Shown in pieces: positions 1 to 48,429 of a DNA stretch of 48,429 nucleotides (positions are counted from its first letter, which is position 1; every line of letters starts with the position of its first letter). The stretch lies in the NCBI GenBank assembly GCA_964411885.1, contig CAYPMK010000006.1:1-48429 (forward strand). The letters are read 5' to 3'. This DNA comes from an uncultured Bdellovibrionales bacterium (lineage in GTDB: Bacteria > Bdellovibrionota > JAFGOL01). The notes under the pieces are model-generated. The model was not told the origin of the DNA. It saw only the letters and a program-made list of their open reading frames with translations, and did no database searches. The position numbers and the translations under genes were made by a program.

Positions 1-1
1 T

Positions 2-526
2 ATATTCACACTATTCACTGCAGTAGTAGCATGGACGCTAGGACAAAATCGTGTAGTAGCAGAAGCGGCAATCAACGGAGATATGCCAAAAACACTAGGT
101 AAAATAAATAAAAAAACTATGGTGCCAGTAGGGGCAGCCATCGTTTCTGGACTTATATCTACCTCGGTAATTTTACTTTACGGTATTGTGGCCAAAGATG
201 CCGCTGGTCTCTTTTGGAATATACTATCATTTAGTACAATAGCTTGTTTGTTCTCATATGTAATACTATTTCCTGTTTATATAATCTTAAGAAAAAAAGA
301 TGCAAAAATAAAAAGGCCATACCAGGTCCCTGGCCCAAAGTGGTTCAAAATATCAACAGCAGTTGTTGCAGAAATTTTCACACTACTAACCATGGTTGTT
401 TTATTAATACAACCCGGAGAAGATTTTTTAGAAAGCTCCTTACCAGTAATTATTGGAACAATAATTGCAATTATAGTGGGAGAAATAATTATAAGACATT
501 CAATGAAACCAAAAAAGAGAACATAA
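2..526 (+). CDS. APC-family amino acid permease, C-terminal fragment (5' end lies outside the window)
   Basis: The frame of ORF 83..526 stays open back to position 2 (IFTLFTAVVAWTLGQNRVVAEAAINGD-MPKTLG...). It has several hydrophobic helices and the KxxRPYxVPG loop typical of APC/GadC-like permease C-termini. Confidence 0.65.
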   Translation: MFTLFTAVVAWTLGQNRVVAEAAINGDMPKTLGKINKKTMVPVGAAIVSGLISTSVILLYGIVAKDAAGLFWNILSFSTIACLFSYVILFPVYIILRKKDAKIKRPYQVPGPKWFKISTAVVAEIFTLLTMVVLLIQPGEDFLESSLPVIIGTIIAIIVGEIIIRHSMKPKKRT

Positions 527-533
527 ATTTATG

Positions 534-563
534 TTGACTTTATTATGGGCATATGCTCATAAT
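534..563 (+). promoter_or_regulatory. Sigma70-like promoter candidate for the DUF134 gene (TTGACT-N18-CATAAT)
   Basis: TTGACT at 534-539 and CATAAT at 558-563. The GCATATGC palindrome sits in the spacer. The -10 ends 6 nt before the ATG at 570, and there is no Shine-Dalgarno. Confidence 0.35.
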
Positions 564-569
564 ATATAA

Positions 570-845
570 ATGCGTCCAAAGAAGTGTAGAAAGACCTGTT
601 GCAGAATAAAAGCTGATTACTTTAAGCCACGAAGCATTCCCATAGATAAACTAGAAGAGATATGTCTTGAAGCAGACGAACTAGAGGCAATAAGACTTTC
701 AGACATTGAGTGTTTGTATCAAGAAGATGCCGCAGTAAAAATGGGTATTTCTAGGCAGACTTTTGGAAGAATAATATGTTCTGCACATAAAAAAATAGCA
801 GAAGCAATAATAAAAGGTAAGGCCCTAAAAATAAGGAGGACTTAA
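570..845 (+). CDS. DUF134 (UPF0251) family predicted DNA-binding protein
   Basis: N-terminal RPKKCRKxCC...YFKP motif and a C-terminal sigma70-region-4-like HTH (EDAAVKMGISRQTFGRI) are characteristic of DUF134. Confidence 0.8.
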   Translation: MRPKKCRKTCCRIKADYFKPRSIPIDKLEEICLEADELEAIRLSDIECLYQEDAAVKMGISRQTFGRIICSAHKKIAEAIIKGKALKIRRT

Positions 846-847
846 TT

Positions 848-1219
848 ATGAAAATCTGTATCCCTGTTAACGAGAACAATGGTATCAACAGCACGATCTG
901 TGAACACTTTGGTTCTGCACCATTATTTATGATAGTAGACACCAACACACTTTCTGTTACAGAAATAAAGAACGACGATCAACACCATGCACACGGGATG
1001 TGCCAACCGTTGTCTGTTCTTGGCAACTATGAATTCGACGGCATCGTTGTTGGAGGAATAGGTGCTGGTGCTTTAAACAAGTTAAAGAACGCAGGAATAA
1101 CAGTTTATAGAACTGAGTATTCTAACATCAACGAAACAATTAGTGCATATAACAACAACAAACTAAAAGAGATGGACCAAAATAATGTTTGTTCTCACTA
1201 CGGCCACACATGCAAATAA
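848..1219 (+). CDS. NifB/NifX-family (dinitrogenase FeMo-cofactor biosynthesis domain) protein
   Basis: MKICIPV...ICEHFGSAP.F.IVD...GIVVGGIGAGALNKLKNAGI pattern. AAGGAGGA RBS lies 6 nt upstream. This protein is commonly paired with DUF134. Confidence 0.8.
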   Translation: MKICIPVNENNGINSTICEHFGSAPLFMIVDTNTLSVTEIKNDDQHHAHGMCQPLSVLGNYEFDGIVVGGIGAGALNKLKNAGITVYRTEYSNINETISAYNNNKLKEMDQNNVCSHYGHTCK

Positions 1220-1229
1220 AAATGAACTA

Positions 1230-1625
1230 CTATTTTACGACCTTGGCCATTCCACATCCAAAAAGACCTTGTTCTGACAACCATGAATAACCATCATCAA
1301 CACTTATATAACATGTATTACCATCAGAAACGTCAAAAGTTTCAGTGGCTGTAAATATCTCACCATATCTTGTACTTCTGTCTATGGTTCTGCTAATTGT
1401 TTTGTTAAAGCTCCAATACACAATCAAGTTTTGTTCATCATAATTATAGGTCTGTGAAATATTAAAATCATCAGAACAAAAAACTTTCTTTATATAAGGA
1501 GTCACTCCTTCATGTTTTAATTCAACGTAACAAGTATCGTATGTTTCTAATAAATTACCTGCTGTAATTGAATAGTAATCAGGCGCAGCAAACAGTATTG
1601 TAGATACAAAAAACAATAAGAACAT
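1230..1625 (-). CDS. Hypothetical secreted protein (signal peptide, 4-5 Cys)
   Basis: Hydrophobic N-terminus MFLLFFVSTILFAAP. The GGAGGT RBS is embedded in the end of the upstream gene. I recognise no family. Confidence 0.55.
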   Translation of the reverse strand: MFLLFFVSTILFAAPDYYSITAGNLLETYDTCYVELKHEGVTPYIKKVFCSDDFNISQTYNYDEQNLIVYWSFNKTISRTIDRSTRYGEIFTATETFDVSDGNTCYISVDDGYSWLSEQGLFGCGMAKVVK

Positions 1626-1631
1626 TTTATT

Positions 1632-1985
1632 TTACCTCCTAAAATGTGGCACATTGTTGCCGTAGTCAATCAACACTCTAGAAATCCAAGAAGGTTCACT
1701 AGAAGGCTCATCTTGTTTACTAGAATTATTAGACTCAGTACAAAGAGTCCTAACACCTTCTTCATGATTGGTCTTTATCCAAGCAGAACCGTCACTCTCA
1801 AATTCTATTAAATGACATCTACCACTAAGATCTATCACAGCCTTATCACAATAATTCTTTATAACTTCTACGTATACCTGTTTAATTCTTATCCCTTCTG
1901 TACCCATTTCAAGACTGTTACAGAACCAGTCTGCCCACAAAAAATTTGAACTTAAAAAAGCAACAATAACGACTAATCTTTTCAT
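1632..1985 (-). CDS. Hypothetical secreted protein (signal peptide, 4 Cys)
   Basis: The start is moved to MKRLVVIVAFLSS (ATG at 1985), which is preceded by a GGAGG RBS. I recognise no family. Confidence 0.55.
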   Translation of the reverse strand: MKRLVVIVAFLSSNFLWADWFCNSLEMGTEGIRIKQVYVEVIKNYCDKAVIDLSGRCHLIEFESDGSAWIKTNHEEGVRTLCTESNNSSKQDEPSSEPSWISRVLIDYGNNVPHFRR

Positions 1986-2046
1986 TTTTGATTCAACCTC
2001 CAAAAGTTTATGAGCCAAACTTTTCCACTTAAAATATCTATTGTAT

Positions 2047-2076
2047 AATTCATTATTTTAATGTATTGATGAATTT
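2047..2076. promoter_or_regulatory. Inverted repeat AATTCAT-N16-ATGAATT in the divergent LysR promoter region (possible LysR-type operator)
   Basis: The 7-bp arms are at 2047-2053 and 2070-2076, ending 3 nt before the LysR ATG. Confidence 0.3.
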
Positions 2077-2078
2077 AA

Positions 2079-2942
2079 ATGAGTTTACTTTCACCAGAAC
2101 TAGAGGCCTTCGTCGCTATTGTAAATAAGGGAACAGTGCATGGTGCGGCAAAAGAAGTTGGTTTGACGCAGACCGGCATAACACAAAGAATTCGTTCGCT
2201 TGAAAGAAAAATAGGCAACACTCTATTCACAAGATCAAGAAAGGGAATGCATTTAACACAAGAAGGAGAAACACTTTTTGTCTACTGTCAAAAGGTAATG
2301 GACATAGAGGGTGAAACGTTGTCACTCATACAAGGTCAAAGCTCAAAAAAAATAGTCAGAATACAAATAGCAGGATCTTCCAGTATAATGAGAGCAAGAA
2401 TAATTCCTAACACCGTAAAGGTTTTAGATCAATTTAAGGACTTAACATTCACATATCATATTACAGACGACGAATCTCCAGTAAGATACCTAAAATCTGG
2501 TGAATGTCAGTTTGCAGTAATGTCTCCTCTAGAAGTCCCTAATGAAATGGACGCAAAAAAACTTGAGCCAGAAATATATATCATGGTGGGGCCTTATGAA
2601 TGGAAAAATAGAAATGTGGAAGACATCCTAAAGAACGAACGACTAATAGATTTTAACTATGGCGACAAGATTACTCTTAGCTTCTTAAAAAAATATGGAC
2701 TTGTTCATCTTACTAAAAAAGAAGGTCATTACGTCAACAACACAGATGCTCTAATCTCCTTAATAATAAGAGGCCATGGCTATTCTGTATTATCAAAAAG
2801 ATTTCTTGAACCTTACATTAAGGATAAAAAATTAGTACAATTAATGACTGGTTCTTTCTCTAAACTCGACTTTGCTTTAGCATGGTATCCCAGACATGAA
2901 ATGCCAAAATATTTTAGGAAAATAATAGATCTAATTAACTAG
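2079..2942 (+). CDS. LysR-family transcriptional regulator
   Basis: N-terminal wHTH FVAIVNKGTVHGAAKEVGLTQTGITQRIRSLE. About 290 aa with a C-terminal substrate-binding fold length typical of LTTRs. Confidence 0.85.
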   Translation: MSLLSPELEAFVAIVNKGTVHGAAKEVGLTQTGITQRIRSLERKIGNTLFTRSRKGMHLTQEGETLFVYCQKVMDIEGETLSLIQGQSSKKIVRIQIAGSSSIMRARIIPNTVKVLDQFKDLTFTYHITDDESPVRYLKSGECQFAVMSPLEVPNEMDAKKLEPEIYIMVGPYEWKNRNVEDILKNERLIDFNYGDKITLSFLKKYGLVHLTKKEGHYVNNTDALISLIIRGHGYSVLSKRFLEPYIKDKKLVQLMTGSFSKLDFALAWYPRHEMPKYFRKIIDLIN

Positions 2943-4173
2943 TTTTTTCATTTATTCTAAAAGTTATTATGACCACAGCCAAAATAGACATAATTCCACC
3001 AAATATAAAAGGAGCTTGATTACTGAAAGGATATATAAAACCAGCAATAAGACTCGCTGGTAAAAGCCCTACACCAACTATCATATTATAAAATCCTAAA
3101 GCAGTTCCTCTTGAATTTTGTGGAGCTAATTCAGAAACAAAAGCTTTTTCTACGCCCTCTGTCATTGCGTAATAGACGCCATACAGAGGCCAAAATAGCC
3201 ACAAAAGCCAAGAATATTGATTGCTCATAAAACCAAAAGCGATATACACAACTGAATATAGAAGATACCCACATACCAAAAGTTTTTTTCTCCCTATTTT
3301 ATCTGAAAGTCCTCCAAAAAAAGAAGATAACAACGACGTAGTTACATTAAAAAGCATATACATCAAAAGGACACTAGAAATATTTTCGTATAGATTAGTA
3401 CTCCTTAATAATAGAAATTGGTTAGAAGAATTACCCAATGTAAAAACAAACTGAGCCAAAAAAAACACTCTAAGATTTTTATCGTATTTTCTTATATCAA
3501 GATCTGGCAGAGCTTTATTTGTTTCTTTACCAAGATCTTTAGCTTTAACGCCCTTGTCTGATACAAAAAACAAAAAGGAGGCTCCTACTAACGCACTGCA
3601 TACAGCAATTATGAATATCGGATAAAAAACAGAAACCGGAGCCGACACCCCTTTGTATATAACGTCCCCAATTTCTGGATAAACATATTTAACAAGTATA
3701 TATAAGAGAGCCGTCCCAAAGAAAGCTCCGGCAAAATCCATGCCTCTTTGAAAGCCAAAAGCTTTGCCCAAAAGGGTTTTAGGTATCGATTCAGATATAA
3801 TAGCATCCCTTGGAGCAGTCCTTATGCCCTTACCAGTACGATCTATAAACCTAAAAGAAAGAACGGAAAACACACTTGGGACAAAAAGGAAGAGTTTTGA
3901 AAGAGCAGACCCAAAATAACCAAACACAGCCAGCCACTTTCTTTTACCCAGCTTGTCTGAATAATAGCCTGAAAGAACCTTTAAAACACTTGAAAGAGAT
4001 TCTCCTATGCCTTCCATCAAACCCAATATTGGCCCAACGTTAACAGTAATTACGCTTACGAATACCTGTAGTATTGGATATAGCATTTCAGATGAAATAT
4101 CCGTAAAGAAAGAAGTCAATCCAGTGAGAACAACATTCTTATTAAGAGGAGATTTGTTTTTTTTTGAACTCAC
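2935..4173 (-). CDS. MFS transporter
   Basis: About 12 hydrophobic helices. MFS motif-A-like loops DRTGKGIRTAPRDA and GGLSDKIGRKKLL. GTG start after GGAGGGGG. Confidence 0.85.
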   Translation of the reverse strand: MSSKKNKSPLNKNVVLTGLTSFFTDISSEMLYPILQVFVSVITVNVGPILGLMEGIGESLSSVLKVLSGYYSDKLGKRKWLAVFGYFGSALSKLFLFVPSVFSVLSFRFIDRTGKGIRTAPRDAIISESIPKTLLGKAFGFQRGMDFAGAFFGTALLYILVKYVYPEIGDVIYKGVSAPVSVFYPIFIIAVCSALVGASFLFFVSDKGVKAKDLGKETNKALPDLDIRKYDKNLRVFFLAQFVFTLGNSSNQFLLLRSTNLYENISSVLLMYMLFNVTTSLLSSFFGGLSDKIGRKKLLVCGYLLYSVVYIAFGFMSNQYSWLLWLFWPLYGVYYAMTEGVEKAFVSELAPQNSRGTALGFYNMIVGVGLLPASLIAGFIYPFSNQAPFIFGGIMSILAVVIITFRINEKTS

Positions 4174-4249
4174 ACCCCCTCCTTTTTGCCAAAAGCCTAT
4201 TTCAACAGGCCAATACTGTCAACCTATCAACTAAAATTATAAAAAGCTG

Positions 4250-4277
4250 TTGACCCTTATATATAAAGTGCTAAATA
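4250..4277 (+). promoter_or_regulatory. Sigma70-like promoter (TTGACC-N16-TAAATA) for the small lipoprotein gene
   Basis: TTGACC at 4250-4255 and TAAATA at 4272-4277. An AAGGAAGGTGG RBS follows before the ATG at 4330. Confidence 0.45.
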
Positions 4278-4329
4278 TTCTACTTAGATAAAAAAATAAG
4301 ATTATATCTTAAAAAAGGAAGGTGGATTC

Positions 4330-4479
4330 ATGAAAAAAGTATTAAGTTTAGTTATCGTTTCTGTATTAGCTCTTTCTGTAGTTGCTTGCACAAAAAAGAC
4401 AGCTGAAGAAGCTGCTCCTGCTGAAGCTGCTCCTGTTGAACAGCCAGCTGCTCCTGCTGAAGCTCCTGCTCAGAACTAA
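4330..4479 (+). CDS. Small (49 aa) Ala/Pro/Glu-rich lipoprotein, absent from the ORF track
   Basis: MKKVLSLVIVSVLALSVVAC-TKKTAEEAAPAEAAPVEQPAAPAEAPAQN. It has a canonical lipobox VVAC, a strong RBS and a TAA stop at 4477-4479, followed by an intrinsic terminator. Confidence 0.7.
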   Translation: MKKVLSLVIVSVLALSVVACTKKTAEEAAPAEAAPVEQPAAPAEAPAQN

Positions 4480-4497
4480 TTAAAATTTCGTTTTTTT

Positions 4498-4540
4498 AAA
4501 ACAGGGTTTTTCGTCGAGAAAAACCCTGTTTTTTATTCTT
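4498..4540 (+). terminator. Rho-independent terminator
   Basis: 15-bp perfect stem AAAACAGGGTTTTTC / GAAAAACCCTGTTTT (4498-4512 / 4518-4532), 5-nt loop, then a T-rich tract. Confidence 0.75.
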
Positions 4541-4560
4541 TTAAGTCTTGAGAATCTTTT

Positions 4561-4634
4561 TGGGAGATCGTCTAATGGTAGGACTGCGGACTCTGACTCC
4601 GCCAATCTAGGTTCGAATCCTAGTCTCCCAGCCA
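4561..4634 (+). tRNA. tRNA-Gln (anticodon CUG), CCA encoded
   Basis: Hand-folded cloverleaf. Acceptor TGGGAGA/TCTCCCA, D stem GTCT/GGAC, anticodon stem GCGGA/TCCGC with loop CTCTGAC, T arm CTAGG-TTCGAAT-CCTAG, discriminator G plus CCA. Length 74 nt. Confidence 0.9.
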
Positions 4635-4762
4635 AACGAGCAAAGCGAGTTTGGCTGGAGACAATATAAATAGTGCGAGCCGAGTTTCTAGACGAGGTGA
4701 GCTTACCTACAGGATCACTGGAGCGAGTCGCTCCTAAAAAAGCATGCACGATGAGCGGAAGT

Positions 4763-4781
4763 AATCCTAGTCTCCCAGCCA
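4763..4781 (+). repeat. Exact 19-nt direct repeat of the tRNA-Gln 3' end (AATCCTAGTCTCCCAGCCA), att-like
   Basis: Identical to 4616-4634. The two copies are separated by a 128-bp segment that is GC-richer than its surroundings. Confidence 0.8.
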
Positions 4782-4784
4782 GTA

Positions 4785-5447
4785 TCAATAACTGTGTTTA
4801 ACTACCCTTGCACTAACAAGATATATAACACCTTCTGATATATATTTTGCATGATCACAAATCCTTTCAAGATGCTGTGCCACCAAGAATAACGATAGTG
4901 CTCTTGAAAGCGTACTTACATCTTTAGCAATATAATCTTCCACTAATTCTTTTTGTATTTTGTTCCTAAGAAGATTCGCCTCTTTATCCATTTCTATAAC
5001 CTTTTTTGCCAGAGCAGCATCTCTATTAACAAAAGCATCAATAGTTGTTTTAACCATATTAATAGATAACTCGCTAAATACAGGAATATCTATAAGTGGT
5101 TTTAACATCGGTTTATCAGATAGATCAATAGCACGATGGGCTATATTAACAGCAAGATCTGCAATACGCTCAAGCTCACCATTTATCTTCATCCCTGTGG
5201 TTATAAATCTAAGATCCCCCGCAAGAGGTTGCCTTCTTGCTAATAATTCAACAGAGAAATCATCTATATCAAGTTCAAAAGCATCTATCTCTTCGTCTTT
5301 TTCTATTATTTTCTCAGCAAGTGATCTCTCCCTGTGTTTTACAGCCTCTATTGCTAAATAGATAGATTCTTGTGTAAGAGCTGCCATTTTTAATATTTTG
5401 CTATTCAGCTCATTCAATTCTTTGTCAAATTTTCTGTCGACCATCAC
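4785..5447 (-). CDS. phoU: Phosphate signalling regulator PhoU
   Basis: Two PhoU repeats with E..ERIADLAVNIA and LERICDHAKYIS motifs. Positioned immediately after pstB. Confidence 0.9.
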   Translation of the reverse strand: MMVDRKFDKELNELNSKILKMAALTQESIYLAIEAVKHRERSLAEKIIEKDEEIDAFELDIDDFSVELLARRQPLAGDLRFITTGMKINGELERIADLAVNIAHRAIDLSDKPMLKPLIDIPVFSELSINMVKTTIDAFVNRDAALAKKVIEMDKEANLLRNKIQKELVEDYIAKDVSTLSRALSLFLVAQHLERICDHAKYISEGVIYLVSARVVKHSY

Positions 5448-5459
5448 ATAACCTCCGTA

Positions 5460-6221
5460 TTAACCAAACCTTCCTGTAATATAATCCTCTGTTATTTTAA
5501 ACTCAGGATTTGTGAACATTAGATTGGTTTTATTATACTCTATAAGTTTTCCCATCATAAAAAACGCCGTATAGTCAGATACTCTTGCAGCCTGTTGCAT
5601 GTTGTGTGTAACAATTATTATTGTATATTTCTTCTTAAGCTCCTGTATAAGTTCCTCTATTTTTATGGTAGCAGTTGGGTCTAAAGCAGACGCTGGTTCA
5701 TCCATTAAAAGTATATCAGGCTCTACTGCCAAGGCTCTTGCAATACAAAGTCTTTGTTGCTGACCGCCAGAAAGGTCAAAAGCACTTGCATTAAGTCTGT
5801 CTTTAACTTCGTCCCACAACGCCGCCCCTTTTAAACTTTCTTCAACTCTTCTAGATATCAGATCTTTATTATTAATACCGTTTATTCTTAATCCATAAGC
5901 AACATTCTCAAAAATACTTTTTGGAAATGGGTTTGATTTTTGGAATACCATTCCAACTTTTCTTCTGAGCGCAACAACATCTACATCTTTATGTATTATA
6001 TTCTCTCCATCAAGCATTATCTTGCCCTCATACCTTGCACCGAGTATTAGATTGTTCATAAGATTTATGCTTCTAAGGAAAGTCGATTTACCACAACCAG
6101 AAGGACCAATAATGCCTGTTACAGAATTTTTTTCTATTTTAACGTTTACGTCGGTTAAAGCCTTCTTGTCGCCATAATAAAAATTAAAATTAATAGCTTC
6201 TATCACTGAATCTTTTATCAT
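5460..6221 (-). CDS. pstB: Phosphate ABC transporter ATP-binding protein PstB
   Basis: Walker [10 protein letters not shown], signature LSGGQQQRL, Walker B ILLMDEP. PstB-typical C-terminus YITGRFG. Confidence 0.95.
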
Positions 6222-6222
6222 A

Positions 6223-7083
6223 TTACTCCTTCCTGTTCTTTCTTAAACGATATCTTAATATTATTGCACCAAGGTTCATCATAAACACCAATATAACAAG
6301 AACCATTGCAGTTCCATATGCTATAGGGCGTACTTCCATTATAGAGTGATGTTGAGTTGCCATTATGTATAGGTGGTATGGTAAGGCCATGAATTGATCA
6401 AAAATTCCTTTTGGAAGATATGGAAGATAAAAAGCAACACCTGTGAATAAAAGAGGAGCGGTCTCGCCTGCGGCTCTTGATAGACCAAGTATGGTGCCAG
6501 TTAACATCCCCGGTATCGCATATGGGAGAACGTTGGTCTTTATTGCTTGCCATTTTGTTGCACCAAGGGCTAAAGCCCCTTCTCTAAAAGACATTGGTAT
6601 ATTCTTGAGCGCTTCCTCAGAGGCTGTAATAGTCATTGGCAAAGTCATTAAGCTCAAAGTTAAACCAGAAGCAAGAACACTTGTTCCAATATTCATTAAT
6701 TGTACAAACAAAACAACGCCGAATAAACCATAAACTATAGACGGAACTCCTGCCAAATTTCTTATTGATATTCGTATCAATCTTGTGAACCAATTTTGTT
6801 TTGCATATTCATTAAGATATATTGCACAACCCATTCCAAGAGGAATAGAAAAAATAGCTGTTATCACTGTAACAAAAAAGGTGCCTATTATTGCCGGCAT
6901 GATGCCACCTTTTGTCATTCCTTCAGTCGGTGATTTAATTAAAAAATCTATATTTATAACACTGTATCCATTTACCAATATATTGGTGAATATTACTATT
7001 ATGATAAGCACAACCAACATCAAACACATTGTTAAAATGCCAAAACCAATTTTTTCTTTTATTTTATTAAGATTATTCTTCAT
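6223..7083 (-). CDS. pstA: Phosphate ABC transporter permease PstA
   Basis: Six TM helices, EAA-type loop [10 protein letters not shown], and operon position. Confidence 0.9.
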
Positions 7084-7973
7084 CTTTTTTGCTTCTTATT
7101 AAAAATTATTTCTGCAGCCAGATTTACCGCAAATGTTATTAAGAACAAAGCTAGTCCGACTACAAATAAAGCATAATAGTGGGCGGTACCATATGCCACC
7201 TCACCAAGCTCTATAGCAATAACAGAAGTCATAGTCTTAACCGAATCAAACAAACTATTAGGCATAGCACCTGCACAACCAGTAGCCATTAATACGGTCA
7301 TTGTTTCACCTATAGCTCTACCCATACCAAGCATTGTGGCAGCAATAATTCCAGAAGAAGCGGCAGGTATTCTTACTCTTATTATTGTTTGCCATTTTGT
7401 TGCACCTAAAGCCAACGAAGCTTCTGTATACGATTTAGGAACACTTTTTAATGCATCTTCTGTAAGACTTATTATCGTGGGCATCGCCATTATTCCAAGC
7501 AATATGGATCCGTTTACTGCATTAAGTCCGTCGGGCAGATTAAATATTTTAGCTATGGAGGGCCCTATAAGAGTGATGCCTATAAAACCAATAACTACAG
7601 ATGGGATGCTGGCTAATATTTCCACGACTGGTTTTGCTATTTCTCTAACTCTATTGCTTGCAAGATCTGATATAAAAGCAGCAGCACCAATGCTTATTGG
7701 CACAGCAAATATCATTGCACCTAAAGTTACCAAAAGAGAACTAACCAACATTGACAACATCCCGTATGATTCTTTAACATAGGATGTTGGATTCCAATTT
7801 GAACTAAATAAAAATTCTTTTAAGGGTATTTGTTCAAAAGCCGGAAGAGACGTCCAGATCAAAAGAACAAATATACCTAAAAGAACCAATATAACCAGAA
7901 TAGCATTAACAAGGAAGCCCCCATGAATGAGGGCTTCCTTTATTTTTTTTGAAAAAGGCAATCTATTCTTCAC
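7080..7973 (-). CDS. pstC: Phosphate ABC transporter permease PstC
   Basis: TM-rich, [12 protein letters not shown] loop. 4-nt overlaps with pstS and pstA. Confidence 0.9.
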   Translation of the reverse strand: MKNRLPFSKKIKEALIHGGFLVNAILVILVLLGIFVLLIWTSLPAFEQIPLKEFLFSSNWNPTSYVKESYGMLSMLVSSLLVTLGAMIFAVPISIGAAAFISDLASNRVREIAKPVVEILASIPSVVIGFIGITLIGPSIAKIFNLPDGLNAVNGSILLGIMAMPTIISLTEDALKSVPKSYTEASLALGATKWQTIIRVRIPAASSGIIAATMLGMGRAIGETMTVLMATGCAGAMPNSLFDSVKTMTSVIAIELGEVAYGTAHYYALFVVGLALFLITFAVNLAAEIIFNKKQKR

Positions 7974-8836
7974 TTAATACCCAAAACCTTATTATTCGAC
8001 GTTTTCTGAGCTTTGTTTATTGGAAAAAAACCGTGTTCTTCCATAAGCTTTGAACCCTCTGGTCCTAGTTCATACATAAGAAAATCTTTAACGTCCTTGC
8101 TTATAGTCCCTTTTATATATTGGTATAGAGGCCTTGATATAGGGTACTTTTTGTTGCTTATATTTAATTTAGTTGGAGCATATGCTTTTGCTCCTTTTAC
8201 TGTAGATATATAAAGAACCTTAACATCACTAGAATCCTTAACATAACCAGAACCAACATAACCAATAGCAGATTTAGAATTTTTAACAGCCTCAACTATT
8301 TGAGCATTACCGTTCATTTGTTTTACGTCACCAGAAAAATCTGTCTTGTTTAAAATGTGTTCAATAAAAAAATCATAGGTCCCAGAGTTAGCTTGTCTTC
8401 CGTACAGACTTATTTTTTCGTCTTTACCTCCAAATTCTTTCCAGTTTTTTATTTCTCCTTTAAAGATCTGTGCAAGTTGTGGCAAACTTAATTCCTTAAC
8501 GCTGTTATTTTTGTTAACTATTATACTTAAACCATCTATAGCCAAAGCTATTTCGTTCACGGTTCCTTTTGCTGCTGTTTTTTCTTTATCTTTTATGTCT
8601 CTTGAGGAGTTAGCTATATCACAAGTCCCATTTATTAACGCCGCAATACCTGTACCGGAGCCACCACCAGTTACTGATATCTTTTTGTCCTTATTCTTTA
8701 ACATGTATTTCTCGGCCAATTCTTGAACCGTATTAACCATGGTATCTGAACCCTTTATTTGTAAAACGCCTCTTGTTTGAGCAAAAATACTAGATGTAAA
8801 TAACGCCGTAACAATAAGAAAATTAATCTTTTTCAT
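7970..8836 (-). CDS. pstS: Phosphate-binding protein PstS
   Basis: Start moved to MKKINFLIV (ATG at 8836), which sits 7 nt after GGAGGT. Signal peptide present, plus the periplasmic binding motif IKGSDT...TGGGSGTGI. Confidence 0.9.
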   Translation of the reverse strand: MKKINFLIVTALFTSSIFAQTRGVLQIKGSDTMVNTVQELAEKYMLKNKDKKISVTGGGSGTGIAALINGTCDIANSSRDIKDKEKTAAKGTVNEIALAIDGLSIIVNKNNSVKELSLPQLAQIFKGEIKNWKEFGGKDEKISLYGRQANSGTYDFFIEHILNKTDFSGDVKQMNGNAQIVEAVKNSKSAIGYVGSGYVKDSSDVKVLYISTVKGAKAYAPTKLNISNKKYPISRPLYQYIKGTISKDVKDFLMYELGPEGSKLMEEHGFFPINKAQKTSNNKVLGIK

Positions 8837-8866
8837 AAGTATTACCTCCAAAACACATATTATTAT

Positions 8867-8910
8867 TCATCTCTGAAAACCCTGTTACATTTATGTGAAA
8901 TTTATGTGAA
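8867..8910 (-). promoter_or_regulatory. Pho-box-like array upstream of pstS (four 11-bp-phased hexamers)
   Basis: Read on the minus strand: TTCACAtaaat TTCACAtaaat GTAACAgggtt TTCAGAgatga, followed by the AT-rich -10 TAATAA/TAATAT. GTAACA sits 17 nt upstream of TAATAA. Confidence 0.55.
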
Positions 8911-8947
8911 ATAGAACAAGAGTAACGTTAAACAAGAATCAACAATT

Positions 8948-8991
8948 TTCACAAAATTTTAACAAGATCTTCATCTAACCTTAACAGTCAA
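8948..8991 (+). promoter_or_regulatory. Pho-box-like array upstream of the porin gene (four 11-bp-phased hexamers)
   Basis: TTCACAaaatt TTAACAagatc TTCATCtaacc TTAACAgtcaa. The last hexamer lies 17 nt upstream of TATTAA (9004-9009). Confidence 0.55.
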
Positions 8992-9035
8992 AACATATAA
9001 CCATATTAAAACAAATGACCAGGAGGTTTTACGAC

Positions 9036-10172
9036 ATGATTTACCTATTATTGCTTGTATCTTTACTGTTTAATTCTAATGCAACAGAAAACGAAGACAC
9101 TCTTTCATGGGTTGATAAGTTAAAACCTTCAGGAGATTTTAGATTTAGGTTCCAAGATGATAACCCTATTGGATATGGTAACAACAGAGATAGAGTAAGA
9201 ATACGTTTAAGAGGCAGAATAGAGCCCAAAATAACTGAAGATATAAAAGTTGGTGTAGGACTTGCCACTGGTTTTAATAATAACAACATAGACAATCTAA
9301 CCGACAAAGATATAGCTAGATCTACTAATCAAACTCTCGGCGATGGATTTTCTAAAAAATCAATAAGCTTAGAGCTCGGATATGCCGAATATTCGCCAAT
9401 AAGCTGGGGTAGTTTAATAGTTGGTAAATTTAAAAATCCAATATGGGAACCGGGCGATTTAATATGGGATACAGATATAAACCCAGAAGGCGTTGCATTA
9501 AAATTTAAAGGAAAATTAAATTCAAATTTTGAGTTATTTAGTACAACTGATGTCTTTTCTTTGGAAGAAAGAGGAAGTGAACCAGATATAATAATGTATG
9601 TTTTCCAAGCTGGTTTTAATCACAAAGCTACAGAAAAGGTTTCTTATAAAGTAGGTTTTTCATATTACGGATTCTCTGACCTTAAAGGCAAGCATTTAGA
9701 TGGCAGTACGTTAAGTAATTCAATAAACAACAGCCAAGACGGCCTACTACTATATAATTACAACAACATCGTCGGTGCAGTAGAGTTCATGTTTAAAAAC
9801 CCATTTAACACAGACTTACCCTTGCTTTCTCTTTTTATTGAATATGTTACAAATGCCAACAGTAAAATACACGGCAACAATAAAAATGGATATATGATAG
9901 GCACGTTGTTCGGAAGTGAAAAACTAAAAGAATTTTCTGATTGGCAAATAAAATATAACTATGCCGTGTTAGAGAAAGACTCTATATTAGATATTCTGCC
10001 TGATTCAGATCGTTACTCCGGAAAAACGAATATGAGGGCTCATGAACTTGCGTTCAACTACGCTCTTGGTTCTAGTAACTGGATCGGAATAGATTTTTAC
10101 TATGGGGAACAACTTAAGGGCCCAAAATTACCAGCAACAGTACTACAGCTTGATTGGAACCTGTTTTTTTAA
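9036..10172 (+). CDS. Outer-membrane porin, probably Pho-regulated
   Basis: Start moved to MIYLLLLVSLLF (ATG at 9036), 9 nt after AGGAGG. Signal peptide present, the GDFRFRFQ motif common in putative-porin families, alternating beta-strand pattern, and a C-terminal ...LDWNLFF. Confidence 0.7.
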   Translation: MIYLLLLVSLLFNSNATENEDTLSWVDKLKPSGDFRFRFQDDNPIGYGNNRDRVRIRLRGRIEPKITEDIKVGVGLATGFNNNNIDNLTDKDIARSTNQTLGDGFSKKSISLELGYAEYSPISWGSLIVGKFKNPIWEPGDLIWDTDINPEGVALKFKGKLNSNFELFSTTDVFSLEERGSEPDIIMYVFQAGFNHKATEKVSYKVGFSYYGFSDLKGKHLDGSTLSNSINNSQDGLLLYNYNNIVGAVEFMFKNPFNTDLPLLSLFIEYVTNANSKIHGNNKNGYMIGTLFGSEKLKEFSDWQIKYNYAVLEKDSILDILPDSDRYSGKTNMRAHELAFNYALGSSNWIGIDFYYGEQLKGPKLPATVLQLDWNLFF

Positions 10173-10184
10173 AGAGCGGTTACT

Positions 10185-11936
10185 TCATCGAGGTATAGAA
10201 AAACTAAAAGTTGAACCAACGCCTTCTGTGCTTTTAACAGAAACATCTCCACCGTGTGCTTGCACTATATGTTTAACAATAGAAAGGCCAAGGCCTGTGC
10301 CTCCTAGATCTTTGGATCTAGCTTTATCAACTCTATAGAATCTCTCAAAGATCCTAGGGAGATCTTTTTCTGGTATCCCTATCCCTGAATCTTTAACATG
10401 AACAGTAATAAAATCTGTAGTTACTTCAGAATATATATTTATAACAGAACTTGGATCGCTATATTTAATTGCATTGTGTATAAGATTTATTAATGCCTGA
10501 GCAAGAAGAGACTCATCATATTTTACTTTTAGAGCATCAACATTATTTTCTATTTTAATATCCTTAAGATCTATTTCCTGTTTAACTCTATCTATAGATA
10601 CAGAAACAAGATCTTTAATATTCTTTTCCTCTAGTTTAAGTTTAAACATATCTGACTCTATCTTTGATAAATCCAAAATGTCATTTATCAAAGAAGCAAG
10701 TCTTGATGCTTCCATATTTATTATATTTACAAAATTATGTGCATTATCTTTGTCACAAAGCGCACCATCTAATAAGGTTTCTGCATAACCTTTAATACTA
10801 GATATAGGAGTCCTTAGCTCATGAGAAACATTAGCAACAAAATCTTTTCTTATAGTCTCCAATTTTCTCAATTCTGTAATATCGCTAAAAACAAGTACTG
10901 CTCCAAAGACATCCCTCCCCTTAACAACTGGAGAAGCATGGATTAAGAGAGTCTTGTTATATGGCATCAACAAGTTCTCCTCTAAACTAAGAACTCCATA
11001 ACTAATCTTTAGCGCTTTCTCTGCTATGTTCTGTATATTGACGTTCCTAACAAGCTCTATTGGCTTTCTTCCCATTGTATTAGTATCTTTTATATGCAAC
11101 ATTTCTTTTAAAGCTGTGTTCATTAAAATAATGTTACCGTTAACGTCTACCGCCATAACACCTTCGAACATGCTCATTAGTACAGCCTCAAATCTTGAGT
11201 TGTTAGTAACAACTTCTTTCATTTTATATTTAATATTATCACGCATAGAATTAAGCGCCTTACCAAGCTCTCCCACTTCATCTTTTTTGTTATCACTAAA
11301 CTTTAGCGTAAGATCTCCAGATGCCATCTCTAAAGCTTTAGATGCAAGTTCTCTTATAGGCCTTGATATAATATGAAAAACAAAAAGACCTAAAATAAGT
11401 GTAGCTACAAAAACTAAAGATAAGGAAACAAGCAAAGCTCCTTCTATATCTTCTGATATCAAGCTTATTCTATCTACTGGTATAGATAGCCTAAGAAAAG
11501 ATTTTTTATTATCTATTGTTATCGGTGTTGCATAGTACAAAATATCTTTCTTTAATGTTGTGCTGAACCTTTTACTCCAACCTTCTCCATTCTTTATAGC
11601 GTCCTGTATTTCTGGTCTTTCTATGTGATTTTCAAGCCTCAGCATGTCTTTATGTGCAAGATCTGTATCCCCCACCACTACTCCACTTTGATCCAATATT
11701 GTTATCCTTAAAGAAAGGTCTTCCCCTATCTGATGAGCAAAATCTTCTAACGATTTCTTGTCACCACTAAAGTTAGCCAGAACATGTCTTATAGAGATAG
11801 ATTGTTTCTTAATATTATTTTTTAATTGTGAAAGATGATATTTGTTAAAACTAAGATCTATATATATAAAGATAAACAACAACGTGGCTGCCATAATAGA
11901 GCCAAAAGCCAAAAACAATTTATAATGTAATTTCAT
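10185..11936 (-). CDS. phoR: PhoR-type sensor histidine kinase (2 TM, periplasmic domain, HAMP, PAS, HisKA, HATPase)
   Basis: H-box SHELRTPISSIKGY, N-box LINLIHNAIKYS, G-boxes DSGIGIP and GGTGLGLSIVKHIV. 4-nt overlap with the phoB-like gene. Confidence 0.85.
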   Translation of the reverse strand: MKLHYKLFLAFGSIMAATLLFIFIYIDLSFNKYHLSQLKNNIKKQSISIRHVLANFSGDKKSLEDFAHQIGEDLSLRITILDQSGVVVGDTDLAHKDMLRLENHIERPEIQDAIKNGEGWSKRFSTTLKKDILYYATPITIDNKKSFLRLSIPVDRISLISEDIEGALLVSLSLVFVATLILGLFVFHIISRPIRELASKALEMASGDLTLKFSDNKKDEVGELGKALNSMRDNIKYKMKEVVTNNSRFEAVLMSMFEGVMAVDVNGNIILMNTALKEMLHIKDTNTMGRKPIELVRNVNIQNIAEKALKISYGVLSLEENLLMPYNKTLLIHASPVVKGRDVFGAVLVFSDITELRKLETIRKDFVANVSHELRTPISSIKGYAETLLDGALCDKDNAHNFVNIINMEASRLASLINDILDLSKIESDMFKLKLEEKNIKDLVSVSIDRVKQEIDLKDIKIENNVDALKVKYDESLLAQALINLIHNAIKYSDPSSVINIYSEVTTDFITVHVKDSGIGIPEKDLPRIFERFYRVDKARSKDLGGTGLGLSIVKHIVQAHGGDVSVKSTEGVGSTFSFSIPR

Positions 11937-12613
11937 TTATCTTTAAACCTATAACCTACGCTTCTAATCGTCTCTATGTTATCACCATATTTCCCCAATT
12001 TCTGCCTTAATCTTTTTATATGAGTATCTATGGTCCTTGTGCTTATATCACCAGAAGCACCCCAAACTTTTTCAAGAAGATGTTCTCTTGTCTGAACTTG
12101 TCCTTTGTTACTTAAAAGATTAAGTAAAAGTTTAAATTCCATAGCTGTAAGGTCTATTTTCTTTGTTCCTAAAAAAGCCTCATAATTATTAACATCTATT
12201 TTTATATCTCCAAAAAGAATCAAATCTTCCTCTAGTTCCTCTCTTTTTAATATAGCTTTAACCCTTAGAACAAGTTCTCTCGGGCTAAAAGGCTTAACCA
12301 CATAATCATCTGCACCAAGTTCAAAACCAAGAACTTTATCAAGCTCCTCTCCTTTTGCTGTTAGCATTAATATTCTTGTTGAAGAAAATTTCTTATTACT
12401 TCTTATACGCTTACATACTTCCAGACCATCAAGACCCGGCAACATAATATCTAATATGACCATGTGGAATTTACTCTTTTGCATCTCCACAAGAGCTAAT
12501 TCTCCTGTAGATGAAATAGTTGTTCTAAACCCTGCTTTCTGCAAATTATATTCCACAAGCTTAGATATATTAGGATCATCTTCAACTATAAGTATTTTCT
12601 TATTCTCGACCAT
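11933..12613 (-). CDS. phoB: PhoB/OmpR-family response regulator
   Basis: Receiver domain (ILIVEDD...ILDIMLPGLDG...KPF) and a winged-helix output domain (RTIDTHIKRLRQKL...VGYRF). Confidence 0.9.
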   Translation of the reverse strand: MVENKKILIVEDDPNISKLVEYNLQKAGFRTTISSTGELALVEMQKSKFHMVILDIMLPGLDGLEVCKRIRSNKKFSSTRILMLTAKGEELDKVLGFELGADDYVVKPFSPRELVLRVKAILKREELEEDLILFGDIKIDVNNYEAFLGTKKIDLTAMEFKLLLNLLSNKGQVQTREHLLEKVWGASGDISTRTIDTHIKRLRQKLGKYGDNIETIRSVGYRFKDK

Positions 12614-12679
12614 GTTCTGTGTCCTCTATTAGCTAGTATAGAAAACAACCATTAAAAAGTATATATCTTAAGAATACTT

Positions 12680-12696
12680 TTCACACATTTGTCACA
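12680..12696 (+). promoter_or_regulatory. Candidate Pho box upstream of phoB (TTCACAcatttGTCACA), in opposite orientation to the gene
   Basis: Two hexamers with an 11-bp period, 67-83 nt upstream of the phoB ATG. They match the TTMACA units seen at pstS and the porin. Confidence 0.3.
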
Positions 12697-12701
12697 ATAT
12701 A

Positions 12702-13484
12702 TTAAAAAGATAGACCAAGTCTGTATGACCAGAATTCTTTATTATATTCAAGTAAAGACTCATTATAGCCATGATACAGCTGTACAAATAAAGACGGGTT
12801 AAATCTTCCACCGCCAAGCCTTAATTTGAACCCAAGTTCTTGACCACCCTTGCTTATAGACTCAGACAACTTGCCTCCTGAAAAAAAAGCAAAATACAAA
12901 GTGGCCCTATCTATAAACTCCGTTAAATTAAAGAAATTAACCAGAGACACCTTTGTTTCCCAAAATCCCATATATTCACCAATATCCATATTGGTTTTAT
13001 CTAAAGAAAATTTATATAGAGCAAAAACTTTTGTATCCCAATTAAAAGTCCATTTATTAAATTGACTCGTAGTATTAAATTTAACATAGCTTCTGCTCCA
13101 AGCTCTTGAGTCTGCCCCAGAGCGACCATTTGATTTATGTTCATAGATACCTATATCTATAGATTTTAAGATCCCAGAATCACGAGTATGTATCCTATAA
13201 AAAAGTTCTGGATTATAATTTACATCTTTAAATGGAGAAGACTCTTCTTTTATATTCCAAAACATAAGTTGAGTGTAAGCAATAAAAAGATCTGCCCTAC
13301 TGAATAGTTTATATTTAAGGCTTATTTGAACTTTGGTATTAGGCTGACCTGTTATAAAATAAAGATCGTTGTGTTTGGATATCCTGTCTTCATCTTCACA
13401 GTCACAAGAAATATTCTGTTCTTCAGGAAAAATATTTAGAGAAGTCAGGGTCATTATAAAGACAATAGTTAATTTAAAAAACAT
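12702..13484 (-). CDS. pldA: Outer-membrane phospholipase A (OMPLA)
   Basis: Catalytic HxSNG motif (YEHKSNGRSG), YNPELFYR motif, signal peptide, and a beta-barrel pattern ending ...RLGLSF. Confidence 0.85.
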   Translation of the reverse strand: MFFKLTIVFIMTLTSLNIFPEEQNISCDCEDEDRISKHNDLYFITGQPNTKVQISLKYKLFSRADLFIAYTQLMFWNIKEESSPFKDVNYNPELFYRIHTRDSGILKSIDIGIYEHKSNGRSGADSRAWSRSYVKFNTTSQFNKWTFNWDTKVFALYKFSLDKTNMDIGEYMGFWETKVSLVNFFNLTEFIDRATLYFAFFSGGKLSESISKGGQELGFKLRLGGGRFNPSLFVQLYHGYNESLLEYNKEFWSYRLGLSF

Positions 13485-13487
13485 ATT

Positions 13488-14648
13488 TTAACCGTTAATA
13501 GATTCTACAAGATCTTCTGGATCATTTGTTATCACCGGATCAAGTGAGGCACATTTTTCGAAGGAAGAGACAACATTGAACTCAGGTTTAATTACATTCT
13601 TACCGCTTTTATCCAAAAAGCCCCACTTACCATTTATTTCCACAGCGACCATTCCATAATTATAATCATGTACTGCATCAAACTTTGGTTCTACTATATA
13701 ATTGCCTTCCTTATCTATAAACCCCCATTTACTATCAACAGAAACAGCTGCTATCCCTTCATTAAAGTTCCATGCCCAGTCAAATTTTGGTTCTATAACA
13801 TAAAGACCTCGTTGATTTATAAAACCCCATTTACCTCTTGATCTGACCATAGAAAGCCCTTCTACAAAATCATAAGCTTCTCCAAATTTTGGTTCTATAA
13901 CAAAACTACCTTTTTTATCTATAAAACCAACTAAGCCCCTAGATCTTACTCTTGCTATACCGTCTATAAAATCATTAGCGCTGGAATACCTAGGACTTAT
14001 AACAAAATTTCCTTTCTTGCTTATATAACCCCAGCTACGACCAGATTTAACTCTAGCCAAACCGTCGCTAAATTCTCCTGCAGATCTGAATTTTGGTTTT
14101 ATTATGTATTTACCGGTATTGTCTATAAAACCCCAGTTTCTTCCTACTTTGACCCTTGAAGCATTTTCATTGAAATCATTTGCTGATGAAAATTTTGGCT
14201 CTATAACATAAAGGCCTTCTTTATTTATAAAGCCCCATCTTCTTTGAACCCTTACTCTTGCCAAACCTTCTTTAAAAGGACGAGCATAATCAAAACTTGG
14301 CTGTATTATAAAATCCCCTTTTTTATCTATAAATCCCCATTTATCACCAATAGAAGCTGCAGCTACCCCATCTACAAAATTACTGACTGAATCATATTGT
14401 GGTTTGATCACCACTTTCCCATTTTCATCTATAAAACCCCATTTACCATTCTTGTTAACAGCAGCGCAACCATCTTTAAATGGCATGGCATCGTCATAAA
14501 CTGGTTTTATAACAAATTTACCTGTTCTGTTTATAAAACCAACTTTATCTTTACCAACAAGTGCAAGGGTCTTAACATCAAAACTAAAAACATTAATACT
14601 TGTTGAACAAACAAGTAATATAAGAATAGATTTAATTATATTTTTCAT
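13488..14648 (-). CDS. WG-repeat (KWG-type) secreted protein
   Basis: Signal peptide, then about 10 tandem units of roughly 33 aa of the form KWGFIDKxGxxVIxPKFdxaxxFxxGlArV. Confidence 0.85.
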   Translation of the reverse strand: MKNIIKSILILLVCSTSINVFSFDVKTLALVGKDKVGFINRTGKFVIKPVYDDAMPFKDGCAAVNKNGKWGFIDENGKVVIKPQYDSVSNFVDGVAAASIGDKWGFIDKKGDFIIQPSFDYARPFKEGLARVRVQRRWGFINKEGLYVIEPKFSSANDFNENASRVKVGRNWGFIDNTGKYIIKPKFRSAGEFSDGLARVKSGRSWGYISKKGNFVISPRYSSANDFIDGIARVRSRGLVGFIDKKGSFVIEPKFGEAYDFVEGLSMVRSRGKWGFINQRGLYVIEPKFDWAWNFNEGIAAVSVDSKWGFIDKEGNYIVEPKFDAVHDYNYGMVAVEINGKWGFLDKSGKNVIKPEFNVVSSFEKCASLDPVITNDPEDLVESING

Positions 14649-14692
14649 ATTATTAAGTTGTTTAACATACAGAACTCTTCAAGGCAACTTGT

Positions 14693-15685
14693 TCAGCATA
14701 TCCTTGGTACCTGAATACCATCCATTGTTCTTAATTTTCTTAACCCCCCAAAGCTTGTAAACAGCAGAACGTCTTGTGATCCCTTTTTGATATTACCTAT
14801 ATTTACTGCTTTAGGGCCAAAAACTTTAACAACGGCATCCTCTATACTTGGTTTACCAATTATGACCAGCCTGCCTTCTGAGGCGAAACAGAATGGGTCA
14901 AAGCCAGCGACATCACATAATGTTTTAACTTCGTCAGAGAAAGGGACATTGTTTTCCATTATATTTGCAGCAACAGATGAGTTAGATACTATATCATTTA
15001 AAGCCCCAGTAAGTCCTCCTCGAGTAGGATCCTTTATAACGTGTACATCCTTGGTAAGAGACAAAAGTTCTTGGACCTTCTTGTTCAGAGGAGCAAGATC
15101 ACTTTTTACTTCAAGCCCTATCTTAAGTATATCTCTAGACATTATTATGGAAGCTTCATGATCACCTATCGGGCCTGTAACCATAATAACATCCCCATCA
15201 CTCGCATTATGACTAGATATATCTATCCCATCCTCTATAAAGCCTATACCCGCTGTATTAATATATAAGAGATCGCACTTACCAGCTTCAACCACCTTTG
15301 TATCACCAGTAACTATGCTAACGCCAGCCTCTTTTGCTGTTAAAGCTATAGACGAAACTATTCTTTTTATATCCTCTAAAGCAGCTCCTGCCTCTATTAT
15401 AAATGAAAGTGATAAATATTTAGCTACAGCACCACTAGAAGCAAGATCATTAACCGTACCACAAACACAAAGACGACCAATATCACCACCATTAAAAAAA
15501 ACTGGAGATACTACATAACTATCAGAGGTAAAGGCTATTCTCTTATTTTCTGAGCACAACCTAGCAGCGTCATCCATTGTGTTAAGTACAGGATTGCCTA
15601 GTTCAGAAACAATTATTTTACTGATAAAATCCTGCATCTGCTTTCCGCCAGCACCAACATTAATATCGACTTTATCTCTTATCAC
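14693..15685 (-). CDS. hypE: [NiFe]-hydrogenase maturation protein HypE
   Basis: AIR-synthase-like fold length and the diagnostic C-terminal PRIC motif (...GIQVPRIC). Confidence 0.95.
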   Translation of the reverse strand: MIRDKVDINVGAGGKQMQDFISKIIVSELGNPVLNTMDDAARLCSENKRIAFTSDSYVVSPVFFNGGDIGRLCVCGTVNDLASSGAVAKYLSLSFIIEAGAALEDIKRIVSSIALTAKEAGVSIVTGDTKVVEAGKCDLLYINTAGIGFIEDGIDISSHNASDGDVIMVTGPIGDHEASIIMSRDILKIGLEVKSDLAPLNKKVQELLSLTKDVHVIKDPTRGGLTGALNDIVSNSSVAANIMENNVPFSDEVKTLCDVAGFDPFCFASEGRLVIIGKPSIEDAVVKVFGPKAVNIGNIKKGSQDVLLFTSFGGLRKLRTMDGIQVPRIC

Positions 15686-15697
15686 CTACACACCGCC

Positions 15698-16699
15698 TTA
15701 ATTACTTATATATTTATAGTATGCAGAACAGGTCCCTTCGCTAGAGACCATACACGGACCAACAGGAGAAGATGGGACACATTGTTTCCCATATAGTACA
15801 CAATCTGTTGGCGTTTTTTTACCAAGGAGCACTTCGCCACAAAGACATGAAGACGGATCTTTAATGTTCATATCTTTTATATTGAATCTTTCTTTTGCAT
15901 CAAATCTAGAATATTTTTCTGATATCTTGAGCCCGGACTTTTTTAAAACACCAATACCCCTCCATTCAGAATCTACGATATCAAAAACTTCTTTAACTAT
16001 ATCTTTTGCTTTTTCATTGCCATTACTTTTAACTATGCCCATATAATTATTTATCACACCAAATTCGTTGTTAGTTATCATTAAAGATATTTTTTCTATT
16101 GAATCCATTATCCCTTTTGGATCAAAGCCGCTAATAACACCTCTACCAGATAGCTCTGTAATAAAATCAAAATAACTACTCCCTGTTATCGCCGCTACAT
16201 GACCCGGTAATATAAAACCATCTATATTATTTTCTTTGTCCTTTAATATTAGTTCCAAAGCTGGAGGGACTATTTTGTTCATACATAAGACAGTAAAATT
16301 ATCTAAACCAAGTTCGTTAGCTCTAATTATAACACTTGCTGTTATGGGTGTTGTCGTCTCAAAGCCAACTCCCAAAAAAACTATATTTTTAGCTTTATTG
16401 TTTTTAGCAAGATCTATCGAATCAAGAGGATCATACAATACTTTAACATTTTTATAATCCATTAACATTCTGTCATTACATGGGATCCTTATCATGTCTC
16501 CAAAAGTTGTTATAATAACGTCGTCCCTATCTGCAAGCATTAAAGCATTATTTATATCACTAGATGAGCTTACACAAACAGGGCAACCCGGACCACTTAT
16601 AATGTTTATATCGTTAGGCAACAAACCTCTTAATCCAAACCTAGCAATACTCATAGTGTGCGTTCCACACACTTCCATAATAGTCATTTTATTCTTCAT
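15698..16699 (-). CDS. hypD: [NiFe]-hydrogenase maturation protein HypD (short N-terminus)
   Basis: Motifs MEVCGTHT, GPGCPVCV, GFETT, PGHV and a C-terminal Cys cluster CxxxxxC...C..PxGxCMVSxEGxC. Confidence 0.95.
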   Translation of the reverse strand: MKNKMTIMEVCGTHTMSIARFGLRGLLPNDINIISGPGCPVCVSSSSDINNALMLADRDDVIITTFGDMIRIPCNDRMLMDYKNVKVLYDPLDSIDLAKNNKAKNIVFLGVGFETTTPITASVIIRANELGLDNFTVLCMNKIVPPALELILKDKENNIDGFILPGHVAAITGSSYFDFITELSGRGVISGFDPKGIMDSIEKISLMITNNEFGVINNYMGIVKSNGNEKAKDIVKEVFDIVDSEWRGIGVLKKSGLKISEKYSRFDAKERFNIKDMNIKDPSSCLCGEVLLGKKTPTDCVLYGKQCVPSSPVGPCMVSSEGTCSAYYKYISN

Positions 16700-16910
16700 T
16701 TAATATCTCACCATGAAAAGACAATAACTCTTCTGCTAAGACTGCATCTATTTTTTCTATTATAAAACCAGCATGAATCAAAACATAATCATCCACTTTT
16801 ATGTTATCCATAAGAACAGATGATACTTTTATTTTTGCTTTCCTTGACACAACAAGAACGGTCTTGTCATCTATTAATTCAACCACTTTTGCTGGTATTG
16901 CCAAACACAT
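16689..16910 (-). CDS. hypC: [NiFe]-hydrogenase maturation chaperone HypC
   Basis: N-terminal MCLAIPAKV with the essential Cys2. About 73 aa, OB-fold size. Confidence 0.9.
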   Translation of the reverse strand: MCLAIPAKVVELIDDKTVLVVSRKAKIKVSSVLMDNIKVDDYVLIHAGFIIEKIDAVLAEELLSFHGEILNEE

Positions 16911-16920
16911 TATACGCTCC

Positions 16921-19128
16921 TTATATCACAGATTGACCTAATGAAATACCCCCATCGTTAGATGGGAAATCCTGATTAAAATAGACTTTTAGGTCTTTAT
17001 ATTTATTAAGGTCCTCTAATAATAACTTTAACAAAAGTGAATTTTGGAAACATCCACCAGAAAAAACAACATCCTTTGGCTTCTCACTATTAATAAATAA
17101 CAAAATTGAGTCTTTTATCCAAAGATGGAATTTATATGCAAGTTCTTCTTTACATAATCCAGACTTAATATCTCTAACAAGTTCTCGTACGAGAGATCTA
17201 TAGTCTATATTGCCATTGATAATTTCGACTTTGTATTTTGACAAGATCTTCCCCTTAAAATTTTCTGCATATTTTTGTAACAACATAGCCGCTTGTGCCT
17301 CATATAAAGACAGATTAGATATGCCACAAATAGATGCTACCCCATCAAAAAGTCTGCCCAAAGAAGAACATTTATAACAATTTATTTTGCTGCTAATAAG
17401 GTTGTTTATAAGTTGCTTTCTTTTACTATCGATATTAGGAATATTCTCAAGATTAGCTTCGCTACATAAAGAAACAGCTATCCTGTCTATCTCTCTAGAA
17501 CAGACATCTCCTCCCGGAAGTAAAAAATAGTCCAAATGAGCATGTCTTTTATAATTTTTGTAATCTCTTCCTATTTTAAATAATTCAAAACCCCAAACGT
17601 TACCATCATCGCCATAACCTGTTCCATCACAAATAACAGCAAAGACATCTTTACCTAAAAGATCATTTTCAGCCATAACACTAAGTGCATGAGCGTGATG
17701 ATGATATATCATATTACGATTTTTATTATAGTTAGCATAGCCCGGATGAGCGTCTATATTTATAACAGAAGCATCCATCTCCAACAACTTTTTAAATTCA
17801 CCTATTTGTTGTTCCTGATATTGCACATTCCTTGGATCATCCAAATCACCTATATATTGTGAAACATATATTTTTTTGCCTTTTTTTAATGAAAAAGTGT
17901 TTTTTATATCAGCACCTAAAGATATTTTATTTGCATCATCAAGCTCTTTAACTATTAAGCCATTAGGAACATAGCCTCTAGCTCGTCTTATAAGAATATT
18001 AACGCCATCAACGTGTTGTATTATTGAGTCATCACATCTGTTTATGATATCTCTGTTGTTGGACAATATACTATCTATCAATCCTTCGTCTAACAAAGAT
18101 AGAGCCTGTTCATCATTAACAGCGATAGGTTCATCTGCCCTATTAGCAGAAGTCATCACAAGAACATCAATATCTTTCATGAGTATTTTATGAAGAGGTG
18201 TATAAGGAAGCATTACACCAATATAATTATTGTCTGGCGAAATATGATCTAGTTCGTTGTTCTTTTTTCTTAGTATGACTATTGGAGCAATCTGCGAAGT
18301 AAGTATTTTTAACTCTTCTTGTCCAACAAAGCAAAATTTATTTACAACATCAAGATCTTTCATCATAACAGCAAAAGATCTTGTTCCTCTTTTTTTCTTG
18401 TTCCTTAATCTTTCTACAGAAGAAACATTAAATGCATCACACGCTATATTAAAACCGCCGATACTTTTTATGGCTATTAATTTACCATCTTTAATATCAA
18501 AAATTGTTTTATTCATTACATCTACTTCATCTAGTCCATTTTTGTGTATGATAAATATTTTAGGTCCACAAACTGGACAAGCATTTGGTTGTGCATGGAA
18601 TCTTCTATTAGAAGGATCGTTATATTCTTTATTACAAGCATCACACATTTTAAAATCTCTCATGCTCGTATTTGGCCTATCATATGGCCTATCTTTTATA
18701 ATACTAAATCTTGGCCCACAGTTAGTACAGTTCGTGAATGGATAAAGATATCTTCTATCGTTAACGTCGAATATCTCTTTTGAGCATTCTTGGCATATAG
18801 ATATATCTGGACTTATCTCTGTCTCTTTAGCACCAAAATTAGTACTCTTTAATATAACAAAATCGCTTGCGCCAGTTGCTTCTATCCACTCAGTTACATA
18901 TTCTGTTATTTTAGACATTCGGGGCGGTTCTTGGATTATGAGATTAATAACATCTTCAACTTGTCTTTTTGTACCTTCTAACTCTACTGTAACGCCATCT
19001 GGTGTATTAACAACAAAACCACTTACACTATTATTAGTTGCATGCTTATATACTGTTGGCCTAAATCCGACCCCTTGAACTATACCTTTTATTTTTAATC
19101 TAACTCTTTTTAACCCTTTCAATTTCAC
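16921..19128 (-). CDS. hypF: Carbamoyltransferase HypF
   Basis: Acylphosphatase domain (GIVQGVGFRP), four CxxC zinc-finger motifs (CQEC, CTNCGPRFS, CDAC, CPVCGP), and YrdC-like plus Kae1-like C-terminal halves. Confidence 0.95.
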   Translation of the reverse strand: MKLKGLKRVRLKIKGIVQGVGFRPTVYKHATNNSVSGFVVNTPDGVTVELEGTKRQVEDVINLIIQEPPRMSKITEYVTEWIEATGASDFVILKSTNFGAKETEISPDISICQECSKEIFDVNDRRYLYPFTNCTNCGPRFSIIKDRPYDRPNTSMRDFKMCDACNKEYNDPSNRRFHAQPNACPVCGPKIFIIHKNGLDEVDVMNKTIFDIKDGKLIAIKSIGGFNIACDAFNVSSVERLRNKKKRGTRSFAVMMKDLDVVNKFCFVGQEELKILTSQIAPIVILRKKNNELDHISPDNNYIGVMLPYTPLHKILMKDIDVLVMTSANRADEPIAVNDEQALSLLDEGLIDSILSNNRDIINRCDDSIIQHVDGVNILIRRARGYVPNGLIVKELDDANKISLGADIKNTFSLKKGKKIYVSQYIGDLDDPRNVQYQEQQIGEFKKLLEMDASVINIDAHPGYANYNKNRNMIYHHHAHALSVMAENDLLGKDVFAVICDGTGYGDDGNVWGFELFKIGRDYKNYKRHAHLDYFLLPGGDVCSREIDRIAVSLCSEANLENIPNIDSKRKQLINNLISSKINCYKCSSLGRLFDGVASICGISNLSLYEAQAAMLLQKYAENFKGKILSKYKVEIINGNIDYRSLVRELVRDIKSGLCKEELAYKFHLWIKDSILLFINSEKPKDVVFSGGCFQNSLLLKLLLEDLNKYKDLKVYFNQDFPSNDGGISLGQSVI

Positions 19129-19771
19129 CTTCCAACCATAATAGCCATTCTCTAAGACTATCTGGTTCTAAAGCAGATATTTTCAATATTAGGGCTTTCT
19201 TGTTTATACTTCTTATCTCGTTTTCTACTTGATCTATGTTTATCTTACATGCTTTAGAAAGGTCCACTTTATTTATTATGACTACATCAGCTGTACTAAA
19301 CATGGTTGAATATTTTTTTGGTTTATCTTCTCCCTCTGTTATTGAATATACCAGTATCCTTTTGTGTTCACCAAGATCAAAAGAAGAGGGGCAAACAAGG
19401 TTGCCAACATTTTCTATAAAAAGAGCATCAACATTATCTATATTAAGTTCGTTTATAGCACCCCTTATCATTCTTGCGTCAAGATGACAGCCTCCTTCTG
19501 TGTTTATTTGAACTATTGGTATATTAAATTTTTCTAGTCGCTCTGCATCCCTCGAAGTATAAAGATCGCCCTCTATAACACCAACTTTGTACTTCGCCGC
19601 CAAGCGAGATATTGAATTCTCAAGCAGAGTTGTTTTTCCAGCCCCCGGGGAACTAACAAGATTAGTAACGAACACTTTTTTATTTATAAAAAGTTCCCTG
19701 TTATCTTTTCCAACAGAGTTGTTCTTTATCATAACGTTACGTAAAACTTTTATTTCCAAAAGAACCTCCAC
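19100..19771 (-). CDS. hypB: Hydrogenase nickel-insertion GTPase HypB (start uncertain: GTG 19771 or TTG 19759)
   Basis: P-loop SSPGAGKTTLLE, ENVGNLVCP and NKVDL motifs. No His-rich or CxxCGC N-terminal region. Confidence 0.9.
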   Translation of the reverse strand: MEVLLEIKVLRNVMIKNNSVGKDNRELFINKKVFVTNLVSSPGAGKTTLLENSISRLAAKYKVGVIEGDLYTSRDAERLEKFNIPIVQINTEGGCHLDARMIRGAINELNIDNVDALFIENVGNLVCPSSFDLGEHKRILVYSITEGEDKPKKYSTMFSTADVVIINKVDLSKACKINIDQVENEIRSINKKALILKISALEPDSLREWLLWLEGEIERVKKS

Positions 19772-20025
19772 TAATCATCTACATCAATAGAAGAAACATA
19801 AAAACCTTCTTCTTCAACGTATTCATAAATAAGATCTGCTCCCTCTAAAAAAGTCCCTCTAGTAAGCTCACAAAAATAGAATTCAAAAGAATCTCTCATA
19901 ACTGTATGAGGTCTTCCTATAGCAAAGGTTATTTTTTTAACTTTCTTATTCATTAAAGGATACTTTTCTTTAAATACTTCCTCTATAATAGAATAAGAAT
20001 ATTCTGCTATTTTACCCTCATGCAT
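19771..20025 (-). CDS. hypA: HypA-like nickel metallochaperone lacking the zinc-finger domain
   Basis: N-terminal MHE nickel motif. The HypA-like N-domain and terminal strand (GFYVSSIDVDD) are present. The protein is only 84 aa and has no CxxC...CxxC. It sits between hycI and hypB. Confidence 0.65.
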   Translation of the reverse strand: MHEGKIAEYSYSIIEEVFKEKYPLMNKKVKKITFAIGRPHTVMRDSFEFYFCELTRGTFLEGADLIYEYVEEEGFYVSSIDVDD

Positions 20026-20530
20026 TTTTACATACCTTTATTATAGTTTCACAGACAAGATCACATGCTTTTAAAACTTTATCACTTGGTTCTACTCCAA
20101 AAGAGGTGTCAGCAGGCTGTATACCTATTATAATCGTTTTAAAATTAATATCCTGTTTGAGATAATCAATAATAATAGATATAGGCAAAGAGTGTGTTGA
20201 AAAAGAAACACCTCCAACATCAGATTCATTAATTATTCTTACCTCTCCAACCTCAGCTTCTAGTTCCGCACAATCAACTATGATCAAATGTGATGGTGCT
20301 ATTTTTTTTATTTCACCTGTAAAATTTTCTGGAGCAGTTGATGCATAAATAACACTTAATTTATCTTTTAGTTCAGATGGGCGCCTTCTTACAAGCTCAT
20401 CTGCAATAATAAGTCCAGCGACATCATCGCCTCTAAGATCTGAACCTATCCCCACTACACATATTCTTTTATTAGAATCTGCTTGTTTGAATTGATTCAA
20501 AATTTCTTCATATATTTTATTTGTCATCAA
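20018..20530 (-). CDS. hycI: Hydrogenase maturation endopeptidase (HycI/HyaD family)
   Basis: VVGIGSDLRGDDVAG motif, a later H in ...SFSTHSLP, about 170 aa, and its position in the operon. Confidence 0.85.
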   Translation of the reverse strand: MMTNKIYEEILNQFKQADSNKRICVVGIGSDLRGDDVAGLIIADELVRRRPSELKDKLSVIYASTAPENFTGEIKKIAPSHLIIVDCAELEAEVGEVRIINESDVGGVSFSTHSLPISIIIDYLKQDINFKTIIIGIQPADTSFGVEPSDKVLKACDLVCETIIKVCKNA

Positions 20531-20534
20531 AAAT

Positions 20535-20879
20535 TTATATATTAACTTTTAAATTCTTTCTTTCTATTTGTGCAAGTTCAAATTGTTTAGTCATCTCTAA
20601 TGCCTGTTTATTACAAGAAAGCACACACTGACCACAATATATACATTTATCAAGTCTTACTATAGCCTCAAAGGTCTCGCCTATTTTTTCTATCTGTATA
20701 GCATCTGCAGGGCAATCCTTAACACAAAGTTTACAACCAATACATTTTTCTGAATGGAATTTTAATCTCCCTCTAAAACCATCTGGAAGTTTAATTGGCT
20801 CTGCTGGATATTTTTTTGTAGCCGGTTCCTTAAAAAGAGAACCAAGTACTTCTTTAAGCATCCTTCCCGGTTTTTTCAT
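20535..20879 (-). CDS. Group 4 hydrogenase 2x[4Fe-4S] subunit (NuoI/MbhN/HycF-like)
   Basis: CIGCKLCVKDCP and CIYCGQCVLSC clusters. Confidence 0.85.
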   Translation of the reverse strand: MKKPGRMLKEVLGSLFKEPATKKYPAEPIKLPDGFRGRLKFHSEKCIGCKLCVKDCPADAIQIEKIGETFEAIVRLDKCIYCGQCVLSCNKQALEMTKQFELAQIERKNLKVNI

Positions 20880-21814
20880 AATATGACTCCCTTAACTATA
20901 AGTATTATAACTATCTGTATAAAAGCTAGTGGTGCAAAATATTTCCAACATATGCGAACCATCTGGTCTATCCTAAACCTTGCAAATACAGTTCTGCCCA
21001 ACGACAATAAGAAAACTATAAATAATACTTTTAATATATAGAATAAAAATCCATACACAGGCCCCATATCAAGACCAAACGGCAAAAATACAGCAGCTAT
21101 CAAAGAAGCACCAACAACCATTTCTATGTCTATAGCCATTCTAAATAAAGCCAAAAAACGTCCTGTATATTCAGTAAAAGTACCACCAACGATTTCTGTT
21201 TCTGCTTCTGCTATATCGAATGGAACTTTCTCTAGCTTTCCAAGCATTGCAACCAAAGAAATAAAGAAAGCGACGATGTTAACCAGCATCATTGCTGGAT
21301 TAGCAGAATAATACATTGCTATTTCTGACATTGACCATGTATCTGCAAGTAGTGCAGGTGCCAAAACAGACAAGAACAGAAGAACTTCATAAGAAAAAAG
21401 TTGTGTAAGTGTTCTGGTCGCTCCTATGGTCGCATATAAAGAAGTAGAAGACCAACCAGCAAGAAAAAATGTAACTGTTGGTATAGTAAGAATATAAAGA
21501 ACAACTATTATATCGCCTTTGAATGGAAAGAGTGACTCATAACCCCAAATAGGTATGTAAAAGAATGCAGTAACAGCTGCAGTAACAGCTATTATTGGCA
21601 TTAACTTGAATATCTTTTTATCTGCACACTCAGGCACTATTTCTTCTTTTGCAGCAAGTTTTATAAAATCTGCAAGAGGTTGATAAAAAGGTGGTCCTTT
21701 TCTGTTCTGTAACCTTGCATAAACGATCCTGTCAAAATACTCTATTGCCAGTGCCATTAAGCATAGGAATAAAAAACCGGGGAATACCAATATGTAAAAA
21801 AGCTGCATCATCAT
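20876..21814 (-). CDS. Group 4 hydrogenase membrane subunit (NuoH/MbhM/HycD-like)
   Basis: About 8 TM helices and the conserved RLQNRKGPP motif near the N-terminus. Confidence 0.85.
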   Translation of the reverse strand: MMMQLFYILVFPGFLFLCLMALAIEYFDRIVYARLQNRKGPPFYQPLADFIKLAAKEEIVPECADKKIFKLMPIIAVTAAVTAFFYIPIWGYESLFPFKGDIIVVLYILTIPTVTFFLAGWSSTSLYATIGATRTLTQLFSYEVLLFLSVLAPALLADTWSMSEIAMYYSANPAMMLVNIVAFFISLVAMLGKLEKVPFDIAEAETEIVGGTFTEYTGRFLALFRMAIDIEMVVGASLIAAVFLPFGLDMGPVYGFLFYILKVLFIVFLLSLGRTVFARFRIDQMVRICWKYFAPLAFIQIVIILIVKGVIL

Positions 21815-21816
21815 TT

Positions 21817-23043
21817 CTATCTATTCCCCCTGTCCAAATATTTCTTATTTAATTCAGTAAAATCTATTCCATGTTCTGATCTATAGAAGTCTATTCCTTT
21901 CTTTCTTAATTCACCCCAACTCATTATTTGTGAATTACCAGCGTTGTTAACTATTTTTATACTCCTATCTGTACAAGAAAAACAAGGATCTATCGCTGCT
22001 ATAGTAATAGGGACGTCTGCTAGATTGTTGTTTTCTAACATTTTGGCAACAGATTGAAGATTTGCAAGCGTTGGAGCTCTTAACTTAACTCTTTCAGGTT
22101 TGTCTGTACCATTACCCTTAACGTAGTGGACATCTTCTCCTCTTGGGGCCTCGTATCTTGATGTTGCTTCTCCTGCAGGAACTCTTCTTGGGAATCTTAT
22201 TGATATTTCACCATCTGGCATGTTTTTAACAAGCTGTCTGATTATTTTATAGGTTTCCATCAATTCACCAAGACGAACAAGTGTTCTTCCGTAAACATCA
22301 CAGTGATCATCTACAATAACGTTGAATTCAACTTCATCATACGCAGCATATGGATCGTCTTTTCTTGCATCTCTACCAACACCAGAAGCTCTACCTGTTG
22401 GACCAACTGTGCCTAATTTTATAACATTCTCTTTTGATATGGCTCCAACACCAGAAAGTCTTTTAACTAAAGTAGGCTCTTCCGTAGCCACTTTAATATA
22501 ATATTTAGTTCTCTCTTCAAGTATGTCTACTGCCTTTAATATCTCTTGTTGTTTATCTTTATCAATATCCCTTCTTACTCCCCCCAAGATATTTATAGCG
22601 TAGTTAACTCTGTTACCACCAAGGCTAGTAAGAAGTTCCATCACAACTTCTCTGTCTCTCCAAGAATACATAAGCAAGGTGTCAAAACCAACCTCATGTG
22701 CTGCAACACCAAGCCACAAGAGATGGCTATGTACTCTTTCTAACTCTCCTATTATTGTTCTTATATACTTAGCTCTTTTTGGTATATCAACAGCTGCTAC
22801 TTCTTCTACAGCCTGAATAAAAGCAGTTGAGTGAGAGTGAGAACATATACCACAGACTCTTTCTATTAAATATATGTTCTGTATGTATGTTCTTCCTTCA
22901 GCGGCTTTTTCTATACCTCTATGATTATAACCAAGTCTCATGCCTACATCTTTTATTCTTTCACCATCTAAGGATATAAGAAAACTTTCAGGTTCTTTTA
23001 ATGCAGGGTGCTGAGGACCTATAGGTATTTTAACTGTTCCCAT
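21817..23043 (-). CDS. Group 4 [NiFe]-hydrogenase large (catalytic) subunit (NuoD-like)
   Basis: Both NiFe ligand pairs are present: RVCGICSHSHS near the N-terminus and DPCFSCTDR near the C-terminus. About 48 further residues follow the second motif. Confidence 0.9.
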   Translation of the reverse strand: MGTVKIPIGPQHPALKEPESFLISLDGERIKDVGMRLGYNHRGIEKAAEGRTYIQNIYLIERVCGICSHSHSTAFIQAVEEVAAVDIPKRAKYIRTIIGELERVHSHLLWLGVAAHEVGFDTLLMYSWRDREVVMELLTSLGGNRVNYAINILGGVRRDIDKDKQQEILKAVDILEERTKYYIKVATEEPTLVKRLSGVGAISKENVIKLGTVGPTGRASGVGRDARKDDPYAAYDEVEFNVIVDDHCDVYGRTLVRLGELMETYKIIRQLVKNMPDGEISIRFPRRVPAGEATSRYEAPRGEDVHYVKGNGTDKPERVKLRAPTLANLQSVAKMLENNNLADVPITIAAIDPCFSCTDRSIKIVNNAGNSQIMSWGELRKKGIDFYRSEHGIDFTELNKKYLDRGNR

Positions 23044-23044
23044 T

Positions 23045-23521
23045 TTAGACCTCCTTATCCTTTAACATATCTCTGTTCCAATCTTTCCTTAATGGATACT
23101 GACCAGCAGGCCAATTATCTGGTAATGGATATCTTTCCCCTTCTGGAAGACCCTCAACCTTTACACCAAACATGTCTACTAATTCTCTCTCATAAAGAAC
23201 TCCACCCGGGAAAACATCTGATACTGTTTTTATTACTGGGTTGCTTTTTGCTACAGCTGTTTTAATATCAAAAACAACACCTTTATCGTCTGTAAGATGA
23301 TAAATAAAAGCAAAATTATCCCCTTCATCAAAACCAGTTATCATACAAATCCTTTCAAAAGAGTTTTCCTTAACAACATTATCAAAAAGATCTCTAAAAT
23401 TAGAATAATCTACCTCTGCAAAAATCCTTCTTGGTCTTTTAACAAGAATCTTGTCTTTCATAAAACTGAATTTTGATTCTATTTTGTTCTTTATATCGTT
23501 CTCTCTATGATTTGAGGTCAT
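23045..23521 (-). CDS. Group 4 hydrogenase NuoC-like subunit (MbhK/EchD-like)
   Basis: NuoC-type core (ERICMITGFDEGDNFAFIYHL...YERELVDMFG). Confidence 0.85.
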   Translation of the reverse strand: MTSNHRENDIKNKIESKFSFMKDKILVKRPRRIFAEVDYSNFRDLFDNVVKENSFERICMITGFDEGDNFAFIYHLTDDKGVVFDIKTAVAKSNPVIKTVSDVFPGGVLYERELVDMFGVKVEGLPEGERYPLPDNWPAGQYPLRKDWNRDMLKDKEV

Positions 23522-23982
23522 GCCTGTTCCCTCCTTTTCCTTTCATCGTTCTCAAATTTTGTAAGCAACTTAACAACACCGTCTATTATGGCTTCCGGTC
23601 TTACGGGGCATCCAGGGATGTAAGCAGATACAGGAATGGCTGTATCTATACCACCCTTAACGCTGTAACAATCATGAAATACACCGCCAGAACAAGCACA
23701 AGTGCCAACAGCAACAACAAATTTTGGTGCTGGCATTTGTTCATATATCCTTATTAGCCTTTTTTCTATCTGTCTTGTTACAGGTCCAGAACACAAAAGA
23801 ACATCGGCGTGCCTTGGTGTCCCCTTAAGCAAAACTCCAAATCTTTCTAGATCGAACAAAGGTGTTAGAGCATCAACTATCTCTATGTCGCAGGCGTTAC
23901 ACGCACCTGTGTTAAAATGGATTACCCAAGGAGATTTAGTTCTCGCCCAAGTTATTACTTTATCAGCTATCTTCAAAACCAA
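23518..23982 (-). CDS. Group 4 hydrogenase small subunit (NuoB-like, one [4Fe-4S])
   Basis: Cys ligands in GACNACDIE, GTCACSGG and PGCP, as in NuoB/HycG/MbhJ. Confidence 0.9.
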   Translation of the reverse strand: MVLKIADKVITWARTKSPWVIHFNTGACNACDIEIVDALTPLFDLERFGVLLKGTPRHADVLLCSGPVTRQIEKRLIRIYEQMPAPKFVVAVGTCACSGGVFHDCYSVKGGIDTAIPVSAYIPGCPVRPEAIIDGVVKLLTKFENDERKRREQA

Positions 23983-23983
23983 A

Positions 23984-24307
23984 TTACCTCCTAAAAAGAA
24001 TTAAAAGAGCAACGGATGCAGCTAATATATAAAAAGCAGCCATTGCATCAGCAAAAAGATCTACTGGAGCAGTTGCTATTACCATAACAACAACGTGCAT
24101 TATTGTGAAAAAGAAAGCAAAAGAAAAAAATTGTGAATAATCTGGTTGTACTCTGTGATCTAGAACATCTTCGCCACAAGCATAAGCTTTATGTTTTCCG
24201 TCAGAATGAGAACCTTTTGCAGAAAATTTTGACATAAAATAAGACTGCAAAAGGACAACCAATAAAATTATAAAAAAAGCTATCGGTGGAAACAATAAGT
24301 AATTCAT
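23984..24307 (-). CDS. Small 3-TM membrane subunit, NuoA/MbhI-like
   Basis: TM1, then the loop KAYACGED, then two further TM helices. This parallels the NuoA layout (..PFESG..FY..FDVE), but the FDVE motif is replaced. Confidence 0.5.
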   Translation of the reverse strand: MNYLLFPPIAFFIILLVVLLQSYFMSKFSAKGSHSDGKHKAYACGEDVLDHRVQPDYSQFFSFAFFFTIMHVVVMVIATAPVDLFADAMAAFYILAASVALLILFRR

Positions 24308-24316
24308 ATAAACTCC

Positions 24317-24640
24317 TTATCCTTTTAAATTCCTCATTTTTGCAACGTTAAGAGACCCTGTTTGTTTAAAAATACCAAAAATTATACCAGCAGCGACAGC
24401 TATAATAACCACCTCTACCACTATAACAGTTATAGCTAACGACTGAGTAATTGCACTCTTGCCACTAACGTGTCCAGCGAGAACAATAAGTAGTGTAACC
24501 GCCTTTGTTAATATTTCTACACCAATAAGGGCTCTGATAAAATTCTTCGTAACCATTATGCAATAAAAACCACATATTGATAAAAGGACCGTAAAAACAG
24601 CAAAGATCCAGAACATACTGGAATTATCATTTACCATCAT
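24317..24640 (-). CDS. NuoK/MrpC/MbhG-like membrane subunit
   Basis: About 100 aa, 3 TM helices, and ALIGVEILTKAVTL resembling the NuoK GxE motif helix. Confidence 0.75.
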   Translation of the reverse strand: MMVNDNSSMFWIFAVFTVLLSICGFYCIMVTKNFIRALIGVEILTKAVTLLIVLAGHVSGKSAITQSLAITVIVVEVVIIAVAAGIIFGIFKQTGSLNVAKMRNLKG

Positions 24641-25124
24641 GGCTCACCTTCTCCTTTAAAAGAACAACCACGCCAAATACGCCAGCTAATATTATAACTA
24701 TCTGACCAAGGATGTCCGTTTGTCTTAGTTTCCACATAATATCTCTAAAATCTATTTCAGCCCCTAAAACAGGTATGGGTAGCTCTGGATACACCATATA
24801 AAAACCCAAAATAACTGCTGCAAAGAATACTAATACTGGCAAGTACCAATATCTTTTTATTCTATTCTTTGTCTGTTGTTTAAGGTCTGGTCTTGTTATT
24901 GGTTTTGTAAGACTTATGGTGCTTACAAAAACAACCGTGATAAGACCTGCACAAACAGATAACTCAAACACAGCAGCTATTGGTGCTCCTAATCTAAACA
25001 TTAAAATTGTTAATACCAAGCTAACCGCAGCCAACGCTATAGCAGAGGTAAGTAAACTTCTGGTAAGAACAGCCCACAAAGAACAGGCTAACAAAATCGT
25101 AAGAAATAATAGATCTATATTCAC
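24627..25124 (-). CDS. NuoJ/MnhB-like membrane subunit
   Basis: N-terminal 3 TM helices with a NuoJ-like pattern (AVLTRSLLTSAIALAAVSL...FELSVCAGLITVVFV), a basic loop, then two further TM helices. Confidence 0.6.
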   Translation of the reverse strand: MNIDLLFLTILLACSLWAVLTRSLLTSAIALAAVSLVLTILMFRLGAPIAAVFELSVCAGLITVVFVSTISLTKPITRPDLKQQTKNRIKRYWYLPVLVFFAAVILGFYMVYPELPIPVLGAEIDFRDIMWKLRQTDILGQIVIILAGVFGVVVLLKEKVSHDGK

Positions 25125-25146
25125 GTCTTTATCCCCTTACCCTGTT

Positions 25147-26559
25147 TTAAAAAACCTTACTAACAGGGATTATTATAGTATCAATAAGATATGGGAAAAA
25201 TATTCCAACACCTATAGTTATAAGAGTAAGTATTATCGCTGGTAACAATAATCCAATAGAAGCCTCTTTTATTTTTGAACTTTGATCAGAAGGATTTCCA
25301 AAGAAAACCCTTCTTTGCATATATAGGAAATAAGCAAGGGTTATAAGACTTCCTATTATCGCAAGTGCTGCATATATTTTTAATCCAGCTGTCCACAAAG
25401 CAATTATTATTATTAATTTGCTCCAGAACCCAGAAAGTGGAGGAATCCCTGCCGTCGATAATAACGCAACAACAGAGGTCCAACCAGTCACAGGCATTGG
25501 AGTCGCCAAACCACCAAAAGACCCCATATTAGTCGTACCAGTCTGTTTTTCAACAGCAGCAGAATTAACGAACAATTGTGATTTAAATATAGAGTGATTA
25601 AAAAGATGGAACACAGCACCAGCTATACCTAAAGCCGTACCTGTACCAAGTGCAAGAACTATATAACCAACCTGACTAATACTAGAATAAGCCAACATCC
25701 TCTTAAAATCTGTTTGAAGAAGGGCCGCAAAAGCTCCAACAAAGATAGAAATAATACCTATCAATAGTAGTATAGATTTTATAGTCTCGTTAAAGCCAAA
25801 AACCTCACTAACGATCCTAATCATTGTATATATACCAGTAGTCTTAGTCACTATGCCTGCAAGAAGAACAGAAACTCCAGCTGGTGCAGAAGAATATGCA
25901 TCTGGTAACCAACCATGAAAAGGGATAAGCCCTCCTTTTATAAACAGACCACACATAAAAAGAGCAACTGCTATAACTACATAAAAACTATTAACTCCCT
26001 GTACGCCATCTCTTATAGACGTAAAACTTGTATTACCAGAATATATAAACAAGAGTGCTATTGAAGAGAGCATCATAACTGTTGCTACCGCAGACATAAT
26101 AAAATATTTGAATGAACCCTCTAGTGAATGTTTGTTATCTCTATTAAGTGCTATCAGGATAAAAGAAGATACTGCTGTTACTTCAAGAAAAACATAAAGA
26201 GAAAAAATATCACGAACCATAACAACACCATTCATGCCAGCAGTAGATATAAGTAAAAGATTTAAAAAATTAAATTTAGCTCTAGATTCTGATATTGTAG
26301 AAAGACCCACAAACATAGAAGACAACGCTACAATTGATATCGTTAACATCATCAAGAGCCCAAGCTTATCTACTTCGAAATTGAACATTGGGAATAATTC
26401 ACTAGATATGGAAAACCTAGTCCAAAAGATACACACGAATGATTGTATTATAAAATAAAGTCCCGTTAACCAACTAGCAACACTGTTAACTGTTCTTTTA
26501 CAACAAAGGTTAAACAACATCATTAATACTAAGGGAACTATTACAAATAAAGATGACAC
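25147..26559 (-). CDS. Antiporter-like subunit (NuoM/MrpD-like)
   Basis: About 14 TM helices and conserved proton-pump family motifs (HGWLPDAY, AYSSISQVGY, FHLFNHSIFKS). Confidence 0.85.
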   Translation of the reverse strand: MSSLFVIVPLVLMMLFNLCCKRTVNSVASWLTGLYFIIQSFVCIFWTRFSISSELFPMFNFEVDKLGLLMMLTISIVALSSMFVGLSTISESRAKFNFLNLLLISTAGMNGVVMVRDIFSLYVFLEVTAVSSFILIALNRDNKHSLEGSFKYFIMSAVATVMMLSSIALLFIYSGNTSFTSIRDGVQGVNSFYVVIAVALFMCGLFIKGGLIPFHGWLPDAYSSAPAGVSVLLAGIVTKTTGIYTMIRIVSEVFGFNETIKSILLLIGIISIFVGAFAALLQTDFKRMLAYSSISQVGYIVLALGTGTALGIAGAVFHLFNHSIFKSQLFVNSAAVEKQTGTTNMGSFGGLATPMPVTGWTSVVALLSTAGIPPLSGFWSKLIIIIALWTAGLKIYAALAIIGSLITLAYFLYMQRRVFFGNPSDQSSKIKEASIGLLLPAIILTLITIGVGIFFPYLIDTIIIPVSKVF

Positions 26560-26573
26560 GTTATCATTCCTCC

Positions 26574-28406
26574 TTATGCCATTTTAATTAGCCAATAAGC
26601 TAAAATTACCGTTCCAAGCAATGACCACAATATATACAGAGAATAATTACCTGTGTGAGCTTTTCTTATGCCTGAGCTGATCGTATTGGCTGTTTTTACT
26701 GCTAGAACATTATATATCCAGTCATTAGCTCTATCTATTCCAAAAGCCAGTTTAGATACAAAGTTTACTGCAGCAACTCCATATTCATATGGATCGAACA
26801 TTTTTCTTTCTGCTTTGTCATATATTGCGCCAAGAACTGGAGCGTGATGTATATGATCTACAGCGCCTATACCAGAACCAGTTTTCTTAACTCCATACTT
26901 ATGATTAATAAAAGCAGCAGCAAGTACAAATATAGTACCACCAACCAACCACATATTACTTGGCATTCCATATAGATGATACATGGAAAGATCAACAGAA
27001 GGGCCAAAAACCGTAGTTATCATGTTAACAGGTACTGAATTATAAAGACCAAAGAATATACATAATCCAGCTATAACTATCATCGGTATAGACATCGAAT
27101 ATGACACTTCTTTAACCGAAGAATATTTAACATCTGTTTTACCAAAGAAAGCTGCGTGTCCAAGTTTCAAAAATGATGCCGCTGTAAAGAAAGAGCCAAG
27201 TGCTGCAGCAAGGTAGAATATCCATCCACTTTCTAGTGCAGCATCGTAAACCAATTCTTTAGAAAAGAAACCATTAAAAGGTGGAACACCAGATATGGAA
27301 AGAGCACATACAATAAAACAGATACAAGTAATTGGCATTTTTCTTCCTATACCACCTAATTGTTTTAGGTCTGTAGTACCTGTTTGTTTTTCTATAGCAC
27401 CACCAGCCAAGAAAAGCCCATCTTTATAAAGAGCATTGTTTATCATATGGAACAATCCACCGACTATACCAACGGGAACAGCTGTACCTATTCCTAGCAC
27501 CATATATCCAACCTGGCTGATTGCATGATAAGATAATAATTTTTTGAAATCCTTTTGTATGAGCGCCATCATGACGGCAAACAAAATAGTTACAGCACCT
27601 ATTATCATCATCATTACACTAAGCCATGAGCCGTGTTCTAATTTAAATAGATCAAGAGATATCCTTGCAAGAAAATATATACCTAGAAGTTTTTCTAATG
27701 AACCGGGCACAAAAGCCATAAAAGGAAGAGGTGCGTCTTTTGCTGCATCTGGTATCCATGTATGAAATGGCATCGCTCCAGCTTTTGCTATTGCTCCTAT
27801 CATCAGAAGAACAAATGCTAACGCACCAAGCCCTTCTGTTGGCAATGCTATCTTTGACATTGTAAAAGTTCCAGCGATATAACCAGTAATAGCTATACCA
27901 CCCATAAGACAAAGATCTGCAAACCCATTAATGATAAAAGCTTTAACTGCTGTCTTTATTGAATCTTTACCGCCGATGACGATAAAACCGAATAAAGTCA
28001 GTAATAGCCCTTCCCAAAAGAATAACAACTGGATCAAATTGTCTGACATAATAACGCCGTTAACTTGAGCTATTGTTATTAAAAGATATGCAAAGAACTG
28101 CTTGCTACCACTTTTATCTTTCATAAAAGATGTTGAATACAAACTTATCAAGAACGCAAATAACGCTACAGAAACCAAAATAAAACTAGCAAACTTATAC
28201 ATTCTTAGTGAAAATTCAAGACCCCAACCACCACCCCACAACATGCTAAAACTGGTTTCCTGACCAAAAAGTTTTATCATTAGATATAAGTTAAATGCGG
28301 CCAGAATGGTCGAGAATATACCTGTATAATAACCTTTCTTTGGTATTAGAAAACTTATTAAACCAGCTATTGCCGGTACAACTATGGATAAAAGTAAGAT
28401 GTTCAT
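26574..28406 (-). CDS. Antiporter-like subunit (NuoL/MrpA-like) with a C-terminal extension
   Basis: HTWIPDA, SYHAISQVGYM and FHMINNALYK motifs. About 610 aa, with an extra C-terminal amphipathic segment plus a terminal TM helix, as in NuoL. Confidence 0.85.
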   Translation of the reverse strand: MNILLLSIVVPAIAGLISFLIPKKGYYTGIFSTILAAFNLYLMIKLFGQETSFSMLWGGGWGLEFSLRMYKFASFILVSVALFAFLISLYSTSFMKDKSGSKQFFAYLLITIAQVNGVIMSDNLIQLLFFWEGLLLTLFGFIVIGGKDSIKTAVKAFIINGFADLCLMGGIAITGYIAGTFTMSKIALPTEGLGALAFVLLMIGAIAKAGAMPFHTWIPDAAKDAPLPFMAFVPGSLEKLLGIYFLARISLDLFKLEHGSWLSVMMMIIGAVTILFAVMMALIQKDFKKLLSYHAISQVGYMVLGIGTAVPVGIVGGLFHMINNALYKDGLFLAGGAIEKQTGTTDLKQLGGIGRKMPITCICFIVCALSISGVPPFNGFFSKELVYDAALESGWIFYLAAALGSFFTAASFLKLGHAAFFGKTDVKYSSVKEVSYSMSIPMIVIAGLCIFFGLYNSVPVNMITTVFGPSVDLSMYHLYGMPSNMWLVGGTIFVLAAAFINHKYGVKKTGSGIGAVDHIHHAPVLGAIYDKAERKMFDPYEYGVAAVNFVSKLAFGIDRANDWIYNVLAVKTANTISSGIRKAHTGNYSLYILWSLLGTVILAYWLIKMA

Positions 28407-29839
28407 CTTATAACTCCCATCATCTGCTGAACTGCAGAATTAACAAGATCAGCAGGGTAATTTATGAATATGCCTCCCAACAAAGAAAGAACAGCTAGTA
28501 TAGCAATACTGTAAAGCATCACTGGAGTGCCTTCTTTGTCTGCATGCTCGAAATTAGGTGTTCCCATAAACACAGCAACGAATAATCTAAATAAATATAT
28601 TATCGTAAAAACAGCACCTATAAGAAAAGTAAATGTTATCCAAAGTTGTCCACTATTAACAGCACCGTTAATTACAAGATATTTTGAAAAGAAACCACCA
28701 AGAGGAGGTATCCCCATTACAGAAAAAGCACATAAAATAAAAGAAACAGCTGTAACTGGCATCTTGTGTATAAGGCCACCCATCTTTCTTATATCTTTTG
28801 TATGTGTTGAATGTTCTATAACACCAGCACAAAGAAAAAGACCTGCTTTTGAAAGTCCATGCATTAAGATATAAAGAAGACCACCAGCAACACCAACTTC
28901 GTTACCAATAGAAAGTCCAAGGAATATAAAACCTATTTGACTTATCGTAGAATAAGCAATTATTCTCTTTATATCGTTATCTATCATCGCAGCACCAGCA
29001 GAAACTAATGCGCTTACACCAGCTATTACTGGAACAATAGTATGCCAAATTGGATCTACTTCAAATGTAGCCACAAAAAGTCTTGCAAATACATAAACGC
29101 CTATCTTAACAAGAACAGCAGCATGAAGAAGAGCTGTAACAGGTGAAGGAGCTACACCAGCATCTGGTAACCATGTATGAAACGGTAGTGTCGCAGATTT
29201 TGATAATATACCAAATAATATAAGAAGTACCGCTGTATTAGATATCTTAGCATGACTTAAAACACCAAGGTCAAAAGAACCAGTTGTTCCGTAAATATCC
29301 AAGAAGCCGATCAGCATCACTAGAGCACCAAACACTGTAATAAGAAAAGCCTTGTCTGCTCTAATAACATATTCTTTCTCTCTAAAAAATCCTATCAGCC
29401 TCCAACATGCAATAGCTGTTATTTCCCAGAAAAGATACAAAGAGATCAGATTCCTTGAGTATACTATTCCCATCATAGAGCCAAGGAACAGAACAACCAT
29501 AAAATAATATTCGTTCCTGTGTTTGAATTCTTTTATGTAACCAAAAGAATATAAAACTATGATAGAGCCAACTAAAGAAGAAACAATTGCCATAAAAACA
29601 GCAAGTGTATCTGCATGAAAAAAGTCCATTAATAATGATTGGCTGTGTAAAGTGGTAACACCCGCAGAACTCCCTGCTGCTGGAAGCAACAAGAAAGAAC
29701 AAACAAGTGATACAAGCACAAACATTAATGAGAATAGATTCCTTGCTGATTCTGAGATCTTAGAGATCAATGGAAGAAAGAATGATCCAAGAACCGGCAC
29801 AAAGACTGCAATTAGGATTAAAGATTCGTTAGACATCAC
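28403..29839 (-). CDS. Antiporter-like subunit (NuoN/MrpD-like), first gene of the hydrogenase operon
   Basis: HTWLPDA, AYSTISQIGF and LYILMHGLSKA motifs. GGGAG RBS 7 nt upstream of the ATG. Confidence 0.85.
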   Translation of the reverse strand: MMSNESLILIAVFVPVLGSFFLPLISKISESARNLFSLMFVLVSLVCSFLLLPAAGSSAGVTTLHSQSLLMDFFHADTLAVFMAIVSSLVGSIIVLYSFGYIKEFKHRNEYYFMVVLFLGSMMGIVYSRNLISLYLFWEITAIACWRLIGFFREKEYVIRADKAFLITVFGALVMLIGFLDIYGTTGSFDLGVLSHAKISNTAVLLILFGILSKSATLPFHTWLPDAGVAPSPVTALLHAAVLVKIGVYVFARLFVATFEVDPIWHTIVPVIAGVSALVSAGAAMIDNDIKRIIAYSTISQIGFIFLGLSIGNEVGVAGGLLYILMHGLSKAGLFLCAGVIEHSTHTKDIRKMGGLIHKMPVTAVSFILCAFSVMGIPPLGGFFSKYLVINGAVNSGQLWITFTFLIGAVFTIIYLFRLFVAVFMGTPNFEHADKEGTPVMLYSIAILAVLSLLGGIFINYPADLVNSAVQQMMGVIR

Positions 29840-29947
29840 AAAACTCCCGATCGTTTTTATATTTTAAGACACGCATACAGTTACAATGAAGTTACAAATT
29901 TTACAAATATAAAATCCAGTTTTTGTTGCAAAGCTGAACATAAAGAA

Positions 29948-29981
29948 CAGTCGGGAATATAAGTACTTACACTCCCGACTG
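29948..29981. promoter_or_regulatory. 34-bp near-perfect palindrome / long hairpin upstream of the hydrogenase operon
   Basis: CAGTCGGGAATATAAGT|ACTTACACTCCCGACTG. The two arm mismatches become G-U pairs in a minus-strand transcript. Confidence 0.3.
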
Positions 29982-30023
29982 CATATATATTCCAAAGAGG
30001 CGATAATTGTGGCCCCTCTGGTA

Positions 30024-30067
30024 AGAAAACAAATAAAAAGTGGGAGTAAGTTTAATACTCCCACTTT
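30024..30067 (-). terminator. Rho-independent terminator of the ferredoxin gene
   Basis: 11-bp stem AAGTGGGAGTA / TACTCCCACTT (30038-30048 / 30056-30066) with a 7-nt loop. On the minus strand it is followed by TTTTATTTGTTTTC. Confidence 0.7.
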
Positions 30068-30085
30068 AATATTAACTATAACAAA

Positions 30086-30262
30086 TCAATTACCAGCTGA
30101 AATGGCTTCTACTGGGCAAACCCCAATACAATTGCCACAATCTATACATTTTCCTGCATCTATAACAAAAACACTGCCATCTTGCGCTATTGCAGAAACT
30201 GGGCATTCTGGTTGACATGCACCACAACCAACACATTTTTGTTTATCTATTGAATGAGACAT
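30086..30262 (-). CDS. 2x[4Fe-4S] ferredoxin (58 aa)
   Basis: Start moved to MSHSIDK (ATG at 30262), 7 nt after AAAGGAGGT. CVGCGACQPECP and CIDCGNCIGVCP motifs. Confidence 0.85.
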   Translation of the reverse strand: MSHSIDKQKCVGCGACQPECPVSAIAQDGSVFVIDAGKCIDCGNCIGVCPVEAISAGN

Positions 30263-30376
30263 ATTGATGACCTCCTTTGATATTTTATAATAAATGTAAA
30301 TCATATTATCATTTTAGGGTCAAATGAAATAAGCACAGCCAATAAATTGGCTAATATTGATGATGACTTTATCGGC

Positions 30377-30405
30377 TTGTAAAAAACTTCAACTAATTAT
30401 AATAT
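30377..30405 (+). promoter_or_regulatory. Sigma70-like promoter (TTGTAA-N17-TAATAT) ending 6 nt before the ATG at 30412
   Basis: Hexamers at 30377-30382 and 30400-30405. There is no Shine-Dalgarno before the ATG. Confidence 0.4.
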
Positions 30406-30411
30406 GGCTTC

Positions 30412-30696
30412 ATGATACTAAAACACGGAAATGGAAAAATTACTTTCGTATTTGATCAAGAGTCATCATATTCTGTGTTCCTAACTGGTGATTTTAACAG
30501 CTGGAGCACCCAAATAGACCCAATGGAACTCATAGAGGGAAAGTGGCAAAAAACGATAAAATTAAAACCCGGCGCATATCAATTTAAATATTTCACAATG
30601 GAAGATGACGGTATGCACTGGTTTAATGATTGGCGTGCTGATGCTTATGTAAAAAGCCCTTATGGCGGCGAAAACTCTGTAGTAATAATAGACTAA
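30412..30696 (+). CDS. Stand-alone CBM48 / early-set (glycogen-binding, isoamylase N-terminal-like) domain protein
   Basis: VFLTGDFNSWS...M....GKW..T..L.PG.YQFKY pattern typical of CBM48/AMPK-beta-type domains. 94 aa. Confidence 0.65.
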   Translation: MILKHGNGKITFVFDQESSYSVFLTGDFNSWSTQIDPMELIEGKWQKTIKLKPGAYQFKYFTMEDDGMHWFNDWRADAYVKSPYGGENSVVIID

Positions 30697-32330
30697 ACAA
30701 GAATAACTTGCACAATAACGGCTGGCTTGTCCTGATAGATCTTTCTAAACTCCCTTTTAGTTAGGTTTTCTATCTCCATCAAAGACTTAGATTTGTCTTT
30801 TCTTATCTCTTTATCTTTTAAGGCCTCTTTAATTTTTTTCTTAATCCCACTCAGCAAATCTTGCAGTTTTTTATTAACAACAGAACCCAATGTGCTTATC
30901 TCTACATCAATTATCACTTCTTTTTTCTTGTCCATTAATACAGTGACACTAACAACCCCGTGTAAAGCAGCGAGCATTCTAGATTTAATTATTTTCTTAT
31001 CAACAAGTTCGTTGCTATCAGAATCAAGGTATAATTTTTTAACATCTATTAATTCACCTTTAAAAGGATGGCCTCCTTTAAAAGATATTTTTTCTCCACT
31101 ATTAAGGATAAAACACCTGTCCGGAGAAACACCATTTTTTATAGCCAATTCTACGTGGCTTTTTAGGTGTAAATATTCACCATGTAATGGGATAAAGAAT
31201 TTTGGTTTAACTAAATCTATAAAATGAGACAGTTCTCTACTATTTGCATGACCAGAACTATGAACATCTTTTATGTCTGGATAAACTATTATGGCACCCA
31301 GCTCACTTAATCTGTTTATTGCATCCATTATTGTCTTCTCGTTACCGGGTATCTTGCTTGAAGAGAAAATAACCATATCTTTTTCTGATATCTTTATTTG
31401 AGGATGATAACCATACGACAACCTTACTATAGCAGAGTTCCTTTCTGCCTGACTACCAGTTAAAAGAAAAACACAATTCTTGCTCTTGTATTTTTTGATC
31501 TCTGTCTCTGGTCTTATACAACCACCATCATCTTCTATATATCCAAGTTTTCGACCAATATTCATGTGTAACTTAAGATTATTACCGCTTATGAAAAGTC
31601 TCTTGTTATGTTTTTTTGATAATTTTATAACCTGATTTATTCGCTCTATGTTAGAAGAGAAAAGAGTAACTATAATTTTTTCTTCTGCACGTTCAAAACA
31701 TTGATTTAGATTATCAAACACCATATTGTCTGGAATTGATTCTGTATCATCATAAGCATTAGTGCTATCACTTAAAAGAATATCTACACCATATTTGTTC
31801 TTTATAGTGTTCACCTTATCAAGAAAATCAGCTGTCTCTTTATTCCCTAATTTAAAATCAGAAGCATAAAGAATATTTAAATCTTTTGTTCTTATAAACA
31901 ATGCTCCAGAATCAGGAATGCTATGGTCCACTTTTAAATACTCAACTGTAAAAGGGCCCTCGCTAATAGGCTCACCAAACTTTATAGTTCTTAGGTTTTT
32001 TTTAGGGTTAATACCTGTAGAAATTTTACATTTAGCTGTTATTAACTCTTTGGCATATGGTGCAACATATATAACTGGAGAAATGCTTTTAAGTAGATAC
32101 GGTATCCCTCCAATATGATCTTCGTGACCGTGAGTAACGAATAAAAAATTAATATCGCCTATTTTGCTAACCAGATCATCATAGTCGGGCATAATAGACT
32201 CTATCCCAAAATATTGTGAGCTAGGAAATATAACGCCTGCATCTATACAAATATTAAAACCATTACACCTAAGGATGAACATGTTCATCCCTATTTCTTT
32301 AACTCCACCTATTGGTATTATGTCTAACAT
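30693..32330 (-). CDS. rnj: Ribonuclease J
   Basis: Metallo-beta-lactamase motif HGHEDHIGG, beta-CASP region, HSSGHA, and about 545 aa with an RNase J-type C-terminal domain. Confidence 0.9.
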   Translation of the reverse strand: MLDIIPIGGVKEIGMNMFILRCNGFNICIDAGVIFPSSQYFGIESIMPDYDDLVSKIGDINFLFVTHGHEDHIGGIPYLLKSISPVIYVAPYAKELITAKCKISTGINPKKNLRTIKFGEPISEGPFTVEYLKVDHSIPDSGALFIRTKDLNILYASDFKLGNKETADFLDKVNTIKNKYGVDILLSDSTNAYDDTESIPDNMVFDNLNQCFERAEEKIIVTLFSSNIERINQVIKLSKKHNKRLFISGNNLKLHMNIGRKLGYIEDDGGCIRPETEIKKYKSKNCVFLLTGSQAERNSAIVRLSYGYHPQIKISEKDMVIFSSSKIPGNEKTIMDAINRLSELGAIIVYPDIKDVHSSGHANSRELSHFIDLVKPKFFIPLHGEYLHLKSHVELAIKNGVSPDRCFILNSGEKISFKGGHPFKGELIDVKKLYLDSDSNELVDKKIIKSRMLAALHGVVSVTVLMDKKKEVIIDVEISTLGSVVNKKLQDLLSGIKKKIKEALKDKEIRKDKSKSLMEIENLTKREFRKIYQDKPAVIVQVILV

Positions 32331-32340
32331 TCTGCTACAC

Positions 32341-33519
32341 CTAGAACTTGTTGGTTAACCCAACTAAAAAGACCATCTTGCTATAACTTGCAGAAGGATC
32401 TGGACCAGTATAATACCCAAAAGAGTTATACGCATCAGAGTTAACCCATTCTGCCATGAACTTTGTAGTAAAAGAAATATTTTCTTTCAATTGTTTAACA
32501 ACAAAAAGAGGAATGGATAATTCTGTTATAAAGCCAAGTCTGTGATCAACTCTTCTAGGCGAGGCTCTATAATATCTATATATATATTGGAACTCAGAGA
32601 GACTAGCCATGCTGTCATAAATTATAGATTTAAACTCCATTGATACTTTTTCATCTACATAAAAATTAGAATAAACTGAATCATAAGCCATTCTCTCATA
32701 TATTGCAGACAAAGACGTCCTGTATGAAACAAGATCCGTTACCTTTATTCTAATAACTGGTTCATGAAAGTCTGTCCCATATTTATAATCTAAATATAAA
32801 AAACCAGCTTTTATATCCACGCTAACATCATTAGTGAGTCTGCCTATTACCCCTGTAAAACCTTCAAGATATACAGAGTCTGAATTACCGTAAGGGGCTA
32901 CATCATAACCTGCCGTATAATAAGAGCGTCCGCCTATTGCTCCCAATCTTAATGCAGTCTCTGGAAAGAAAGAATATCTAGTTTCTATATCGATATATGC
33001 TTTTCTATTATTGAAATTATCATAGATATCATCGTCATATTCTTTAATATCCATTGAAAGACCGCTTATAAATTCCCACGCCTTACTTTGCGTCTTATGA
33101 TCCATACCCGCACGAACAGAATACATGTTCCATTTAGCCCTAGTTTCTGTATCCATCAATACAGGGTCGCTATTGTTGTTATACTTGTTATTTAGATAAA
33201 AGACAGAGTCTTCGTCTGGTTTTAAACTTACTCCACCATTAAATTTCCAAGTGAACCAACTTTGTGAAGTGTTTTTAAAATATCTATTATAATCTATTCC
33301 GCCGCCGAGATTAAAAACAAATTCTCTTCTATCAAAAAAGATATCAACCTCTGGATCAACTCTCATTAAATAATCCAAACCAGAAGAAGATTCCATATAT
33401 AAACAATTCGTGTCAAAACCACCCAACAATGAAACAGAATCTTTCACATAGAATTTTCCATATGCGTTTAATGAAAACACAGTCAATAAAGCTATTATAA
33501 TTCTTAATAAAGACATCAT
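32341..33519 (-). CDS. Predicted outer-membrane beta-barrel protein (last gene of the TPR/ExbBD operon)
   Basis: Signal peptide (LLTVFSLNAYG), Tyr/Gly-rich alternating strands throughout, and a C-terminal ...LVGLTNKF. Confidence 0.55.
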   Translation of the reverse strand: MMSLLRIIIALLTVFSLNAYGKFYVKDSVSLLGGFDTNCLYMESSSGLDYLMRVDPEVDIFFDRREFVFNLGGGIDYNRYFKNTSQSWFTWKFNGGVSLKPDEDSVFYLNNKYNNNSDPVLMDTETRAKWNMYSVRAGMDHKTQSKAWEFISGLSMDIKEYDDDIYDNFNNRKAYIDIETRYSFFPETALRLGAIGGRSYYTAGYDVAPYGNSDSVYLEGFTGVIGRLTNDVSVDIKAGFLYLDYKYGTDFHEPVIRIKVTDLVSYRTSLSAIYERMAYDSVYSNFYVDEKVSMEFKSIIYDSMASLSEFQYIYRYYRASPRRVDHRLGFITELSIPLFVVKQLKENISFTTKFMAEWVNSDAYNSFGYYTGPDPSASYSKMVFLVGLTNKF

Positions 33520-34040
33520 CTGAATGGAGACCTCGCCGCTGGATAATCTTCTGGAACATTTATATCCATATTAATAAGTTCTTTCTTCTCAGAAACATCA
33601 TCTTGTATCATTTCGTTATTTGTACCAATCCTTCTAGCAACAGAGTTCTTAAGCAGACACTCCTCTATTTTAAGGTTTATATCTCCAAAAAGTCTATTTA
33701 CCTTTCTTATACGTTCTAATTCATTAAAAGCCTTAACACTAATTTTATAACAATCCATTTTGTCTATTTTGTCTAATATAGAAAAATAAGCATAATCTAT
33801 AGTCTTTAATGCTCCCAGCCCATCCCTTATACAAAACTCTTGTTCTTTCATGCCATTCTTAACTTTGCTATAAAGTTCATTTTCTGTCCTAGTAAGTATT
33901 ATTTTATTCTTTTTAATTATTTCTTTTTCTTTCTCTATTTTTTCACAAAACAAATCCTTTATTGTTGAATCTATATTGTCTTTTGAATGGAGAACATTAA
34001 AAGAGATTAACAAAGAAACAATAAATAAAAATCTAAACAA
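33516..34040 (-). CDS. Hypothetical secreted helical protein (4 Cys)
   Basis: Signal peptide MFRFLFIVSLLISFNVLHS. I recognise no family. 4-nt overlap with the downstream barrel gene. Confidence 0.5.
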   Translation of the reverse strand: MFRFLFIVSLLISFNVLHSKDNIDSTIKDLFCEKIEKEKEIIKKNKIILTRTENELYSKVKNGMKEQEFCIRDGLGALKTIDYAYFSILDKIDKMDCYKISVKAFNELERIRKVNRLFGDINLKIEECLLKNSVARRIGTNNEMIQDDVSEKKELINMDINVPEDYPAARSPFR

Positions 34041-34058
34041 ATCTCTTGTCCTCCTTAA

Positions 34059-35447
34059 TTAGTTTTGAGCCGTAAAATTCAAAGGATAGTTAACAACAAC
34101 TTCTCCCCCTTTTGGACTAGGAAATTTTATCCTTGTAAACACTCTTTGTACACAAGAAGTAAGTTCTTTGTCTTTAGCGGCAGTACCACTAAAAGACATG
34201 TTGTCAGTAGAAACACTACCACTTAAAAGAATCATGAACATAACTTTTAATTCCCCACTCAACCTTGGGTTACTCTTAAGAGCTTTATTATAGCAATACT
34301 GAAAAGCACTTACATGTTGAGAGAGTGTTTTTGCTATTATAGCTGGACTCATAGATCCAGCCCCACCCACATCTTCCTGTTGTATGTCACCCAATATATT
34401 AACAGCACCAGCATCTTGCCCTTCGCCAAAAGCAACAAGACCAGATCCTGTTGTTGTTTTCAATGAACCTATATCAACACCTTTCGCATCACCTGAACCT
34501 CTTTTAATCTTTGCTTCTTGTATTGTCGAACCAGCCCTAAGACCAGAAACACCTTTTAAGGCTTTATCTAATTTATCATTAAAACCACTTTCCTGAAAAA
34601 GATTAGCAACAGTACCGCCTCTCCCTTTTGAACCTATAATACCTATTATGCCAGCAGAGCGGACTATTTCTGACGAACTCCTTTTTACTTCAGCACCGCC
34701 ACCTGATCTTCCTTTAGAAGCTATCGTTACATCCTTGTTCCTAACATTTTTATCTTTTATTCCTCTGCCAGTGTTTTTATTATCTCTGCTTCTTAATTCA
34801 CTATTGGAAACAGCTCTTTTTTTGGTTATCTGTTCTTTTGTTGGAGGTTCTTTTTTCTTAAATGGTTCTGGTTTATCCATTATAAGCCTTGCAAATCTCT
34901 CTGGTATCTTTTCAAAATTAATTTCATTATTATTTTGATATTTAACGTTTGAGAATGAATACACTGCAAAAACATATGCAATGAGCAGGAATGATAATAT
35001 TGAAAAAAAACTTATATCAAAGTCACTAGTAATAATTCCTGCCCTAAATTCTCTTGGCAGTGTTTTCATTGTTCTTTCTGACGGATAGACCTTAAAAAGT
35101 ATGGTTTTATCCTCGAGGAACAAAATGCCCCTGGCTTCTTCTGATATAGGAATACTTACAATGTTGTCCTTAGATACAACTTCATTACTCTTCTTTATTT
35201 CTGATAAAGAAACAACATTGTCTTGTTGAAAGATCTTGCCATCCATCAGCTCACTAACGTTCACGACATATTTATCGTCTACATACTGAAAAAGAGGAAA
35301 TTTGTCATAAAAACCATCTGAGTCTATGACTATTGTATTGTCTAAAGACGTTCCTACATAAACTTCATTAAGATCATCAATAACAACTTCGTTTATTAAT
35401 CTTCCCGATCTTAAAAGTCCTATTTTTATATTAGGTATTCTATTCAT
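34059..35447 (-). CDS. Bitopic TonB-like protein with an AgmX/PglI-type C-terminal domain
   Basis: Cytoplasmic N-domain of about 135 aa, one TM helix (FFSILSFLLIAYVFAVYSF), a Lys/Arg-rich then Gly-rich linker, and a C-terminal tail ...YCYNKALKSNPRLSGELKVMF.I...G.V......SGT...KELTSCV.RVF.RIKFP.PKGGEVVVNYPL.F that resembles the TonB-C-like AgmX/PglI tail. Confidence 0.6.
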   Translation of the reverse strand: MNRIPNIKIGLLRSGRLINEVVIDDLNEVYVGTSLDNTIVIDSDGFYDKFPLFQYVDDKYVVNVSELMDGKIFQQDNVVSLSEIKKSNEVVSKDNIVSIPISEEARGILFLEDKTILFKVYPSERTMKTLPREFRAGIITSDFDISFFSILSFLLIAYVFAVYSFSNVKYQNNNEINFEKIPERFARLIMDKPEPFKKKEPPTKEQITKKRAVSNSELRSRDNKNTGRGIKDKNVRNKDVTIASKGRSGGGAEVKRSSSEIVRSAGIIGIIGSKGRGGTVANLFQESGFNDKLDKALKGVSGLRAGSTIQEAKIKRGSGDAKGVDIGSLKTTTGSGLVAFGEGQDAGAVNILGDIQQEDVGGAGSMSPAIIAKTLSQHVSAFQYCYNKALKSNPRLSGELKVMFMILLSGSVSTDNMSFSGTAAKDKELTSCVQRVFTRIKFPSPKGGEVVVNYPLNFTAQN

Positions 35448-35457
35448 TTTATATCCG

Positions 35458-35952
35458 CTATTTTTTTAGAGCCACAAATTTAAAATCATTATACTCAACT
35501 TGACCAGCTGTATACATTATCTGCCTCAACATAGAAAATGGGATGTCTTTGTCCATTTGAAGAACTATTATTCCTTCTGATTTTAGTTTTTTGTTAAAAG
35601 AAGAAATATATTTTGTTTTTTCAGCATGTTTTGACAACACATTATACAGTGGTTCTATCATAAAACCTGTTTCATCTAGGTCCATCTTTTTCACTACACC
35701 CTTGTCATGTTTAAGGACCACTCTCCCGTCTACTATTATGTTGTATCTATCTACTGTTACAGTCAACATATCTACAGGAGTTTTGCTAGAACTGCTTAAA
35801 GGAAAATCCATATACCCTGATGTTTTTATGCTATGAGAAGTTGCGGCACTGAAATTGATCAAAAGAAATATCAACAGCATTACAAACATATCTAATAGCG
35901 CTGTTATGTTTATCTCTGGTATTGTGGTGTCCCTTCTTTTTCTAATTCCCAT
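35458..35952 (-). CDS. exbD: ExbD/TolR-family protein
   Basis: Single N-terminal TM helix with INITALLDMFVMLLIFLL and a periplasmic domain of about 100 aa. Confidence 0.85.
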   Translation of the reverse strand: MGIRKRRDTTIPEINITALLDMFVMLLIFLLINFSAATSHSIKTSGYMDFPLSSSSKTPVDMLTVTVDRYNIIVDGRVVLKHDKGVVKKMDLDETGFMIEPLYNVLSKHAEKTKYISSFNKKLKSEGIIVLQMDKDIPFSMLRQIMYTAGQVEYNDFKFVALKK

Positions 35953-36473
35953 TAAACAACTCCCCCGCCTAAAACAACATTGGGGAACATCGTGGTTTTT
36001 TTCATATTACCATCTTTACCTATTTCTTTTCTTTCTCTTGATGCATCCATGGTTTGCACTATTTCTTCAAATCTTGTGTTTGAATCTGGCACTATTATTA
36101 TCGACCACTCATTTGGATAATTCTTCTTTATTTCTAAAAGTTTTGTACTCAGCAATTCATAATCATAAAGACCATTCTTCTTTTTTATTAAAGTTCCAGC
36201 TCCATCAACACTAAGTAAACCGCCTGTGCCACCGAGGACAAAACCGTCTGTGGTTATAGCTATAGTAAGGCCAAGTTTTTTCTGCTCTTGATCTTGTGTG
36301 TCCACCACACTGGTTTCTTCTGCAAAAGCAGGCAGAGAAGCATCCAAAATAACATATTCAGTAAAGCTAACAGACAATAACAACACTGGGATTACAGCAA
36401 CAATAAAATCTAGTAATGGAACAAGATTTACGTTCCTTAATGCAGCAACTTTCTTCCTTTTACCAGAAGCCAT
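35952..36473 (-). CDS. exbD: ExbD/TolR-family protein (second paralogue)
   Basis: VNLVPLLDFIVAVIPVLLL TM helix containing the conserved Asp. ATGA-type overlap with the next gene. Confidence 0.85.
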   Translation of the reverse strand: MASGKRKKVAALRNVNLVPLLDFIVAVIPVLLLSVSFTEYVILDASLPAFAEETSVVDTQDQEQKKLGLTIAITTDGFVLGGTGGLLSVDGAGTLIKKKNGLYDYELLSTKLLEIKKNYPNEWSIIIVPDSNTRFEEIVQTMDASRERKEIGKDGNMKKTTMFPNVVLGGGVV

Positions 36474-36476
36474 TCT

Positions 36477-37169
36477 TTAGACCTCGTTGTTTGGGAGTGG
36501 CGGTTGATCTTGAACAGAAGATCTATTCCTGACTGTTCTATATTGTTCAGATATAAGATTTAATACAGCCACAGAATATCTATCTACATCATCCATCATC
36601 TTGTTCGCCTTATTGGATAAATAACTATGAACAACTATGGCCGTTACAGCAACAATAAGTCCAAATGCAGTACAGTTCATTGCTTCCGCTATACCGGTCG
36701 CTAACATTTGTTGTTTTTGTGCTGGGTCTGCCGCAGACAAAGAACCAAATGACTTTATAAGACCAGTAATAGTACCCAAAAGTCCAAGCAGAGTAGACAG
36801 ATTGGCAAAAGTAGCGATAAAACTTAATCCAGACTGGATCTGTGGAACAACTTTCAACGAAGCTTCATCCATAGCCCCATCTATATCCTCTGTTGGTTTA
36901 CCAAACCTTAAAAGCCCTGCCTTTATAACTTGTGGCAAAGAAGCTCTAGGTTTTATCTGGCACATTTTTATAGCACGATCTATATTTCCAGAAGAAATAA
37001 GCTTCATTATCTGTTTCATAAATGGTTCACTATCTACAGCATAAGTGAAATAAAGTTTTATGAACCTATCAACAGATAACGCAATAACAAAAATAGCCAC
37101 AACGCCTATAGCATACATAAAGGGACCGCCTTTCTGAAATGCAACCGCTATTGTTTCATAAAAATTCAT
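36477..37169 (-). CDS. exbB: MotA/TolQ/ExbB-family proton channel
   Basis: Three TM helices and the signature segment STLLGLLGTITGLIKSF...GIAEAMNCTAFGL. Confidence 0.9.
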   Translation of the reverse strand: MNFYETIAVAFQKGGPFMYAIGVVAIFVIALSVDRFIKLYFTYAVDSEPFMKQIMKLISSGNIDRAIKMCQIKPRASLPQVIKAGLLRFGKPTEDIDGAMDEASLKVVPQIQSGLSFIATFANLSTLLGLLGTITGLIKSFGSLSAADPAQKQQMLATGIAEAMNCTAFGLIVAVTAIVVHSYLSNKANKMMDDVDRYSVAVLNLISEQYRTVRNRSSVQDQPPLPNNEV

Positions 37170-37198
37170 CTGAATTAACCTCCACTCCGTAGTATGTT

Positions 37199-37468
37199 TT
37201 AGAAAGGTTCATTATAAGTAACCTCAACTATAGCCTTAGTGTAATCATAGTCAGCAAAATTATCTCTAAAATCAATATCAGATTTCTTTATTATATAAAG
37301 TGTTCTTGGTCTGTCTATAAGACCGGTTATATCAAGTCCCTCTAGATCTACATATTGCCTTTTTTTTGATGTTGTTTTTTTGACCACCTTTTTCTTTGCA
37401 GAATAAACATCGTCACAAAAAGTAGATAAAGATACAATTAATACAATAGCCCATAAAACTCTTAACAT
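37199..37468 (-). CDS. Small secreted protein (89 aa), unknown function
   Basis: Signal peptide, Lys-rich stretch, then DLEGLDITGLIDRPRTLYII. Its position corresponds to gltF in myxobacterial clusters (positional argument only). Confidence 0.45.
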   Translation of the reverse strand: MLRVLWAIVLIVSLSTFCDDVYSAKKKVVKKTTSKKRQYVDLEGLDITGLIDRPRTLYIIKKSDIDFRDNFADYDYTKAIVEVTYNEPF

Positions 37469-37469
37469 A

Positions 37470-38585
37470 TTATTTATCCCTCTTCTGGTTAGCGATATCG
37501 TTTATATACTTAAAAACCCTGTGTGAAGGACTTATTTCTCCATTTTTAAGAGCCACATACCTTTTAAACATATCCAATGCTTCTTGTGGTTTTTTTAGAT
37601 TATCTATTAAAAATATACCATAATTAAAGCAAGCCTCTGGATATGATGGTGCATATTGTAGAGCTTTTTCATACAATTCTTTGGCTTCCAAAAACATGCC
37701 AATGTTAGAATATGCTGAAGCTAAATTAACAATAGCTTCAACCAGCCTAGGGTTTAATGATAGGGTTCTTTTAAATTCATTTATTGCTCCCTCGTTATCT
37801 CCTGAGCTCAACAAATATTCGCCTAAATTTAAATGCGTATACGGATCGTTAGGTGAGAGGTCTGTCCCTTTTTTAAGAAGATCATAGGATTGAGATCTTC
37901 CTTCTAATTTAGCTGTAACAACGCCAAGGTTGCTGTATATTGAACCGTTCTCTAACCCTTCATCTAGTGCTTTTATATATATAAACCTAGCATACTCGTA
38001 CTTACCTTTGAAGTAATAAACATTACCGAGAGTATTATATGCTGGCACAAATTTAGGGTTCTTTTTGATTATAAGCTCAGCAAGTCTTTGTGCTTGGTTG
38101 AGATCACCCAATAATATATAGATCAAAGCAGTATTGTTCATTATTACATCATTATTCGGTATGGTTTCATTAGCTTTTAGCAGCACGTTTAATGATCCGT
38201 TTTTATCACCATCCTCAAGATATGTTTTAGCGAGTAATGAATAAGCCTCTATGAATCCTTTTCTATACTTTATAGCATTTTTAAAAGCCTCTTTTGCTTT
38301 TATGTATTCATTACCATAAAGATACAAGCGCCCCATATTGAACCAAATATCAGCATCTCCCTGATCAAAAGATATTGCTTTTATAAAATTATCTTCTGAG
38401 ATCCTGTAAGTATTTAAGTCAGAATAAGAACTGCTCTCAAACTGTTTGGCTTTCTCCATTGCCAAAGAATAATAATCGTTACTAACAAGAGGTTTGCTTG
38501 TGTGCTCTTTTACAATCAAGTCCTTCTTTGTTGAACAAGAAAACAATATCAAAGGCAATGTAAAAATAATAATTTTTATATTCAT
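37470..38585 (-). CDS. TPR-repeat lipoprotein
   Basis: Lipobox-like LILFSC, followed by about 8 TPR units (W/Y..LG..Y...G.Y..A...F.KAL...P pattern). Confidence 0.8.
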   Translation of the reverse strand: MNIKIIIFTLPLILFSCSTKKDLIVKEHTSKPLVSNDYYSLAMEKAKQFESSSYSDLNTYRISEDNFIKAISFDQGDADIWFNMGRLYLYGNEYIKAKEAFKNAIKYRKGFIEAYSLLAKTYLEDGDKNGSLNVLLKANETIPNNDVIMNNTALIYILLGDLNQAQRLAELIIKKNPKFVPAYNTLGNVYYFKGKYEYARFIYIKALDEGLENGSIYSNLGVVTAKLEGRSQSYDLLKKGTDLSPNDPYTHLNLGEYLLSSGDNEGAINEFKRTLSLNPRLVEAIVNLASAYSNIGMFLEAKELYEKALQYAPSYPEACFNYGIFLIDNLKKPQEALDMFKRYVALKNGEISPSHRVFKYINDIANQKRDK

Positions 38586-41500
38586 CTGCCCACAAACCCA
38601 TAGTCCTGTATATCCAAAGAAGGACTATTAACATAGATTGTTTCTTTCTTTTCGCCATATTGTGTTGGCCTTAAATATTTTAATCTTCTATATGCATACT
38701 TTGTCCATACATTAACTGTTTTAAGACGAGCAGACTCAGATATTGTTTTTTCATAGTTTTCAACGGCCTTGTCCTCATATGGTAAAGCCTGAGTCCTTAT
38801 TTGATTATCATACTCTCTTTTTAACTCCACTGTGTTAATCTCTTTTGGAACAGGTATACCATACAAAAACTCTGCAAATCTATCAAAACCAAGCCCAATC
38901 ATATAGAGTGAGGCCAAAGACCACTCTGTAACACCAAGTTTAACAACACCAAGATAATCGTCTGTCAACTTGTTTAGCAATCTTTCTTTTTTATCATAAG
39001 TGCTCTTTAGTTTTGAATAATCATAATCATTTATTTTAATCGATAAATATTCGTTAAATGTTTTGTTCAATACTTTAAATTTTGCTTCAGCATTATAATC
39101 AGAAGCAACGGTGTCATTTATTCCCTTAGATGATTTGAACAAGTTTATTGCTTTATTATAAAAAGTCATGGCCTGACTTATGTTACCTGCTTTTTCATAA
39201 ATACGAGCAGTTTTAACATATGACTCCATCACACCATCAAGATCTGTTTTGTTCCTTTCTGCATAAGATGAATATATAGATATAGCATTCTTATCTTTTT
39301 TGCTTTTCTCATATAACCAAGCTGCCTGCATTAAGGCGTTAGATCTTTCTCTTATGTTAGTTCTTGATGCAGAATATACAACAAGATGTTCTGCCGCCTT
39401 AACATACTCATCTTTTGATCTACGTATCCTGTATGAATTATAGTGGCTGTCAGAAACATATTTGGAAGCAGGATGTTTTTTAATTAGTAATTCATAATAA
39501 TATAATGCTTTATTAAAATTAAGGTCTTGTTCTAGAGAAACAGCTAATCTAAACATCGCATCTGCAGAATATTTACTTCTAGGATATTTAGACAGCATCG
39601 TTCCATAAACAGAACTAGCACTCTTATATTTACCTGTTTTTTCATATATAACACCTGCATTATATAGAGCAGCATCTGAATACTCCGATTTAGGATATTG
39701 TTTAGCCAATCTTACATACTCATCTGCTGCAGCGACAGACTTGCCTTCGCTCTCTAATTTTTGTGCACTTTTAAAAACAGATCCTGTCATTAAACTTTTT
39801 ATTTCTTCAGAATTATAACTAGAAGTAGCTATATTTTTAGACGAAAGGAGTTTATTGCTCCAGTATTCTACTTCTTTATAATCCTTCTTGTAATTATATA
39901 TAGATATAAGATTCCTAATAGAATCTCCATAAAATTTTGAGTTAGGATACTTATTTACTATGTTTTTATAACCAACTACAGCATCATCAAATCTATTATT
40001 CCTAAAATATACCTCTGATTTCATATAAGACACTTCATCCAGCCTATAACCTGTTGGATTAAGTTCTTCGTATTTATTACATGAGTCCACTAAAGATTTC
40101 TCTAGTTCACCAAGATTGTTGGCAAGAATAAGATCTCCGCTCTTACTCAATAGAGGTTTTATTTCTTTTGTATAATATTTTTTGTCCGTAGATTTAAGCT
40201 TTGCTTGCAAGGCTGAAACAACACCAAACGAACTTTTTTCTTTATATTGATCGTCAGTAGAATAATTTCTTACTGCAGTATACTCATTTGCCGCACCACC
40301 ATAGTCTCTTAAATTAAAGAGAACTTGGGCATAATTATAACGAGCACCTATCATTAGAGGATCTGAAGGATGTTTTTTTAGAAAATCATAGTATAATTTT
40401 GCAGCTGCAATGTATTCACTCCTTTTTCCTGTTTGGTCACCTTTTTCTTGATGGTACATCGCTACAGAGATAAGTTGTTTTTCTATGAGGCTGTCCGCGG
40501 TCATTACAGCTTTTAGGTTTTCTATATTTCTTGCTCTCCACAAAGAGCCATCACCAAAAAGTGTTATCATCTTTTCTCTTTCTTGGTTCATATCTGCGTA
40601 GCTATCATATTTTCTAAGGTCGCTTATTAATTTATCTTGTAAAACAGGGTTCTCTGGGTGATCTGGATATTTAGACAAAACAAAAGAAACAGAAGACCTT
40701 GCTTCTTTAACCCTGTCCGACATGATATACAGCTCACATATTTTGGTCATTATTTCATATTCATAATTTTTACCACCGACGTTATTAAAGAATGAATATG
40801 CATCTTTAATTCCATTGCCTGACTCAGAAAAACCAACGGCTATATAATTCTTCGCTTCTGTTTTAAAAGTATTACTATAATCATAACCATGCTTTTTATC
40901 TATAGAGTCTATCAGTGTAACAAAAAAATCTGCTGATTCATTTATTTTTCCTCTGCTGTAGTATATCCATCCAAGTTTATAAAGAACGTTCTCATAATAA
41001 ACAGAATCTGGATAATTTAGAACCATAGAGTAATAAGATATGGCGGTATCAAAATCATCCATGTCAAAATAATTTTCTCCGAGTCTTGTATATATTTCTG
41101 GCAATCTTTCGCTATTTGGGAATTCATTTATTATCTGTCTAAATACAGGAACAGCTTTTCCCATCTGGCCTTCTTCAAAATAAGCATAACCAAGCAAATA
41201 CATTGCATCATCTCTATATCTATAATCTTTATAATTATTAATAAGTTTTGTTAAAACCCCTACGGCTAAAGAATAATCTATATTAGGTTCTGGCGGCAGG
41301 ACTTGAACTTCTCCTCTTATAAATTTTTGATATTCTTTTTCATATGACTCGGTGTCTCTTATCAATTTTTGTGATGCGTCTTCATAATAGAGTTTTCCAA
41401 GCCTATACAAAACGTCTGGGACATGGTCACTGTTAGGATATTCCCTCAGGTAATTCTCAAAAGATTCTATACTAAGTTTCCTGTTTGACTCTTCTAGTAC

Positions 41501-41716
41501 CTCTATGTTCTCAACCCTTCCTTCAAAAGATTCTTCTAAATCTATTTTCTTAAGCGTTCTTTGCCTAGCTATAATACTATCTATTTCATTAACAAACTCT
41601 TTTGAACTTTTATAAAAATCAGCCTTAGCGTCTCTAAGCTCCTGACAAAATGAATTATCTAAGAACAAGAACGGGGCAATAATAAATATAATAGTTCTTT
41701 TAAACATCTTAATCAT
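38582..41716 (-). CDS. Large (about 1040 aa) secreted TPR-repeat protein (start 41716 or 41707)
   Basis: Signal peptide MFKRTIIFIIAPFLFL. It has many YbgF/BamD-like TPR units (e.g. YPNS....DALY.LG..Y) along its full length. Confidence 0.8.
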   Translation of the reverse strand: MIKMFKRTIIFIIAPFLFLDNSFCQELRDAKADFYKSSKEFVNEIDSIIARQRTLKKIDLEESFEGRVENIEVLEESNRKLSIESFENYLREYPNSDHVPDVLYRLGKLYYEDASQKLIRDTESYEKEYQKFIRGEVQVLPPEPNIDYSLAVGVLTKLINNYKDYRYRDDAMYLLGYAYFEEGQMGKAVPVFRQIINEFPNSERLPEIYTRLGENYFDMDDFDTAISYYSMVLNYPDSVYYENVLYKLGWIYYSRGKINESADFFVTLIDSIDKKHGYDYSNTFKTEAKNYIAVGFSESGNGIKDAYSFFNNVGGKNYEYEIMTKICELYIMSDRVKEARSSVSFVLSKYPDHPENPVLQDKLISDLRKYDSYADMNQEREKMITLFGDGSLWRARNIENLKAVMTADSLIEKQLISVAMYHQEKGDQTGKRSEYIAAAKLYYDFLKKHPSDPLMIGARYNYAQVLFNLRDYGGAANEYTAVRNYSTDDQYKEKSSFGVVSALQAKLKSTDKKYYTKEIKPLLSKSGDLILANNLGELEKSLVDSCNKYEELNPTGYRLDEVSYMKSEVYFRNNRFDDAVVGYKNIVNKYPNSKFYGDSIRNLISIYNYKKDYKEVEYWSNKLLSSKNIATSSYNSEEIKSLMTGSVFKSAQKLESEGKSVAAADEYVRLAKQYPKSEYSDAALYNAGVIYEKTGKYKSASSVYGTMLSKYPRSKYSADAMFRLAVSLEQDLNFNKALYYYELLIKKHPASKYVSDSHYNSYRIRRSKDEYVKAAEHLVVYSASRTNIRERSNALMQAAWLYEKSKKDKNAISIYSSYAERNKTDLDGVMESYVKTARIYEKAGNISQAMTFYNKAINLFKSSKGINDTVASDYNAEAKFKVLNKTFNEYLSIKINDYDYSKLKSTYDKKERLLNKLTDDYLGVVKLGVTEWSLASLYMIGLGFDRFAEFLYGIPVPKEINTVELKREYDNQIRTQALPYEDKAVENYEKTISESARLKTVNVWTKYAYRRLKYLRPTQYGEKKETIYVNSPSLDIQDYGFVGR

Positions 41717-43094
41717 CACGCCCTTTATATTTACTATCAAGATCTTCTATTATTTTTTGTTTGTTCTCTTGAATATTTTTTATCTTTTTACTCTGCTCTT
41801 CTTTTGTCTTCCATGTTATGTCTATTTTGCCAAGTTGTGCTTTAAGCCCAATATCGTCCAGCCTGCTGTTTATTATCTTTATTGTTGAAGCTATGTAAGA
41901 TTTCAAATATCTATTCATTATATTCCTTAAAGCAATGAATTGGATATCCTGATCAGTATATTTATCTCTTGTCTTAGAGTTAATGATTGCTTCAACTCTT
42001 TTGTCTAAGGCAAAATAAACACTAAGGGACCTTCTCAGGTAATCCTTTTCTTTGGTTGTTAACCATTCTCTAAAAGCTCTGGAATATGTTGCATCGTTGT
42101 TAAAAAGAGCAAAGTTTATATTGGTGTCTACGGACATAGGTGAACCATCTTTATATGGATGTGATAAGACTTTAGTTAGATCATCAGATAACTTAAATTT
42201 ATTTATTTCATCAGCAAATATTTTTTTGATACCTGAATATTCTGTCAAGACTTCGTCAAAGATCTTGTTTGCCTCTTCATACATATTGTTTTCCATGTAT
42301 ATATAGCCACGGATAGTTTTAACTTTCATAAAATCAAACTCAGATATATCTTCGCTATAGTCTGCGCTTAATTTTTGCTTATCCCAATCTCTATCGTCTA
42401 ACAAAGAAATAGCTTCTAAATGATATAGTGCTTTTTCGTAATCCTTTTTGCTAATCATCAACATACCCATCTCATATAATGACCTTAAATAATATGGAGA
42501 GATAGCGTCTATCAACTGATAAGACATCAAAGCTTCATTAAATCTACCAAGTAATACCAAAACCCTTGCTTTACCTATTGTAGCAAGATCAACAACATCT
42601 TTTGTATTGTAATCACTCTTATAATTAGAAAGTTTATCAAACAACAGTAAAGCATTTTTGTATTTTTTATTAATAACAAAACAAGAAGCCTTTATATATT
42701 GTCCCTTAAAATAATATGGCATTTCTTTATCTAAACTGTCTATAAACTTCGTGCTAAGATCACAATCCCCTTCATGAAAAGACATTTTGGCTATTTTATA
42801 TATTATAGAAGATCTAGCTTCAGATCTTATATTTTTAAAATCTTTTGAATTATCTATAACATATTTAAAAAGGGCTGTGTCTGAATTTTGTTCTGCTATA
42901 TCCACAAGCCTCGATATGGCGTGTGAATAAACAACTCCCTGAGATGTTTTTGCCACATCCTTAAATATATATTCTGCCTGAAAAAGATCTCCGTTTATAA
43001 AATAGGATTCTGCCCTAGTGGATATGTCTGACCCCTGAGAATAAGAAAAAGAACTATGAAAACAAACTATCGCTGTGATAATAAAATATTTCAT
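41709..43094 (-). CDS. Secreted TPR-like / helical-repeat protein with a C-terminal coiled-coil
   Basis: Signal peptide MKYFIITAIVCFHSSFSYSQ. Repeated A..Y/F..A helical hairpins and a charged C-terminal helix (KTKEEQSKKIKNIQENKQKIIEDL). Confidence 0.55.
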   Translation of the reverse strand: MKYFIITAIVCFHSSFSYSQGSDISTRAESYFINGDLFQAEYIFKDVAKTSQGVVYSHAISRLVDIAEQNSDTALFKYVIDNSKDFKNIRSEARSSIIYKIAKMSFHEGDCDLSTKFIDSLDKEMPYYFKGQYIKASCFVINKKYKNALLLFDKLSNYKSDYNTKDVVDLATIGKARVLVLLGRFNEALMSYQLIDAISPYYLRSLYEMGMLMISKKDYEKALYHLEAISLLDDRDWDKQKLSADYSEDISEFDFMKVKTIRGYIYMENNMYEEANKIFDEVLTEYSGIKKIFADEINKFKLSDDLTKVLSHPYKDGSPMSVDTNINFALFNNDATYSRAFREWLTTKEKDYLRRSLSVYFALDKRVEAIINSKTRDKYTDQDIQFIALRNIMNRYLKSYIASTIKIINSRLDDIGLKAQLGKIDITWKTKEEQSKKIKNIQENKQKIIEDLDSKYKGRDD

Positions 43095-43765
43095 TATTGC
43101 TCTATTCTCTCCGGCATTTTATTTTGTAATTGGGTTTCAAATTTCATAGCAGGTCTATCTTTAAAAGATGTAAAGATTCCACCTTTTTCATAGCTTATAC
43201 CCGAGATTAAAACTTTTTTGTTATCTGGGATCACAAAAGAATACCTGTCTTGGACCTTTATTTTGTAATCTTTCAAATAATCAAATACACCACTCGCACT
43301 ACCAGATACAACTGCTTCTACAACAAGTTCATGATGACCTGGGTTAATAAAGGAACTTAAAATGGAGGCATCTTGTTTGTCTTGGTTAACATCAAAAACA
43401 GAATATATACTTTTGCCATCTAATATATATTTCAGACTCATTATGTTAAACCTTGAGCTCATTTTATTAACGTGAGAAATAGACAAATATGATACAGGAG
43501 CAGTGTTTAGACCATCTTTAGATACTTCCATTAATTTTGATTTAGAATCAAGGACTTTGTCTCTCATAGATTCTATTTTTTCTTTTATAGCCTGAACATC
43601 CATTGACTTTATTTTATTTATTTCAGCAGGATCAACTTTATATTTTGTTGAATTATCGTCTAAAGTAAAAACTGTAGCTTTTTTATCTTGCACCTGCCCA
43701 TCACATATAGCAGGTAAACTAATTAAACAAATTAATAAAACAAAAAATTTATATGATCTTAGCAT
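43094..43765 (-). CDS. Hypothetical secreted protein
   Basis: Signal peptide LRSYKFFVLLICLISLPAIC, an N-terminal helix, and a beta-rich C-terminal half. ATGA overlap with the next gene. Confidence 0.5.
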   Translation of the reverse strand: MLRSYKFFVLLICLISLPAICDGQVQDKKATVFTLDDNSTKYKVDPAEINKIKSMDVQAIKEKIESMRDKVLDSKSKLMEVSKDGLNTAPVSYLSISHVNKMSSRFNIMSLKYILDGKSIYSVFDVNQDKQDASILSSFINPGHHELVVEAVVSGSASGVFDYLKDYKIKVQDRYSFVIPDNKKVLISGISYEKGGIFTSFKDRPAMKFETQLQNKMPERIEQ

Positions 43766-44963
43766 AATCATTTATACCCCTTATATTTTCTATTAGGTCC
43801 TTTGGCATCCTTATCTTGGCCCCTTTTGGCATTACTGCGTCTGTTTCAAAAGCCATTCTTGATATTGCTGGATTATACCTTTTTATTTGGTCCATATCCA
43901 TCCCTAACAATGCCTCTAATTGAGATAATTTTAAAGGTCTTGTCAGTTGAACCGCTTTGTATTTGGTACTATCAGCTTGGCTAATATCCCCGAAAAATTT
44001 ATTTTTGTTCAGGTCCAGATATAGAACAGCAAGAAAACCAGCATAAAAATTCTTTGATGCAAAACCAAAAGTGTTACTATTGTAGTTCTTAACAATAGTT
44101 GATATATCTTTACTACCAACCCTATCAACAATTCTTTTCATACCAAAACGTCCATGATTATATGACGTAATGGCAAGAGGCCATTCATTCCAAAGATATT
44201 CATAACTCTGTTTTAATAATTTAGCTGCCGCATAAGTAGATGCTACAGGATCCTTTCTTTCGTCATAATGCTTTGAAACTTTCATATATTCTTTTGCTGT
44301 GCCTTTCATAAATTGCCAAATACCTGCGGCATTCCTTGGTGAAACAGCCATCGGGTTATAATAAGATTCAACATAAGGTATTCTGGCTAGCTCCAAAGGA
44401 AGACCTTGTTCATTCAAGACGTTTTCTATGTCTTCTATGTAAAGTTGACTATAATATATAGCCTCTCTAAAACTAGACATCTGCCCTTTTTGAGCTCTTA
44501 TTCTTCCGGGTCTTGCCGCTTCAATAAATTTATTATTATCATCAATATTTTTAAATTTAAGAAACACTTCCTTCGATTCTTGACTCAGATGATCGTCTTC
44601 ATTAGACAAAGACAACTCTTTAAGGATAGAAGAATACTTATTCTTTATTATACTAACCCTACTATCTATTATTTCATCTTTGATATCAGAAGAAAGATCT
44701 TTAACAAGATCAAGATCTGAAACATCAACTACATCATAAACAACAAAGGTGTCTGTGTCGTGTATGACTATTTGATTAACATCGTATTTAGAATATATGT
44801 CTATCCAAAAATCAACAGCTCTTTCTAGTCCTTTTGGTACAACAAAATTATCAGTTATTTTACTCCCCTTTACATGCTTTGAATAATATTCACCAATATT
44901 GCCAAAAACATTAAAAGAAAGAACCATATAAAAAAGAACAAAGATGTAATGTTTCTTAAACAT
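43749..44963 (-). CDS. Lytic transglycosylase (SLT domain) with a C-terminal LysM, MltD-like
   Basis: Catalytic-region motif ESYYNPMAVSPRNAAGIWQFM...YN.G. C-terminal LysM-like segment YKAV...LSQLEALLGMDMDQIKRYNP. Confidence 0.85.
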   Translation of the reverse strand: MFKKHYIFVLFYMVLSFNVFGNIGEYYSKHVKGSKITDNFVVPKGLERAVDFWIDIYSKYDVNQIVIHDTDTFVVYDVVDVSDLDLVKDLSSDIKDEIIDSRVSIIKNKYSSILKELSLSNEDDHLSQESKEVFLKFKNIDDNNKFIEAARPGRIRAQKGQMSSFREAIYYSQLYIEDIENVLNEQGLPLELARIPYVESYYNPMAVSPRNAAGIWQFMKGTAKEYMKVSKHYDERKDPVASTYAAAKLLKQSYEYLWNEWPLAITSYNHGRFGMKRIVDRVGSKDISTIVKNYNSNTFGFASKNFYAGFLAVLYLDLNKNKFFGDISQADSTKYKAVQLTRPLKLSQLEALLGMDMDQIKRYNPAISRMAFETDAVMPKGAKIRMPKDLIENIRGINDYAKII

Positions 44964-46359
44964 CTTTTTCTCCCGTAATAAATTTTTCTAATATCCTGCT
45001 TTCCCAGTTAGTCATGTTGTTTGCCTTAGGATCGTTAACGACTATTATAAAAGCATACACTGTTCTTTCTCCAGAAACATATCCAGCCAACGATCTTACT
45101 CCGCTGAGCGTTCCTGTTTTAGCTCTAATTTTACCTTTAACATTAGCCCCAGCGTGAGTCCTTCTTATAGTTCCATCTATACCTGATATTGGAAGGCTGT
45201 TTATAAACTCTGGCCCTGTTTGAAAATCATCATAAACACTTGCTAAAAATTTTACGAAATCAGAAGGTTTCGTTCTATTCATTCTTGAAAAACCAGAGGC
45301 ATTAACGACCTCAAAAGAATTTGGATCAAGGCCGATTTCTCTAACATAATCTCTCATTAATTCAGAAAAGGCTTTCTCATCTACAACGCCTTTTAATTTA
45401 TATACAAAAGCCCTCATTAACTGTTCAGATATAAAATTATTGCTGAATTTGTTCATTTCGACCAAGATATCGTTAAGTCTTCTGGAGTCCATTTCAAAAA
45501 GAACTTTTTCACGTGAAGACACTTTCCCAGAACGGACATCACCGTTTAACTGCATATCTCTCCACGACATATGCAGTAATAAAACTTCTTTAAAATAAGA
45601 GACTGGATCATCTATGTTCCTGTATGTTGTTTTAAGTGAGTATTCCCTGCTATCTATGTTGCCAGAAACAACTATATCATCTGATATACGTCTTATTTCC
45701 ACATCATTCTTTGATGGACTGTTATGTGTTTTGTCTAACAATCCAATACTGGATACTTTCGGATCGATGGAAACATGTGGCACATCTCCAGATACAACAT
45801 TTACGGCTATAGAATTAAAATTAACAGAAAGAGCGGAGACTTTTGAGTTGTATGCCCTATCTCCATCCTCTTCATATATGTTTTTTGCCGAGAACATCGT
45901 GTTATCTAAAATAATATCGCCTTCTATAGATCTAACACCGATGTTATATAGCGTATTCACCAAATACCACATGTTCTCTGAAACAAATAAAGGATCTCCA
46001 TTTCCTTTTATATATATATCACCCTTCACTATTCCGTCTTTATTTGGTGTTTTACCACTAATTATCGTCTTAAATCTAAAATCCTGCCCCAAATACTTAA
46101 GACTAGCTCCTGTTATAAGTAATTTATTAACAGACGCTATGCTAAATAATTTATCTGAATTAAAAGAATAAACTTGTTTCTTGTTCTTTATGTCATAAAC
46201 AGCTATTCCAAGATTTTTACTCTTTATACCAGTACTTTTAAGTGCTTTTTCTAATATAAGATCATTGTTGCTCTGAGCGTTGATAACAGAGCAATAAAAC
46301 ACGACAAGAGCTGATAGAACTTGGAACATAAACAAGATACCCCTATATAATAATAACAA
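44956..46359 (-). CDS. dacB: PBP4-family D-Ala-D-Ala carboxypeptidase/endopeptidase (DacB-like)
   Basis: SxxK (SVNK in FSIASVNKL) and KTG (KTGTLSGVRSLAGY) motifs. About 460 aa, with a signal peptide. Confidence 0.85.
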   Translation of the reverse strand: MLLLYRGILFMFQVLSALVVFYCSVINAQSNNDLILEKALKSTGIKSKNLGIAVYDIKNKKQVYSFNSDKLFSIASVNKLLITGASLKYLGQDFRFKTIISGKTPNKDGIVKGDIYIKGNGDPLFVSENMWYLVNTLYNIGVRSIEGDIILDNTMFSAKNIYEEDGDRAYNSKVSALSVNFNSIAVNVVSGDVPHVSIDPKVSSIGLLDKTHNSPSKNDVEIRRISDDIVVSGNIDSREYSLKTTYRNIDDPVSYFKEVLLLHMSWRDMQLNGDVRSGKVSSREKVLFEMDSRRLNDILVEMNKFSNNFISEQLMRAFVYKLKGVVDEKAFSELMRDYVREIGLDPNSFEVVNASGFSRMNRTKPSDFVKFLASVYDDFQTGPEFINSLPISGIDGTIRRTHAGANVKGKIRAKTGTLSGVRSLAGYVSGERTVYAFIIVVNDPKANNMTNWESRILEKFITGEKDV

Positions 46360-46393
46360 TAGGGATGCTAATTGTCTATATCAATACCATTAA

Positions 46394-47302
46394 CTATTTC
46401 CAAGTTTCTCTTTGAAGGGCAGGATCTGGCCAGCCGTCGTTATAATTAAATGGATTTATCTCTTCTACCCCATACTTAAGGGTTTCAACAACACTAACAA
46501 TAAAACGCCATTTCATTCTTACATACCCGTCTTCTTCTATCATACCCTCTGGTGGATTATGAAAAGGACTCGCATAAGAAAAAGCTTTGCCGGGAGCCTC
46601 GTCTATACCACTAACACCAGAACTCCTTAGCACAACCATTTTAATAAAAGAACCATCTCTATCAAGAACAGCCTCTACCTCTGTAATATAATCTTTTTTA
46701 CCAAGATTTTTCTTAACATCAGGGTGTTTTTCAACATATTCGGAAACATATCTGTTCCACATATAAACGACTGAATCCTGAACCCTTCTATAAAAAGAAT
46801 AATAAACAAATTCTGCTGTATTAAGCATTGTTTTGTCTCCGGGTCTTATGCCGGGAAGATAATCATAGGTAGTTGATTCGCCGTAATCATCCCCATCGCC
46901 TTGTACTTTTTTTTGTTTGCGTCCTTTAATGTACGAGCTTATAGCTTCGTCCAGATCTTGTTCTAATATGGTTTGGACTCCACTCATCCTGTTCTTTGGT
47001 TTTCCCCAAGAATTTGCACGAGTTTCTATATCAACCCTTTTGTTCACCTTGCTCAAAAAACGAGCATTAGGGTTTGCTTCTTCATCCCCTTTTTCATCAT
47101 CTATGGAAACTATCTGCCTTCTTATTTGATCTGCATCAACGACATAAACATCCATTGGTGCTTTTAATTTCTCTGGCAAATATTTCACCAACAAAAAATC
47201 CCCAATAAACAGATACAATAATATTAAATGTATAAGGGTTGATAGGATTATGCATTCAACCCAATTACGTCTAAAAAAATCTTTTTTATTCTCTTTCATC
47301 AT
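46394..47302 (-). CDS. TonB C-terminal-domain-like membrane-anchored protein (start uncertain)
   Basis: One N-terminal TM helix (WVECIILSTLIHLILLYLF). The C-terminal region resembles TonB_C (ITEVEAVLDRDGSFIKMVVLRSSGVSGIDEA...A....PFHNPP). Confidence 0.5.
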   Translation of the reverse strand: MMKENKKDFFRRNWVECIILSTLIHLILLYLFIGDFLLVKYLPEKLKAPMDVYVVDADQIRRQIVSIDDEKGDEEANPNARFLSKVNKRVDIETRANSWGKPKNRMSGVQTILEQDLDEAISSYIKGRKQKKVQGDGDDYGESTTYDYLPGIRPGDKTMLNTAEFVYYSFYRRVQDSVVYMWNRYVSEYVEKHPDVKKNLGKKDYITEVEAVLDRDGSFIKMVVLRSSGVSGIDEAPGKAFSYASPFHNPPEGMIEEDGYVRMKWRFIVSVVETLKYGVEEINPFNYNDGWPDPALQRETWK

Positions 47303-48041
47303 AAAAGATCTCTTCAAGATACAATGCATACGCTGGAGCTGTTATGCCTGCCTTGCGTCTATCTTTTGATTCCAACATATTCACAACATCCTGTACGCCA
47401 TATCTGCCAATGCCTACTTCTACCACTGTGCCAACAATGTTTCTTATCATGTGTTTTAAAAAGCCATTGCCGGTAAAACTTATGTTCATTTCGTGGCCAT
47501 CTTGTTTTATGTCTATGGCGTATATATTCCTTATCGTCGTTTTTACTTCAGTTCCTGAGCCCATAAAGGCTTTAAAATCTTTTTCACCAATAAAAAGGTC
47601 AAAAGCCTTTAACATATCGTTTTTATTAAGCTTATATTTAAGCCACCAAACTCTGTTTATATAAAAAGGGCTCCTTATTGGAGCATTACTTATACGATAC
47701 GTATATTTCTTTTTTAAAGCCTTCCTTGCATCAAACTCTGGTCCACACACTTTAACATCAAGGATACTTATGTCTGGAGGGAGTTGTGTGTTTAATATTT
47801 TTTGCATTCTTTCTGCGCTGTATTCAGATTCACATTTAAAACTTGCGGCCTGACCATATGCATGTACTCCAGCATCTGTTCTGCTCGGGTATCTTAAAGT
47901 TATTTGCTTACCAAAGACTTTAAATAAAAGATTCTCTATAACACCCTGTATCGTGGGTTTACCTGGTTGTGTTTGCCAGCCAACATAACCTGTTCCATCA
48001 TACGATATTGTTAATTTATAATTAATCTCCATTTCTACCAA
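47286..48041 (-). CDS. truA: tRNA pseudouridine(38-40) synthase TruA
   Basis: YDGT.Y.GWQ.Q and catalytic RTDAGVHA motifs. About 250 aa. Confidence 0.9.
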   Translation of the reverse strand: MVEMEINYKLTISYDGTGYVGWQTQPGKPTIQGVIENLLFKVFGKQITLRYPSRTDAGVHAYGQAASFKCESEYSAERMQKILNTQLPPDISILDVKVCGPEFDARKALKKKYTYRISNAPIRSPFYINRVWWLKYKLNKNDMLKAFDLFIGEKDFKAFMGSGTEVKTTIRNIYAIDIKQDGHEMNISFTGNGFLKHMIRNIVGTVVEVGIGRYGVQDVVNMLESKDRRKAGITAPAYALYLEEIFYDERE

Positions 48042-48429
48042 AAACAGACAATATCCTTAGATAAGCCTCAAACAATAAACCTTGAAAAATATAAAGCACG
48101 CAAAGAGAAAAAATAACTATATGAGGGTTTATAGCCGCTGTTACCAAAACTAAAAGAAATAACACCATATTGGTATAGAATTGATTTTTTAAACTTCTCT
48201 CTGGTTTTTTATAGCTCTTATATCTTACAGAACTAACCATTAGCACAGCTGTAACTATAAGTATGGCTATAAAATAATGAGGACGATGTTCAATATCACC
48301 AACCTCCACAAAGAACAAAAAACCAGAAGCTACTGTTGCAGCCGCAACTGGTATTGGAAGTCCACAAAAATACCTAGGGTCAGATGATCTATAACTTACA
48401 TTGAATTTAGCAAGCCTAAGAGCACCACA
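48022..48429 (-). CDS. CDP-alcohol phosphatidyltransferase (PssA-like), C-terminal fragment; gene continues beyond the window
   Basis: The frame stays open to the window edge: ...GALRLAKFNVSYRSSDPRYFCGLPIPVAAATVASGF..., followed by hydrophobic helices. This is typical of bacterial phosphatidylserine synthase tails. Confidence 0.6.
   Translation of the reverse strand, partial: CGALRLAKFNVSYRSSDPRYFCGLPIPVAAATVASGFLFFVEVGDIEHRPHYFIAILIVTAVLMVSSVRYKSYKKPERSLKNQFYTNMVLFLLVLVTAAINPHIVIFSLCVLYIFQGLLFEAYLRILSVFGRNGD

Follow-up and report, generated by a model that had tools for sequence, protein, structure and literature searches.

A Glt-like gene cluster with ExbB- and ExbD-family genes in an uncultured Bdellovibrionales bacterium

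A metagenome-assembled genome (MAG) labelled as an uncultured Bdellovibrionales bacterium carries a run of minus-strand genes in which ExbB- and ExbD-family proteins are encoded beside TPR proteins and an outer-membrane barrel. To which class of envelope machine does this locus belong, and what would such a machine move? An earlier note on the 48,429-nucleotide stretch analysed here (the window) had proposed a proton-driven envelope machine resembling the Agl-Glt core. Profile searches and synteny support that proposal: we think it probable that the locus encodes an envelope-spanning machine of the Agl-Glt/Nfs class, driven by the proton-motive force, with a G4-like gene order into which its own AglRQS-like motor is inserted.

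The gene block and its neighbours

All eleven minus-strand open reading frames described earlier are present. They are numbered p1 to p11 in transcription order and are given here with their three upstream neighbours.

46394..47329, minus strand: TonB-family protein, 311 aa, bitopic (Pfam TonB_2 20.9 bits, cut-off 22)
44956..46359, minus strand: PBP4-type D-Ala-D-Ala carboxypeptidase/endopeptidase (S13; Pfam Peptidase_S13, E 2.8e-71)
43749..44963, minus strand: secreted lytic transglycosylase (SLT; Pfam SLT, E 2.9e-24)
43094..43771, minus strand: p1, 225/223 aa, secreted
41709..43094, minus strand: p2, 461 aa, secreted TPR protein, predicted GltC-like
38582..41740, minus strand: p3, 1052 aa from TTG or 1041 aa from the ATG at 41707, secreted TPR protein, predicted GltD-like
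37470..38585, minus strand: p4, 371 aa, TPR lipoprotein, GltE-like
37199..37468, minus strand: p5, 89 aa, secreted, predicted GltF (CglF)-like
36477..37169, minus strand: p6, 230 aa, TolQ/ExbB/AglR-like proton channel subunit
35952..36473, minus strand: p7, 173 aa, first TolR/ExbD-like subunit
35458..35952, minus strand: p8, 164 aa, second TolR/ExbD-like subunit
34059..35447, minus strand: p9, 462 aa, GltG-like transducer
33516..34040, minus strand: p10, 174 aa, secreted
32341..33519, minus strand: p11, 392 aa, ending in F, outer-membrane beta-barrel

These are real genes, conserved in the same order in seven other contigs (L002, L003, L008, L013 and L015-L017) with protein identities of 30-70%; one-to-one correspondence of all eleven extends to relatives at 45% identity. 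The core order is retained in L004, L005, L006 (a Myxococcota MAG), L020-L024 and L027, so that the Glt-type neighbourhood recurs in Myxococcota and other MAGs. None of the homologues matched in the word-indexed searches carried the name of a cultured organism.

The tight packing reported for the block is present, but it extends beyond p1-p11. Between TruA (48041) and RNase J (30693) no intergenic gap exceeds 34 nt; the SLT gene and p1 share 23 nt, the PBP4 and SLT genes share 8 nt, and 10 nt separate p11 from the start of RNase J. Nearly all genes between 4.8 and 48 kb lie on the minus strand. To call p1-p11 an ‘eleven-gene operon’ is therefore an assumption. The overlaps at 38582-38585 and 33516-33519 are four-base ATGA overlaps, whereas those at 43094 and 35952, also described as ATGA, are one-base TAATG overlaps.

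The TonB_2-like, PBP4 and lytic transglycosylase genes upstream are conserved in this lineage, which is a new detail. SLT orthologs that are 48-49% identical occupy the same place in L002 and L003, and the PBP4 gene is directly upstream of SLT in L002, L003, L008 and L015-L017. The PBP4-SLT linkage was seen within this lineage alone; the corresponding upstream gene in L005 encodes a class A PBP, and L006 and L007 have none. The gene for the 311-aa protein sits between TruA and PBP4, a position kept in L008, where the ortholog passes the TonB_2 cut-off (23.3 bits); in both, a single membrane helix carries SxxxH, and the protein is a possible second transducer. In agreement with the earlier note, a Pfam scan of p5 and every window ORF of at least 110 aa gave no TonB-dependent receptor, TolB or Pal; a TonB-family protein is, however, encoded at 46394-47329.

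Motor, transducer, scaffold and barrel

The ExbB-ExbD-ExbD assignment was confirmed by Pfam, with p6 matching MotA_ExbB (97 bits) and both p7 and p8 matching ExbD. The top NCBIfam match of p6 was TolQ, at 75 bits against a cut-off of 221 bits. An Asp is contained in the membrane helix of p7, and the membrane-helix Asp of p8 is kept in the orthologs and in those distant homologues whose helix was displayed. In nine distant loci, the first ExbD gene scored 57-113 bits with the p7 HMM versus 4-21 bits with the p8 HMM, and the second scored 60-126 bits with the p8 HMM versus <8 bits with that of p7. Judged by these scores, p7 and p8 represent two anciently distinct TolR-like paralogue families, in an order kept in all nine loci.

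The p9 protein matched NCBIfam gliding_GltG (E 3.3e-37), its residues 26-459 covering 225-646 of the 650 model positions. Its tail, previously assigned to the AgmX/PglI type, matched myxo_SS_tail (AgmX/PglI) at 77 bits, above the cut-off of 40, and does not score as ordinary TonB, Pfam TonB_C giving no match even at E<=10. From N to C terminus, p9 has a short cytoplasmic domain, a single membrane helix (about 138-168), a periplasmic linker rich in Lys, Gly and Ser, and the AgmX/PglI domain; IPERFARLI, GIIGIIGSKG and FQYCYN are conserved motifs.

Pfam TPR matches bear out the TPR character claimed for p2-p4, although they are weak in p2. The p2 HMM matched a 788-aa protein of L006 (E 2e-26) that itself matches NCBIfam gliding_GltC (E 6e-20), and the position of p2 is identical in all loci; through this syntenic intermediate, p2 is classed as a shortened GltC-like protein. 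Proteins of 1181-1206 aa in L004, L005 and L006 gave full-length colinear matches with the p3 HMM (E 1e-110 to 1e-146), and the size and position of p3 agree with the GltD homologues in Table S3 of Luciano 2011, from which we assign it as a GltD-like periplasmic scaffold. This protein also matches TPR_6 (E 2.5e-43) and has five YbgF/CpoB-type TPR stretches (168.7 bits). The concern that the TPR proteins might match unrelated families was partly justified, since p3 does match CpoB/YbgF and BamD repeat models; the Glt-type synteny is nonetheless conserved. The match of p4 to NCBIfam gliding_GltE (E 2.3e-23; residues 27-363 on model positions 35-373 of 411) is below the cut-off and not specific; its lipobox Cys is kept in four orthologs. 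The direct match of p5 to the CglF model reached just E 0.12. Its HMM, in contrast, matched an 87-aa protein of L004 (E 3e-11) and an 86-aa protein of L005 (E 6e-12), and the counterparts in L004 and L006 matched the CglF model at E 2e-5 and E 2e-4 respectively. CglF is GltF (PMC4488436), and p5 is accordingly classed, via these syntenic intermediates, as GltF (CglF)-like.

No Pfam or NCBIfam family matched p1. In an AF2 model, a transthyretin-like beta-sandwich comes after a helix (pLDDT about 85-94 for the C-terminal domain), and a structure search matched just generic beta-sandwiches. A profile search recovered 1057 representatives, and a gene of this family leads the cluster, ahead of the GltC/GltD-like genes, in L005, L006 and L007. 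The p1 family is widespread and unannotated, and its gene comes first in clusters of this type, again a new detail. No family or PDB match was found for p10, whose orthologs are confined to the same lineage; in L004 a p10 counterpart is absent and a 469-aa barrel gene lies directly 3' of the GltG-like gene.

The beta-barrel ending in F that had been recognized in p11 was modelled by AF2 (pLDDT 84, pTM 0.77) as 18 long strands, counting each of two kinked strands as one, and no plug. The best same-size structural match by TM-score was of the 18-stranded OccK2/OprD type (TM 0.50/0.52); the best E-values went to larger TonB-dependent transporter barrels. The conserved C-terminus reads GLTxK[FY]. 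Pfam PF10082 gave 20.8 bits, below the cut-off of 23.7, for p11 itself and matched 5/22 family members, and the profile link to the L004 barrel, upstream of a WzaB-like gene, is weak. On this sequence evidence p11 may be related to polysaccharide porins of the Wzp/EpsX class. As an 18-stranded porin-like barrel, the predicted p11 is not of the GltA/B/H type.

The resemblance of the gene order to the Glt core layout holds, and it is closest to a G4-type cluster, more so than to the G1/G2 clusters of gliding. Because all Glt equivalog scores (83-128 bits) are far below the NCBIfam cut-offs (225-650), we regard the proteins as distant paralogues, not orthologues.

Homologies, gene order and conservation are observations; the contacts between the p-proteins are ones we infer. 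Homology with TolQR and with the AglR5QS model in the literature suggests that p6 would form a ring-shaped channel enclosing a heterodimer of p7 and p8, and that the flow of protons would power a conformational or rotary cycle. The motor would work on the p9 membrane helix and flanking cytoplasmic domain, and the p9 linker and AgmX/PglI domain would bind a TPR scaffold of p3, p4, p2 and p5. This scaffold would meet the outer membrane at p11, and p1 and p10 would be accessory components in the periplasm. AglR5QS-GltG and GltD-GltG contacts have been described (PMC11761067). PBP4 and the lytic transglycosylase, encoded upstream, may remodel peptidoglycan locally for this machine, as their lineage-wide linkage alone suggests.

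Possible outputs of the machine

Most likely the machine moves or exports a polymer of the cell surface or another outer-membrane cargo, rather than driving focal-adhesion gliding, although we are less certain of this than of the class of machine. We favour it over gliding, Tol-Pal function and TonB uptake because distant clusters adjoin a WzaB-like gene or sit in a polysaccharide locus. The gene after the equivalent barrel in L004 encodes an OPX protein, for which M. xanthus WzaB is the top PDB hit (9N9A, E 1e-36); in L020-L024 an OPX gene is directly 3' of the GltG-like gene, with a Wzc-like kinase and glycosyltransferases also 3' of it in L022. A Wza-exported polymer, the spore-coat polysaccharide, is handled by Agl-Nfs (PMC3858216). 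Nevertheless, neither the window nor the 10 kb around the cluster in relatives contains a gene for an OPX, PCP, flippase, polymerase or glycosyltransferase, the link of p11 to Wzp-type porins is weak by both Pfam (below its cut-off) and hhalign (34% probability), and the PBP4-SLT linkage is limited to this lineage. Moreover, the host phylum has a proven glider, whose Glt-like clusters are only candidates for gliding machinery (PMC3169522, PMC13104615).

It is possible, but unlikely, that the locus is the gliding engine of this Bdellovibrionota lineage, a genuine functional equivalent of Agl-Glt in which an adhesion complex of the outer membrane would be dragged along the cell by the motor. The MAG is labelled Bdellovibrionales, and Bdellovibrio bacteriovorus glides and has four expanded Glt/Agl clusters, one of which, Bd0828-0838, begins with a gene for a 240-aa protein similar to p1 in size and position (PMC3169522 and its Table S3). 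All ‘core’ components and a GltF-like protein are present here, and the related cluster in L027 is followed by a gene for a 1659-aa, adhesin-like repeat protein. However, the criterion of Luciano for a potential glider requires GltA and GltB, and an M. xanthus mutant in G4, the type whose order is found here, glides normally (PMC3169522). Neither the locus nor the window encodes a small OmpA-like barrel, GltH/K or a VWA adhesin; p11 is predicted to be 18-stranded, and a GltB homologue, present in all four Bdellovibrio clusters, is absent.

A divergent Tol-Pal surrogate, which would link energy from the inner membrane to tethering of the outer membrane and to the remodelling of peptidoglycan in division, was the alternative offered by the earlier note, and we consider it very improbable. 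It would account for TolQ as the top match of p6, the YbgF/CpoB-type stretches of p3, the conserved PBP4, lytic transglycosylase and SxxxH-bearing TonB/TolA-like neighbours, and the class A PBP upstream in L005. Yet the TolQ score of p6 is far under its cut-off, there are two distinct TolR paralogues rather than one, the transducer is GltG-type and not TolA, TolB and Pal are absent from the window, and the same cluster type occurs with polysaccharide export genes in other lineages. Myxococcota and Bdellovibrio also have ordinary Tol-Pal systems. An ExbB-ExbD-TonB energy system for outer-membrane import is hardly credible: ExbB and ExbD domains, a TonB_2-domain protein encoded 2.6 kb upstream and a Pfam TonB_C domain in the GltG-like protein of the distant group L020-L024 (tested in L020) are set against a window with no TonB-dependent receptor, a p11 too small and without a plug domain, a p9 tail of AgmX/PglI type, and four large periplasmic TPR proteins that play no part in TonB uptake.

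Comparison with known systems

AlgK-AlgE pairs a TPR lipoprotein, AlgK, with an 18-stranded porin. The class-3 OPX/Wzp translocons (WzaB-WzpB, EpsY-EpsX, ExoA-ExoB) likewise share with the window an 18-stranded barrel and periplasmic or lipoprotein partners; unlike them, the window has no Poly_export/SLBB protein, and the sequence link of p11 is below threshold. In the ‘core complex’ reported for Gammaproteobacteria, Geobacter and Fibrobacter (Luciano 2011), as in L020-L024 and in the window, a single locus combines large TPR proteins and a GltF-like protein with the three motor genes and a TonB-like GltG. The L020-L024 GltG-like proteins, at about 350 aa, are shorter than p9, and that of L020, the sole one scanned, has Pfam TonB_C; their OPX genes, and the kinase and glycosyltransferases of L022, are without counterpart in the window.

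Four B. bacteriovorus clusters (Bd0414-0420, Bd0828-0838, Bd1474-1481 and Bd2369-2377), which share the phylum label of the window, similarly have GltC/D/G and AglRQS in single loci; compared by table only, each has a GltB homologue and a different gene order. The Agl-Glt gliding and Agl-Nfs spore-coat machines of M. xanthus have in common with the window an AglR-type channel with two TolR-like partners, an AgmX/PglI GltG-type transducer, a GltD/E/C TPR scaffold, a small GltF and an envelope-spanning design. The window is without the GltA/B/H OmpA-like barrels, GltK, the CglB adhesin, GltI/J, AglZ and MglA, and its outer-membrane protein is an 18-stranded barrel.

The GltC-GltD-GltE-GltF-GltG order of M. 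xanthus G4 (MXAN_1919-1923) and Haliangium Hoch_6494-6498 is identical to that of the window, and order and sizes fit both (Luciano 2011 Table S3); the MXAN genes are assigned from the table sizes only, the table columns seeming to run in opposite directions. The G4-type sizes (GltD ~1100-1200, GltE 420-490, GltF 90-120 and GltG 450-490 aa) are mostly similar to those in the window, and both GltG-like proteins lack a long N-terminal FHA region. MXAN_1923, at 809 aa, compares with GltC-like proteins of 788-841 aa in L005-L007, whereas p2 is much shorter. By locus-tag numbers, wzpB/wzaB (MXAN_1916/1915) are about three genes from G4, which is a lead only. Gliding stayed intact on mutation of the G4 GltD homologue MXAN_1922 and was normal in those G4 and M2 mutants that were tested; sporulation of the M2 mutant was normal too (PMC3169522, PMC3858216). 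M. xanthus G4 is compared here together with the M2 motor (MXAN_3003-3005); in the window three motor genes stand between GltF and GltG, a p1-family gene leads, and p10 and the 18-stranded barrel come at the end. The cluster is probably a relative of the Myxococcus gliding and spore-coat machines, a class already known.

Layout and conservation of the cluster

All eleven minus-strand reading frames proposed in the earlier note are present, running from 43771 down to 32341; we call the genes and their products p1 to p11, in transcription order. The overlaps described there hold only in part. Four-base ATGA overlaps join p3 to p4 and p10 to p11, whereas p1/p2 and p7/p8 meet at a one-base TAATG overlap rather than at ATGA; gaps of 1–29 nt separate the genes at the other junctions. 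We conclude that p1–p11 are real genes and not chance reading frames, because each has colinear orthologs, at ~30–70% identity, in seven independent contigs (L002, L003, L008, L013 and L015–L017). The window proteins are 99–100% identical to those of a contig from a MAG labelled ‘Bdellovibrionales bacterium UR.bin187’, and the relatives carry the labels Oligoflexia, Proteobacteria or plain ‘bacterium’. Base composition is uniform along the window (GC content 0.31–0.37) and so gives no hint that an island was acquired recently.

The same note had called the cluster an eleven-gene operon. The tight packing is there, but it extends beyond both ends and so does not set the boundaries: upstream of p1 lie TruA, a 311-aa TonB_2-domain protein, PBP4 and an SLT lytic transglycosylase whose gene overlaps p1 by 23 nt, and RNase J begins 10 nt past p11. 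The data do not fix the operon limits, because the minus strand carries almost the entire window and scans for promoters (71 sites, fewer than the 84 in shuffled sequence) and terminators (11, barely more than the 7.7 in shuffles) were uninformative. The sole strong terminator-like hairpin in the scanned region, 30000–48429, has a 12-bp stem and lies at 30037–30067 on the minus strand, ~630 nt past the end of RNase J, so that transcription of the cluster may read through that gene.

Other genes in the window are the following.

4785–13484: phosphate uptake set (PstS-like binding protein, two permeases, ATPase and PhoU), with a sensor kinase/response regulator pair nearby
9015–10172, plus strand: Porin_5 protein, near the phosphate set
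12702–13484: outer-membrane phospholipase A1
13488–14648: nine-repeat WG_beta_rep protein
14693–29839, minus strand: group-4-type membrane-bound [NiFe] hydrogenase module (NiFe large subunit/49-kDa, 30-kDa, 20-kDa, NADHdh, 4Fe-4S, three Mrp-type antiporter-like and MbhD-like genes), with maturation genes alongside (HypB-like, HypD, HypE-like, HypF and HycI protease)
43749–46359, minus strand: PBP4 (S13) and SLT lytic transglycosylase
46394–47329, minus strand: TonB_2-domain protein, between TruA and PBP4

Predicted motor, transducer, scaffold and barrel

The suggestion that the cluster encodes an Agl-Glt-core-like machine is supported by the presence of a channel, two TolR-like proteins, a GltG-like transducer and a lipoprotein. 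Named Glt, G4, Bd and Wzp proteins were compared by way of NCBIfam models, published tables and synteny. The homologues that p9, p11 and p1 retrieved in word-indexed searches were all from uncultured relatives, and no usable match to a PDB sequence was obtained for p9, p10 or the profiles of p11 and p1.

The channel subunit, AglR in the Agl-Glt/Nfs class, is p6, which matches Pfam MotA_ExbB at 97.2 bits. The adjoining p7 and p8 are both Pfam ExbD proteins, giving the pair of TolR/ExbD proteins that the class has in AglQ and AglS. At the equivalog level (NCBIfam), p6 reaches 75.5 bits for TolQ, whose cut-off is 221, and the TolR scores of 17.7–21.7 bits stay below cut-offs of 127–162. BLASTP between p7 and p8 detects a sole local similarity, 25% over 32 residues. 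In nine distant related loci the first ExbD gene scores 57–113 bits on the p7 HMM vs. 4–21 on the p8 HMM, the second scores 60–126 bits on the p8 HMM vs. < 8 on the p7 HMM, and both families and their order are retained. Judged by these scores, p7 and p8 are anciently distinct paralogues, and by analogy their split fits an AglQ/AglS-type heterodimer within an AglR pentamer.

Both p7 and p8 of the window carry the membrane-helix Asp. At the proton-binding Asp position of TolR/ExbD, the first paralogue has Asp in the window (35952–36473), L002 and L008, and Asn in L003 (8986–9504) and in eight of the nine distant loci (L004–L006, L020, L022–L024 and L027); for L021, the ninth, only the start of the motif is displayed. 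The second paralogue retains Asp wherever the helix is displayed. Asn in the first and Asp in the second suggests that the heterodimer would be asymmetric in most relatives.

Residues 26–459 of the 462-aa p9 match positions 225–646 of the 650 in the NCBIfam gliding_GltG model (E 3.3e-37). According to the published model of GltG, this region comprises a membrane-proximal FHA-like domain, the membrane helix, a periplasmic linker and a TonB-C-like domain, and is the part predicted to dock AglR and GltD (PMC11761067). Because p9 scores below the GltG equivalog cut-off (650 bits), we regard it as a GltG paralogue. Its tail had been likened to the AgmX/PglI type, and indeed passes the myxo_SS_tail model for that C-terminal domain (77.1 bits against a cut-off of 40); no Pfam family, TonB_C included, matches p9 even at E ≤ 10, and it is not TolA-like by NCBIfam.

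The presumed scaffold is less directly matched. p3 (~1041 aa) contains many TPR units of the YbgF/CpoB type, and its size (> 1000 aa), signal peptide, TPR content and position fit GltD; no GltD-specific model matched. p4 is a TPR lipoprotein, as is GltE; four orthologs share its lipobox Cys, and its colinear match to gliding_GltE (E 2.3e-23) is non-specific, being no better than matches to other TPR models. The assignments of p2 and p5 are transitive: p2 has no direct match to GltC, and p5 reaches only E 0.12 against the model for CglF, which is GltF (PMC4488436). The ortholog HMM of each matches the same-position proteins in the L004–L006 group, where the GltC model is matched by the 788-aa protein of L006 (E 6e-20) and the CglF model by the small proteins of L004 and L006 (E 2e-5 and 2e-4 respectively). 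The window appears to be nearer to L004–L006 than to the second distant group, L020–L024, because the p3 HMM gives E 1e-110 to 1e-146 against the former vs. about 1e-79 against the latter, and the p9 HMM gives 7e-58 (measured for L004 only) vs. about 1e-38.

In p1 a signal peptide is followed by a helix and a beta-sandwich (pLDDT about 85–94 for the C-terminal domain in the AF2 model), for which Foldseek finds only generic transthyretin-like or fimbrial beta-sandwich matches (E about 3e-3). A profile search recovers 1057 representatives at E ≤ 1e-3, mostly of 220–300 aa, and a p1-family gene immediately precedes the GltC/GltD-like genes in all three contexts inspected outside the lineage, namely L005, L007 and L006, the last a Myxococcota MAG. 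With about a thousand representatives, the p1 family is a likely conserved subunit that has escaped annotation. Two adjacent members occur in L006 (9230–12589), a 249-aa copy and an 862-aa protein with five tandem beta-sandwich domains. The listing of Bd0828 as a GltC homologue prompted us to consider p1 and p2 as a split GltC, but we dropped the idea when the GltC model matched neither p1 nor the L006 protein with five repeats. p10 is confined to the same lineage and matches nothing; without a Poly_export or SLBB signal, it was also discarded as a degenerate OPX (the polysaccharide export protein of WzaB type).

The AF2 model of p11 (392 aa; pLDDT 84, pTM 0.77) is a barrel without a plug, with 18 long strands if two kinked strands are each counted once, and among matches of its own size the highest TM-score goes to the 18-stranded barrels of Occ/OprD type. 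TonB receptors, with 22 strands, lead the Foldseek results by E-value, but coverage and size fit Occ/OprD better, and we do not take the ranking as receptor homology. Nor is p11 of the GltA, GltB or GltH type, since these are small OmpA-like barrels (PMC4488436; bioRxiv 2020.07.22.216333). The C-terminal signal GLTxK[FY] is conserved. The match to PF10082 (20.8 bits) falls under the cut-off of 23.7, and five of 22 relatives also match that family. Comparison with the 469-aa barrel encoded after the GltG-like gene of L004 gives a weak link (34% probability by hhalign), with a shared FFPxTAL motif.

Neighbouring genes and candidate outputs

We think it probable that the output of the machine, taken with the proposed mechanism, is the handling of a polymer or outer-membrane cargo, and prefer this to gliding, Tol-like or TonB-like roles. 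The surface-polymer reading arises from three gene neighbourhoods. In L004 the 469-aa barrel gene is followed by one for a 215-aa lipoprotein that, among PDB entries, matches Myxococcus xanthus WzaB best (9N9A, E 1e-36, vs. 4e-15 for Escherichia coli Wza). In L020–L024 an OPX gene immediately follows the GltG-like gene, and in L022 genes for a Wzc-like kinase and for four glycosyltransferases or methyltransferases come after it. Finally, the M. xanthus Glt-like cluster G4 (MXAN_1919–1923) lies, by locus-tag numbering only, about three genes from wzaB/wzpB (MXAN_1915/1916), which serve biosurfactant polysaccharide export (PMC9603273, PMC12819527), a proximity on which we found no comment in the literature searched. 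There is a precedent in Agl-Nfs, which acts on a Wza-exported polymer (PMC3858216). Against polymer handling, no OPX (Poly_export/SLBB), PCP or glycosyltransferase gene occurs in the window or within 10 kb in close relatives, whereas OPX genes stand beside the related L004 and L020–L024 clusters, and the sequence link between p11 and Wzp-type porins is weak.

The distant version of the cluster in L022 (986–19932), as in L020, L021, L023 and L024, sits inside a Wzx/Wzy-type polysaccharide locus. The order there is two ~1000–1170-aa TPR proteins, a GltF-like protein, motor genes, a ~350-aa GltG-like protein (TonB_C confirmed in L020), OPX, Wzc-like kinase and glycosyltransferases.

That the cluster is instead the gliding machine of its lineage seems unlikely. 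The phylum does hold a glider whose gliding engine is still unidentified (PMC13104615). However, the ‘potential glider’ set of Luciano comprises AglRQS with GltD, E, F, G, C, A and B, and neither GltA nor GltB, nor any small OmpA-like barrel of their type, is found in the locus or the 48-kb window; CglB, GltK/H, GltI/J, AglZ and MglA are likewise absent from the window, so that the GltA/B/H/K and adhesin module is missing here. In L027 (7547–12526) the GltG-like gene is followed by that of a 1659-aa surface-repeat protein (DUF11, SdrD_B, CarboxypepD_reg), a candidate adhesin cargo.

PBP4 and SLT lie directly upstream of p1, in overlapping frames, in every lineage member that could be inspected (the window, L002, L003, L008 and L015–L017). 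The 311-aa TonB_2 protein is bitopic and has SxxxH, a signature of TonB and TolA, in its membrane helix; its place is held in L008, the one relative with the upstream region covered. It could be a second transducer for the p6–p8 motor, or serve another motor elsewhere in the genome. Beyond the lineage this peptidoglycan link does not hold throughout: the upstream region encodes a class A PBP in L005 and nothing of the kind in L006 or L007, and in L020 a PBP4-like gene lies at a distance of 7 kb. In M. xanthus, gliding complexes require the lytic transglycosylase AgmT to join the cell wall (PMC11444678), and no Glt protein carries a wall-modifying domain (PMC4488436). We treat the linkage of PBP4 and SLT to the cluster as a lead only.

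A fuller picture, which we consider distinctly doubtful, would make the locus a complete envelope-crossing kit, inherited as such in this lineage, with its own PBP4-type endopeptidase, lytic transglycosylase and second TonB-like transducer. Its TPR scaffold would dock on a Wzp-like porin without OPX for proton-powered extrusion or spreading of polymer, and p1 would be a universal subunit. By extension, the orphan G4 and M2 (the Agl-like motor MXAN_3003–3005) would be paired with the neighbouring WzpB/WzaB biosurfactant translocon.

Relation to known envelope-spanning systems

No bacterial machine outside the Agl-Glt/Nfs class is known to carry motor force processively across the entire envelope, and the non-gliding relatives of the class (core complexes, G4, G5 and M2) have no function assigned in the literature searched, from 2011 onward. 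The locus and its relatives provide a compact single-locus version, motor included; they bring out the p1 family as a putative subunit and link this cluster type to genes for polysaccharide export across lineages and to those for peptidoglycan hydrolases within a single lineage. For Myxococcus, this raises the question of whether G4 and M2 act on secretion of the biosurfactant polysaccharide, and that of how such complexes pass the cell wall, already posed by the AgmT result. In annotation, ‘ExbB/ExbD/TPR/hypothetical’ strings of this shape call for a Glt-type reading in place of a TonB or Tol one.

A Tol-Pal system has TolB and Pal with tolQRA. The earlier note had reported neither, and we agree: no TolB and no Pal (OmpA_C lipoprotein) was found among the window reading frames scanned by Pfam, which, with equivalog scores far under the cut-offs, makes a Tol-Pal-like role highly improbable. 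A TonB-like role in uptake is scarcely credible, as TonB-ExbBD combines a TonB_C transducer with a plugged 22-stranded receptor and this locus has neither, the TonB_2 protein upstream being separate and the reported absence of a TonB-dependent receptor from the window being borne out. The strand count of p11 fits the 18-stranded EpsX/WzpB-type barrel of the class-3 OPX/Wzp translocon; with its PF10082 match under the cut-off, kinship of p11 to that barrel is possible.

The core of AglR, Q and S with GltD, E, G and C, group B of Luciano 2011, occurs in non-gliders and is expanded in Myxococcales and Bdellovibrio (PMC3169522). In Bdellovibrio a GltB homologue is part of all four clusters, and their gene orders are different (PMC3169522). 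The proteins of G4 are of 447, 91, 490, 1111 and 809 aa, and Hoch_6494–6498 of Haliangium appears with it in Table S3 (PMC3169522); read by size, both would be GltC-D-E-F-G strings. Mutants of the G4 GltD homologue and the M2 AglQ homologue glide normally, and the latter also sporulates normally (PMC3169522, PMC3858216). L004, L005 and L006 have the G4 order, as does the window with a shorter GltC, and all four differ from it in placing three motor genes between GltF and GltG. The cluster is thus, as far as sequence and gene order can tell, a member of the known Agl-Glt/Nfs class and of its little-studied G4-like subtype, distinguished by motor genes inside the cluster, a shortened GltC, the p1-family subunit, p10, the 18-stranded barrel and the linked peptidoglycan enzymes.
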